Assembly (NCBI GenBank): GCA_012295275.1
Contig: CM022676.1
Location: 17,298,001-17,362,000, forward strand
Reading direction: 5' to 3'
Length of the DNA stretch: 64,000 nucleotides
From: Chrysomallon squamiferum
Lineage: Eukaryota; Animalia; Mollusca
In this document: positions 1 to 64,000 of the stretch, piece by piece
Numbering within the stretch: position 1 is the stretch's first letter
How the letters are laid out: the number at the start of each line of letters is the position of its first letter
The notes under the pieces: generated by a model
Seen by the model: the letters and a program-made list of their open reading frames with translations, nothing else
Told to the model about the DNA's origin: nothing
The model's database searches: none
Translations under genes and position numbers: made by a program

Positions 1-1
1 T

Positions 2-3000
2 GAAGCAGCAGACGATGAGGATGAGAGCCACAATGGCGTTCCTGTTCTGAATCTGAACAAGTGGACCCAGCCAGAGACTCTGAAACTGGAGGCGGCTCAG
101 TTCAAGGCGTTTCAACAAGCCCTGACCAAAGAATTCGTCCTCATTCAGGGCCCTCCAGGAATGGGAAAAACATACGTAGGACTAAAAATAGTAGAAACTT
201 TACTCAGAAACAGAGACATCTGGAAAGGAGACGGAGAAAATCCCATTTTAGTTCTGTGTTATACAAATCATGCCTTGGACCAGTTCCTTGAAGGAATCCT
301 CGAGTTTGAGAAAGAAAATCTCGTTCGAGTTGGAAAAAGAATTAAGAGTGAAAATGTTAAAAGTTATGAAATCAAGGAAATGCGGAAAAACTTTTATATT
401 CACGGACAAAATTGCGACGAGTTGAAAACAAATTATACTGGGTATCAGGAACGTCTCCTTGGGAAAAAACAACGACATGAACTGCTATATAAAGGAATAG
501 TGAGAAATCTGTATCTGAGAGCTCATGTTAAAGAGGCACACTACGACCAACTCTTACATAGTACTTTTAGTGAACGGTACCTACTTGTATGGCTCGGCAT
601 ACTTATTCCTGTTCCAAGAAAAGGAAAAAATATATATACATTCCACGGCAGTTCTGAAAAATTTGATGATCATCAATGTTTAAAGCGACCAGACAACAGA
701 AAACACTATAAATATTTGACAACTCGGTCTGATATTTTGCTCATTGACTTCGACACGGTTTTTAGAGAGATTTCACACAGTAAAAGTTCTGTTTTGATCA
801 GAAACATGAAGTCACGGTCGAGGATGTCAGAAAGAGAAGCTGACGCAGTAGAAGATATCTGGTCACTCTCACCCAGAAATCGGTGGCGTCTTTACAGGTT
901 GTGGGTGCAACATCTGAAAGAGCAAACTGAGTCAGAGATAGAAGAGCTGCAGGAAAGAGTCAGTGCTGCTGGAGAAACATACAGAACGGCGAAGCAGGAC
1001 GCGGACCAGAGAGTGATGAGAAGATGTTCTGTGGTAGGAATGACAACGAGTGCTGCTGCTCGTTATCAGAAGGTTTTAGAAAAAATAAAACCAAGAATCA
1101 TCATCATCGAGGAAGCTGCAGAAGTTCTGGAAGGCCACGTGATTGCATCACTGAATTCAGGATGTCAGCATCTGATTCTGATCGGAGACCATCAGCAGCT
1201 GCGACCAAGTCCCACTGTTTACGCACTCGCAAAACGATATAACCTGGAGTTATCGTTATTTGAACGAGTGGTTAACAACGGCTTGGAGTGTGTGTGTCTT
1301 GAGCAACAGCACAGAATGCGGCCCTGTATTTCCAGAATCATGAAACACATCTATCCTCATCTCAGAGATCACCCTTCTGTTGAGAATTACCCGGATGTCC
1401 TCGGTGTGTGTAGCAATGTATTTTTCATAAACCATTGTGAAAATGAAGAAAAAAATGACGAGCTCGTAAGTCATTTGAACGTGTTTGAAGCGGAATGTAT
1501 TATAGCGCTCTGTCGCTACCTCCTGAAACAAGGTTATCATCCAAAGGAAATCACAGTTTTAACTACGTATTCAGCTCAGGTCGTCTACCTTAAAAAGAAC
1601 ATGAAAGACAAAACATTTTTAGGTGTCACTGTCACAGATGTTGACAATTACCAAGGAGAGGAGAATGACATCATACTGCTGTCTTTGGTACGCAGCAATC
1701 TGGAGGGGAGTATTGGCTTTCTGAAAACAGACAACCGAGTGTGTGTAGCTCTTTCCAGAGCTAGAATGGGACTTTACGTGATACGAAACTTTACCCTGCT
1801 CGGTCAACACAGTAAATTATGGGAAACTATTATTGACGATTTGAAATCGACCGACCAACTGGGAAATGCTCTTGGTCTTTATTGTCAAAATCACGTCAAT
1901 CACGAAGGAGTAAAAGCTGCGAAAGCAGAAGATTTCCGTTTGGTTCCTGAAGGACGCTGCAGAAAGCAGTGCACGTACAGACTGAACTGTGGTCACGTGT
2001 GTGAACTGCCGTGTCATCCAGCTGATCCACGTCATCTGGAATACAAATGTCAGAAACCGTGTGAAAGAATTTTGTGTGAATTTCAACATAAATGTCCGCT
2101 TCTCTGTTTTGAAGATTGCAGAGAGTGTGTCGCTCCCGTTACCAAGGTGATACCAGCGTGTGGACAGAAACAAGAAATTCCTTGCTCTGTCGATGTCAGT
2201 ACAATCAAGTGCATGCAGCTAGTAAAGCATATTGGTTTGTACTGCAGACACGAAATTGAGGTGGTTTGTCATAAACAAGACACCGCCGTTTGTAATGCAA
2301 AATGCCTGACCGTTCTAAAATGTGGTCATGAAATTGAAGTTGTTTGTCATGAACGAGACAACGCCATTTGTAATGTGAAATGCAGCACCGTTTTGGAATG
2401 TGGTCATGAAAATGAAGTGCTTTGCCATGAACGAGACAACGCCATTTGTAATGCAAAATGCCTGACCGTTTTGGAATGTGGTCATGAAAATGAAGTGCTT
2501 TGCCATGAACGAGACAACGCCATTTGTAATATAAAATGCAGCACCGTTCTGAAATGTGGTCATATTTGTCGTGGTAGTTGTCACGAATGTGTTCAAGGTC
2601 GACTTCACGTTGCCTGCAGGGAGAAATGCAGGAAACGTCTGCTGTGTGGACACGAATGTGTCAGTTACTGTTCTACGTGTCCACTTTGTCCTCTGCCGTG
2701 TGAGAACAGCTGTGTCCATCTGTCCTGTGAAAGGTCATGTCGTGACCGCTGTACAATGTGCCGTGAAAACTGCGAGTTCACCTGCAAGGGAAGGAACATT
2801 CGTAGACGATGTTGTGATGTGTGGAATATGCCACGCTCCAATAAGCTGTGCATGAAGAACCTGTCGTGTCAGCACAGATGCATTGGTCTGGTAGGAGAAA
2901 AGTGTCCTGATCTTTGTCGAGTCTGTAACAGGGATGAAGTGAAAGCTTTACAGGCTGATACACGAAATTACTCTTTGTTTGTGCAGCTCGAGGACTTCGG

Positions 3001-3647
3001 ACATATATTTGAGGTGCAAGCTCTCGACGAGCTGATGGAGTCGAAATCGAACACAATCCAGTTGAAACGTTGTCCACGCTGTAACGTGCTCATTAGACAT
3101 AGTGGAAGATATAGAGACGTCATCAAACAGACGTTACTGGATGTAGATTATATCAAGCTTGAATTAATAAAGCAGGAAAGAAAAGACTATTGCGAAAGAC
3201 AAAGTGTAATCAGTTTGCGTCAGATGCTTATGGCTCTAAAAAATAACTGTCGTACGTTTAAAACATATTTTCGTAAGATGGGGATCAGTGAACATGATAA
3301 AGACGTGGATCGTTTCCGGACATGGATATTGAAGCACAGAAGAATATTTACGAAGCAGGAGGAATTCGATGCAGACAATGAAACAAAAAGACTGAAACTG
3401 ATAATCGATCTAAAATCAGCTTCAGACGACGCCAACGAGTCACAGAAAATCACAGACAATACAAATGATGTTACTGAAATAATTGAACAGTTCGCTATGG
3501 ATGGAAATGCCTTTACTCCACAACGTGAAGAAATAGTTAAATTTCGGGCTCCTTTCCTTCCTTCAAGTGAAATATCTCTTCGTTACGTCTCCACAGACAA
3601 AATTACCATGAATTTCAGTACGGAAGGCTGGCTGAAATGTCAAGCAG
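2..3647 (+). CDS. ZNFX1: NFX1-type zinc finger-containing protein 1-like (SF1/Upf1-like RNA helicase, NF-X1 zinc fingers, RING-like region); large exon, 5' end outside the window
   Basis: The frame is open from position 2 (EAADDEDESH...FQQALTKEFVLIQGPPGMGKTYVG), so ATG161 lies inside Walker A (149-172) and is not the start. Helicase motifs: CYTNHALDQFLE, IIIEEAAEV, LIGDHQQLRP, QHRM, VDNYQGEENDI, NRVCVALSRAR. These are followed by C-x-CGH zinc-finger repeats and IQLKRCPRC. The exon ends at donor GCAG|GTGAGA (3648) within GWLKCQAG. Confidence 0.95.
2240..2570 (+). repeat. 78-bp (26-aa) coding tandem repeat of a zinc-finger unit, about 4 copies
   Basis: CNAKCLTVLKCGHEIEVVCHERDNAI / CNVKCSTVLECGHENEVLCHERDNAI / CNAKCLTVLECGHENEVLCHERDNAI / CNIKCSTVLKCGH, near-identical at DNA level. 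Confidence 0.9.
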
Positions 3648-3860
3648 GTGAGAACAATGTATTTGTGTATCTCTGTTTTTAATTAAAAACGTATTGATGT
3701 CTGTCTGTAAGTTGACATATCTAAAGCAACGTCAAATGACATTTTAGTAATATCAAAATATTTTGTATTTCCTATTAAATTATTACATTTATATATCTTT
3801 TTTTTAACTGATTCACACCTTGTCAAAAATTACAATTCTAGAATCACATTTTTGTTTTAG

Positions 3861-3961
3861 GTCATATTTATTTTGACTATTTCGGGAACAATGCAGAAAT
3901 CTGTTCCAGGAGAAAAAAAAAAAGTGACGTCCTCCGAAATGACGTCCAAAAGAGATGGTAA
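3861..3961 (+). CDS. ZNFX1: Next ZNFX1 exon: remainder of a degenerate RZ-type finger; stops at TAA 3959-3961 as assembled
   Basis: Acceptor TTTGTTTTAG| at 3860. The phase-1 join gives GWLKCQAG-HIYFDYFGNNAEICSRRKKKSDVLRNDVQKRW*, which restores the W-x-KC-x-x-GHIY start of the ZNFX1/RNF213 RZ motif. Confidence 0.75.
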
Positions 3962-4910
3962 CAGTAAAGCGTCAGATGGAAATACTAACAATGTGGCTTC
4001 GGAGATAGATACTAACAGAACTTTGCCAGATAGGAATACTAACAGTAGGACATCACACAGAGATGCTAAAAGAAAGGCGAACGACACAGATACTAACAGT
4101 AGAGCGTCAGACAGAGAAACTAAGAAAAGGGCGACAAACAGAGATACTAACAGATGGATGTCAGACAGAGATACTAACAGATGGACGTCAGACACAGATA
4201 CTAACAGATGGATGTCAGACAGAGATACTAACAGATGGATGTCAGACACAGATACTAACAGTAGAGCATCACACAGAGATGCTAAAAGAAAGGCGAACGA
4301 TACAGATACTAACAGATGGATGTCAGACAGAGATACTAACAGATGGATGTCAGACAGAGATACTAACAGATGGATGTCAGACAGAGATACTAACAGATGG
4401 ACGTCAGACACAGATACTAACAGTAGAGCGTCAGACAGAGAAACTAAGAAAAGGGCGACAAACAGAGATACTAACAGATGGATGTCAGACAGAGATACTA
4501 ACAGATGGATGTCAGACAGAGATACTAACAGATGGATGTCAGACAGAGATACTAACAGATGGATGTCAGACAGAAATACTAACAGATGGATGTCAGACAG
4601 AGATACTAACAGATGGACGTCAGACACAGATACTAACAGTAGAGCGTCAGACAGAGAAACAAGAAAAGGGCGACAAACAGAGATACTAACAGATGGATGT
4701 CAGACAGAGATACTAACAGATGGATGTCAGACAGAGATACTAACAGATGGACGTCAGACACAGATACTAACAGTAGAGCGTCAGACAGAGAAACAAGAAA
4801 AGGGCGACAAACAGAGATACTAACAGATGGATGTCAGACAGAGATACTAACAGATGGACGTCAGACAGAGATAATAACAGATGGATGTCAGACAGAGATA
4901 CTAACAGTAG
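3950..4910 (+). repeat. 27-bp minisatellite (TCAGACAGAGATACTAACAGATGGATG; SDRDTNRWM) with higher-order blocks
   Basis: Roughly 30 or more units. Variant units (AGTAGAGCG..., AAGAAAAGGGCG...) recur in blocks. It explains the overlapping ORFs 3857-4627(-), 3873-4823, 4063-4689, 4697-4963 and 4831-5310. Confidence 0.95.
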
Positions 4911-5253
4911 GGGATCTCACAGCGATTATCGAGGAGAAGAGAGATTCAAGGATTATCCCATAGGAATTAAACCCAATGTTTATTTTAGACCAAAGACGAG
5001 CACCTATTATCGAGGACGAGAGAAATTGACGGATTATTCGAAAATTACATCAGAACTGGATTATCGAGTAACAGATACAGACAGGGATTATATCCAAGAA
5101 AAATCAGACAGTGTCTCCAGATTCAATTCTCCTAAAGCACACGACATTGTGACAAGGAAAAGAAAAAAGACTTTTCACACTGACATTGGAAACAGTCGAC
5201 AAATGAGCAGAGAAAAAAAGAGAATAAAGACAACAAATAATCATAATTATCAG
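4831..5253 (+). CDS. Possible low-complexity C-terminal tail of the ZNFX1-like gene (frame-disrupted upstream)
   Basis: An open frame continues the repeat frame into unique R/D/S/K-rich sequence. Candidate donor CAG|GTACTA at 5254 and polypyrimidine acceptor TTTTACAG| at 5444 give a terminal SYSK*. Confidence 0.4.
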
Positions 5254-5689
5254 GTACTAAACTCGATTTCTCGTAATATTTTCATACTACATATATACGT
5301 ATTATGTTAAATATATACGAATTTATACGTAAAACAGGTACGCACAAATACCATAATTTACGTTTTGGTTCTCAGTCAGTGAGAGTAGTGACTAATTTTA
5401 TTTTTCTTATTTTGATTTTGATTTTTTTATTTCTTATTTTACAGAGTTATTCAAAGTAAACATTTTAACCGAAAACTGAAATTTCAGCCTGGTTAATTTC
5501 TACCAAAAAGAACGACACAGCAACTGAGGAAAAGATTCAGACGATTTTGATTATGTCGGTGACGACGATGTGCATACAGTTGCTGCTGCTGATGATGATG
5601 ATGGTGATGAACACATTATTTCTTATAATATGCTTTTCATTTGAAGATGCGCTTCATATTTAATAACTACGTTTTGATTAAAACGCACT

Positions 5690-6254
5690 GCATTTCTTCA
5701 TTTCTAAGTTTCTGTTTAAAATTATAATGGTTATTTCTGATATAACCTTTCTGTTAAAAGTTACACTGTATATTTCTAATAATACTTTTTTCTTTAAAGT
5801 TACACAATATATTTCTTACACCACATTTTTGTTTAAAGTTACCCTGTATATCTCTCATAATTAATTTTTTTTTAAACGTACTTTGCATATTTCTTACAAC
5901 ACATTTTTTATAATGTTACACTGCATATTTCTATTAATACGGATTTGTTTTGTTTCTTTGTTGTTTAAAGTTGTACTGTATATTTCTAATACTTTTGAAT
6001 AAAGTAACACAGCATTTTTCTAATAATACTTTTTTTTTTAAAGATACAGTGCATATTTTTGAAAACATGTTCTTGTTTAAGGTTACTGTGTATATTTCTA
6101 AAACATTTTTGTTTAAAATTGCACTGTATATTTCTAGTAACATATTATTGTTTATAGTTAAACAGTATATATCTGATAACACATTTTGATAGATTATTGC
6201 TGCATAGTTTTAGTAATACGATTTTGTTTTAAGTTACGTTGCATATTAGTAGTA

Positions 6255-6288
<34 letters not shown>

Positions 6289-7680
6289 TGATGATGAAGA
6301 TGATGATAATAATAATATGTCTACAGATATAAACATATTAATGTTACATTTTTTAATTCTAATTATACGTTTCTGATAAAGACAGAAAAAACATTTTTTG
6401 TTTTAAATTTCATTGTATATATCTAATAATACTTCAATTAATCTTACACTGCATATTCCGAATAAGACACTTTTAAAAGTTTGACTGTATATTTCTATTA
6501 ATACCTTTTCAGCAAAAAAACAACAGTATATTTTCTAATAATATGTGTTTTGTTTAAAATCATCCTGTATATTTTCCAGTAATACCTTTTTTGTTTGAAG
6601 TTAAACTGCATATTTTCTAATGATGTGTTTTTGTTAAAATATGCATTGCTTATTTTCTAATAATACGTTTTTGTTTAAAGTTTAATTCTATATTTCTAAT
6701 AATACGTTTTTGTTTAAAGTGTCACTGTGTATTTCTAATAATGTGTTTTGTTTAAAAGTTACTCTGCATATTTTCTAATAATACGTTTTGGTTTAAAGTT
6801 TCATTGTATGTTTATAAAAATACGTTTTTGTTTAAAGTTTCTCTGTATATTTATAATAATGTGTTTTTGTTTAAATTTACACTGCTTATTTCTATTAATA
6901 CGTTTGTGTTTAATGTTACACTGTATATGTTCTGATAATACGTTTTTTTTAAGGTTATCTCTATGTTTCCTAATAATACGTCTTTGTTTAAAGTTTCTCT
7001 GTATATTTCTAAGTATACGTTTTGTTTAATGTTGTCCTGTATTTGTTTTAATAATACGTTTTTGTTTAAAAATTCACTGCATTTCTATTAGTACCTGTTT
7101 AGTTAAAGTTACCCTGCATATCTTCCAATAATCTGCGTTTTGTATAAAGTTATCCAGTATGTTTTCTAATAATACATTTTTATTTAAAGTTACCCTGTAT
7201 ATGTTCTAACAATACGTTTTTGTTTAAAAATTACTCCATATATATTCGTAATAAGACGTTTTTGTTAAAAATTCCACTCTATATTTCCTAATAATACGTT
7301 TTCCTTTTAAAATTAACGTGTATAATTTGTAATAAAAAAAGTTTTGTTTTGTTACATTGTATATTTCTAACACGATTCTGTTTAAAAATTACACTGTATA
7401 ATTATATTAACACACTTTTACGCTGTATGTTTCAGTAAAAACAGTTTTGTTTAAAGTTAGATGGTTTATTGATAATAATACATTTCCGTTAAAAGCTCAA
7501 CTGTATATTTCTAAATGAACGTTTTTATTTCCAGATATATGTTTTTGTTTAAATTTTAACTATATCTATTCTAAAAGTTTCTTATTTTATACGGAGCGTA
7601 TATTTTCAGTGGAAAAAGTTCATGTTTAAAGTTACGCTGTATATTTCTAACAATACGTTTTTGTTTAGTTATATTGTATA
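5690..7680. repeat. Degenerate AT-rich ~38-40-bp satellite running into the gap
   Basis: Recurrent consensus TAATACGTTTTTGTTTAAAGTTACACTGTATATTTCTAA over about 2 kb. Confidence 0.85.
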
Positions 7681-7705
7681 TTGCTAATTATGTGGTTTAT
7701 CCACA

Positions 7706-7905
7706 NNNNNNNNNNNNNNNNNNNNNNNNNNNNNNNNNNNNNNNNNNNNNNNNNNNNNNNNNNNNNNNNNNNNNNNNNNNNNNNNNNNNNNNNNNNNNNN
7801 NNNNNNNNNNNNNNNNNNNNNNNNNNNNNNNNNNNNNNNNNNNNNNNNNNNNNNNNNNNNNNNNNNNNNNNNNNNNNNNNNNNNNNNNNNNNNNNNNNNN
7901 NNNNN
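7706..7905. other. Assembly gap (200 N)
   Basis: Exactly 200 Ns, typical of a fixed-size scaffolding gap of unknown true length. Confidence 0.99.
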
Positions 7906-8764
7906 AAAACAATATAAGACAGCACTATTTTATAAAGTAAAACCTATGTATTTTACAAATCATGCACTCAACATTAAAACACAACTTTAATTAAAACATC
8001 CAATTTAACAGATATGTTCACACATGAACAGCAACACGAGTAATAATCAAGTCATCATGAATAAAACCTTTCTAACTTTTCACTGACTGAATAACCAGAT
8101 GAAAATTAACATCAGTATTAGTATTGTTGTATTATTATTATTAACCCTGACTTATCTAAACATCTTTTTAAACTGAATTGGGTAATAAATCCCCCAAAGT
8201 GTTTGAGTGAAAAGTAAAAATCAAGTGAAAATTACGTAACGATGCACAGTATTATATTATTTCTTCTTACGTATAAATACAAACAGACGGCACAATATTT
8301 AAACAGAAACAAAAGATTATACAACAGGAATACAACAAATTATACAGTTTGGTACAATATTTCAATAGATACAATATATTATACAATATGGTAATACAAT
8401 ATTTGTACAGAAATAGAAACTATACCATTCTTCAATACAATCTTTGAACTGATAAAATAGACTTTACCATTCATTAACACAATATTTCAACAGTTGTAAT
8501 AGTTATACAATATCTGTACACAAACAAAAACTACATTAATACAATACTTGAATAAATACAATAGACCATGATATGGTAATACCTGTATATAAACCAGAAA
8601 CTGCACCAAATATTATTTAAATAGAAATAGCAGAGTACACAGCACGGTAATGCAGTATTTGAATATAAACAATGTATAGCATCTAGATATGGGCCATTCC
8701 ATGGTATTTGATCCATGGTATGCACATTTTAAAATGATCCACTAAACTAAGAATTTATTGATAA

Positions 8765-8950
8765 TGGAAGTTAAAATCATTAAACATGTATAAGTATGTT
8801 GTTATTAACAGTTTACTTCTGTTTTATGAAAGTTAAAATCATTAAACATAAAAATATGTTGTTATTAACAGTTTACTTCTGTTTATGAAAGTTAAAATCA
8901 TTAAGCATGTAAAAATATGTTGTTATTAACAGTTTACTTCTGTTTTATGG
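8765..8950. repeat. ~60-bp tandem repeat, 3 copies
   Basis: AAGTTAAAATCATTAAACAT...ATGTTGTTATTAACAGTTTACTTCTGTTTTATG, three times. Confidence 0.9.
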
Positions 8951-10287
8951 TTTCTGATGACATTTGTATTTGGAAAATGTAAATTGTAAGACGTGATGTG
9001 ACATTTGTTTTTTTTCAGTAATGTTTCATTAATATTATATACTAGGTGTGAAGACAACATATTCACAATATACAGTGTATGAAGAACCTATTTTTTTCCT
9101 TCTTTAATGTCACAATGTGTGTTTGTAATTAATTTGCAAAGGATATAATGTCACGTCCTGGCTACTTTGACATATGAAAGTTAATATTATTTTTAAAATA
9201 TTCCTAAGAAATAAAAAATACTTTTCAATTTTCCTCCTACTCAAGAGGAACAGACTAATTAGAAGCTATGTAAGTAACAGCTTGTATAAAACAAAGTGAC
9301 AGTCTGAGCCAGGATGTGACAAACAAGAAAATACACGCATGTACAGCAGTTATCAGACATCTGTAAGCAGTGAACTAAGCAGAGAACTGTGTATCACGTA
9401 GAAGACAGATAAGAATATATTTCACTATGTTCAACAGTGCAGCTAGAAGAATACTTCTCACACAAGACATGACCGCTGTGTGACAAATACTGCCAGTGAC
9501 CCAGAATGCCTGGCTGCAGAAAGACAGAAAGATAAAGAAAGAAAGAGACAGCAGAGAGAACAAAATAAAGAATTTAGCAGAACAGCAAAGAGGAAAAAAA
9601 ACGTTACTTTCTATGAGAGCAGAGTTTTGGAATTAATAGTATGGTAAAAAACAGTGATGTCCAAATGTTGTCACGTCCCGGCGTATTTTACTTTTAAATT
9701 TGTGGTAAAATATTACGTCAGACAAAAACAGATATGACTTACTTATAGTAGCATGTTCATTGTCTCTATAAAAGGCCAAACATCAATCTATGAAGAGAGC
9801 TTGTTAGTGATTAAAGAGTGAACATGTCACCTCCTGGCTGAAATTCTTACCACGGAGTGACACACCAGACTACACAGCAATAGTTACCCAAACTTACACT
9901 GGCTTTAACTCTTCATCACAATGTATTAGTTCACTCATTTTATTTTGAAAATGTGGTCTGGCTCCTGTATCAGTAATTATACTTTTGAATTGAAAAGTTA
10001 TAACACAATTAAATACACTGACACAAGATTACATTAAAAATAATTACAAATGAAACAGTTCAAAATGAAATCATGTCAGAAGTAAAACTGTCTCAGGATG
10101 AAGATCAACTTTGTACGACAGGAATTACAAACAAAATTTAGATTTCTTCACAGCAATTATTCTCTTCTTTTTTTACTTCTGCACAATTTTAAAATGTTCT
10201 CATTAGGTAATCCTCCACTTAAAGTGACAGTCTGTTTAGATAATGTATTAAACTGAAAAAATGTTAAGTTTTTTTATCAAAATTTAT

Positions 10288-13200
10288 TTATCTATAACTG
10301 TCTTTACCACGATGCTCCTGTAAATACAAAATAATTTCCCTTTTGTTAAAATCAAACCTGCAACTCATAGCTTTATCTAGAGGAGTTTCACCATTGGAAT
10401 TAATAGCATTTACATCAACACCTTTCTCAATCAGTGCCATCACAATTTCTATATTTCCATTTTCAGCTGCTAAATGTAAAACAGAATTGTTATCTTTGTC
10501 TGTCAAATTAGGATCAGCTCCATGTTCCAGTAAATAAAGAACTACTTGATGGTTTTTATCATTCAAACACGGATCAAAGTAATTTTTTGTATACTTAACA
10601 GCTGTAAAAAGAGGAGTCTTACCTTGGCTGTTTTTAACATTTACATCAACATCTTTTTCAATCAGTGCCATCACAATTTCTATGTTTCCAGATTCAGCTG
10701 CTAAGTGTAAAACAGAATTGTTATTACTGTCTGTTAAATTAGGATCAGCTCCATGTTCCAGTAAATACAAAACTACTTCATATTTTTCATGATTCAGAGA
10801 TCGATTATATTCACTTTTATCATAATTAACAGATGTAAGAAGAGGCGTTTCACCTTTATTGTTTTTAACATTTACATCAACACCTTTTTCAATCAGTGCT
10901 GTCATAATTTCTATAATTCCATATTTAGCTGCAAAGTATAAAATGGAATTGTTATCTTTGTCTGTTAAATTAGGATACGCTCCATGCGCCCATAAACACA
11001 AAACAATTTCCCTTTTCTTATAACCAAACCTGTAACTCATAGCTTTATCCAGAGGAGCCTCACCATTGGAATTAATAACATTTACATCAACACCTTTTTC
11101 AATCAGTGCCATCACAATTTCTGTATTTCCATATTTAGCTGCTAAGTGTAAAACAGAATTGTTATCATTGTCTGTTAAATTAAGGTCAGCTCCATGTTCT
11201 AGTAAATAAAAAGCTACTTTACATTTTTCCTCATTCAGATATGGATCAAAGTCATTTTCCACATAATTAACAGCTGTAAAAAGAGGAGTCTTACCTTGGC
11301 TGTTTTTGACATTTACATCAACACCTTTTTCAGTGAGTGCCATCACAATTTCTACATTTCCACATTTAGCTGCTAAGTGTAAAACAGAATTGTTATCATT
11401 GTTTGTTAAATTAGGATCTGCTCCATGTTCCAGTAAAATAAGGACTACTTTACATATTTCATCATTCAGAGATGGATTATATTCATCTTCCTCATAATTA
11501 ACAGCTTTTAAAAGAGGGGTTTCACCTTTATTGTTTTTAACATTTACATCAACATCTTTTTCAATCAGTGCTATCACAATTTCTGTATTTCCACATTCAG
11601 CTGCTAAGTGTAAAACAGAGTTGTTATCTTTGTCTGTTAAATTAGCATCAGCTCCATGTTCCAGTAAATACAAAACTACTTCAGCTTTTTCATCATTCAG
11701 ATATGTTTTAAATTCACCTTCATCATATTTAAGAGCTACGGTAAGTGCAGTTTCACCTCTGTTGTTTTTAATATTTACATCTGCACCTTTTTCATACATT
11801 GCTGTCACAATTTCTATATCTCCACATACAGCTGCTAAGTGTAAAACAGAACTGTTATCTTTGTCTGTTAAATTAGGATCAGCTCCATGTTCCAGTAAAT
11901 ATAAAACTACTTTACATTTTTCATCAGTCAGAAATGGATGAAAGTGATCTGCATCACAATTAACAGCTGTAAAAAGAGGAGTTTCACCTGTACTGTTTTT
12001 CATATTTACATCAAAGCCTTTTTCAATCAGTGCTGTCACAATTTCTATATTTCCATACTTAGCTGCTAAGTGTAAAACAGAATTGTCATTATTCTGTATT
12101 AAATTAGGATCAGCTCCATGTTCCAGTAAACAAAACATTACTTTACATTTTTCATCATTAACTGATGAATCATATTCATGTCCATCATATTTAAGAGCTA
12201 AAGCAAGAGGAGTTTCACCTTCACTGTTTTTGATATTTATATCAACACCTTTTTCAATCAGTGCTGTCACAATTTCAATATTTGCACATTTAACTGTTAA
12301 GTGTAAAACAGAATTGTTATAATTGTCAGTTAAATTAGGATCAGCTCCATATTCTAGTAAATACAAAACTACTTTACAGATTACATCAGTCAGAAATGGA
12401 TGTTTATCTTCATCTTCATCTTCATCATAATTAACAGATGTAAAAAGAGGAGTTTCACCTCTGTTGTTTTTAATATTTACATCAACACCTTTTTCAATCA
12501 GTGCTTTCACAATTTCAGTATTTTCTTCACTAGCTGCTAAGTGTAAGACAGAATTGCTATCATCATCTGTTAATTTAGGATCAGCTCCATGTTCCAGTAA
12601 ATACAAAACAACTTTGTTCTGTATATACTTAATAGCTGTAAAAAGAGGAGTTTTACCTCTGTTGTTTTTAATATTTACATCAACACCTTTTTCAATCAGT
12701 GCTTCCACAATTTCAATATTTTCTTCACTAGCTGCTAAGTGTAAAACAGAATTGCTATCATCATCTGTTAATTTAGGATCAGCTCCATGTTCCAGTAAAT
12801 ACAAAACAACTTTGTTCTGTATATACTTAATAGCTGTAAAAAGAGGAGTTTTACCTCTGTTGTTTTTAATATTTACATCAAAACCTTTTTCAATCAGTGC
12901 TTCCACAATTTCAATATTTTCTTCACTAGCTGCTAAGTGTAAAACAGAATTGCTATCATCATCTGTTAATTTAGGATCAGCTCCATGTTCCAGTAAATGC
13001 AAAACAACTTCGTTCTGTTTGTACTTAATAGCTGTAAAAAGAGGAGTTTCACCTCTGTTGTTTTTAATATTTGCATCAACACCTTTTTCAATCAGTGCTG
13101 TGACAATTTCAATATTTCCTTGATTAGCTGCTAAGTGTAAAACAGAATTGCTATCATCATCTGTTAAATTAGGATCAGCTCCATGTTCCAGTAAATACAA

Positions 13201-16200
13201 AAGAACTTCGTTCTGTTTATACTTAATAGCTGTAAAAAGAGGAGTTTCACCTCTGTTGTTTTTAATATTTGCATCAACACCTTTTTCAATCAGTGCTGTC
13301 ACAATTTCAATATTTCTTTGATTAGCTGCTAAGTGTAAAACAGAATTGCTATCATCATCTGTTAAATTAGGATCAGCTCCATGTTCCAGTAAATACAAAA
13401 CAACTTCGTTCTGTTTATACTTAATAGCTGTAAAAAGAGGAATTTCACCTCTGTTGCTTTTAATATTTACATCCACACCTGTTTCAAATAGTGTGGTCAC
13501 AGTTTCTATAATTCCATATTCAGCTGCTAAGTGTAAAACAGAATTGTTATCAGTTTCTGTTAAATTAAGATCAGCTCCTTGTTTTAGTAAGTATAAAGCT
13601 ATTTCTGGTCTGCTATGATTTAAGGAGACAAGAAGAGGCGTTTCCCCTTTAGTGTTCATTACATTTATATCAACACCTTTTTGTATTACTTTTTTCATTA
13701 CATCTATGTCAATTTGAGATGCTATGTGCAATGCTGAATTTTTTTCTTTGTCTGTTATATCAGTATCAGCACCATTTTCCAGTAACAACAAAGCTATTTC
13801 CTTTCTGTGTGTCACTGCTTTTACAGCTTCACGAAGTGGAGTTTCTCCCTCACTGTTTACCGCATTAACATCAGCATTTCTCTCTATCAGTGATTTTAAC
13901 ATATCTAAATCACCACGCAGAACTGAAATGTGGAGAGCTGTGTCTGAAGGCAACAATTTCAAACAAGGTCTATGTTTCAGTATAATTTTGTCACGAAGCA
14001 AGAACTTTGGGGTAGGTACCATACAGTTTAATGCAATTTGCTTTTCAAAGAACTGAATCAATTTCTCCTTGACAGCTACATTCACATTAGGATCAGCACC
14101 TTTATCAAGAAGACACTGAACAACATCTATACCGTTAAACATCACAGCTACTTTCAGTACTTCACTTTTCTTCCAGTTGTTCTCATCTGTATCATTTCGT
14201 CTCTGCTCAATGAGAAAATTCACTGTTTCAGTAGATCCCCACATTGCTGCTGCTAAAAGTACTTCATCTCTGTTCTCATCATTTAAACAATCAGGTTTCA
14301 GTTTTACTATTTCTTTTATAACATTTGAAGTACTCTGACCAGCTGCAATATTAGCAATATATTTAATTTTGTTTATTATTTCACTGGTAACCAGCTTCTT
14401 AAATAGATGTATGACAGAGTTTTTAAAACTTGTGTAACTTACTTGACTATGGAACTTAACCAATAACAGTTTCACAGCTTTTTCTTTCATTTCACTGTTG
14501 TTTTTCTCTTTGTCTACCATGTCAGCCAACAGACAGGCAATGTTCATGTTTTCTGAATAAATAGAAAGACATAACAAGTGGGAAAACAGAGTCAACTTCA
14601 TCTCCTTTTTATACTGTAACAATTGTTTCAGTATGGTAGCACTGTCTGTTTTAGAACATGCTGCTGCACTGAATGTATCAAATGTTGGAATGACACCTGA
14701 TTCTAGCAACGGTTTCACAATATATTCATCACCAAACAAACAAGAAATATCCAAAAGTTCTTTTTTTAGATATGTTAATTTCATTTTACACAGATTTTCT
14801 GCGAAAAATCGTGACAATGTTCTTAGTCCATTAACAATACACTCACTTGGAACAGATGTTGAATTTATTAATTTGTTTTCAACTTTCAAATCACTATCAA
14901 GAAGAGATGGTCTATTGCTGAATATTTCATTAGCAATGTTTATATATATGAATGATACATAAACAGTTCGAAAGTTTTTTTCAGAAACATCTATAAATCG
15001 TCTCCGATTTACATCTTGATGAATTCCACGTAGTCTTTGATGCAGTATTTCAGATGTTTTGCCATAAAAGTGTTTTTCCTCTGTCATATACTTCACAAAT
15101 TCTTCATCTTTCAGTGACGGATGTGAAATAATTTTTCTGAAATTGTCTGATGCCAGCAAATCAGTAAATCTGCGAGCAAGAACATCAAAGCAGTCAGGTG
15201 TCACAGTCATTGTAATGTGACTTTTGTTAGACACTCCAGGTGTCACAACATATTCTAACAACATGGAGACAGGGCACACTTCTAGCAACTCTGCTGCTTT
15301 CTCTGGAAACTCTGATGAAAAGATCAGAAACACAGAGTCAAACATTGACTGATGAATAAATGTATATTTATTGTCACAGCAGTTCAAGTAGGTACCACAC
15401 ATTACATCAGCTGTTTTCTTTATATCTGTGAGATCTGTGTTTTTTACACGCTGACAGACTCGCTCTAGCAGCCTTATTAATTTCATTATTTCACTGTCAA
15501 TGCCATTTTTAAATGGGCACAGTGAATCAATGTTGAGACTGCCTTCCTGAAACATTATCAGCAGTAGAACCAGGTAATTAATTTGTGAAGATTTATCATT
15601 TTTCAAATTTTCCAGCCCTTGTCTCAGATAGTCTACAGGTTTCTCAAAAAACTTGACTCCTCTTTTTTGTGCATCGCTTGAATTAAAATAATAGACACAC
15701 ACCTGAGGAAATCCTAACTCTTTACATGAATTGCAAATAACACAACACCTTATATCAGTTTTATCCATTGTAACATTCTTTTGTTCAAGGTATCTGTTTA
15801 GAATTTGTTCTTTTTCATCATAATCCAGACAACAATCATCACTCTGCAGATCAAGAACATGTTTCTCATTAAACAGACCAAATTCCTTCAAACTAGTTTC
15901 ACTTTCTGAAAATATTTGTTTTCTTAAAGTAATAATGCATTTCAGAGAACCTTCCTGAACAAGATTCCAGATCACTGGAAATTTGAGTTTCCATGATTCT
16001 ATAAAATCTGAAACAAGATTAGTCTTACCAAATATATCATCAATGAGAACAACACATTTCTTATTTTCAGATAGAGAGATGTCACTGAAACCAGTGTGAT
16101 GAGTCAGCAAGTAAGATTCTCTTTTTTCTTCATTTTCTATCTGTCTCATCATTCTCAAAGCAAGAGTTGTCTTTCCTGAACCTGGACTTCCTACTACAAT

Positions 16201-16301
16201 CACAACACCGTTCTGCTTCAAAAGTTCAACACCTCTTTTCTCTGCTCTTGTTTCAACATAGACTCTCCAGTCAACTGAGTTTAACACTGACCTGGTACAC
16301 T
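10288..16301 (-). CDS. NLR-like STAND NTPase (nSTAND3-type) with long ankyrin-repeat array; ~6-kb terminal exon
   Basis: Uninterrupted ~2000-codon frame. Motifs: YVETR, Walker A VIVVGSPGSGKT (16191-16168), Walker B CVVLIDDIFG, IITLR, GFPQ, FIHQSMFD. A helical region and more than 30 ankyrin repeats (GETPL..., NSVLHLAA...GADPN) follow. The acceptor GATACAG| places the exon start at 16301 (phase 1), so the GTG at 16287 is not the start. Confidence 0.93.
10310..13600 (-). repeat. High-identity ankyrin array: 198-bp double-ANK units, ~230-bp units with loop insertion, 672-bp higher-order duplication
   Basis: Period 198 (e.g. 12601 vs 12799). Period 672 (GAGGAGTCTTACCTTGGCTG at 10611 and 11283; AGCTTTATC at 10369 and 11041). 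Confidence 0.92.
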
Positions 16302-16569
16302 CTGTATCACAGCATTAAAAAACAAACCATCTATTATTAATTATTTTGAACATATTTTACCATTTAGATATAAAAAATATAATTTTTAACTGGTTATCAG
16401 AGGTGAACTTCTTAAAAGAAAAATGCAATAGTTTGTTTCATAAGTTGAGTTCAGCAGAATTTAATAAAGATAAAACGTTGTCACAATTTTAGATGGTATA
16501 AAAGTAACGAGATGATTATTTTGTTATTTATGAATATCTTTGGAAATTGTACAAATAATAATAATAATA

Positions 16570-16618
<49 letters not shown>

Positions 16619-16621
16619 TAC

Positions 16622-16654
16622 CTTTGATATTGGATGCTTTCACATCAGTCTTTG
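16622..16654 (-). CDS. 33-nt coding exon of the STAND-ANK gene (TKTDVKASNIKE across junctions)
   Basis: Minus strand ATTATTTCAG|CAAAGACT...ATCAAAG|GTATTT; phase 1-1, in frame with the large exon. Confidence 0.7.
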
Positions 16655-17363
16655 CTGAAATAATATAGAAATAAAACAAGTAAATTTGTGTTATTGATGA
16701 TGAGTAAAAGAAATGATTAAAGTGATCTGTACAAGTACAGTAAACATGTAACATTATTATTAAATCTTTGTTATTTATTTTACTACAATTATTACTACTA
16801 TTACCAAAACTACTGCTGTTGTTTCTTATCACTAATGCTATTTATTTATTGTTATTGTTCATATTATTATTACTATTATTACGATTATTATTATTATTAT
16901 TATTATTATTGTTGTTGTTGTTGTTGTTGTTGTTGTTTTTGTTGTTGTTGGTGGTGGTGGTGGTGTATGATTATTGTTGTTGTTGTACCTTCTTCTGTAT
17001 ATTAGTATGCACATGTAATAATAATGACAGGTAGATAGTCCTGTTTAATTCATGTATATATTAACAGTTTAAGATTAAACTCTAGTTCAGTTCAGCATAC
17101 ATAAACTGTGTCACTGTCTGAACATATTTGTGTGTGTGCAATGCATGTCTGCATATATACATGTATGTGTATGTATGTGTTCAGTGTATGTGTTATATAG
17201 GTATATATTTAAATATGCTTGTATGTATTATGTATATGTATGTATGAGCATGTTTCTTTGTTGTTCAGGTCACACTGATAGAAATGTACTAATGTCTACT
17301 GTGATGTGTATTCTGTTATTTATTAAGCAGGTAGAAAAAAGGAAACTTTCAGTTTTAACTTAC

Positions 17364-17477
17364 TGATGTTAATAACTTGATTTCCAAACACAACATTCCT
17401 ACAATTAGACACAGCCTGGTAATTCTGAACTGTGTTGATATTTACACTGTGTTCTACCACTGGTTGTGTTCTTCCAG
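17364..17477 (-). CDS. 114-nt coding exon of the STAND-ANK gene encoding a RHIM-like, N/Q/V/I-rich segment
   Basis: Minus strand TTTTTACTCAG|CTGGAAGA...AACATCA|GTAAGT; phase 1-1, no stop; GRTQPVVEHSVNINTVQNYQAVSNCRNVVFGNQVINI. Confidence 0.8.
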
Positions 17478-17814
17478 CTGAGTAAAAATAAATTATATAA
17501 ATTCACAAATTAAACAAATAATGTTTTAATCCATTCTTATCTACATATAGAGATATGACAGTGTACAGTATTAATACAATGTGTCCTAGCAGTATTAATG
17601 AATATAACAATAAAACTGTATGTTTTAATGAATGTGTTTGATATTGTTAACTAATTATGCATAAAATAATCAAACAATGACAAGTGGTTTTTCTAACAAA
17701 AAGCAGACAAAATCTTTCAATTGTTAATTTATTATAAATATAAAACAAACCAAGTATCACTTTACAAAGAATTGATATACTTCATTAATAAAGATATAAA
17801 TAATGGTGTCATAC

Positions 17815-17857
17815 TTTCTGAGGAACAAATTTCTGAACTCGCTTTTTTGTCATCCAT
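17815..17857 (-). CDS. Probable start-codon exon of the STAND-ANK gene (MDDKKASSEICSSE); exon spans 17862-17815
   Basis: Minus strand TTTTTACATTTCAG|CCAATATGGATGAC...TCAGAAA|GTATGA. ATG at 17857 has A at -3 and G at +4. The phase-1 end joins the next exon in frame. Further upstream coding exons are not excluded. Confidence 0.65.
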
Positions 17858-17895
17858 ATTGGCTGAAATGTAAAAAATAACATAATTTTAAAATA

Positions 17896-18050
17896 GAAGA
17901 AAGAAAATAAATGTTGTATTCACTGTTGTACGGTGTCAGACATAAAATTAAGGAAAATTCAGATAAGAAAAAAAAAAAAAAGAAGAAAAAAAAAAAAAAC
18001 ATTCCCACCACTTCATGGTCTAATTTCCCACAGACAGTGCGTACTATTTC
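17896..18050 (-). mobile_element. Degenerate Nin-type (mollusc) SINE remnant
   Basis: GAAGAAAGAAAATAAATGTT...TACGGTGTCAGACATA...CACTTCATGG...CCCACAGACAG resembles, from memory, the reverse strand of the gastropod Nin-domain SINE. It shares motifs with the reverse complement of 46545-46625. Confidence 0.55.
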
Positions 18051-19779
18051 ACATATCAGGTTCAGCTTTTCAAAAAAACTAAAACAGCTCAGACTGCATA
18101 CTCAACTTTTGTTCTATAAATATATTCCTGAAAGTATTTTAAAATAACAAACATCCTCATATTGTAAATAGTGATGTTAGATTGTTATATAAAAATAGTC
18201 ATGAAAACTTAATTATTACAATACTGCTAGTGTGAAAACTTAATACTGTTGTAATTTATTACTCTTACATCACATTAGAATCATTTCACTCAAACATTTT
18301 ATAATAATTAACTGATAATTATCATAAAGCATTTGTAGGATGTTTTCTCAATTGCAATACTAAATGATGTGAGTTATGAGTCCAGCTTTGAATCAGCTGG
18401 AGAACATTTGGGGAGAGTTAGCAGTTTTGTAGCACTGGGACTGACTTTAGTTGACCATTTGACAAATCCAACATTTCACCCTGAGGATGGGTTGGATGTT
18501 TACTTACCATTGGTGATTGATCCCTTTACAACAAATGTAATCTAAACACTCAAAGTAGCATTTTCTTAAACTATTTTAACTCTGCAGCTCCATACTTTGG
18601 AATGATAATTTTTGAAATAAACAGTACTTGGTAATTATGTGACAATAGTGTTATTAAAAAAAAAAAAAAAAAAAATAAAAAATCTTATATCCAGTACTGC
18701 GGTGCTTAACATTTTTTCAGATGTATATTATATTACCATTCTCCTGAGTTCACCTTTAGTAATCTACTCATATTTATATGTATATGTATGCAGTTTAATT
18801 CTTAAAGTATTTCATAATATATTTACTTATTTAGTACCATAAGAAGACTACAATTAAAACATGTGGGATAAGAACAAGTGCAATACTTTATATCAGGGTG
18901 ACAAGACTGTTATATCTGTCAAATAAATAGTATAATTATTCTTATCTGTTGTGTCTGCTTGCAAAAACATACTTTGTGAATTTGTAATCTTGACCACTTG
19001 ATGATTTCATGTTAATGTACAGACACATTTCTTGTGTGGCTGTGTTTAAAACTGTCATTTACAAACCACCAATACAGTAATGATATCTATAAATAGTACA
19101 GCATTCAACCATTAAAAAACTTTCTTTATTTGCTATTTATTTTTAGAGATGATTTCTCAATGCCATATATACAGGTATTTGAAAGAAAAAAGAAAAACAT
19201 ACATATATTAATGTTATTTCATGCAGTTAAGCATTATTCTACAATAATTATAATAATTTATTAATGTTTTATCATATATTCATTCACTTTAATGTAAATG
19301 GTTTTTCAAAATAATGATAACAGTCACTACTCTATTTGTATTTAAATAGAAATCAGGTAGAACCGTCTAAAAATAAAATAGCTAATTTAAAAAAAAGTGA
19401 ATAAATAATAACTTATTAAATAAGAGCTGTAATAGGGTACTACTAATAATAATACATATAAAAACATACTAAAGACCAGGTTAAAATGTTTATGTGCTTG
19501 TGGTATTTAGGACGATGTGACGAATTCACTGTTAAGACATTGTGCACATAAGTGCAGAAAATAAAAAATAAAAAAACAAACATTTGTCTATATTGTGAGA
19601 AGCTAAATAATTTCAATAACGGCGCTACATACAAACACAATTACAAAAACGGAATTAGTTTCATTAAACAAAATAGAAAGGAATTCGAAAATAATACAGT
19701 ATATGAGATAATATTATTATTACATTTTTCATCCGTAACATCCATATACGAGAATTGTAAATAAAATTTCGCTCACAAC

Positions 19780-20190
19780 ACATTTTCAAGTCAGGCTTTA
19801 TGTAACGTTTTTCATGTGAATATATAAAAAATCCTCACACTATAACGACCTATTTGTTAGAGAACTAACTCTGATATGCCTAAAAATAATCAAACAAAGA
19901 ACACTCGAATCGTTAAAACATAATAAATTATAAAATATCATCCGCTTTCAATATGGCCGACTTGTTTCACTTCTGTTTTGTTTACTTTTAGCTATCAGAA
20001 TCCGCCACTGATAAACACGTTGACTGACGTCAAATATCTTACACGTCATCAAGTGTCACTTCTCAGGTTTCAATGTCAGACTAAAATACACAAATCGTGT
20101 TACGAGACATGTACACTCATCTTACAAGCATTTTTCCTTCAAGTAAATTATATTGATTTAATGTAGTTCTATTACTCTGCATTGTTTTTA
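19780..20190 (-). promoter_or_regulatory. Candidate promoter module upstream of the STAND-ANK gene; homologous inverted copies at 35330-35730 and 38330-38930
   Basis: Perfect CRE TGACGTCA at 20025-20032 and IRF-like AGAAGTGAAAC (minus strand, 19974-19964). It lies where CpG-poor sequence gives way to CpG-containing sequence. Function is inferred. Confidence 0.45.
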
Positions 20191-20204
20191 TTTGTTATTA
20201 AATG

Positions 20205-20289
<85 letters not shown>

Positions 20290-20809
20290 TTCAAAAGAAA
20301 AATGAAAAATAAGTGCAGCTATTAGTTTAGAACTATATCGGTGCCAACTATCGGTAATTTCTTAGAAGCGAGTTATTCCTGTTTAATTATTCTACTATTG
20401 ATCAATAAGATCAGATATAAATAAATAGCTTGATAAAATAAAATAAAATAAAATATTTTGAATACATGAATAAATAAATGGAACTAAATAAAGTAATAAG
20501 ATGGATAAAAATATGGCATTAGCTATTCATAGTTCATATGACTTATATTAGAATTATGACGATTATAATAATACTGATGATGACGACGACAACAACAACA
20601 CTAATGGATTTAGTCTAACACTACTTCTAATAACACTCTCACAACAACGGCTGATATTTCTATGCTGCATCTACAAACTGCTGCTGCCACTTCTACCACT
20701 GAAACTTCTACTATTAAATCTACTGCTACCATTATTAGTAGCACAAATATCATTATTATTACTACTGCCACAAATGTATTTATTTATATATTAGATACAC
20801 ACACATATG

Positions 20810-20856
<47 letters not shown>

Positions 20857-22225
20857 TAATAATAATAACAACACAAACAAGAACATACTAATTGTATCGA
20901 GTGCATGTCTTATTTATCTGATGATACTCACATGACCAGTCTATCAAGATACATGCTAACACGTGACTGTTTGTTTCTTATGTAGGTCAGATAAAAAAGT
21001 GTATCACACGAGAACAAAGCTATAGCTGGGTGTTACTTACAACGATCTGACAAATTCATTGTTAATACAGTGTCTGCGCATAAGTGTAAAAAATAAACAA
21101 AAAACGTGTGAAATTATTTAAACTGTGAAAAAATATAAACTTTCAATAACGATGATAAAGACAAACACATCAACAACCAAAGTACTTCCAATAGACAAAT
21201 AAACAAACAAACTCTTAAATAGAAAATAATACAGCTGTACGAGTTAATATTATTATTACGTTTTTATTGGCAAGTTGACTAGACATGATTATAAATAAAT
21301 CAACTTTATCTCAGAACACATTTTTCAAGTCAGGGTCTACATTATATTTAATTCATGTCTATTTAGAAAACCTCACAACATAATGATCAGTGTCCTACCC
21401 ACTTCTAGTTAAGTGATCCTATTTTTCTGTTGTATCGAAACAAACGAACATATAAAAACACTGGAAATAATTACAGTGTCATGGTCAGTGTGTCACGTGT
21501 ACATCAGTAGCAGCGAACATCTTTTTATCTTTACCTTTGTAGATGAAAACAAATACACCAACATTTTATACACTGGCTGAAACATGTGATAGAAAAACAC
21601 GAATGTTACATTAGAAGAAAGGGATCAATGAAAAAACGACAAAAATAAAAAATAAAAAATGAAAGAGGGAGGGAAGGAAGGAAGAAATAAATGTTTCATT
21701 TAAGACTCACTGAACACATTTTATTTGCTGATTTGTGTGCTGCTAAGGACGGCTGAGATAAAACGAGATGAACTCTGTGTGTGTACATCTCACATATATA
21801 TATACATAGATATATACATACATACATACATATATACATATATATATGTATGTATGTATGTATGTATATATTCGTATTCGTATTCACCAAATTATTTGGA
21901 TATTTAGAAGGACAGTGTTAGTTCAGATTTTAAAACATATGACATCCATAGACATTTCTATCAGCACGTAAAGCAATTAAGTTAATGTTCGCTGTACGAG
22001 ATACTGATTTTGTTCTCACGAGGTAAAACTCAATAATCTAAAACTGAAAACACTAACAAAACAAAATAAACAAAAAAAAAACAATCTAAAACCAAATAAT
22101 AATAATTCTACTAATAATAAAAGCACCAGCAATACGGACAGCAATGATAATTATAATTATAAATAAATAAATAAAATTAATAAATAATAACTAAAACTGG
22201 AAAGTATTCCATCACTATGAGTTTC

Positions 22226-22346
<121 letters not shown>

Positions 22347-23732
22347 AATACAGCTTAAATAAAATGAAATGGAATTCTTACCAGGTTGTATATTTTCTAA
22401 GAAGGAGATGACAATCAGGCTGTGTTGCTGTGGAAACCGGGTTTCAGTTGTAAGAGACAAACACACAAATAGTTGATCTAATAAACCCGCTTGAAGAGAA
22501 CTTTGACCATCTCGTGATCGAGATAACAGTCAGGTGAGCTATGCCAGCTTGAAAACAAATCCTTATTTGGTAAACTGATAATTACATACGTCAATCAAAA
22601 CGATTACTAATCATTTATAGAATTTTATCTTTTCTCTTTAACGTGAAATAAAAGAGCCAGGTCCGGTTTTGTATAAATACAGGGTGGGTGTTGTATTTAT
22701 ATATTTACTTTTCAGAACAACAGTTACCTGTAGCTACTACTACTACTACTACTACAATTACTATTACTTCTAATACTGCTAATATATAGTACAACTGCTA
22801 CGGCTTTACTACCACTACTAACATCAATACCATTATTAGTATTATAACTAATTTAACTACTGTTAGTACTCTGGATAATACTACTTCTGCTTCTACCACT
22901 AAAACTACTGCTACTATTACTGCTACTGCTACATGTACTGGCGTTGCTACCACAAACATTACTGCTACTACTGCTACTAATGCTGTTGTTGTTAATACAA
23001 ATCATATTGCTACAGCTTTACTACTATAACTATTTCTACTGCTATTACAAGTACTATTACTATTACTGCTATTATAAGTACTATTACTATTACTGCTACT
23101 ATAAGTATAACAGCAGTAATTATTCTTTCTGCTACTACTACTGTCTTTTAATTTCAAACTACTTTATGATATTTTATTCTTTAACAGTGACAATATCATT
23201 TGTTTAATCTACTTATACATAATTATCTATGTTCAACTCGTTTATAACTAGCTTATTAGTAAAACACTTATTAGTGATAGTATAACCGACTGATCTATTT
23301 TGTGAAGAGTAAAGTTTACTTTGCTGTCTTAAATGTTTAACCTTGAGATAAACTAAATATAATGCCAGCTTTCCACACACAGAAACACACAGAAATACAC
23401 ACACATACACATTCAAAAACAGAAACACAACACAAACTAACACGTAGAAAAGATAAATCAATCAATCAATTAATTAATTAATTAATTAGAACACACATGA
23501 TTGTTTTAGAACAGTGGGGGCATTGTTTTCAACATATTTAATCTCAAATTATTTTATTTATTTATGTATACATATATATACACACATATTTATAGAGAAT
23601 TGACCATAATTGGAAACACACACACACACATGCACACGGAGAAACACACACACATATACTGAAGCATACACATACTCAGACACACATACATAGAAACACC
23701 CAGACATAGGCACAGGGCCTTCTCTTATCTTT

Positions 23733-24086
<354 letters not shown>

Positions 24087-24356
24087 ATAATAATATAATA
24101 ACAATAATAATTTCTTTATGCTCAAACTTTTCATTCTCTAATATTGTAAATGTAGTTATATTTTACAGTAGTAATTTTCTACGAGCGGTTTGAAAATTTT
24201 GTTATCTTTGTTGAACTTGTTATTGACACACGAGTTAGTGATAACATGACCTACTAACCTGCTTTGTCAAGTCTAAAGTTTGCTTAGTTGTCTAAATTTA
24301 TTAAATTGAGATAAAGATTACTTTATATTTCTCTATTTGTTCATTTGTTTATTTTC

Positions 24357-24413
24357 TCTCTCTCTCTCAAGTTGACTTTGTAGTAAAGTCAAAGTCAACT
24401 TGAGAGAGAGAGA
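24357..24413. repeat. Perfect 24-bp inverted repeat with 9-nt spacer
   Basis: TCTCTCTCTCTCAAGTTGACTTTG-TAGTAAAGT-CAAAGTCAACTTGAGAGAGAGAGA. Confidence 0.9.
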
Positions 24414-24566
24414 AATAACTACACAAATAAATAAATAAATAAACACAAACGAACAAACAAATAAATAAATAAATAACAAAAAAGTTAGTATATATGTAAA
24501 AAGAAAATCATCTAAGTATTATTTTAGTAGTATATTTTAAAAAACACACGCACGCACAGGCACATA

Positions 24567-24618
<52 letters not shown>

Positions 24619-26483
24619 TGGAAAGATCAGAAGAGAATCATACATTATCACACGAGGTAAACCACTGTGTTATGTGGAGACGGGTGTGGATGTACATAAA
24701 TCTCTTTATCAACAGACACGTGCAGTCCATGAACATCTGAATACCAGTTCATATATAATCTCTTCATTTACCTAATATATGATTCACCTGGAGAAACATT
24801 TCAACAAGACACGAGGTGTCAGTGGAGAGGAGCAGAAATTCAAACTTGGATCACAAGACGTACTCCCCAGTATCGCTGTCACATCTTAAACAGCGCGCAG
24901 CTTGATACCAGAGTTTTCTTCCAACACTTTTCTTCTAATATCTCTTTTGTTGACGAACACAACAGTAGTTTTAATTTTATTAAATAGTTAGTTAGTATTA
25001 CTCGCTACCGCTCTGATTAGTACTAAGTTATATGTGTATTGCGTATCCGACAAGGCGTGTGAGTGTGTGTGTGTGTAGACAAACACGCATGTATACACAG
25101 GCAGACACGAACACACATACACACACATAGATCACCGTTTGATATATGCTTTGTTACAAACGCTTTGTTATAAACAATTGCAGCCACGTTAATTATTTGT
25201 CACATTGCATGTTACTGACACGAACACAGATACACAACATAAATCATAATTAGAGAACGGTTTGCATAGTTTAGTTATGTTTTAAAAACAGTTATTACTA
25301 CAAATGGCAGAACAACTCTTACAACTGTTTATTTCCAATATGAAGAATAAACACAAACAGTTTTAAGCATCTGCCAGAATTAGAATCAAATCAAATTTAT
25401 TGAAAAAAAAAATAGATAATAAAGCATGACAAACAGATTAAAAGAATACAGCATATAGAGTCAGAAATTAAAGTATATTAAATATAAAAATCGAGAATGA
25501 GCTCACTGGACAGTGTTTGCAATACATACATACAGACAGTTTACAGCTGACAAGATAACAATATTTGACACTAAAACATAATCACCATTAATTCGTCACT
25601 GAATTTGTTTGCAGAAGATGATCAATCAATTACTATAGACTGTTGGTTTCATAACTTTCTACAGAAAAAAAAAAAAAAAACAACAACGAAAACAAATTGT
25701 TGATGTTCACTATCAACAGAAAACAATACAAAAATGATTTTCTTACATACAAATAAAAATTATTTCCAATATGAATCTCTAAAAAATAGTTTTTTTGAGG
25801 TTTCAGTTTTTAAGTTCAAAGTAAAGTTTCTATCAAATAGAATGAATCACATGGTAATACGTTAAAAAAGAGTAATCAACGTGTCCTGATTCATCATCTA
25901 CATCCTGTGATTATCCTGAGATTGACACTAAAGATTATGTAATTGCGTGTAAATAAATAATAATAACAAAACAAAACAAAAATAAAATAATAATAATAAT
26001 GATAAAAAAAACAGGCATAAAAAATTAAATTATACAATACAGTTAGACAGAACCTGAATCATAATTTTAACTTTGAAAAAGCAATTCATTAATTCAGTGG
26101 AATTAATAGGAGATTTAAAAAGTAACTAACACAAATACACGCTTTTAACAGCTTAGAAATTTATAGGTGAGAATCCCAGCCACTCATTTAACCAGATAAT
26201 TGAAACTGAAGACAACAGTAACGACTCTCATACATATATTCATGTATGTGATGTCAGAAGGTAAAACTCAGTTCTGAAATCAGTTTGGTTCAAAAACTGA
26301 TAGAGCATGTGATAAAGGAACACATCAAAAAATGTTAAAAAGTAAAATGTTCTTGTACATAAGAGGTATTGTAAAGAGCTATTTGTCACTGAAAACAAGT
26401 AATTTTGAACTTAAAGTGATTTCTAAACTGTCCTGTACATCGCCTGAATCTGAGAGATTTGTTCTCAGTTTAGTGTCCTCTCT

Positions 26484-27350
26484 GTTTGAGCTATCACTGG
26501 AACAGTCATCAGATATTTCACACTGTCCACACACTCAACTCTGAGCTATCACTGGAACAGTCATCAAATAGTTCACACTGTCCACACACTGAACTCTGTC
26601 TGAACTATCACTAGAACAGTCATCAGATATTTCACACTGTCCACACACTGAACTCTGTCTGAGCTATCACTGGAACAGTCATCAGATATTTCACACTGTC
26701 CACACACTGAACTCTGTCTGAGCTATCACTGGAACAGTCATCAGATATTTCACACTGTCCACACACTGAACTCTGTCTGAGCTATCACTGGAACAGTCAT
26801 CAGATATTTCACACTGTCCACACACTGAACTCTGTCTGAGCTATCACTGGAACAGTCATCAGATATTTCACACTGTCCACACACTGAACTCTGTCTGAGC
26901 TATCACTGGAACAGTCATCAGATATTTCACACTGTCCACACACTGAACTCTGTCTGAGCTATCACTGGAACAGTCATCAGATATTTCACACTGTCCACAC
27001 ACTGAACTCTGTTTGAGCTATCACTGGAACAGTCATCAGATATTTCACACTGTCCACACACTGAACTCTGTCTGAGCTATCACTGGAACAGTCATCAGAT
27101 ATTTCACACTGTTCACACTGTCTGAACTCTGTCTGAGGAACAGTCATCAGATATTTCACACTGTCCTCACACTGAACTCTGTCAGAGCTATCACTGGAAC
27201 AGTCATCAGATATTTCACACTGTCCACACACTGAACTCTGTCTGAGCTATCACTGGAACAGTCATCAGATATTTCACACTGTCCACACACTGAACTCTGT
27301 CTGAGCTATCACTGGAACAGTCATCAGATATTTCACACTGTCCACACACT
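26484..27350. repeat. 59-bp minisatellite, about 14-15 nearly identical copies
   Basis: Unit CTGAGCTATCACTGGAACAGTCATCAGATATTTCACACTGTCCACACACTGAACTCTGT. Confidence 0.97.
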
Positions 27351-28493
27351 GGACTGTTTCACGTTCTGAACCTGTTTGCATGTTTCTGATCTCGGTTCAA
27401 CGCAATGATCTAGTGTTTTGTTTGTTTCAAATTTGGCAGATACTGAACTTTGTTTGATCTTCTTTACCTGTGTTTACAAGTTCGATTTTTCATCTAGATA
27501 TCTGTTTGTTGTTTCGTTTCTTTCATACTCTGCAGAGTTCTGTTTCGTCAGAGCTGTATGCTCATCTTATAAACTGTGATTAAATTCTTTATTTAAACTG
27601 AATCAATTTCAGAATATTTATTATTCTTATTTTTAACAGGTGTGTAGAAATTTGTAATACGCACGCTGTTGTCAACGTTCGCTTCTGTGTTCATGGTTTA
27701 GATGCCAATGTCAGATTCAAGTTTTCTTCTTCACTTTGTTTTCATTTATTTCAGCTTTGTCCCTGTAGTTTCATTCACGTGACTTTTCTTCATTTTCCTT
27801 TCCTGTTTACTGCATTCTTCTATCTCATCTTCTTTTACGTTTGTTTCTTCATCGATGTTTCAAACCTCCGTTTCTTGTTGCCTGTCCAATTTTCATTTTG
27901 TTCGGTATTTTCAGGATAATATTCAATAAACTTAATGTGTATAAAACCTTCAAAATTGTCATCTGTCAACCCCAAAAATGTGAATGGTATATTGTAATCT
28001 AAATACTACATACTTCAACAATTGCAAACAAACAAACAGTGGGGCTGACAACAGCAAATTTTAAGACGAATGGTGGAACAGATGATACAAACATCATATT
28101 TAACACATTTGTTCTTCAGGGGTTTATAATCAAATCTTACTGATTTGCCATTTGAAAATCCAAGATGGCAGCCATTAATCAAGATGCACGCCAAGTTCGC
28201 CTACCAAAGTTCATTTTCTCTTTATAAATATTTGTAAAGTACAACTACCTCCAGATCTACAAACAAAAGAGTCTACAAATATTTATGATTTACCTTCACG
28301 TCCACACCTTGTGTCTTTCGAAATCGCCATCTTTTTATTATCTTAACATTAACAACAACCCGTACTCAGTGTCTTTAATAATTTTCACTGGACTCGACGT
28401 CATACACGTCAGACACATGTTCATATCTCTGTGTCAGTGTAGACCGTGACAAAGAGGCCGACGTCGTAGTTTCGTTGTACACGGTCACCGTAC

Positions 28494-28634
<141 letters not shown>

Positions 28635-28791
28635 TACATTACACTACTGTATTTTTCTCTTTCATACAAGCATATGGAAATTGTTCGTACATTGAACCCA
28701 CTAACTATGGACCAATTAATAAGTATTTTTCGACAAAATTTATGTTAATCATTCCGTCTGTTTGACAGTACCGAGCATTCAGTTATGTTTG

Positions 28792-28846
<55 letters not shown>

Positions 28847-29183
28847 GAGAATGTTGACTTTGCACTGAAGTAATTTTCATTATCTCCAGGTAAGAAAGGT
28901 GAGACCAACGCAGTGAACTTTAATATTGACAAAACAGATTAGTAAGTCTCATTTCGCTCACTCGTGTTTTAATAACAAGTAAACTGAACACAGTATTTCA
29001 ATCTGTGTCGTAGTTGCAATATATGATACAATTCATTCAAATGCAACCAAATTTTATTAAATTAAACAAATCACTTTACTAATTTCATGTATGTATGTAT
29101 ATATATACATGTATATAATTCAGTTAACTTTGTACTAAAAAGAACAAAAAACACGATACATATTGGGCCAAACATTAAGCACA

Positions 29184-29243
<60 letters not shown>

Positions 29244-30638
29244 ACCGCCACGTACTGGTTTCCATAGAATATTTGAAAATACATCAATTTAATAATTAAA
29301 GACAAGTTATTATTAAGGTTATTACGGTAGATTTAACATGTATTTCATCTGACCTACTTAAAATATATTTTTTTAAAGATTGCAGCAAATTTTCGCAACT
29401 GAACATCGAGACGATGTTTTTTTTGTATTTGCTATTATTAGTCTTTCTTTTCTTAATTTGTTTTTACATTTTTACTGTTTTTACATTTAAACTGATAACG
29501 TGTCTTCAGTTTAATTAGAAGTTATTTTTTCTTAATAGATCAATGATTCAGTACTTTTATTATTTTTGGCGTTGCTTCACTTTTTATTTAGAAATATAAT
29601 AAAAGTAATATTACTAATTTACCTTGTACTGCCACCCCTACTACTTATACTTGTGTTGTTGTTTTTATTATTATTGTTGTTATTATTAATTTTTTATTTG
29701 TTTATTTTATATGTATATATATTTGCTTGTGGTTTATTAATATATTTATTTATTTATTATTATTTATTTTAAATGTATTTCTTTTCATTTTTTTCTCTCT
29801 CTCTCTCTGTATTTCTCTATCTCTCTCTCTCTTATTAAGTTGAATTTATACTAAAGTAATCTTTATCTCTAGGTAATAAATTTAAGACAACTAAGTAAAC
29901 TTTAGTGTTGACAAAACAGATTAGATTTCTCTCTGTCTACTTAAGTTGACTTTGTACTAAAGTAATCTTTATCTCAGGGTAATAAATTTAAGACAACTAA
30001 GTAAACTCTAGTCTTGACAAAACAGAATAGTAGGTCATGTTATCAGTAACACGCGTTTCAATAACAAGCTAAACAGAGAGGACAAACATTTGAAAACGGG
30101 TCGTAGAAATGTTCAAACTTTCAGTGTAGAGTCTCGATTCATATGTAAAAAAATTTAAATAGATGAAACACAGGAAATTTACAATAATAAACAATGAAAA
30201 ATCTGATCAGAAAGAAATTATTATTATTGCTATTACATGAATTTTACTTCAGATATTTTAAACTACATTAAACCAAGTTTTTCCTCTGTAACTAGTGTTA
30301 TCGTAACTACCAGCAAAGATTAAAGAAAAATTGTTTTAAGAAGTGTTTTATCTGTGTCAGCCACGTGATCAGCAGATTGTTGGAGACGGAAATATTTGAT
30401 ATCAATATAAAGGGTTGTACTCTTATTAAATCATTCAGACGACTGTGTATTGTTAGAAAATTAATTATAGCGGGGAAATTTTAATATTAGACATTCTGAT
30501 TGTCTTCTCTTGTCGTATAAGTCATATAGACAGGAAAATTACCTTTTCTTAATAATAGTAATATTCAACTACCTTCATGATTGTTTTGCATTGTGTAATA
30601 ATTTTAGATTCTGCAAAAGGGGAAAGTGATAGGGCTGC

Positions 30639-30752
<114 letters not shown>

Positions 30753-31342
30753 AAAACATCGGAATAATCAGCCAAGTCGTGAAGCTGCTTTGTCTCTCAA
30801 AGGCGAGGTGCGAGCAGCGTCACCAAAATTACAATAAAAGTAAACCTGAGCATGTCGAGAAGCCTGATTTGTTTTTACAGATAGATTCTTTGTTCATGGC
30901 AAGATTAAATTAATCTGCGTTTTAACAGTATAGCAGAAAACGAAATATTTTAAAAGAAATGTTCGACTACTAAATAAAATCTAGACTAGAAAGCAAGAGA
31001 TGCTCGCATGTCTAAAAATCAAAAACTGAGAGAGGTAGTCAGATACTCGAAACCATTTAGCTATTCTGTACTGAATTAGAAAATTATTCCGAAATTGATG
31101 ATTGTGTATACAAAGTAATCTTATTGTAATTATTCCAATCAAACAAGAAGTTTATTTGTTTTTGAAAGCTTTTTAAATAACTTATTTCATATTCTTCAGT
31201 TTTATATTGATGGTCAAAAGATGTAATTGAAATGGCGTACATATAATCCGTTTTCATGGCAACAGTAGTACTCATATATTTCAAGACTAATTACATATAT
31301 ATAACACCAGCAGCTGCAGCAGCAGCAACAACAACAACAATG

Positions 31343-31436
<94 letters not shown>

Positions 31437-32609
31437 AATAATAAGTACAACGAAAACATAAACTATTATTATTTTAAATTTTACAAAATCTGATTTTCTT
31501 TTGTTTGGATTGTGTTGTTTGTGCAACCCACATTTTATTAGCAGCTGAATTAACATACGACAAAACACCTGTGATTTGATTTAGTCTTCACGGGACGACT
31601 AGATTATAAGGTAAATATATTTGTTTTCTTTTGTTATCAATCTTTAAATATGATTTTAAATTAAACTAAATGAGGCGATTAAACCGAAGTTCTCCCCCTG
31701 CACCCAGTATAACATTCGATATCCAGTATTAAATTAAACAAGATTTATTTCTCATGACGAAGTATTTTATCCGTGTCAGTCACGCGGTCTTTCTAAATCA
31801 CGCTATCAGCTCACTGTTCTGCCAGGAGAGGAAGAAATATTTCTTATCAGTATCAGGTCCGTACCTGAGTTAAATCATAGGTGTCGTGCGCTACTCTTGT
31901 GTAAATATGTGTATACCTGTAATTATTTATTTTTCTAAAGTAATGACATTCAGAATATATGTTTGATAATAATCATAAGCATAGTGGTTGACCCTAAGTG
32001 TATAAATATCATCTGCTACCATGTGTTTCTATGTTATCTTCGGACATAAAAATATTTTTAAAATTATGTAGTAGAACAATATATACTACTACTATTTCTA
32101 CTACTACTACTACTACTAGTACTACTACTACTACGACTAATAATAATAATAATAATAATACGACTATTACTATTATCATTATCAGCAAATGTATGATATT
32201 ACTACTAATAATAATATATCTGTTAATTACTTTTGTTATTTTATTTTGTTATATTTAGATATTTAGTTGTTTACTTTTGGTCTGGACCTGAATTAATTGT
32301 GTGATACATGTCTGACTGCATGTATTCAAAACGTGACTAAACACGGTCAAGTATGTTTAGCCTCGGTAAACAAATAGAATAAGAAGTTCTGATAAACTCA
32401 ACATATAGGGTGTTAACATTGGCCTGTCAGTGGGTATACGTCACTAAATACCTCCCTCTGTTTATATTTAATATTTCTATTACGTTCTTTTTTATATAAT
32501 TGTTTTATTTTTTTTTTTTTTTTTTAAATTGTCTTGATGTTTTTTGTTTTTTTACCCAGATCCAGTATCTTCCACTTCGTCGTTCATGTTAAGGCAGGAT
32601 TTATTTTTA

Positions 32610-32678
<69 letters not shown>

Positions 32679-34942
32679 TGAGACTTGAAACATCTTCATT
32701 TTCGCTCGATTATTCGTGGCGGTTAATGATATCTAACAAAGGCCCGATTCCAGAAAGTTTATTACTGAGATGATTATAATTATAACAACAACAACAACAA
32801 TAATAATAATATCATAATAAAATAATAATAATAGTAATAATAATAATGAACGCTTTCTTTATCTATACTGTCAATACACATTTTAACATCGAACCAGACT
32901 GCTTCAAAAGCATTACAATAAGAGTGTTCTAAAAGCCTTTTTATGAATAACTGAACTTATCGTTTTTCTGCTTTTCTTACCCTTTTATATCACTCCTTTA
33001 TATCGTGATGGCTTTTTTTTTTTGAGACATTACAAAGGTACACCGTTATGAGTCGTAATTATTTTAAATAAGAAACAATTTAATAATAATAATAATACAT
33101 TGAAATAATTTCTTCATTCTCTGCTTACTTGGGATTGAAGCTTAGGTGGCCATGTTTTCACCACAAGCAAACATTAATAGTAGTAGTAGTAGTAGTAATA
33201 ATAATAATACTTTTTTCCTCCTTCCTTTCCGCATTTTCCTTTCTTTTTTCTTTCCTTTCATTTTTTCGCCTCTTCATTCGTTCCTTCCTTCTTATTTAAT
33301 TTTATTTTAATCTATCACCCGTTCCAACCAGTATATGAAAAGTTTTTGCGTTTGCTTTCGACTACGCTGGCAAACATAAAAGCATCATCACTGTTACTGA
33401 TGCACACGTGGCAAACTGACCGCTGTGTTATAATTATTTCTAGTGTGTTTAAGTGTTCCATTTGCTTCGATACAACCGAGAAATAGTAGAAAATACGTAG
33501 TACTCTGATTACTATATTTATCTTCACACGAACTCTTATAATAGTCTACTGTAGTAATGAATGCACAGCAGATTAGTCAAAGTACTGTAAATTTCACTGA
33601 GAACATCTAGTGAGTTGCCATACTGCTCGAATGCGGTGCTCTCTTTAATGTGGTGGAAATTAATGCTAAATTACGACCCCGAAAACCAATAATAAATTAT
33701 TCTTTTTTCATCTAAACGGTAAAGACTTACATTTTTGTGAATACTTGAATCCATTATAGTTAAATGTGTTTTGTTTATAGGATCACTAACTAGACCTTGA
33801 TTAGTGTGTATTAGTTGCTTCCTGATAAAGCGTGTTTTATATAATGCAGATATTTTGGGAGAGATCTGTTTTCCTGTAACTCATGAAGCAGGGATTAAAA
33901 AGAAATAAAAAATGTACACATGTTTGGGTGTTCAGCTATTATTTTTTATTTATTGACTATATTTTCTATTTGAATTTTAAAATTAATTATTTTGTAAACA
34001 GAATCGGAATTGAAAATTTCTTACAATTATCAGAATTTGTCATCAGTATTTCTTAATATGAATAAGTAATAATTTAAATGATATGGTATTAATGTAAAAT
34101 GACAAAGGATATCAGTTTCACTATTGTTAGATGATATAAATTTGTTGAACTCATAAAATACAAATAAAGGTTTAGATGTTTAATTAGGCTTAATAAACTT
34201 TTAGATGTTTAAAAATCTGAGACGTATTACGTCAATTATCATACTACCTTACAGAATCACGTTCCCATTCTCAAGAAATGTATCTCTAGATAAGCGAAGA
34301 GACATTTCTTTCGTTACAAATTTTTTCTTCTCGAGGAATTACGACCACCGCCAAGTACAGAAATAACCGTTATTGAGACGTGTTATGAATTACGATGAAT
34401 AGATCTCTTTCTGTGTTTCGTCAACAGAAAGACCTGTTAGTTGAATTGCTAAATACATTTGAATAGAAAACATAATACAGCGGTCTTACCCTTGCAGAGC
34501 AACTTGTAAGATAATTGATTTCAGTCACGTTTTCTGCGCAGACGGTTGCTAACAACAAAAAATAAGTTTTCAGTTCCAGCTAAACAACTCAGAGACAAGG
34601 ACGTGTTTGACACAAGAAGACAGCCATTTTGAAATTTGAAGGCATTTGAAGGTATTTGATATTTTCTTAACATGTAATGTATTTCTGTTAGTTTGTTTAA
34701 AGTAATCAGCCACAATTAATCCTGTGTACTATTTAGCATTGCTATAGATTACTGTGTGAAAGTTGTTAAATGAGTCGGTACAACGTAAACGATTATTTCA
34801 GAGTCGGTTTGTTCATCAATGTATAATTGTTTATATGTCTGGAGCGGACGTAGTAGTAGTTGTAACAGTATTACTAGTAGTAGTAGTGTTAAACTAATTC
34901 AATTATCGTCATCATCATCATCATCATCGTCATATTCTTCAT

Positions 34943-35213
34943 CATAATTCTGAAATAGTTTCATGTGCTAGCTGCATCTTATGCATGTTTTTGTCTATCT
35001 GTTTACTTTATTTAATTTTATTATGTTTTATGTATTTATTTCATTTTATATTATTTTACTTATTTATTTATATCTATGTCATAATTCTGACATAGTTTCA
35101 TGTGCTAGCTGCATCTTATGCATATTTTTGTCTATCTGTTTATTTTATTTAATTTTATTATGTTTTATGTATTTATTTCATTTTATATTATTTTACTTAT
35201 TTATTTATATCTA
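34943..35213. repeat. 137-bp direct tandem duplication
   Basis: CATAATTCTGA.ATAGTTTCATGTGCTAGCTGCATCTTATGCAT... begins near 34943 and again near 35080. Confidence 0.9.
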
Positions 35214-35262
35214 ATATCACTGATTTATAATAGAATCGTTAAACAGAATGTAGTCGTTTCTC

Positions 35263-35304
<42 letters not shown>

Positions 35305-37145
35305 GGACTTTTTATAACACAGATATATAGAATGCAATATAATAGGACTACATCAAAATGATTTAATCTACTTTAAGGAAAAATGCTTGTAAGATGAGTG
35401 TACATGTCTCGTAACATGATTTGTTATTTTAATCTGAGATTCAAACCCAAAACAGTGATACTTGATGACGTAAAGATGTTTGACATCAGTCACGTGTTTA
35501 TCAGTGGAGGATTTTGATAATTAAAAGTAAACAAACCAAAAGTAAAAAACGTCGGTCATATCGAAAATGGATGATATATTATACTGTGTTATGTTTTAAC
35601 GATTCGACTGTTTTTAGTTTCATTACGTATACTTATATCAGAGTTATAACAAATAGATCATTATATCGTGAGGTGTTGTTTTTCAAATTGAGTTGAAAAA
35701 CATTACGTACAGCCTGACTTGAAAATATATTGTCCGATAACGAAATTATAGTTATCTTTCTGGATTTTGGAACTTGTATATGAAGAATTTAATAATTATA
35801 CTGTGTCATATACTTGTCTGATTTCCGATTTCTTTTTATTTGGTATATTGGAACTAATTTGTTTGTTGTAAATATGTTTAATTAATGTTAGGAATATTTG
35901 TAGAAATGAATGGGCAATATACTTACTTACTGTAGTGTACATACAGGTTGATAACGAGATGTTAGACTGTATTACAGATACTTTCAAAAACTGCATGTTA
36001 ATAATATAAAAAAGAAATAGCTACAAGCGGATTCTATATGTAGGTATAACAAATTGCAATCCGTGGCTTAGTAAATAAGTTAGGACCAATTTTCTAAATT
36101 AAACAACCACAGAAAACAGTAAATTTAAACCTCGCTAAGAAATCGAGTCCTTATTAGGGTGTAGCTAAGGGCCCTACTGCGGTTTACCTTCATAATTGTA
36201 TTATTTTATACAGTATTTTATGTGGAGAAATAAAAACAATACAAAATAAAAAATAAAAATGAAGAAAGAAAGGAAGAAACAAACAAACAAATACTATTAA
36301 ATAAATAAAATGTAATAAATAATTTTAAGAAAATAAACACAAAAGTAACTAAATTAAAAATTTAAATAACAAGTGATTTTACGATTCACAATTACATTGC
36401 ACTTTTCACGATCCTAGGTATAACGTTTTTTCTCTCCAGTACTATTAACATGCTATTTTTATCTGACCTAAAAAGCAGACAATTGTTAGCCATCAGTTTT
36501 TCATGAAAATAAAACTGGAAATAAAGATAGATAATTTACAGGCAAAATAAATAATATATATTGTTAACAGGTTTCAAAGGCAAGTTACATTATACGGGAC
36601 ACATTGCATGTAATAAAATATGTGCATTTATTTACCGCTAAAGGTGGCGTGACATCTGATTTCAGTCACGTGTTCACGAGCAGACGACTTTGGAAACAGC
36701 GATGCACAGAAGATATTTCAGTGACTTGTCAAGCAGGACGTTGTCAGTTCCAGGAAAACACTCACCAAGCAAGGACGTACTTTTGTTCGCAGGCGGACAT
36801 TTTGAAATTTGAAGGTATTTTGTATTTTAAAGCAATTTAATATATGCTGTACTAGTAGTACTTTTACTTATATCAGACCAGACATATTGAATTAGTAATC
36901 CATGTTGTCAAAGCTGTACATTTTTTTTGAGAATTTTCTCAAACGATGTATTATTTTTTATTTTTTATTTTTAAAGATAACACACTGCTTTATGAGAAAT
37001 ATCGAACAAAAACAATAATAAAATAACAAATACTAAGAAGAAATAAAAATAACAATGGTGTCTTCAATATAATAATAATTATTATTCTATTAGTTGTAGT
37101 AGTAGCAGTTGCAGTAGCAGTAGTTGTAATAGTATCACCTAAATA

Positions 37146-37487
37146 CAGGTACCGGACCAATTATCAGGACTCCTTGGGTCCTGAGGCGTTCCGAATTTCT
37201 GGATCTTCCGGTTTTCTCGTGCCAAGGGATTTAAATTCGTAAATATTTAGGCATAAACATTTTACAATTTAAAAAAAAAAAGGAAGAAAATTGACGACAC
37301 ACAACTGTGGCGACTCGACACGTAAACAATGCGGCGAGTGAATGAACAACACGCGGCTTGAAAGAGTAGTACCAGTCTCGTGAGGACAAAACCCGCGCGC
37401 GCAAAGTATGAAAATTACGTCGGGGAAAAGTTATGGTTTTCCGGTCTTTCGGTATTTCAGGACGCCGGATAATTGGTCCGGTATCTG
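37146..37487. mobile_element. Tc1/mariner (pogo/Tigger-like) MITE, 342 bp
   Basis: Left TIR CAGGTACCGGACCAATTATCAGG; right end reverse-complement CAGATACCGGACCAATTATCCGG. TA on both flanks (37144-45, 37488-89). No ORF. Confidence 0.85.
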
Positions 37488-38457
37488 TAGAGATCAGTGT
37501 ATCGTTTATAGTTTATGCTGTATCTGATTACTTCGTTTTACTTTATATCATTTTGTTTATTTATTTATTTATTTACTTATTTATAGATCCCTGATCTCTG
37601 TGATCAATAGTAGAGTTAAAAAAAAATTACTCCTTTCTAAGAAATTATCGATCAGAAATTTTTCAGGTAAGTATCTGTTTTGAAACTACAATTTATTTTA
37701 TATTGTGTTAATTTAATTTAATATTATTTAATTTAATTTATTATTATTATTACTATTATTATTATTGATATACTGCTATTGATATACATATAATAAACAG
37801 TATCACAGCGTGAGGTTTTCAAAGATATCGTACGTGCCAATAGAAGATTTGAAAATATTATCTCATATAATAGTATTATTTTCTATTTACGAGTTTGTTA
37901 GTTTGTTATATTTATTGGACATATTTGGGTTGTCTGCATCTTCTTCCTTGAAATAATGACAAATGTAAATATTTTCATATTTTCAAGGGTTTATTTCTAC
38001 ACTTTTGGGCAGAGAGTTTGTTAACAATGAATTTGTCAGATCGTTGTAAATAACACCCGAGTATACCTTTGTGTTTCTCATATAGCAGTGACACGCTATT
38101 TGTATCTGACCTACATTACAAACAAACGTCACGTATTAGCTTAACTTGATATACTGGTCATGCAAGCATCGTCAGAGAAATAAAATATCTACACTTATAT
38201 TTAGTGCACTGTAAAATTTATTTCTTCTTCTTATTGTTGTTGTTCTCTTGTTTATATTACTATTATTAGTAGTATTATTATTATTATTATACAGATTTAA
38301 CAACTTACCTATAAACAATGCAATCTAATAGTACTTGATCTAATCAACTGTTGTAATCAATTTCAAAAACAATTATGTAAGATGAGTATACATATATCTC
38401 ATAGCACGATTTCTTTATTTTATTCTGACATTGAAACCTAACAACGTGACACTTGAT

Positions 38458-38679
38458 CAGTGTCGTGTGGAGGTCTGGTGAAGCCCGGGGCCAACTCCTT
38501 GATTGTAATTCCCAAAGATTCAAGTACAAGGCCTAGCACTGAGGAATAGTATGAGAAAGGAAGATATTTTGAATATGTAAACACAGATGAAACATAAAAT
38601 AAACACTTTATTCGATTTAAATTTAAATCTGGATGCTCGGTACCAGAGCCCCTTCGGCCCTCACCTCTGCACGCCACTG
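38458..38679. mobile_element. hAT-family MITE, 222 bp, with 8-bp target-site duplication
   Basis: TIRs CAGTGTCGTGTGGAGGT and rc CAGTGGCGTGCAGAGGT (14/17). TSD CACTTGAT at 38450-38457 and 38680-38687. The empty site is visible in paralogous blocks (about 20048-20055 rc, and about 35460). Confidence 0.92.
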
Positions 38680-39761
38680 CACTTGATGACGTGTAAAATA
38701 TCTGACGTCACTCGCGTGTTTATCAGTGGAGGATTTTGAGAACCAAAAGTACACAAAGCAGAAATAAAACAAGTCGGCCATATTGAAAGTCTATGATATT
38801 TTTATTTTATTATGTTTTAACGATTCCAGTGTCCTTAATTTATTACTAAATATATCAGAGTTTGTTCTCTAACAAATAGATTATTTAAGTTTTTAAACTG
38901 AAATTAAACTAGGTTACGTGTATCCTGACTTTAGTATGCTGTTATTATTATTGTTAATAGTAGTAGTAGTAGTAGCAGTAGTAACATCTTTACTTCTGTT
39001 TCTGTTACTACCCTAGTAGAGGCATTATTTCTTATTGATATATTTCGCTATTTATTGCTTACTTTATTTCATTTTGTTTTATTTTATTTTAATTTTTCAT
39101 TTATTCTTAGATTGGTGATTGCGGTGATCTACAGCAGTTGAGTCGACAGAGAGAAAATAGTCGCTTAAATAAATTGTCCATCAGCAAGTTTAAATTAGAA
39201 CGTATTTTAAATTGTTTTCTATTTCAAAAATATCGCATCCTGCTATTCTTTTTTTCTTTATTAATATTTTTTGTTCTTTAGTGTTTCTTTTTAGATCTGT
39301 CACTGAGTGATAATTTGGCTGACTTTTCGAGAAGTAAATTGTTATAAATGACCACAAGTACATTGCGATATGAAAACCGTTTCTCTCACAGTGAAATATT
39401 TCTTACCTGACTGACCACACACCTCTGTTTATAATAATAATGATAATAATAATAATTCTTTGTGTCTTCGTAATCAGCATAGTAATCATTACCATAACCA
39501 TAAGGTTTTTCTTTTTTATCCTTTATCTATCCGATGTTTTTCTTTCTTTCCTTATCTTTTATTTATTTATTTATTGATTTATTTATTTTTAGATCTCTGA
39601 TCTCAGTGTTCAGTAGTAGAGGCGTTAAACAAAAAGTAGTCGGATTTTAGAAATTATTTTGATTAATTTTTTATATAAAAAGTGTTTGTTTCGGTTTTGC
39701 AATATGTCCATGTACAGGTCATATGTACAAGGAAATATTTGTAAATTATATTTAGTATGAC

Positions 39762-39802
<41 letters not shown>

Positions 39803-39825
39803 CATCCTCTGTTTCTAGTGAAAAC

Positions 39826-41336
39826 ATGGCCACCTCAACTGCAGTCTCAAGTTGGCAGACAGGGAAGAATCTGATAAAATGCATTGAGCACGTTTTTCTT
39901 ACAAAAACTCACACGGACGTCAGATTTTTAGTTGGGGAACATCAATCTGCTGTCGATGCTCACCGATTCATACTCATTATTCGAAGCGAAGTTTTCAGTC
40001 AGATGTTGACTGGAGAACTTCGCGAAAAATCAGATAGTGTGATATCTGATGTGAAGGCAGAGACCTTCTCAGAGTTTTTAAAGTATGTTAAAACACACAC
40101 ACACACACACACACACAGATACACACAGGCATAGAAACACACGTACGAACCCACTGAGGAAGAGAGACATACATACAGACAAAAACGTTGATAACAATAC
40201 AGTTTTTGTTAGTAATCTAATTATTTTCTAATTAATTAATCTCACATGATTATCTCTCGTTTTAAAGTCTTACTCTATTTTTTTTACACAGATATCTTTA
40301 CACGGATGACGTCTTCCTAACAGGCGACAACGTCACCAGTATGCTGTATCTATCGAGGAAGTACATCGTCACGACACTGGAAGATCAGTACGTACGCTAT
40401 TTGGAGTCGTCGTTGTCGTCACCGAATGCGTGCGTCGTGCTGGAACAAGCTCACCTGTTTGATGAACTTGATCTAAGGAAAAAAACTCTGGACTTCATTT
40501 TGAAAAATGGCGACGAAGTTTTGAAGTCAGATGAAGTCACCGATCTTTGTCACGAATGTCTGGTTGAGATCGTACGATCAGACGAACTGACAGCAGACGA
40601 GAAAAATGTTTTTGAAGCCGCTGTGAAGTGGGCTGACAGCGCGTGCAGGAAGCAAGGAAGAGAGACGAATGAAAAAAACATGCGCTAAGCACTGGGAGAG
40701 GTCGTGAAGCACGTGCGTTATCCATTACTCGATCAGACGTATTTTCTAAAACACGTGACACCTACTCACATACTCACTGAGACAGAAGAACTCAAGATTT
40801 CGAAACACTGGGTGAGCAGTGATGAAGATGTTTCACCTTTTAACTCAAACAAGAAGACTGCACTGAAAACACAGATTAAAATAAACAGGTTTGATGACGA
40901 TGATTACTACTGGACATATTCTAGTGAAGAAGATGAAGCCATTACTTTCTCTGTCAACAAAAACGCTTTACTTCGCGGATTTCAGTTGTACGGTGAACGT
41001 GAACCACGAAACTACGACGTCAGCGCCTTCGTCACGGACACAAGAACAGACGAAATACTGTACGGGTCTACACTGACACAGAGATATGAACACGTGTCTG
41101 ACGTGTATGACGTCGTGTTCAGACGTCCAGTGAAGATTACGAAAGACACTGAGTACAGCTTGTTTGTTAATTTTAAGGGAGACTACTCATTATATGGAGT
41201 TGGAGGTGAATCAGAAATTGTTGTAGACTCTTTTGTTTGTAGATTTTCTGAGTCACACAAATCTAAACACAGTGACAGACACCTTAGTACATGGGTGACA
41301 CACGGACAAATACCTGCTTTGTTATTTTTAGTGTAA
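39826..41336 (+). pseudogene. BTB/POZ-BACK-PHR protein (BTBD1/2/3/6 family-like); coding exons 39826-40082 and 40292-41336; in-frame TAA at 40686-40688
   Basis: Exon 1 MATSTAVSSWQ...TDVRFLVG...AHRFILIIRSEVF...FSEFLK. Phase-2 intron AA|GTATGT...ACACAG|A gives K-YLYTDD. The BACK domain has EKNVFEAAVKWA, then MR*ALGEVVKHVRYP in the same frame. The PHR domain ends GQIPALLFLV*. Confidence 0.88.
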
Positions 41337-42086
41337 AAAACAACATCTTTCAAACACAGTCACTTTTAGTCATCACTCGCGAAATATTTTTGTTTATTTA
41401 TTTATTTATTGATTTATTTATTGATTTGTTGATTTATTTATTGATTGATTTGTTTACGTTTTTCTGATGAGGTCAGACAGCAGTGATGACTTCGTAGACC
41501 TTTGATTCGATTTGAAATTTTACAGTGGACTGATTTCTGTCAAACAGATACTTGTAAAATGTACAATGATATCTCACTGATTTATTATGTATTTATTTAA
41601 TTGTGTATAATTTATTTATTTAAATATTTCTAATGTTTTTTGTTTGTATATGAAACGTAATATTATTAAATATTTCTTGCTTCATTTGTACTTTTTTATT
41701 TTGGTTTAAAATGTGTATAAAATAAAATGTACCTAAATTATATAAATAAAAGAACTGTTATTTGATTTATTTATCCATTTTCTTTTATTCAGATTTATAT
41801 TAAATATGTAAGTAAATTAGATTATGTTTCGAATTTACTGTTTGTTTGTTTATGTATATAAACAAAATGCAAATAGATTTGTTTTTGTATCATAAATTTT
41901 TACTTCGTTTATTTTTGTATTTAATTTGTATTTAGAATGTAAACAGAAAAATTATATAGACATGAAAATCAAGTTTTATTATTTAGTTTCTGTAATATTT
42001 TTCTTTTCTGCATACAGCGTGTAATAGATAAAGATGTGGTGAGACAGGATTCCAGAGCAGATCATGTAATTGTACTTGATGTGTGT

Positions 42087-42191
<105 letters not shown>

Positions 42192-44400
42192 GTAAAATAA
42201 AGAAAAAATATACTTGATAAAAGAGTTATGAAAATAGAGAGAAATTCCCAGGCTAACTTTAATATATTATCAACAACACTTTGGAAAATCCGTATCTCTC
42301 TACCTCGGATATCTGGTGTAAATTCCAGAATAAAGTAAGAGCATTTCTTTAAAAAATGCCAACAGTTAGCACGTAATTAGACTACCGCGTGCACAAGATG
42401 AAATGATCGTACTTTGTGAAATCTTAATAAACAATGATTCCATTCTTCTTGTAATCACTATACGCGGTATCCTCCCAACAGTCATCTGGTCAGTAGTCAT
42501 ACAATTTTGAAAGCAGTCAAGCAGTAAGTAAGCTGGGCACACCTGTGTGGAGACTGATCAACTAGTCTTGGCCGGGTCTCACTGCTAACTGTTCTAATCA
42601 CAACTCTGGTGGGAAGCATGTGTTCAAGGTTACTCCAATTACATGTAAAGGACCTTGAAGGAGACGTTTTGATATAACAATGAAATATATATACCATATT
42701 TTCATCAACGAAAGAAAGTACAGAAGGAATCTATATTCACTATGATGGGTCCCAAACCTATCTACAGGTTTTTATTTATTTCTCCTTCCAAGTCAAGTTG
42801 AAAAACGCTAAAACATACCCTCGCTCAAGAACGATCTCGCGGCTCCCAGAGAAAAGTCTGGCGACCCCTCTGGAGGTCATGACCCTCAGGTTGAAAACCT
42901 ATCCCCTTCACGCAGCTAAATGAACAAGAACATTATTAGTGTATCACTCATTTAAATTAAGTGTCTAAAGCAGAGGTCTAAATAAATATGTATGAAGCAC
43001 ATATGCTTTCTTTTATTGAATTCCTCGCAAAGCGACCTAAAAACGACAAAGTATCGAACTTTCCAATGCCACACTATTATCACAAACATATAATTATACA
43101 TCAAAATATATACATCGATGTTTTGTTTCTAATAGAAAAGGGTCGTTAGCAAGTTACTGTATACACAACATGTTCAGGCAATTATGCCATTTATCGTGTG
43201 AATCTCAGTAAAATTAATTTGTAATCAAGTTTAGAAGAACTGTGTTTATTGTCAAACTTTAATCAGAACAGTAAACAATACATTTGACAGAAATAACGAA
43301 AGTCCGCTGACTGGTCGCAGAATGTGACAAGGAGATCATCGGACAAAATGGAGGGAAAATGTATCGATATTCAACTTTCAGGTAATCTGTTTCAAATAAC
43401 CGCGGGTTAATATTAGGTCGAGTCGATCCCTCACTTAGACCCTGGCAATACAATTTGAAATATGAAGACAGGAAATATTTGACATTATAAAACATAGTGA
43501 CAATTACCAACAGTTGTACGAAACTGATATTTTGGCAAAGAGAAACGACCGATAAATTAAAAACCAAACTTTCTTATACTGATATTCTTAAAATGATAAA
43601 ACAAATTAAATCTGTCGCTGCTTCTATCGATAGCAGATTTTGCAACTGATATTAAAGATGGAGGCCATGACAGACAACTTTATTTTGTAGAGAAACACAA
43701 AAAAAAAAAAAAAAAAAATGTAGAAGAAAAAAAACACAGTCGTCGATGACTGACTGTTTCTTAGATGACACTTGATAGACCCTTCACAATAACATTAGAA
43801 ATAAAATATATTTCGTGTCATTTTAACTTGTACAAGCCTGCGCTCTGTTTAAAACTGTAGCTATGATTGGTCCCAAATGAATCAGAGTCCATTGTATACA
43901 TACACACATACACAAAATACAGAGACACACACACACACACTCACACACACAAACACATTTCAATACGCATTATCTCTGTCTAGCACACAAATACATTGAT
44001 TCAAACGTTCTCAAAGATATATATATGTTCAAACACAAACATATCTAAATGTCATTAATAAACACACACACATACACATACACAAACGCACACACATATA
44101 TACACATATATATCAATATCTCTCTACCTATCTGTCTGTATATATACCACATTCCCACACAAACAAATAAAACATCATATATATGTGTGTGTGTGTGTGT
44201 ATGTATATACAGACAGAGAGAAAAGAGAGAGACTTTGTAGTGACAATGTTTCTAGTAGTGGAACATTAACAATCAGTTGTTACATATATTTATGTACTAA
44301 TCTACAATGTCACATACAAGTTTGTGAACCTTAAGATCATAATGTGATGATTTTTATATAACTTTGAAATTTATTAGTATTATTATTACTACTACTACTA

Positions 44401-44484
<84 letters not shown>

Positions 44485-45294
44485 TTATATTTCTGTCCTT
44501 TTTATTAAAATGATTTTACTTTTAATCTGTTTTACATTTTATAGAAATATTATGCAGTAACTGAGGATAATATGTAAGTAAATCTATCAATTCTGTTAGT
44601 ATATTATCAGATTTAAATTTAAATCAGCTTCTTCGACAAGCATATTTTCTACAGAAACGCTTCTGATAAAGAAATAAATTATAAGAAGATGAAAGGCGCA
44701 CTGTGTATTTGTGTATGTTGGTGTGTCTTTGTATGTATCAGTTTGTGTTTGTGTGTCTGTGTGTCATTGTGTGCGAGCGTGTTACTGCTAAAACAAAACA
44801 AACACGTTACAAAATATAATTACTCTTATTTTATTTTATTAGTTGATGTCTTACTTATCTCTCTTTCTTAACGTTACACAACGTTTATACTATTCACCTT
44901 TATTTGAAATGTTAAATCATGAGTGGGTGTGTAATTGAGCTTGTTTGTGGCAAACAGCTGTTAGTGTGGGTGTTTATAGATATGTGTTTTTGTGTATTTA
45001 CAGTATTTATGTGTATGAATATACAATCAGTGGATATGTGCGTGTGTATGTACGAACATGTGTGTGTTTGAGTCAGTGTATATGTATGTATGTGTGTGAA
45101 AGACAGTGTACATATGTTTATGTATTTATATATGTAAAAGATAATGTATATGCTTATATGAATGTATGTGAAGGATAGAATACATGTTTATATGTAAGAA
45201 TATGTGTGTGAAACATTGTGTACATGTATGTATATGACACATTATTGTCATGCGTTATAAAGTGAAACAGGAGGGGTGTTTGTGTGTATGTGTT

Positions 45295-45408
<114 letters not shown>

Positions 45409-45640
45409 CGGAAATAAAGCATCTGTGTGTAAAAAATTGTGTTCTGGGAGCTTTAATCATCTTGTGTATTTATTATTATTATTATTATTATGATTATTAT
45501 TATTATTATTATTATTATTATTTCATAAACTTTGATGTTGTAACAGAAAATAATGATTTTTGGAGGGGCTTTATCAGTAAGAACAGGAAAAATTTCAGGT
45601 TGAAATGAGACGAAAAATGAAGAACAAAAATTTCATTTTC

Positions 45641-46199
45641 TGGCCATGTTCCCGCAGCCATCTTTTTGTACAACGATATCGTTAATATGTTCACAGGATG
45701 TTCGTGAACTCGAAGTGTCTTGATGAATGTTATTAACAAACACTTGTTAACATCGTCGTTTATTAAAAGTAAGTCGTAACCAAGCGTGATACGCACCGCG
45801 CATTCTGCGTACGACGTAAAAATCACGTGCTAATTATCACTAACATCATCCGCTAATGATTATAGTTCCTGTCTGTGACATTTTGGTGCGTGTTTTGAAC
45901 CTTCTACTTGGATTTGTCACCCATGTTTAATTTGTATGTGACTATTAGTCCACCAGGCAGGTCGAAATTTATGAACTGATTCCGTGTTGATATCGGTAAA
46001 ATAGTATAAATTTTGACCAAAGAATAAATTTAGTTATCAAAATTAAGCACTGCACAAAAAGAACATCGCATGAGTAGTAAACAAAATAACGACACAGTGA
46101 TTCTCTTTATTACGACAGACTTCAAACGACATCGTAACGACCAGTAAACGACTTTTGTTTAACTAAGTCGTAATGGTAACGTCTTCGGGGACGTGGCCA
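45641..46199. mobile_element. Probable PIF/Harbinger-like non-autonomous element (CpG-rich)
   Basis: Imperfect TIRs GGCCATGTTCCCGCAG and rc GGCCACGTCCCCGAAG (13/16). Internal TAAGTCGTAA/TTACGAC motifs recur. No clean TSD. Confidence 0.45.
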
Positions 46200-46228
46200 T
46201 GAATTATAATGTATAACCGTATATAATG

Positions 46229-46285
<57 letters not shown>

Positions 46286-46539
46286 TAAACACACACACAC
46301 ACATACACACACTCACACACACATATAATCGTTTTAGGTTAAGCAACCAATATTGTGTCTAAAATACGAATTCAAAAAATGGAGAGGTTAAACACTAATA
46401 CTAAACTTCACCATACAACTTATTATTAGGAAGACAATGGACACATTATGTTCCTGTTCTGTCTGTCTGTCTGTCTCTCTCTCTAGTTTTCTATGTACAA
46501 GAGAGCTGAACTTGGTAGTCTTCACAGCTGGTATAATAA

Positions 46540-46625
46540 TGACCATTTTATGTACTCTCCTGTCTGTGGGATGGTTCATATCAATGATCCTTTGCTGCTA
46601 ACAGGAAAGAGTAGCCCATGAAGCA
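46540..46625 (+). mobile_element. Nin-domain SINE core fragment
   Basis: CCTGTCTGTGGGATGGTTCATATCAATGATCCTTTGCTGCTAACAGGAAAGAGTAGCCCATGAAG matches the Nin-SINE central domain of molluscs as recalled; not verified by search. Confidence 0.7.
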
Positions 46626-46784
46626 AAATGTTTATATTGGTTCAAGTCAAGTTGTGGGTGAAAACAATTATTTCTTCTAATGTTGTCTTTATGTGACAAA
46701 AATTCTTAAAACATTTGAGAAAAATATAATTTCTTTGAAAAAAGAAAAAGAAAGTAAAATTAAAACAACTAATTTTATAAATAA

Positions 46785-47255
46785 AGATGGACTGTCACCT
46801 AAGTCTAGAATTAAGTAGACTGTGTATTATTATTAATAAACTGTCGGCTAAATCTAGTATTTATTTAAAAATTAAGAAGACTGTGTACAAAGATAAACTG
46901 TCAGCTAAATCTAGTATTTATGTAAAACTAAGTAGACTGTGTACACAAATAAACTGTCAGCTAAATCTAGTATTTATGTAAAAATTAAGAAGACTGTGTA
47001 CACAAATAAACTGTCAGCTAAATCTAGTATTTATGTAAAAATTAAGAAGATTTGTGTAAAAATTAAGAAAGTACAAAGATAAACTGTCAGCTAAATCTAG
47101 TATTTATGTAAAAATTAAGAAGATTGTGTACAAAGATAAACTGTCAGCTAAATCTCTTATTTATGTAAAAATTAAGAAGACAGAGTACAAAGAAAAACTC
47201 TCAGTTAAATCTAGTATTTATGTAAACATGAAGAAGACTGTGTACAAAGATAACA
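46785..47255. repeat. ~57-bp minisatellite, about 7-8 copies
   Basis: ATAAACTGTCAGCTAAATCTAGTATTTATGTAAAAATTAAGAAGACTGTGTACAAAG repeated. Confidence 0.93.
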
Positions 47256-47618
47256 CTGAGATTCAGTTAGAAATTTACTTGACATGGCTGTTTCTTGGTT
47301 TGTTGAGATCTTAAAAATATATAAAACTTTCTTTTAACTGTGGTAAAATGGTTATTGAAATGCAGCGTAAGTTTGTTGGTGTTGTTGTTTTCTTTGGGGG
47401 TTTTGTGTGTGTGTGTATGCATGTGAGTGTGTGAGTGTGTGTATATGAGTGTGTTTATTAATATATAATTATAATGACGGATATTAAACAAGCGTTGCTA
47501 ACAACCTAATTTTATTTATTTATTTAAGTATTATTATTATTGTTATTGTTGTTATTAATATTAATATTATTATTATTATCAATACTATTATTATTATTAT
47601 TATTATTATTAAAATTAA

Positions 47619-47649
<31 letters not shown>

Positions 47650-49366
47650 TATGATTTTCTTTATACTGTTCACTTTGTTATTTACAAATTAAGACCACTT
47701 ATTAAAATTTGGCTTTAAAGTATGTTATAATTATTTTATTTTATTGTTCACGTAGGAAACACGTTTTAATTTATAAACAGAGTAAATCGTCGCTTAATAC
47801 ATGGATGATTACACTACATCATTTCCAATGGAAATGGGGAAAACCCTGTACAAAAATAACTGTCCAATCAAAATATTTGATTTGATCGGTGACATTCGGG
47901 CATTTCAAGTACCTATAAATAACATTAACATAATAATATGTTGTTCTACTAACCATCAACGATTTAGTAAACAACTAATATTGAAGCTTATTAATTCAGT
48001 ACTATCCTTTCCTTAGCAATTCCACAATTAATCATACTAAATCAAATACCACCTGTATACATTCCAGCTTGCGTCTATTTTTAGATGACACGGCAATCAG
48101 TAGCTTCGCCCACTTGGCTGAATTCTTATAACAACTCGCCACTTTTAGACAACATCTGGTAGATAAAGAGCTCAAGTTTAAATGTTAGTCATTGAAGCTT
48201 CATAACAGAATAGTTACAAACAAAACATTGTTGTTACAGTAAATGCAAAAGTGATTAACGCCTACTAAAACCCGAGAAAACACCGATATGTTTTATTGGT
48301 TTCGGTAAAGGATTTCCCAAACATGCACAAGATGGAGAAAAATGTCAGCGCTGAGAACAGAACTGTGGATGTAAGTACTTCAGTACTGACAGTGGTACGA
48401 AGAATGTTTATATCACATCAAGTGCGGAGCTCAGGAGGATCTACAGTTTTTATTTATAATAAAAGTAAAGGGTGTGTCGGGGATTACGTTTTGACATGTC
48501 TGGTGTCTGGACAGTACCAACAGCCGTTTTTAATCCTACACAGTTATGAACCAATATACATGAGTCATTCCACCGAATTTAATTATGTGTATTTAGTAAA
48601 ACAATAACAATAGCAATAATAACAACAACGTTTACAAGTTTACCGCTTTTTTTTTTTTTTTTTTTTTTTTTTGTGGCTATCTTTTTTGTTTATTTATTTA
48701 TTTTTATTTATTAATCACGAAGAGATTAAATCAACAGGTAGATAAAATTTAACTAAGAAAGAAACAGATCAGTTGATTTTCAGTTTCTATATCACTTCTT
48801 TGCAAAATAAAAAAATGTTTTCCAAATATTTCTTGTACTAAATCATAAATATTTTATATCATTTCATAATATATTATGGCTACAGTATGATAAAATAATA
48901 AAAAATTATTTACATGTTTAGTAATAGTAAATCTAGATCAGTTAGCATTGATACCTACAATTTGTGTTAACAAATTAAAATCAAACTGCAGTTTTAAACT
49001 ATCTGATGCTAAGACAACTGAAACAATGTTTGTTTTTTAAAAGGTCTGTTTGGAAGGTGGATAGAAGCTTGTAAAAGTGATTCCTGAGAGCAAAGTCTAC
49101 GCTTGAGGAACTACTCAAAGCTCTGTTGATCTGTACCAAACCAAACCACAGTGTCCTGAGACTTTGAAATAGCCACATATGTAATGAGACAAAGTCTAAA
49201 ACACACATCACAATTCAGGTTTGCTTCGATGCAAATACAGAAGGAAAGTCTGTCTGTTCTCTGATATAATTATACGTCAGTGAAACTCGTGCTTGTCACG
49301 TGTCCTTGAGCTGACGTCAGCCTGTCCTGTGAACAAGTTCACTAACATTCTGTGCTGTCCGTTATG

Positions 49367-49498
49367 TTGTTTACAGATTCCACGTTATTATTTTTACATC
49401 AGAGACGCTTTGTTTACAGATTCCACGTTATTATTTTTACATCAGAGAGGCTTTGTTTACAGATTCCACGTTATTATTTTTACATCAGAGACGCTTTG
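49367..49498. repeat. 43-bp tandem repeat, 3 copies
   Basis: TTACAGATTCCACG begins at 49371, 49414 and 49457. Confidence 0.93.
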
Positions 49499-51004
49499 TC
49501 AGGCTTCCCTTTTGTGGCCTGCCTCAACTTGATACTGAAGTATTTTGTCAGTTCTAGCAGTGAGCATCATAATCATGTAGCTGTTTCTCAAAGATGAAGG
49601 AGTCATTTGCATTTAGCAGCATTTCCCAAACATGTTGTCTCTTTCTTTAGGTGTCACCTGATGTTTTCTTCTAAGTGTCTTGTGTGTAAGAGTTGTCTTC
49701 AGTTGGAAAGCTTGAGATGAATGATTTAATTATAGCCTTTTCTTCATCTGATCTGTCATGTTTGGTTTTTATTTTGAAATATTTTTACATTAATTACAAA
49801 ATATGTGATGAAAATAAAAATTGAGTGAAGCTCTGTTCATCATAATTAGTAAGTATTGTATAATAGTTATTAATAAGATATATGATAGATTTATTTTGAT
49901 TGTGTCTCAGTTTTATTAACATGAATGTCTGTTGTGGACTCAGTCTTTTAAAGACTGATCATAGGTTCTTTAATGTTTAAGTCATTCTTTTAATTATTGG
50001 CTTTTTGATGTTTAAATATTTATTTTATCATTCTTTCAGTATTTTGTTAAAATATTTAAAATCATTTTTGATAATTTGAAATTTTATTTTATCAATTTCT
50101 TGTTGTTCTTATTATTTTAAAAGTTTAACTACACTTTCTTCTTATTATTTTATTCTTTCTATTCTGTAAATAGAAAGTACTACTATTATATCATGATTAA
50201 TATTAGAATTATGCAAGTGCCTGTTCTCATTATTATTATTATTATTATTAGTAGTAAGTAGTAGTAGTAGTAGTAGTAGTAGAGGTATTAAAATACTAAT
50301 AATGTAGTATTATTATATTTTGTAAAATCAGTTTGTAGAAAGACTTAAAAGAATAGATGACATTCAAAGTTTGTTTTCACAGCAAGTCACTAAATACAAT
50401 TGTTTATGAATTGTTCATGTTCTGAAATATAGATAACCATTGCTTTCTTTAACAAATGTTTGTTTAAAACTTAATATTGACTTAAATTTCTTTTTAAAGA
50501 TTTATTCTTGAGCTCAAAGAAAAGAGATATGAAATAAAAATGAATAGTAATCACTAACCACAGATGTCAAAAATTATTAAACTTTGTATTTCTTATTTGA
50601 TTTAATGATGAGAGGTCATTTTTTAAATATTTTCATTTAAAGTTATTACTAACAGCTCTTGAATGCTAAAGTCTTGTTTATATTTTTTATTTACAAAAGA
50701 GTAAATGTAAGCAGTATTATCAGTACTTTTTTATTAGTTCAGTCTGAATATATAATACAAGGATTTTAAAATCAGTTAAAGTGTTTTCACTGAATTTTCT
50801 AGAAACAAGAATGACAAAGTTTATTAGTAAATGTGGCTTTGTAACATTAACATAAATACTGTTTTAAATGTAGTGCCACAAAAGGAAGATCAGTTTGATT
50901 CAGTGTTTACAAATAAAAATGTGTTAAATTACATCAAAGTGTAAGTTAACTTGTAACACAAGACACAAACACAGTACTCTCCTAACAAAGCTTTAACAAA
51001 AAAC

Positions 51005-51035
<31 letters not shown>

Positions 51036-52803
51036 GTATATAAAAAAAACTAAAATCAGATTGCAAATGGATGATATGTTGTTTGTTTCCTGCTGAAAGC
51101 TTTGATACAACCATCAGTTCAGGTTTTCCTAACTCGCTAGCATTTATTCATTTTCTCTCTGCCAAAAGTTGGTTTTGCACACTGTCTGGTGATGGTCATT
51201 ATGTTATAGAATGACAGCTAGTCTCTGTTTTTCTGTATTAAATGACTTATCTTTTTGTTTGCACAATGGATCTGATGAAATCTCTTCTATTAATTTCACT
51301 TTAAAATGCATTGTCATCTTTTAGATCACTGACCATTATGAATGCAATAAATAACATAGAATGTGCTGACATGTATTTATGCAGATTCTACTTTTCACGC
51401 TAAATGTAAATGAGTGAATTTACTTAAGTATGACAACACAATGAAAATAGTCTCATTCATCTAGCTGCAGATATTATTACAAGACATGGGCTGACATTTT
51501 CACTTTTAATATGACAGACTGTGTGAAGAAAAACTTCTCACAGACTGAGTAAATTGTTACACCGCTCAGTGATTCTCCACTGCGGCTCCACGAGAGATCT
51601 CTTGGTAATAAACAGTGAAAGAGAGGCTAATGTATTTTTCATAGATTTTTGTATCATCTGCTGTGTGACTGGGTGAATGATCCACACTGTGTCATCCTTA
51701 TCATTTGTTCATAGAACATTTCACCTTGATTCATCTCAAATCTTTTCCACATTCTCACTAAGTGACATGATACAGAACACTCATCTGCTTTCATTCTTTT
51801 TATATATGTATGTGATGTTAGTTATGTATATTTATTATTTTTGTGTTGTTCACAGATTTTTATTTTTTTATTATTTTATTTTTATTTGTTTATATATTTT
51901 TGTTTTGTTTGTGTATGAAATCCTTTGTGTCAGTCAATACTGACCAGCATTTCGGGGATTTTTTTTTTGCATGACTGGGAGTCATTTTTCCTTGAACCAG
52001 TTATCCCCAGCCAAAAAAAGAAGTATATTATGTTTAACAGCATGACTATGATTAAAAATATAAAACAAAGACATTAATATTGGTATATTATAATTTTCAT
52101 TAAGTGATTCTCTGAGACATTAAAAACTATTTCAAAGTTTCCACAATGGGAAAAAGGGGGAGAAAATCCAGACTAGACAAAATGGGTGAAAAAAGAAAGC
52201 ATCTATTCAGTTATTAAGCCACATTTGTGGAGTATTTAGCTTTGTGAATATGATTTTACTTCCCTCATAAGCTTCACAGTTAGTTATACCTGTCATATCT
52301 AATTATCTAAATCTGGGTTAAAGCATCTGTCAGATATATGCGTTTTCTATGTATGTGTATATGATGATATTAAGATGTGTGTATGTGTATGTATGTGTGT
52401 TTTCATGTTTGCCTGTGTGTCTGTGTGTGTGTGTGTGTATGTGATCATTTTGATATCATAATTATAACAGTACAAATTCAGATTAATAAATGAATAAAAA
52501 CAAAATAATAACAGCTCAGTAATATTTACTATATTAGTATCAGCTGTATTCATATCTACAATAAATTAAATTTTCTGAAAAAGATAAAAACAAAAAAAAA
52601 GAAAACCATTCCCCAGTAGATTGGTTGGATAGGCCAGAAGCTCTTCACTCAGTCTGTAAGGATCATTTTTATTTACATCTGTGTATGTTTTTGTATAATT
52701 TATACTCCTATGCGCTACTGTTTAAATTTTTGAAAATTCGCAGAATTAATCACTGAAAATTAAAATTAGTTATCTTTATTTATCGTTTATTTATTTATTT
52801 ATT

Positions 52804-52866
<63 letters not shown>

Positions 52867-55800
52867 GTTGTTGTTATTATTATTATTATTAATATTTGTT
52901 TTGGATTTGAGTATGTATGTTTATTTAGTTTGAATAATTTCTTAATTATTTAATGTTTACTTCTTGGTTTATGGGCTAAAAGTTTCAAAATGTTTTTATT
53001 TATTTTTATTTTATTTTTATTTTTTTTTGGGGGGGGTCTTTTTTATTCTTCCTAATATTTACCACTTTGGTTTTTGATTGTACATTTTTAAAATTTATAG
53101 TATATTTTGTATGTGAATTTCGTGTATGTTTCAGTTTATTTCCCAATCCACACTTTATTTTATTATTTGTTTAATGTCAGCTTGTTGTTATCACTGACAG
53201 AATGTAGTAGTAGTAGTAGTAGTAGACTCTTAGGTTTAATGCATTTTAGTGCTCACTTTGGTCAATATCCCATTCCAACTTTATTTAAAGTATTTAGGTT
53301 GCTGTTACTAAGATGGAAGTAGATGGTTTGAACACTGAATCAAGTCAAACTATGTAACAGGATCAGTTCTGCATAATGTTTTATTTTCTTAAGATTAAGG
53401 GAAAAAATAATCAGTGTAATAAATATTTCTGGAAAAATAGTATACACAGAAGTATAATTCAGTCTGATATAAAACTAATAAAAAATAATAATGTTACAAT
53501 AGAACAAAAATTTAGAAGTAATAATGCTAAATGTTATTCTTGTGAATTTATAATAAATATTTAAAAGTTAGCTTTTGACACAATGTAAAACTTCCAATTG
53601 GAATGGGTAAACATTCTCATGAAAATAGAAAATGTCATGTTTGTGATCTTCACAAAATCTTGTATATTTGAATGTGACAATGCTGCATTATTAAAGGTGC
53701 AAAAAGGTTTACCTGGTAATTATACAAGACATAAGATTAAATTTACATATACTAACAGCAGGAATTAAAGGTGTATTATTAAAAGTGCCAAAAGATTTAC
53801 TTGATAATTATACAAGATATAAAATTATATTGATATATAATAAGAGCAAGAATAGTTTGTATTAAACAAAAGTAATGTCTGTTAATAAGAAATATATGTG
53901 AGAAACAAGGTGCATGTTAAACTGTCATTCAGTGGTATCAACTTCAAATCAGTGTTCGACAAAAAAACAATTTCAACTATAATTAATAAATAATGAATTC
54001 AGTCTGATCATTAAAAAATTACACCCAAGGAATTGAAATATAGTATATTTTAATAAGGTCAAGATCTGTATTACAAATTCACCAATAACATGTTCATAAA
54101 AAGTAGAAATTACTCCTGAATGAAAAAAAAGGATTCTGTTTGTAGTGATAGAAGTTTATATGTACATTTGTGATGTCTTGAAAATAACTGTTGAAACAAA
54201 ATTAAATTCAGTGAAGTATTTTGTTGTATTTAAAGAATTTTATTAACAGTTGCTATTTCAAAAATATAAATTAAAAATCTGCTTTCACTTGGTGAAGACA
54301 AATTATTATTAAATAATAAAATAAAGGCTAAATGAAGTAATAATAACAATATTACTTCTAGTGGTAAAATATAATAATAATAATAAATGATGTTGTAGAC
54401 AGATAAATTAGACTGAAGATAGGAAGGTATCATAGAGGCAGATAATTGTGTAGAGTGATACTCAGATGGTGTGTGTATATGTAAATATATGAACAGATAT
54501 ACTTAGGCAAAGGAAGATATATACAAACATACACATATGCATAGTTAATGTCTGTCAGATGGAAAGATATATAGATAGGTAAAAGATAAAAGCATGGTTG
54601 AATCATGGATGTGTGGGTTAACAAATACATGAAACAGACAGATGTGTGTAGTGATGTATCAGTGTATGGATGGATTTGATGGATACATTTAGGCTTCAGG
54701 GATACAACTGAGAAAACTGACTGACAGATAGATGGACTCAAAGACAGAGATACAGAGATATAATAAACCTGTGTACATTATACTTGAACAATTTAAATCA
54801 ATATGAAGTTTAATAAATATAATAGCCGAATAATAAGAAAATGTTAGAGTTGAGTGCTGGTCAATTTTACAATCCAGAACCAATGGATAGAAATCATTTT
54901 TGTAAAGATTGAAGTTTTAGTTGATTATTCCCCTAAGTAAATAATCCCATGAAACTCACTGAAAAAGACAAAAATAAATGAATAAATGAAATAATAATAT
55001 TAAAATAAATAAAATTAAAATAAAATTAAATTAAATTAAAAACAGCAAACAAACAAGAATTGGCCATCTTTTTGTTTCTTTTTCTCTCTCTCAGCACAAC
55101 TGGATGGGGAAAAGTTTACGCAGTACAGGAACAGATGATACTGATCACTAATGAATTAAGATTCAGTGACAGAGGCATGTCTATCTAGTTGTAAGTATGT
55201 CATACATGACACTACATATATTAGAGGTGCAGTGGGAATTTAGTTATTTCAACCTTTCATTGTACCAGGAAGAGCCCAGTTATACACTTAGGAGTGTAGA
55301 GTGATTTCTGATGATTGTATTAGATACTGCACACAAGAGATGAGCAGACAGACAGACAAACAGGTAGACAGAAGTGACAGAAAGTAGATGGATGGATGCA
55401 AAAACCATTGGAAGATTCTATAAATGTTATCATGGATGAATGTGCGGAGTTAGGTGGGAGACAATAATGGATGTAACCAGAGATGGTTAGTCAGACAATA
55501 GATATTTCTAGTTTTGTTTGTGAAGAGAATTTTAATCTGGAAATCCAGTCTGAGTTTGTCTATACTCAATGCTTAGTCTTAGTGGAAAATGGAATTTGTA
55601 TTTTGGTGTGTTTTATTATTGGTGAGTGTATGTGTGTGTGTGTGCGCGTGTCTGTATGTGTGTGGGTGTTTGTATATTGGTGTGTTTGTGTGTCTATATG
55701 TGTGTATGTATGTGTTTTGGAGAGACAATGGATGTTAATAAAAAGGTAAATATCAATCTATAAGTTTTTCATGAAAAAAGGACACTAAACAAAGAACTTA

Positions 55801-56459
55801 TGATACTCAGTGTTCATAATTATAACATTATTATTAAACACAATAAAATAATACATCTAATTATTGTATTTGGAGAAACAAACACAAACACTCACCCAGA
55901 CATACATATATGTTCACACATACACAAACAAACATACATACATCCATGCATCTTTAATAATATTCATATATACACAGCATACATACATACATCCATAAAT
56001 ACATACATTCACAACATACATATATACCTTTGGCCCTCAATTTCATGGACTAATAGATGGAACAAACATGTACATTTACGAAAGGTAAGGATTCAATAGG
56101 GAAATGGTGGTAAAAGTCAAATTCTGTGATTTTACACAAAGGTCTTTATCAAACAGTATAAAATACAAAATATATCTCAGTCTCGTGCAGGTTTTAGCTT
56201 GGCTGTAGAGCATCTGATGTAGGATGTATATGTATGTGTGTGCGTGTGTGTGTGTGTGTGTGTGTAAATACAGTAGCATGTATTTGTTCATCAGAAACAC
56301 AAGCTTCTTTTAAAACTGTGTTTGGCCAGCACCAAACCGTCAATATTGCAGTATACTACTAGAATAATGGCAATTTGTCACAGCAATCACATAAGGATTA
56401 TTCAAGCAGAACAGCAAATATATATATATGAAAAATGTAGGCATTTACGCTAACGCTTA

Positions 56460-58147
56460 TCAGGCAGTAGCCCTAAGGACTAAATATTCCAGGAATTAGG
56501 CCAAATAACTGAAATAGACCTCTAGTCATTACGCAAAATGACTGAATGAAAAACAATGACTTACAATTACATGAAAACATTTATTTCGAAACACATCACT
56601 TTATTACACCAGTTTAAACGTGGGTGACATCTTGCATTGCACAAAAGACTATGCTTAAAACATTCACAACATTATACTACTTCAGTACATATATCTACAT
56701 AAATGTTTTGTTTGACACTTCTTTGTCCCCCACAGCTGCATTTCAAAAATCCTTGCCCTCCTGTGGATGACTTCTTTAACACTGCTGCTCTAAGAGACAT
56801 TGTGCTTTCTCTGTTCAGATTTCCCTGAAGGTAAAACAACACACCTCAGTAAGAATCTGAATATGCAAGTAGATGAAAATAACGTGCTGCTTACAAGGAT
56901 GTTAAATCAAAAATCAGTTAAAATAACACTATGTGGTATCAATGCTTGCAAGTACTGATGGTCGGTGTTGAACTATAATTACCAGCTATTCTCACCCATT
57001 GTTTCAGAGATAATAGCATTCAGTTTACAGTGATCAGTCTCATTTCAGAATACCAACTATTATGAAATAATGGTTAGACTACTTTAGTACATATATCTAT
57101 ATAATTATATAGTTAAATAGGAATTTATTAGAAAGCCACATCAAACTAGCTTTCAGTTACTTAAACAGAGCTGTAAAACTTATAGCTATAGCTGGATCTG
57201 TATAACTGCCACATGTCTGTCCTGTAGGGTGTAAAACTGATCTACTTGTATTGCCTAGAAACGACCACACATGCCTCAGGATGGTGCATAGACTGGTTGG
57301 AACTTTAGTAGACATGCAGACACTAGTGGATTCCCCAAAACAACATTTCACCATAGCTTATACAATGTTTAAAGAAATCTAACATCTGTTACATATAAAA
57401 GAAGAGACTGCTGTCTGTCACAGGATACATATGGATAGAGCAGGACCAGATTAATGAAAATAAAAATTATGACCAAGAAATTAAGCTAAAAACATCTGTG
57501 AAATGTGATGATTGCTATAAATACATTACACATGGTAGAACAGTTCAGTTTTATTCAGTTAAATCTATACCAATGATTTATAAAAGATACTTAACAAAAG
57601 TGAGGCTATCAGCACATCAGCTGCATATTATGTAACTATTTGTACTTCTTGCATTTTTGATTATTGATACTGTACACCAGTAAGCTGTATAGCTTACAAT
57701 AATAAAACATTGCACATCAGCTGGCAATTGAGATAAGGAGATAAGGAATACTGAGAGAGCAGAAAGAATATGTATATTATGTAACAGTGGTGAGATTGAA
57801 GATGAAATTGAAAATAAGAAATCACTGTGTAATTCTGGAAAATATTTGTTTAATGCATTTCATTGTTAAAAAGTTTTGATTAGTTAGATATAATTTATGT
57901 GCTATATCATTTTTCATTTTTTTTTATTAATTATATTGTATATGAATAACCTGTAAAGCTTACAATAATAAAGAATTGAACTGAACCACTAATCCCTACA
58001 ATGAACAGCTGTAAACAAAACATAAAACCCATTTGACTCATTGCCTGAATTACCATCAGGCAGAATGTCAAACAAGATCAAACAAAATTCTGTCATTTGG
58101 CTAATTCCTGGAAAGTTTAGTCTTTAGGCCAAATGACTAGTTTCACA
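56460..58147 (-). mobile_element. Decayed Ginger2/TDD (KRBA2/SCAND3-like integrase) DNA transposon relic
   Basis: Minus strand 56824-56598 reads ...MSLRAAVLKKSSTGGQGFLKCSCG / TKKCQTK / CCECFKHSLLCNARCHPRLNWCNK (frameshift plus small insertion), the typical Cys-rich C-terminus of these transposases. Inverted repeats CCTAAGGACTAAATATTCCAGGAATTAGGCCAAAT (~56472-56506) and rc CCTAAAGACTAAACTTTCCAGGAATTAGCCAAAT (~58128-58095) flank it. Exact ends are uncertain. Confidence 0.7.
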
Positions 58148-58954
58148 TATTGACTGTAACATGTGTGTATCCAAGTCCAGGCTGAACTCTTTCATTATCT
58201 TTATATTCACATGATTTGGAAAAGAAAGAGAAATTTAAATTATATACTGAGTTTACTGAATATACTAAATAAAAATAAAATGAAGATGTTAGGAATAAAT
58301 ATCAGCCTATTAAACATTTTTTTGCTCTATGTTCCAGAATTATTTCTGCTGTGTTTCACTTCAATAAAAATTCAAAGAAGCACATTACGAAACAGTATCA
58401 GGACAAATCCTTTAGAAGCTAATTTTCACTTTATGACAAAGATGAATGCTGGGTCAAGACTGGTAAAGTAGACAAGTTATTTAGTACAGGTATTATTACA
58501 ATGATTATTATTATGTACTATATTCATTCATGTCTTCTGAAAGTGCATGTAGAACATCCTTTACCTGCCAGTGAAGAACACTCATAAAGAAATTTCTCTT
58601 TCTTTGTAGTTTCTATTCAGAAATATAGTTTCACACTTAAGAAATATTAATATTTAAAATAGTTTAACATGGCTTTAAATGTTCCTTTAACTGTAATCAT
58701 TCTATATACATAAATCATGATAGCTATTAATACTGAGACTAAGAGCAATATTATTAAATATTCATTTTTATTCTTATTTATTTACAACTTCTATAACAGG
58801 ACTCTTTGCTAGTCCATCCTGGTTTAACATGTTAGTTCTGAGACCAGGAAACTGAAATCAACTCAGACATGACAAAATTCTGTACCAAAACATCATGGAA
58901 AGGAACATCCTGCACAACCTTTTGTAAGTGTGTCTCTATTGTTATGTTTATCAG

Positions 58955-58997
<43 letters not shown>

Positions 58998-60054
58998 TTT
59001 TCTTTTCTGTGTTTGTTGGGAGGGTCATTTAAGAGTGTTTATATACAAGATAAAAGACGTAGTAAATGTTGGATCCTATTCAGTTAAAATTATAATTATA
59101 AGTAACGTTTCTGATTTCAGGACATTATTACTCTGTAGAATTGTCAGAAGCAGTCACAACCTGGGAGAAGAAATCTGAGATTGGTGCAAAACCAAGAGTG
59201 AGAAAATGTAAGATTAATTGTTTTAATATGTAACTAGTTATCACATAATGCTACTAAACAAATGATATTGTATTACTATAAATAATTATATAATAAACTG
59301 ACTTAAAACAAATTAAATTGAATAATATGTAGGAACAGGTTTAGTAAATGAATAAATAAGTGAGAAGGAGAGTGTAATTTCTCCTTGCACACTTTTGTGC
59401 ACTGATAATTACACAGTTGTTAAACATATGTTGATACCAGGTAAATAGTTTTTATTCTTAGTGTAAACACATTTCATGAGTCTAGAATGTAATTTTAAAG
59501 TCTGACTCACAGAGTATATATTTCCTGTTTTCTGATTTATCAACAATTTAAAATACAGTCATTTTAAAATGTGTTGATATGTACCAGTGTGTACCTAAAA
59601 TTCTTACATTTTTCAGGTTTTTGTTATTTCTAGTAAACCTGTTCACAATTTGATTCTTGTAATCTTAGACTGACATGTATGATCTGACATATAAAACGAG
59701 TTTTAAGTTGCACAGCAAAAGTATTTAAGTGTCTGAGACTAGAGGAGAGACAACATTTTAGAGTTTGATTCTAGGGTGTTTTACAGAGCACTTTTATAAA
59801 CACTGATGGCTCATTTTCTGAGAAATAGACAAATTTTTCCACCAACTGTGTCAACTGCCAGAACATTTATTTTTACACATAGAAGAGAAATAGAGGAATT
59901 AATCAGATATCAAAAAAAATCAATGAGCAAAATTCAGCTTAAAACATGGTTTGATGTGATGGGTCTTATGTCTATCTAGTAAATTCTCTAATTCACCTCT
60001 ATAATGTCTTTAGTGACCTCAGTTTTACTTTCCATTCCTCTTTAGACACTACTT

Positions 60055-60271
60055 AGTGATCTCAACACACCAGTACACTCATTTACTTCTAGAATGTTTC
60101 AGTATTGTCAGTGATCTCAATACACCAGTACACTCATTTACTTCTAGAATGTTTCAGTATTGTCAGTGATCTCAGTACATCATTACACTCATTTACTTCT
60201 AGAATGTTTCAGTATTGTCAGTGATCTCAATACACCAGTACACTCATTTACTTCTAGAATCTTTCAGTATT
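60055..60271. repeat. 55-bp tandem repeat, 4 copies
   Basis: AGTGATCTCAATACACCAGTACACTCATTTACTTCTAGAATGTTTCAGTATTGTC at 60055, 60110 and onward. Confidence 0.93.
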
Positions 60272-62029
60272 CTTTATCTTACATTCCTCTTCTTACTTCA
60301 GCACAGAAAGGTTTAATAAGAAAAATAACTTCCTTTAAAATGTTTATATTCAGACTGATTTTTAATTCTTTCAGCCATACATTTTTGGGATGAAAACTAT
60401 AGAATATTCCTTACAGTTGTAACAGTGTTTTGGTTATATTCAGATTGTTATGTATTGAAGTCTCAATGTGCAATGTTTAATTTTAGAATATCTGAATCAT
60501 TAAAAGAGCAAGTATGTTTGAAAACAGGCTCAGTCTTAGATAATAATAATTTTCATGTCTGTCATGATAAGGGAGATGTTAATAATTTTTATTTTTTATT
60601 TTTCTAATTTCATGTTTTTAACACAGAGTTGGCCTTCCTTACAACATCATTCAGAAGATGAAGCTGACAACTGAAGATGACAAATTACTAAACCTCATAA
60701 ACCAAGAACTCAAAACATAAACTGACAACATGGAAGTGGCAAAGTAAATCGAAAAAAAAGATTTTGTTTTACTTTGGTTCTTAATTTTTATTATTTCAGG
60801 GTTAGTAACATTTCTACATTTCTCTTCACAGTTGTGTCTACATTTTATCTTTTACATGAAGCAGTGAATGAATGAGGCGGGTAGAGTCAATGGATGAGTG
60901 AATTAATAAATATCTGTATAATTGTCAAACCTGATTTCTATTTATTTATTTTTATTTAATGTTGTTAAAAATTAATTATAATGAAAATAAATTTGCTGGT
61001 ACAGGGCTTGTTTTGTTTCTTTTTTGTTTTTTTTTAACAATTTTAGTTTGTTACTCACTGATTTTCAATGTTAAACATTCTCTTAAGTACTGAATACAAA
61101 ATTATTAACTAGTATAAAATGATATTATAATGCCTAGTAAATACTAAATTTTGGCTATTGTACCAAAACTATATAAATAAATATTTTTCACCCTGTAATT
61201 TAATAAAGCTTGCTAAACAAATAGGTGATAAAAAAAACCCATAAATATTTGAAATATTTATTTCAACAAGAAAACAACAAAGTTTATCACATAATTTTAG
61301 AAAAACTTTGCCAAAATCCTTAATTATAAATTTAGAAAAGCATGATAGAAAATGTTTCGAACTAAAAAGTATTTAAAATATATCTTAAGGTTCTAAAGAT
61401 TTGTGCTATAAACACAAAAATGCCATGATTTCTGATTTATCAATAAATGTTTATGATAAAATATACAACATAAAATGAAAAACAAGACATTTGTTTACAA
61501 AAACTACAAAACTTAATAAATAACTTGACAGATAATGTAACCTGAAATTAGTAATTAAGAACATTTTTAATTTCTGATTTTAATCTTCCAAACAAATATG
61601 TAGCATATATAGGTTTACACAACTGATTCCATTTTATGATTTAACAAACTTTTATAGGGTAAATCTTTACCAGAAGTCTTGGTATTCTGTTATTCTATGC
61701 TTCAGTTACATGATTAAGTACATAATTTTTTTTTTTCAAAAATTAAAAAAAAATAAAATAAAATAAATATATTATCTCCCTTGAACCATACATTTTTAAT
61801 CCGAAGTGTGTAGTTTTTTTAAAGCAGTAATCAAGTATTTCTAACATTAAATGATTTTTACAAAATATTTCTTTTTTTCACAGACTTGACTGTACTTGGT
61901 GCTGTGTCTGGTACAAACATTCTGTATGCATCTGATTTCATCAACAACACTGTGACTGAGTCTAAAACCATGTCACATTACACATTCTTCAGTCCATGAT
62001 TCACACTAGTAATGTTTTTAAAATGTTAG

Positions 62030-63636
62030 TTTGGTGTGGAACTTTCTAAACTCAGTTTTCTCCAGTTATTCAGTTTTTCATGTTTATTGTGGAGATGTTT
62101 TATCTTCTGTTTACTTAGTTCAGTACAGAAAACTTGACAAGTCATTTAGACTCAGTGGCCATCAGTTCTTGTAAATAGCTTTCTATGGTGTCTGAAAAGT
62201 AAAATATTACATTTTTTAACAACATCTGCTACAATTTTATATTTTTTTCATTTCAATCTGAAGTAATATATTCAACCAATAACAAGTACAGTTAATTTAA
62301 CTGAAATAAAATAAAGTTTAAGTTTATTTATTTAAACATTTCTTGTTGCACCTCTAATTTCGACTGTCTGGGGAAATGTGTGTTTAATACTAGTCTGAAT
62401 AAATCAACTCAGAACTATGAGAAATTTAAAAACATATACATATATATAATCTTTTTTAAAGAGAAACATCCATTTTTCTTTAATAAATAAGTAACTTAGT
62501 ATCTTTTATAAAAATTGATAACAAGTAAGATCAATAATTTTATCGGCTACTTGTTAAAGATAGATTTTTCTAAAGTAGATTCCTTTTCTTCCAATTGCTA
62601 TATCAATGTCATCTATAGAATCATTATTTAAAAAAAAAAAAATTATATATAATGATAACAATATTAAAAATATTCTCATATCACATTAAATGATTTACAT
62701 TTTACAGTTTATAAAATCTAGTTGTAAACCGAATTACCTGTCCATTATACTCAGCATCTGATTTCAAAACACTTCAACTCATCTGAGTGTCTGAGTTTGT
62801 ACAAATTTATTTTAACACCAACAACTGGAGAAGTACTACACTGAGTTGTACTACAAGCCTGGTCAAGTGGTCATCTTTGGCCTGAGAGAACTTTGTTCTG
62901 GTCAGCAAGGGCTTGTTTGTCCTGTAAAAGTAATAAACAAAACTTATCACTGATAACCCTAATAAATAAAAATAATTTACTAAAAATATATAGCAAATTA
63001 TTACTTAAAAGTTACCTAAAATATTAAAATTACAAATTATTTAGTCAGAATAAATACATTTTACATAATTTAAATATTACATTTTACATCATTATTAAGT
63101 TATCTCTTGAAAATGATCTGCTAGTCTGTTATTTTGTAAAAAATACAGAAGTTTACAATTTTTAGTGTTCATAATAATCAACAAAAATGCCAACTTTCAG
63201 TTTTGTGGTAAACTTGTCAAACATTGTAATTAACATTGTCTAGTTGTATGTAAAATAGAAGTCAATAACATCATGTTTTAAATAAATTCAAAATGATAAA
63301 GAATTGTCTAGTTGTATATAAAATAGAAGTCAATAACATCCATGTTTTAAATAAATACAAAATGATAAAGAATTGTCTAGTTGTATATAAAATAGAAGTC
63401 AATAACATCATGTTTTAAAAACAAACTGAATTTTTTGGTAACAGACATATTACTTATGGATATTTCAATAAAATCAAAACAGGAAAGAATTTCAAAGCTG
63501 AAGTTACAAAATAAAAAACAGTTCAAAACAACTTACTTCAAATTTACCACAACAAAACTTTAGCCAATCCATGATGCACACCAGCCCAGTGAACATTCTG
63601 CAATGAGCTTTGTCTGACTGTGCACAGTAAAAACCT
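62030..63636 (-). other. Exon-like segments of an unidentified minus-strand transcript (pseudogene, UTR or lncRNA)
   Basis: Higher-GC blocks with splice signals: ~63636-63537 (TTTTTCTCAG|...|GTAAGT), ~62921-62738 (CTTTTACAG|...CAG|GTAAT), acceptor at ~62192, donor at ~63896. Direct joins give stops, so no product is assigned. Confidence 0.35.
63235..63420. repeat. ~68-bp tandem repeat, about 3 copies
   Basis: ATTGTCTAGTTGTAT.TAAAATAGAAGTCAATAACATC at about 63235, 63303 and 63372. Confidence 0.9.
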
Positions 63637-64000
63637 CTGAGAAAAACAAAAATCTCAAAGTAAGGGAAGTAAAAACATTATAAAACTGATATTAAAAAAA
63701 AAAAAACATACTATATTTAAAAACATATTGGATAATATGCAAAAATAACAATTTAATTCATATCAAAAAATATTAATTGTTAACTCAAAAATAAATATTA
63801 ATTTCTATCAATAATTATTAAATTAATAAACATAAAAATTGAAATTCATGACAGTAATAAAAAAGGCTTACACTGTATTCACAAATAATCACTTACCTCA
63901 AACAATGGAAATCAAATGGAAATATGAATACAGTATTTATGATTAAGTAATGAATATTAATGTTATGAAAATGAGTACAGGGCAGGACTTACAGGGTCTG

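Follow-up and report, generated by a model that had tools for sequence, protein, structure and literature searches.

The window analysed here, a 64,000-nucleotide stretch of the Chrysomallon squamiferum genome (GenBank assembly GCA_012295275.1, contig CM022676.1, positions 17,298,001–17,362,000), carries on its minus strand a gene that combines an nSTAND3 NTPase with a long ankyrin array (Table 1). Four exons join in frame to encode 2,067 aa, the single stop being at the end; exons 1–4 have AG acceptors, exons 1–3 have GT donors, and all three introns are in phase 1. The coding part of exon 1 spans 17857–17815, with the ATG at 17857. The splicing of three small phase-1 exons onto a 6-kb exon, and the N-terminus that results, are exactly as written in the first-pass annotation of this DNA. 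The neighbours in the window are an AAA_11/AAA_12 helicase gene and a BTB-BACK-PHR gene.

Table 1. Features of the nSTAND3–ankyrin gene and its surroundings (positions are those of the window).
Feature	Position	Strand	Description
Exon 1	17815..17862	-	48 nt; AG/GT, phase 1; opens the coding sequence in the preferred model
Exon 2	17364..17477	-	114 nt; V/N/Q/I-rich (22/37 residues); bears the RHIM-like motif
Exon 3	16622..16654	-	33 nt; linker
Exon 4	10288..16301	-	6,014 nt; encodes the STAND module, a helical region and the ankyrin array, up to the stop
RHIM-like motif	17365..17412	-	In exon 2; assigned by sequence similarity
Cryptic-RHIM-type core VVFG	17394-17383	-	VxxG, fourth glycine kept
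Full STAND module	15073..16302	-	410 residues modelled; pLDDT 93, pTM 0.91
nSTAND3 NTPase (PF20720)	15784..16260	-	Walker A GSPGSGKT, Walker B LIDD, TxR sensor-type motif
Five 66-aa double-ankyrin units	12460..13449	-	93-98.5% DNA identity
Nine longer double-ankyrin units	10393..12459	-	77 aa in seven, 80 and 70 aa in one each; variable insert loop
Candidate upstream non-coding exon	22382..22547	-	Strong donor; interrupted by in-frame stops and lacking an in-frame ATG

Region 13200–21600 of the window was compared with four runs, three of them RNA runs from one study. The RNA contigs are mostly 90–95% alike to the window gene and thus represent family copies or other individuals, not exactly this copy. 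The joint between exons 2 and 3 (17364/16654) is present in all three RNA runs and absent from the fourth run. That between exons 1 and 2 (17815/17477) occurs in two of the three, X1 and X3 (joint 17477–17827), and in X3 it carries 36 additional in-frame letters from a paralogue. For exons 3 and 4 (16622/16301), two of the three RNA runs have loose ends at 16303 whose letters correspond to the end of exon 3. All three junctions proposed earlier for an RNA check are supported by contigs of family copies, and the gene is real. The RNA depths, together with many paralogous variants, show that the nSTAND3–ankyrin family is multi-copy in this animal.

The nSTAND3 assignment made at first reading was upheld by a clear Pfam match (E = 7e-26; 91 bits against a cut-off of 27.2), and both Walker A and Walker B are intact. 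An AlphaFold model built from a 46-row alignment confirmed, at the level of predicted structure, that the STAND fold extends beyond the NTPase core. The top three structural matches of the model (VIA) are all STAND proteins, namely MalT (Z 14.8), NRC2 (Z 14.7) and an archaeal STAND-TPR protein (Z 14.2), with 274–325 residues aligned at an rmsd of 3.9–5.9; DnaA comes next (Z 12.9, ~200 residues aligned). By analogy with such proteins, we infer that the module may undergo ligand-induced, nucleotide-dependent oligomerisation.

Pfam Ank matches 30 stretches of the protein, with 17 unit starts, giving ~30 ankyrin repeats of high internal identity. Superstructure-forming C-terminal repeats are thereby present, as in STAND and NLR-like receptors. 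The seven 77-aa units are 75–88% identical to one another in DNA, and this, like the identity among the five 66-aa units, amounts to high repeat conservation as in NWD2-type NLRs. In the insert loop pN is 0.29 and pS 0.19, against 0.15 and 0.18 in the rest of the unit. A high-identity array with a variable insert loop agrees with the variable ankyrin array that had been proposed as a sensor.

The RHIM is an amyloid-forming tag of mammalian necroptosis proteins. Its canonical core is given as (V/I)-Q-(V/I/L/C)-G (PMC13506858), and the cryptic RHIM is described as a VxxG core with a conserved fourth glycine (PMC10268257). As for the RHIM-like motif that had been noticed at the N-terminus, the resemblance to the cryptic core stands, since VVFG in exon 2 conforms to VxxG, a weak criterion taken alone; the likeness does not extend to the canonical tetrad, from which VVFG departs. 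The Pfam RHIM profile gave no match to exon 2 at E ≤ 5 in a search whose HMMER filters drop weak matches, and matched 0/25 hand-picked homologue N-termini at E ≤ 10 in a comparison with no positive control. A mutational scan of RIPK1/3 reported essential hydrophobic residues at positions -11, -9, -3 and -1 from the core glycine (10.64898/2026.02.19.706818). The window motif has three of these four, as do 13% of exon-2 shuffles; the strict pattern of all four, absent from the window motif, occurs in three out of 74 linkers from homologues (p = 0.10). The motif, which fills a dedicated symmetric exon, is RHIM-like as a resemblance only and not a proven RHIM.

In profiles whose rows were hand-picked by eye after the window motif was known, mouse RIPK3 was matched twice, with E values of 0.66 and 6.9, neither significant. 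The eight-row profile aligns onto the RIPK3 RHIM core (6jpd) in exact register (the match with E = 0.66); among 177,635 PDB sequences 6jpd ranked second of three matches at E ≤ 10 and had the best single-domain score. With 13 rows RIPK3 was also listed, as sixth of six. Exon 2 alone had no match in PDB, and ESM Atlas gave no usable match for exon 2 or for the motif region of P0075. With a PSSM built from 12 homologue motifs, leaving out the window, exon 2 reaches 18.5 bits, a value attained by 8 of 20,000 shuffles and by none of 146,894 body 17-mers; eight of 68 held-out linkers reached p ≤ 0.05 and two of the 68 p ≤ 0.01. The a-priori pairwise test gave p = 0.016, next to p = 0.012 for one of six body controls and p = 0.026 for a neighbouring stretch of exon 2. 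An unbiased de novo search missed the window motif and returned instead an abalone-dominated one (p = 0.29 for exon 2); its real score of 175.6, against 147–158 in eight shuffles, is not counted as support because seed numbers were unequal. Regular expressions, written post hoc and not independent, matched in 4 of 83 cases, with 0.8 expected. Taken together, the unbiased tests lend only modest support to the predicted motif.

A FastTree phylogeny of 71 alignment rows places the window protein in a nine-member clade (support 99) with eight Gigantopelta proteins; its STAND region is 43–50% identical to Gigantopelta aegis proteins. The motif is in register in Gigantopelta P0004 and in both copies in P0013, the first of which begins ~16 residues after Met1, and similar segments occur in unionid and scallop members. 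In one scallop member the motif sits behind a DED-like domain and does not replace an effector. Sequence comparison thus indicates that the motif recurs in register across gastropod and bivalve relatives. The conservation that had been anticipated is borne out to this extent, but it is limited to a minority of homologues and, in the closest clade, to three of eight N-terminal segments. Motif carriers are not significantly clustered on the tree (53 of 500 shuffles were as low). Among 24 hand-picked homologues with long N-termini, the domains predicted were HEPN_DZIP3 (10), Death (2), DED (2), CARD (2), SAM (2) and PARP (1), with none in five; four of these matches lie below Pfam's cut-off. In 15 further homologues, caspase and SAM domains were seen in two, the caspase fusion being from abalone. 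According to these domain predictions, the N-terminal slot is the effector slot in a large mollusc nSTAND3–ankyrin family.

The window protein has a short RHIM-like motif where many relatives have an effector, and it is therefore likely to signal by seeding a partner. By analogy with NWD2/HET-S and Avs5, the ankyrin array would sense a ligand and the STAND module would then oligomerise. Going by sequence resemblance, the RHIM-like motifs clustered in this way would probably seed a cross-beta assembly with a separate, putative RHIM-bearing protein. The output might be RIPK-type death or non-lethal, IMD-like NF-kB signalling, as the cryptic-RHIM core fits both. We give an even chance to the proposal that this spliced NLR-like sensor signals via a RHIM-like motif that seeds a separate partner, and regard amyloid signalling by the receptor, as predicted from its sequence, as about equally balanced. 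The interpretation in the first-pass annotation is partly supported. It had also remarked that no partner effector is visible, and indeed none sharing the motif is present within the 64-kb window. In a weak motif search of a big database, none of the 11 matches was a kinase, MLKL, gasdermin, caspase or TIR carrier.

The foremost alternative treats the motif as a V/N/Q-rich linker or decayed remnant and the protein as an effector-less sensor, which would co-oligomerise with, or activate, HEPN, death-fold or caspase paralogues in a sensor/helper arrangement. We consider this rather unlikely. The motif's minority distribution, its being missed by Pfam and the de novo search, the multi-copy nature of the family and the existence of effector-bearing relatives, including the abalone caspase fusion, all argue for it; they are countered by the in-register recurrence across gastropods and bivalves, the register-exact, though non-significant, alignment to the RIPK3 core and the placement of the motif on an exon of its own.

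The 5' end bears on a second alternative, in which additional upstream exons would encode a conventional effector such as DED, Death or CARD, leaving the motif internal, like that in the scallop DED–motif–nSTAND3–ankyrin proteins. Exon 1 is an internal 48-nt exon that is preceded by a strong acceptor, located 5 nt ahead of the ATG (score 6.3, the best of four acceptors), so the true 5' end lies further upstream. The reading frame is open through this acceptor, the X3 RNA match stops at about the same point (35-letter side), and two short scallop proteins, P0136 and P0046, owe their shortness to the annotated start only, longer forms being known. Nevertheless, we find the upstream effector improbable. 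The start codon lies in a context of A at -3 and G at +4; with 91 homologue N-termini as queries, tblastn found no credible exon outside exon 4; and among 31 donor candidates between 17.9 and 30 kb there is none that yields a phase-1 exon which is long, open and encodes a domain. The best candidate exon, which has in-frame stops, lies outside the RNA-covered stretch 13200–21600. Moreover, a Pfam effector domain is found in 0/8 Gigantopelta clade members, two of whose models begin at the NTPase. Among the best 15 of 129 joints in 13200–21600, none connects exon 1 to elsewhere in that region. Hence the earlier statement that there is no conventional effector holds for the exons found and for the upstream search, but not as far as the true 5' end. 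Two leads were discarded: 19.4–21.6 kb, considered as an exon, was taken to be a repeat in view of its high depth in all runs and its internal duplication, and a metagenome match to an exon-1 21-mer was one bacterial contig, a chance hit.

A third alternative, which we find very improbable, is that the amyloid motif is genuinely RHIM-like but serves self-assembly, or damps a RHIM pathway in the manner of the decoy Pirk and does not trigger it. In its favour, there is no partner among the 11 motif-search matches, RHIM-like inhibitors are described in the IMD pathway (PMC4262963, PMC13506858), and short motif-bearing isoforms without the NTPase are annotated in abalone and scallop. Against it, the intact Walker motifs and the long, internally homogenised, variable sensor array fit an activating receptor.

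Seeding of a separate partner could also be considered for the family as a whole. Mollusc nSTAND3–ankyrin proteins might form an amyloid-NLR family whose effector slot can hold either a RHIM-like motif or a death-fold, HEPN or caspase domain, the motif directly templating a RIPK- or IMD-like partner. We advance this tentatively, as somewhat more apt to be wrong than right. If true, it would provide a mechanism for hundreds of snail and bivalve genes now listed as 'uncharacterised ankyrin', link the Avs5-type bacterial STAND clade to RHIM signalling and bring a fungal-style receptor-to-effector amyloid relay into lophotrochozoan immunity. With its transcripts, its many copies and a motif placed on a separate small exon, the mollusc family would offer a testable animal case. 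Our literature search, which took in few subscription papers, returned nSTAND3 papers on Avs5, fungal NLRs and a mosquito virus, and none on the mollusc family.

NLR-coupled amyloid signalling is experimentally established in fungi and bacteria; in animals, to our knowledge, it is only predicted, from a lancelet sequence. That protein, Branchiostoma BF82280, was predicted from sequence to have a RHIM-NACHT-repeat architecture (Kajava et al. 2014, PMC4262963), and in view of it the idea that the present design is new to animals was overstated. Both are predicted animal STAND receptors in which a RHIM-type motif occupies the effector position and repeats follow at the C-terminus. They differ in their NTPase, NACHT there and nSTAND3 here, and the BF82280 motif is reported to match a RHIM profile significantly, whereas the window motif has no Pfam RHIM match; molluscs do not occur in the main text of that paper. 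Fungal NWD2/HET-S and PNT1/HELLP likewise are described as having a short N-terminal amyloid-type motif, a STAND module and high-identity repeats, but with NACHT or NB-ARC and WD40/TPR in place of nSTAND3 and ankyrins, and with an adjacent effector gene that shares the motif (PMC7889193, PMC12881547), a kind of neighbour absent from the window. For the window gene amyloid formation is a prediction. Bacterial Avs5 (Sir2-nSTAND3-repeats) has an NTPase of the same Pfam family (10.1101/2025.07.08.663546), and our STAND model matches Avs5 (Z 12.3) and Avs4 (Z 11.0). However, Avs proteins are described as carrying fused enzymatic effectors and sensing phage, while the window gene belongs to an animal, is spliced and encodes ankyrins but no enzyme. 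The mollusc relatives bearing HEPN_DZIP3, Death, DED, CARD, SAM or caspase share the core of the window protein, but have folded effector or adaptor domains where its own clade has short or low-complexity N-termini. Finally, the arthropod cryptic RHIMs of PGRP-LC/LE and IMD are described with a VxxG core that keeps the fourth glycine, and the phenylalanine at the third position of the window core is also that of Drosophila IMD (PMC10268257, PMC13506858); those motifs reside on peptidoglycan/LPS receptors and IMD and form demonstrated amyloid, whereas the window motif resides on a STAND ATPase and its amyloid is predicted.

The minus-strand STAND gene is real. Its large exon lies within a stop-free ORF of 2,008 residues, AG acceptors and GT donors are present at all three small exons, and the introns are in phase 1 throughout. 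Joining the four exons gives a protein of 2,067 aa and reproduces exactly the N-terminal sequence written in the first-pass annotation. Part of the region is represented in five public runs, four of them aligned to 13200–21600; three are RNA runs from a single study, and a fourth run is of unspecified kind. The exon 2/3 joint (16654–17367) occurs in all three RNA runs and the exon 1/2 joint (17477–17827, with CT..AC ends) in two. In one RNA run, the last 12 letters of exon 1 are replaced by 36 extra in-frame letters, attributable to a paralogue. Loose ends at 16303, with a reverse complement similar to the end of exon 3, are found in two of the three RNA runs. The fourth run covers the introns, and none of the three splice signals was seen in it. 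Since most contigs are 90–95% alike to the window, the transcript evidence concerns the gene family rather than a single copy, and the three proposed junctions are supported at that level.

Pfam searches identified nSTAND3 (E 7e-26), bearing out the original assignment, together with 30 ankyrin stretches. Walker A and Walker B are both intact. A structural model of 410 residues, built from a 46-row alignment (pLDDT 93, pTM 0.91), has STAND proteins as its best matches: MalT (Z 14.8, rmsd 5.4, 325 aligned), NRC2 (Z 14.7, rmsd 3.9, 274 aligned) and an archaeal STAND-TPR protein (Z 14.2, rmsd 5.9, 316 aligned). NLRP9, NLRP3 and Avs5 rank lower, interspersed with AAA+ proteins. The ankyrins are organised as double units, five of 66 aa with DNA identity of 93–98.5% and seven of 77 aa with 75–88%, each of the latter with an insert loop. 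Uncorrected pairwise counts, to be taken as a hint only, gave pN 0.29 vs pS 0.19 for the loop and pN 0.15 vs pS 0.18 for the remainder. The array thus combines high-identity repeats with a variable insert loop. According to the available text of PMC13449251, ATPase-bearing repeat proteins are enriched for high internal conservation in all domains of life.

The STAND-region search retrieved 1,076 representatives at E ≤ 0.001. Among the matches listed (best 150 of 1,076), the named homologues are from gastropods and bivalves, the closest being Gigantopelta aegis proteins (43–50% identity). For 149 homologues, the NTPase is preceded by fewer than 45 residues in 67, by 45–149 in 37 and by at least 150 in 45; many of the 67 are likely truncated models. 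A Pfam domain was detected in 19 of 24 hand-picked long N-termini, four of these under the curated cut-off: HEPN_DZIP3 in ten, Death, DED, CARD and SAM in two each, and PARP in one. An abalone family member has a caspase fusion. Such variety marks the N-terminus as a slot in which effector domains are interchangeable. The window protein clusters with eight Gigantopelta proteins (FastTree, 71 rows, support 99), none of which has a Pfam effector domain.

Other N-termini have features of their own. The model of one Gigantopelta protein (P0002) starts with a hydrophobic, membrane-anchor-like segment. An abalone subgroup (P0005, P0007, P0017, P0019, P0028) has a conserved beta-type motif with alternating hydrophobics and no core glycine, possibly a second motif class. 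Scallop proteins P0055, P0084, P0159 and P0165 share a conserved starting segment terminating in G[IV]EPNPGP, a signature of 2A-like peptides, which cause ribosome skipping. If the segment acts in this way, translation would yield a separate NLR part that begins at a new N-terminus.

Segments similar to the exon-2 motif, with the pattern hydrophobic-x-[N/D/H]-[C/S/A]-x-N-hydrophobic-x-hydrophobic-G, occur in family members from Gigantopelta, unionid mussels and scallops, at a distance of 36–97 residues from the NTPase on its N-terminal side. P0013 of Gigantopelta has its first copy near Met1 with no preceding domain, and this copy matches the window motif (p 0.002). With a PSSM of 12 homologue segments, the window left out, exon 2 beats 146,894/146,894 body 17-mers, and 8 of 20,000 shuffles reach its score; in leave-one-out testing, p<0.02 was reached by 7 of the 12 training rows. 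With an 8-row profile, three PDB sequences scored E ≤ 10, and mouse RIPK3 in its RHIM fibril form, 6jpd, ranked second (E 0.66, not significant). The alignment sits exactly on the 6jpd core, which has Asn, Cys, Val, Gly and Asn in common with the window motif. With a 13-row profile, 6jpd was sixth of six (E 6.9, not significant). As profile rows were picked by eye, the PSSM and both profile results are partly circular. The core VVFG conforms to the cryptic RHIM type VxxG, as given in the accessible part of PMC10268257, and three of the four hydrophobic positions described as essential in the available portion of a mutational scan (10.64898/2026.02.19.706818) are present. The stretch preceding the motif (SVNIN..QNYQAV) matches abalone P0092 in register, so exon 2 may be made up of two pseudo-repeats that overlap. 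Some short isoforms annotated in scallop and abalone (P0155, P0157, P0160, P0161, P0164) keep the motif and lack the NTPase, the scallop ones with a DED-like domain; they are possible adaptors or decoys.

Other observations speak against a RHIM. The motif departs from the canonical tetrad as defined in the accessible text of PMC13506858. Pfam RHIM, run with no positive control, matched neither exon 2 nor 25 picked homologue N-termini, and exon 2 alone had no PDB match. The bias-free tests were all weak. De novo search recovered another motif (exon 2 p 0.29 on it), 8 of 68 held-out linkers reached p ≤ 0.05 with the PSSM, and the a-priori pairwise test gave p 0.016, with one of six body controls at p 0.012. 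The 3-of-4 hydrophobic pattern occurs in 21 of 74 linkers vs 11.7 expected, several being helices of folded domains; the strict pattern occurs in 3 of 74 (p 0.10). Within the closest clade, the motif matches in register in 3 of 8 N-terminal segments. In Argopecten a domain resembling DED, with an E-value of 5e-5 that falls short of the cut-off, precedes the motif, so it is not always an effector replacement. A weak motif-profile database search gave 11 matches, seven training rows and four further family members or isoforms, with no kinase, MLKL, gasdermin, caspase or TIR carriers among them.

The most likely reading, to which we give an even chance, is that ligand binding to the ankyrins would release the STAND module, which, by analogy with its family, would oligomerise. 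Judging by the resemblance to RHIM, clustered exon-2 motifs might then seed cross-beta assembly together with a partner that carries a RHIM. The available portion of PMC13506858, citing another paper, reports RIPK1/3-type proteins in Mollusca, so partner candidates exist. The cryptic core fits death-free IMD-like signalling just as well. A less probable, still credible explanation is that the protein is an effector-less sensor acting via effector-bearing paralogues, with the motif as a linker; effector-bearing relatives occur in the family and the de novo search missed the motif. The alignment to the RIPK3 core speaks against this explanation.

It is improbable that the effector is encoded by an upstream exon. 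A pyrimidine tract and CAG, overlooked in the first-pass annotation, precede exon 1 five bases before the ATG. This acceptor scores highest of the four in the gene and the frame of the 48-nt exon is open through it, implying at least one further exon upstream. However, when the window was searched by tblastn with the N-termini of 91 homologues, the matches outside exon 4 were all weak or of low complexity, and none of the 31 sites from a donor scan of 17.9–30 kb defined a long open exon in phase 1. In the top candidate the donor is strong, the exon-1 frame is interrupted by stops and there is no in-frame ATG; it would therefore be untranslated. The predicted N-terminus is thus likely short, as proposed, with the exon 1 acceptor as the point against. 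Least likely, a slight chance, is a decoy or self-assembly role for the motif; the short isoforms that lack the NTPase speak for it, and the intact Walker motifs of the window protein against it.

The helicase ORF, presumably ZNFX1/UPF1-like, is arranged tail to tail with the STAND gene, and the two possibly form an immune gene cluster.

Features of the STAND gene and its surroundings
Feature	Position	Strand	Remarks
Helicase ORF	2-3682	+	5'-open, 1,226 aa; AAA_11 + AAA_12 (Pfam)
STAND gene ORF	16314-10288	-	
Exon 4	16301-10288	-	
Exon 3	16654-16622	-	
Exon 2	17477-17364	-	
Exon-2 motif	17412-17365	-	core VVFG at 17394-17383
Stretch preceding motif	17412-17450	-	
Exon 1	17862-17815	-	
Multi-copy element	19400-21600		internal duplication ~1.5 kb apart; contig depth high in RNA runs and fourth run
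Candidate upstream exon	22547-22382	-	
Minisatellite	26480-27355		59-bp unit, 15 copies, 93% matches
Likely pseudogene fragment	~28375-28470	-	translation nearly identical to part of 41-kb PHR domain; no Pfam match
BTB-BACK-PHR gene	39745-41336	+	spliced; head to head with STAND gene

In the literature searched, as far as its available text goes, we found no report of RHIM-like motifs in mollusc nSTAND3-ankyrin proteins, and the accessible parts of PMC7889193, PMC12881547, PMC12261475, PMC11211578 and 10.1101/2020.01.06.895854 contain no such mollusc case. The amyloid step is putative and unproven. The available portion of PMC8195603 describes expansions specific to bivalve lineages that involve STAND, HEPN, death-fold and ankyrin domains, without RHIM, and bacterial nSTAND3 receptors such as Avs5 carry enzymatic effectors (10.1101/2025.07.08.663546, available part). 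A Branchiostoma RHIM-NACHT-repeat protein has been likened to NWD2 (PMC4262963, in the text accessible), so the design is already known in animals, as a prediction; whereas that protein combines RHIM, NACHT and repeats, the window protein combines a RHIM-like motif, nSTAND3 and ankyrins.

What the first reader, a model, noticed from the sequence alone, without database searches (positions are those of the whole stretch)
17364..17477. RHIM-like motif on its own symmetric (phase 1-1) 114-nt exon, missed by the ORF track
Seen: VSNCRNVVFGNQVINI (17412-17365), preceded by a second beta-prone stretch SVNINTVQNYQ. Established: RHIMs read like RIPK3 IYNCSGVQVGDNN, i.e. hydrophobic-x-N-C/S-x-x-(V/I)Q(V/I)G-x-N. 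Here the spacing matches, but the core is VVFG rather than VQIG, so it is a variant. Inference: two pseudo-repeats could form a beta-arch as in HET-s. A symmetric exon could be skipped in frame (a signalling-dead isoform) or shuffled between genes.
Basis: partly seen in the sequence, partly recalled or inferred. Interest (0 to 1): 0.8.

Follow-up and report, generated by a model that had tools for sequence, protein, structure and literature searches.

The report
Amyloid-type motif on snail immune receptor
This small spliced exon of a large receptor-like gene, likely from a snail, encodes a short motif that recurs in related mollusc proteins and likely lets the receptor pass on its signal by seeding amyloid fibrils, a design shown so far mainly in fungi and bacteria.

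Summary
The 114-nt phase 1-1 exon is real. It is spliced in RNA contigs from 4 of 4 runs (one study) and sits near the start of a predicted 2067-aa STAND NTPase (nSTAND3) + ankyrin gene of a multi-copy family whose closest relatives are from the gastropod Gigantopelta aegis. Its peptide fails the mammalian RHIM core and hits no Pfam, PDB or Atlas entry. It meets the loose insect cRHIM rule (VxxG) and 3 of 4 RIPK3 hydrophobic-tetrad positions. New here: a similar motif lies 57-111 residues before Walker A in 9 of 85 nSTAND3 relatives (gastropods and bivalves, at least 4 clades). Other relatives carry Death, DED, CARD, SAM, caspase or HEPN domains in that slot. Best reading (about 0.6): an N-terminal amyloid signalling motif on a molluscan NLR-like receptor, as in fungal NWD2/PNT1. 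Amyloid formation and a partner are untested, and two statistical controls were inconclusive. No exon-skipping junction was seen, and all three small exons are phase 1-1, so symmetry is not special. New variant of a known kind.

The parts
17364..17477 (-). 114-nt phase 1-1 coding exon carrying the RHIM/cRHIM-like motif
   Evidence: Splice sites; RNA joints on both sides; open frame in the gene model
17365..17448 (-). 28-residue uncharged beta-prone stretch (10 N/Q, 11 V/I/F/Y, 1 charged, no Pro); core VVFG at 17394-17383
   Evidence: Composition; pattern and profile tests; core position counted by hand
17815..17862 (-). 48-nt phase 1-1 exon, polar; holds the candidate start ATG at 17857. Paralogous transcripts run further 5' in frame.
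   Evidence: RNA joints and loose ends; the paralogues' upstream exon was not found in the window
16622..16654 (-). 33-nt phase 1-1 linker exon
   Evidence: Joint to the motif exon in 4 of 4 runs; loose ends matching the large exon in 4 of 4; splice sites
10288..16301 (-). 6014-nt last exon: nSTAND3 NTPase with intact Walker A/B, a helical region and about 30 ankyrin repeats
   Evidence: PF20720 E=7.3e-26; Pfam Ank 31 stretches; 2008-aa open frame; RNA contigs cover 14100-16300

Best explanation
The exon is a spliced part of a molluscan STAND-NTPase/ankyrin gene and encodes a short N-terminal motif, shared with related mollusc proteins, that likely acts as an amyloid-type (RHIM/cRHIM-like) signalling module. 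Shown: the exon, its splicing, the domain order motif - nSTAND3 - ankyrins, and recurrence of the motif in the slot that other family members fill with Death-fold or enzymatic effector domains. Inferred by analogy with fungal NWD2/HET-S and PNT1/HELLP: the ankyrin array would sense a ligand, the STAND domain would oligomerise, the clustered N-terminal motifs would stack into a cross-beta nucleus, and this would template a partner with a compatible motif (a molluscan RIPK1-like kinase is one candidate), leading to NF-kB signalling or cell death.
For: Architecture: nSTAND3 + ankyrins downstream; the motif Gly is residue 46, 55 residues before Walker A. Splicing in 4 of 4 RNA runs of one study. 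Listed indels inside the exon are in frame (9 nt; three 1-nt losses at equal depth, apparently one contig); the table was cut. Relatives: a relaxed RIPK3-spacing pattern occurs in 5 of 85 upstream regions against a shuffle mean of 0.44 (p=0.002) and 2 hits in 89,880 downstream residues. A profile of 11 homologous segments scores the held-out window peptide at 22.4 bits (p<=0.003), and 9 of 11 seeds pass leave-one-out. An automated pick gives median leave-one-out 17.2 against at most 13.9 in 60 shuffled sets. Carriers are from Gigantopelta, Haliotis, Potamilus, Sinanodonta, Argopecten, Pecten and Ylistrum, in at least 4 well-supported clades. Other relatives hold Death, DED, CARD, SAM, caspase or HEPN there (6 of the 16 scanned, picked by eye; DED below its cut-off), as Kajava 2014 describes for RHIMs. 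In a model of relative P0014 the motif lies in a pLDDT<50 tail outside the folded STAND. Core fits VxxG; natural VQFG works in RIPK3 and molluscs have RHIM-bearing RIPK1 homologues.
Against: Mammalian core (V/I)Q(V/I/L/C)G is not met, and the first residue of the RIPK3 aliphatic tetrad is Gln here. No Pfam family for the peptide; no RHIM family for any of 11 homologous segments; no PDB hit; no Atlas hit; no positive control was run for these. Unseeded motif discovery was unspecific and scored the peptide at p=0.115. In the greedy control the window's own back-score (21.8) was reached by 3 of 40 shuffled seeds, and shuffled regions gave up to 24.8. Positions after the Gly, not used for selection, gave p=0.14. 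Only 1 of 74 non-seed regions reached p<=0.01; several of the closest relatives (P0001, P0010, P0011) did not score, and P0040 only at p=0.03. Paralogues vary at motif positions (C to N, V to A). No second copy of the pattern, hence no adjacent partner, in the 64 kb. Seeds and residue classes were chosen with the data in view.
Confidence: 0.6

Rival explanations
1. The motif is a conserved short linear binding strand, not an amyloid. It would add a beta-strand to a folded partner domain or fold back on the receptor to hold it off.
For: Recurrence at a similar distance from Walker A fits any docking motif; no RHIM profile hit; the mammalian core is absent.
Against: The AlphaFold2 model of P0014 leaves residues 1-28 unfolded and off the STAND domain (one chain, weak evidence). 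The distance varies from 57 to 111 residues. The uncharged N/Q-rich, proline-free make-up and fixed Gly fit what Kajava 2014 gives for beta-arcade interiors.
Confidence: 0.2
2. The stretch is a decayed or neutral linker; A+T-rich codons favour N, I, V and F, and the likeness to RHIM and to a few relatives is selection by eye.
For: Local G+C is 27%; VxxG matches 49% of shuffles; searches do not separate the window peptide clearly from controls; paralogous contigs differ at 5-20 of about 110 letters among the near-full-length pieces listed.
Against: The full pattern occurs once in 127,996 six-frame residues of this same A+T-rich window; the family motif exceeds all 60 shuffled-region controls; enrichment upstream against downstream.
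Confidence: 0.17
3. The exon is an alternatively spliced switch: skipping it would give an in-frame receptor without the signalling motif.
For: The skipped form stays open, 2029 aa. cRHIM-less isoforms are known for Rhodnius PGRP-LC/LA.
Against: 0 of 10 joints skip the exon; all 7 exon-exon joints include it. All three small exons are phase 1-1. Contigs drop rare forms and the runs come from one study, so rare skipping is not excluded.
Confidence: 0.1

Closest known systems
Fungal amyloid-signalling NLRs: NWD2/HET-S and PNT1/HELLP (PP motif); bacterial BASS NLR/Bell pairs (PMC7889193, PMC12881547, passages)
   Same: Short beta-prone motif at the N-terminus, then a STAND NTPase, then a repeat domain.
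   Different: The NTPase is nSTAND3, not NACHT or NB-ARC; the host is an animal; no neighbouring effector gene with the same motif in the window; amyloid untested.
Arthropod cRHIMs of PGRP-LC/LE and Imd (PMC9387487, PMC10268257, PMC13506858, passages)
   Same: VxxG core with a fixed Gly; Phe before the Gly as in Drosophila Imd LHFG.
   Different: Here on a cytosolic STAND-ankyrin protein, not a PGRP or death-domain adaptor; no alignment to real cRHIM sequences was possible.
Mammalian RHIM of RIPK1/RIPK3/ZBP1/TRIF (bioRxiv 10.64898/2026.02.19.706818, PMC12119088, passages)
   Same: Spacing of three of the four nucleating hydrophobic residues and the Gly.
   Different: Core Gln replaced by Val; first tetrad residue is Gln; no Pfam hit; no kinase or death domain in the protein.
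Branchiostoma RHIM-NACHT-repeat protein BF82280 (Kajava 2014, PMC4262963, whole text; figures and supplement not seen)
   Same: An animal STAND protein with a predicted RHIM in the place of a Death-fold domain.
   Different: NACHT type, cephalochordate; the text names no mollusc or nSTAND3 protein.
nSTAND3 (PF20720) proteins, including bacterial Avs5 (bioRxiv 10.1101/2025.07.08.663546, passages)
   Same: Tripartite effector - nSTAND3 - repeats layout.
   Different: Avs5 has a Sir2 enzyme as effector; here the slot holds only a short motif in a polar tail.

Membership tests
Mammalian RHIM | Core (V/I)-Q-(V/I/L/C)-G | tested here: not met
   Core is VVFG; strict pattern false; definition
Mammalian RHIM | Aliphatic tetrad at RIPK3 450/452/458/460 plus Gly 461 | tested here: not met
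   3 of 4 (Q, V, V, F) plus Gly; 4-of-4 pattern false; 3-of-4 matches 4.7% of shuffles
RHIM (Pfam profile) | Match to a RHIM profile | tested here: inconclusive
   0 families for the peptide, no RHIM family in 12 of 12 segments at E<=10; no positive control; that Pfam holds a RHIM model is recalled
cRHIM | VxxG core with invariant Gly | tested here: met
   weak criterion (49% of shuffles match)
RHIM/cRHIM | Lies in an unstructured region | tested here: inconclusive
   Polar flanks; residues 1-28 of relative P0014 at pLDDT<50; the window's spliced protein was not folded
RHIM/cRHIM | Forms core-dependent amyloid and seeds a partner | not testable with these tools
HET-s prion-forming domain | Two related repeats in tandem | tested here: not met
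   Self-match p=0.34-0.84; 26-residue repeats cannot fit twice in 37 residues
Amyloid-signalling NLR (NWD2/PNT1/BASS type) | N-terminal motif + STAND NTPase + C-terminal repeats | tested here: met
Amyloid-signalling NLR (NWD2/PNT1/BASS type) | Adjacent effector gene with the matching motif | tested here: not met
   One pattern hit in six frames of 64 kb; a partner elsewhere is untested, no genome held
nSTAND3 NTPase (PF20720) | Profile score above cut-off; Walker A and B | tested here: met
   91.2 bits against cut-off 27.2; motifs at residues 101 and 148 of the model

The most novel reading that the evidence does not exclude
Molluscs have a widespread, undescribed class of amyloid-signalling NLR-like receptors: expanded nSTAND3-ankyrin families that swap Death-fold and enzyme effectors for an exon-encoded, cRHIM-like amyloid motif with clade-specific variants, and signal to matching adaptors as fungal and bacterial NLRs do. 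This would be an animal amyloid motif family beyond the canonical RHIM.
Probability: 0.35. Interest if true: 0.8.

Novelty: new variant of a known kind. Interest (0 to 1): 0.58.

Why it matters
Amyloid signalling from an NLR's N-terminus is shown in fungi and filamentous bacteria; in animals the library gave only a prediction for amphioxus. [quoted passage not shown] A motif that recurs across gastropod and bivalve nSTAND3 receptors offers short peptides with which to test that question, and points to how a large, unstudied mollusc receptor family (relevant to abalone, scallop and mussel immunity) may signal.

Tried and rejected
No whole genome is held, so the genome-wide exon search and the partner search were impossible. 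Pfam, PDB and Atlas searches with the peptide or its alignment found nothing relevant; one chance Pfam hit at E=0.054 on 1 of 12 rows was ignored. A peptide search of the large protein set gave 1 candidate, none at E<=10. The metagenome scan gave 139 pattern matches, none confirmed, so exon structure in other species is unknown. Unseeded EM motif discovery assigned sites to nearly all regions and was uninformative (the script failed after printing). Complex prediction of four peptide copies was not available; no verdict. The fold search of the P0014 model listed ankyrin-repeat proteins only. The RNA loose ends at 19007/19038 were read as another transcript sharing a short element, not as an exon of this gene (inference). 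The paralogues' upstream exon end was not found near the gene, so the start codon is uncertain. Run X5 is of unrecorded kind and showed no spliced joint among those listed; not used as support. P0013's place in the tree is unreliable (long branch). Seeds P0085 and P0102 failed leave-one-out and are not counted. Four look-ups of earlier findings gave nothing on this genome or protein. Ten literature searches showed no paper on a RHIM-like motif in molluscan STAND/nSTAND3 proteins; most hits were seen as listings only, subscription papers are not covered, and Kajava's Figure 1 and supplement were not seen.

Full report
Observation. On the minus strand, 17477-17364 is 114 nt between a pyrimidine-rich CAG acceptor and a GTAAGT donor. 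It belongs to a gene: a 48-nt exon (17862-17815, candidate ATG at 17857), this exon, a 33-nt exon (16654-16622) and a 6014-nt exon (16301-10288) give a stop-free 2067-aa model. The large exon holds an nSTAND3 NTPase (PF20720, E=7.3e-26) and about 30 ankyrin repeats. All three small exons are phase 1-1, so symmetry does not single this one out.

Expression. Five runs hold part of the gene, four of them RNA from one study. Their contigs join 16654 to the exon's 3' end in 4 of 4 runs and its 5' end to the 48-nt exon region in 3 of 4; loose ends link the 33-nt exon to the large exon in 4 of 4. Of the 10 joints listed, 7 are exon-exon and include the exon, 3 lie in introns, none skips it. Contigs drop rare forms, so skipping is unseen, not excluded; the skipped form would be in frame. 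Many contigs come from paralogues (80-99% alike), so this shows splicing in the family; one X2 contig joins 17476 to 17815 with a single letter between, as this copy's model predicts. Listed variants give C to N, V to A, N to S, S to N and N to K, and the listed indels in the exon are in frame; both tables were cut. The paralogues' upstream exon was not found here, so the start is uncertain.

Is the peptide RHIM-like? The mammalian core is (V/I)-Q-(V/I/L/C)-G; VVFG fails it. Deep mutagenesis puts nucleation on RIPK3 V450, I452, V458 and V460 (passages); the peptide has Q, V, V, F, so 3 of 4. The arthropod cRHIM is defined as VxxG with only the Gly fixed, with LHFG in Drosophila Imd (passages); this is met, but so do 49% of shuffles. 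A fuller pattern with RIPK3 spacing matches 0.065% of 20,000 shuffles and occurs once in 127,996 six-frame residues of the window; its residue classes were set with the data in view. Pfam, PDB and the Atlas return nothing, without a positive control. The two pseudo-repeats are no more alike than chance (p=0.34-0.84). The 28-residue stretch has 10 N/Q, 11 hydrophobic residues, 1 charge and no proline, between polar flanks.

Relatives. The closest proteins are from Gigantopelta aegis (36-44%) and Haliotis. A search of 1.84 billion representatives gave 1103 hits at E<=0.001, of which 150 were listed. Of 155 stored proteins, 85 had 25 or more residues upstream of the NTPase. A relaxed pattern hit 5 of 85 (shuffle mean 0.44, p=0.002) against 2 hits in 89,880 downstream residues; the strict one hit 2 of 85 (p=0.004). 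I aligned 11 segments picked by pattern and by eye. In leave-one-out, 9 passed at the floor p=0.003 and 2 failed; the window peptide scored 22.4 bits; only 1 of 74 other regions reached p<=0.01. The Gly lies 57-111 residues before Walker A in the nine, 55 in the window. To control for picking, an automated selection on 81 regions (4 near-duplicates dropped) gave median leave-one-out 17.2 against a mean of 10.5 and maximum 13.9 in 60 shuffled sets, so the family motif is real. The window's own tie to it is less secure: its back-score of 21.8 was reached by 3 of 40 shuffled seeds, and shuffled regions gave up to 24.8. Positions after the Gly gave p=0.14 and unseeded discovery p=0.115. Neither Pfam nor PDB linked the alignment to a RHIM. 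The nine carriers come from two gastropod and five bivalve genera and need at least 4 gains or losses on well-supported branches (FastTree, 86 rows; not clustered beyond shuffles). In 6 of 16 proteins scanned, chosen by eye, the same slot holds Death, DED (below cut-off), CARD, SAM, caspase or HEPN; motif carrier P0137 shares a clade with DED-bearing P0103. An AlphaFold2 model of P0014 folds from residue 28 on and leaves the motif in a low-confidence tail.

Mechanism. Shown: spliced exon, domain order, recurrence in the effector slot. Inferred: ankyrins sense, nSTAND3 oligomerises, the clustered motifs nucleate a cross-beta assembly that templates a partner. This follows NWD2/HET-S and PNT1/HELLP (passages). 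No partner is encoded nearby and no genome was available; RHIM-bearing RIPK1 homologues exist in molluscs (passages) and are a candidate only. I put this at about 0.6, a non-amyloid docking strand at 0.2 and a neutral linker at 0.17. A regulated skip isoform (0.1) is a separate question.

Comparison and novelty. It is a member of the nSTAND3 family. It is not a canonical RHIM and not a HET-s two-repeat domain; it meets the loose cRHIM definition and is built like an amyloid-signalling NLR. Kajava 2014 (whole text read; figures and supplement not seen) predicted a RHIM-NACHT-repeat protein in Branchiostoma, so the idea is not new in animals. Ten searches showed no report for molluscan nSTAND3 proteins; Kaur 2021 has no RHIM mention (passages); subscription papers were not covered. 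Verdict: a real exon and a new variant of a known kind, untested at the bench; interest 0.58.

Noticed in passing
window 39745-41336 (+): BTB-BACK-PHR gene in at least two exons (Pfam BTB, BACK, PHR); the frames 40266-40688 and 40689-41336 are in register and separated by a single stop codon, so this copy may be broken or miscalled.
   Followed up: partly
window 10288-17900 (-), RNA runs X1-X4: Many paralogous transcripts at 80-99% identity; several carry 21-24 extra in-frame bases before the motif exon and differing 5' exons: a large, fast-evolving family.
   Followed up: partly
   Followed up: no
window 3861-5310 (+): Open frames made of a short charged repeat unit; no Pfam hit.
   Followed up: partly
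window 21073-21041 (-): Candidate 33-nt exon with good splice sites upstream of the gene, possibly 5' untranslated; not covered by the RNA tests.
   Followed up: no
P0017, P0019, P0028, P0032 and P0030, P0039, P0042, P0043: Two other nSTAND3-ankyrin clades show their own short beta-prone stretches before the NTPase that do not score on the profile; they may be further motif types.
   Followed up: no
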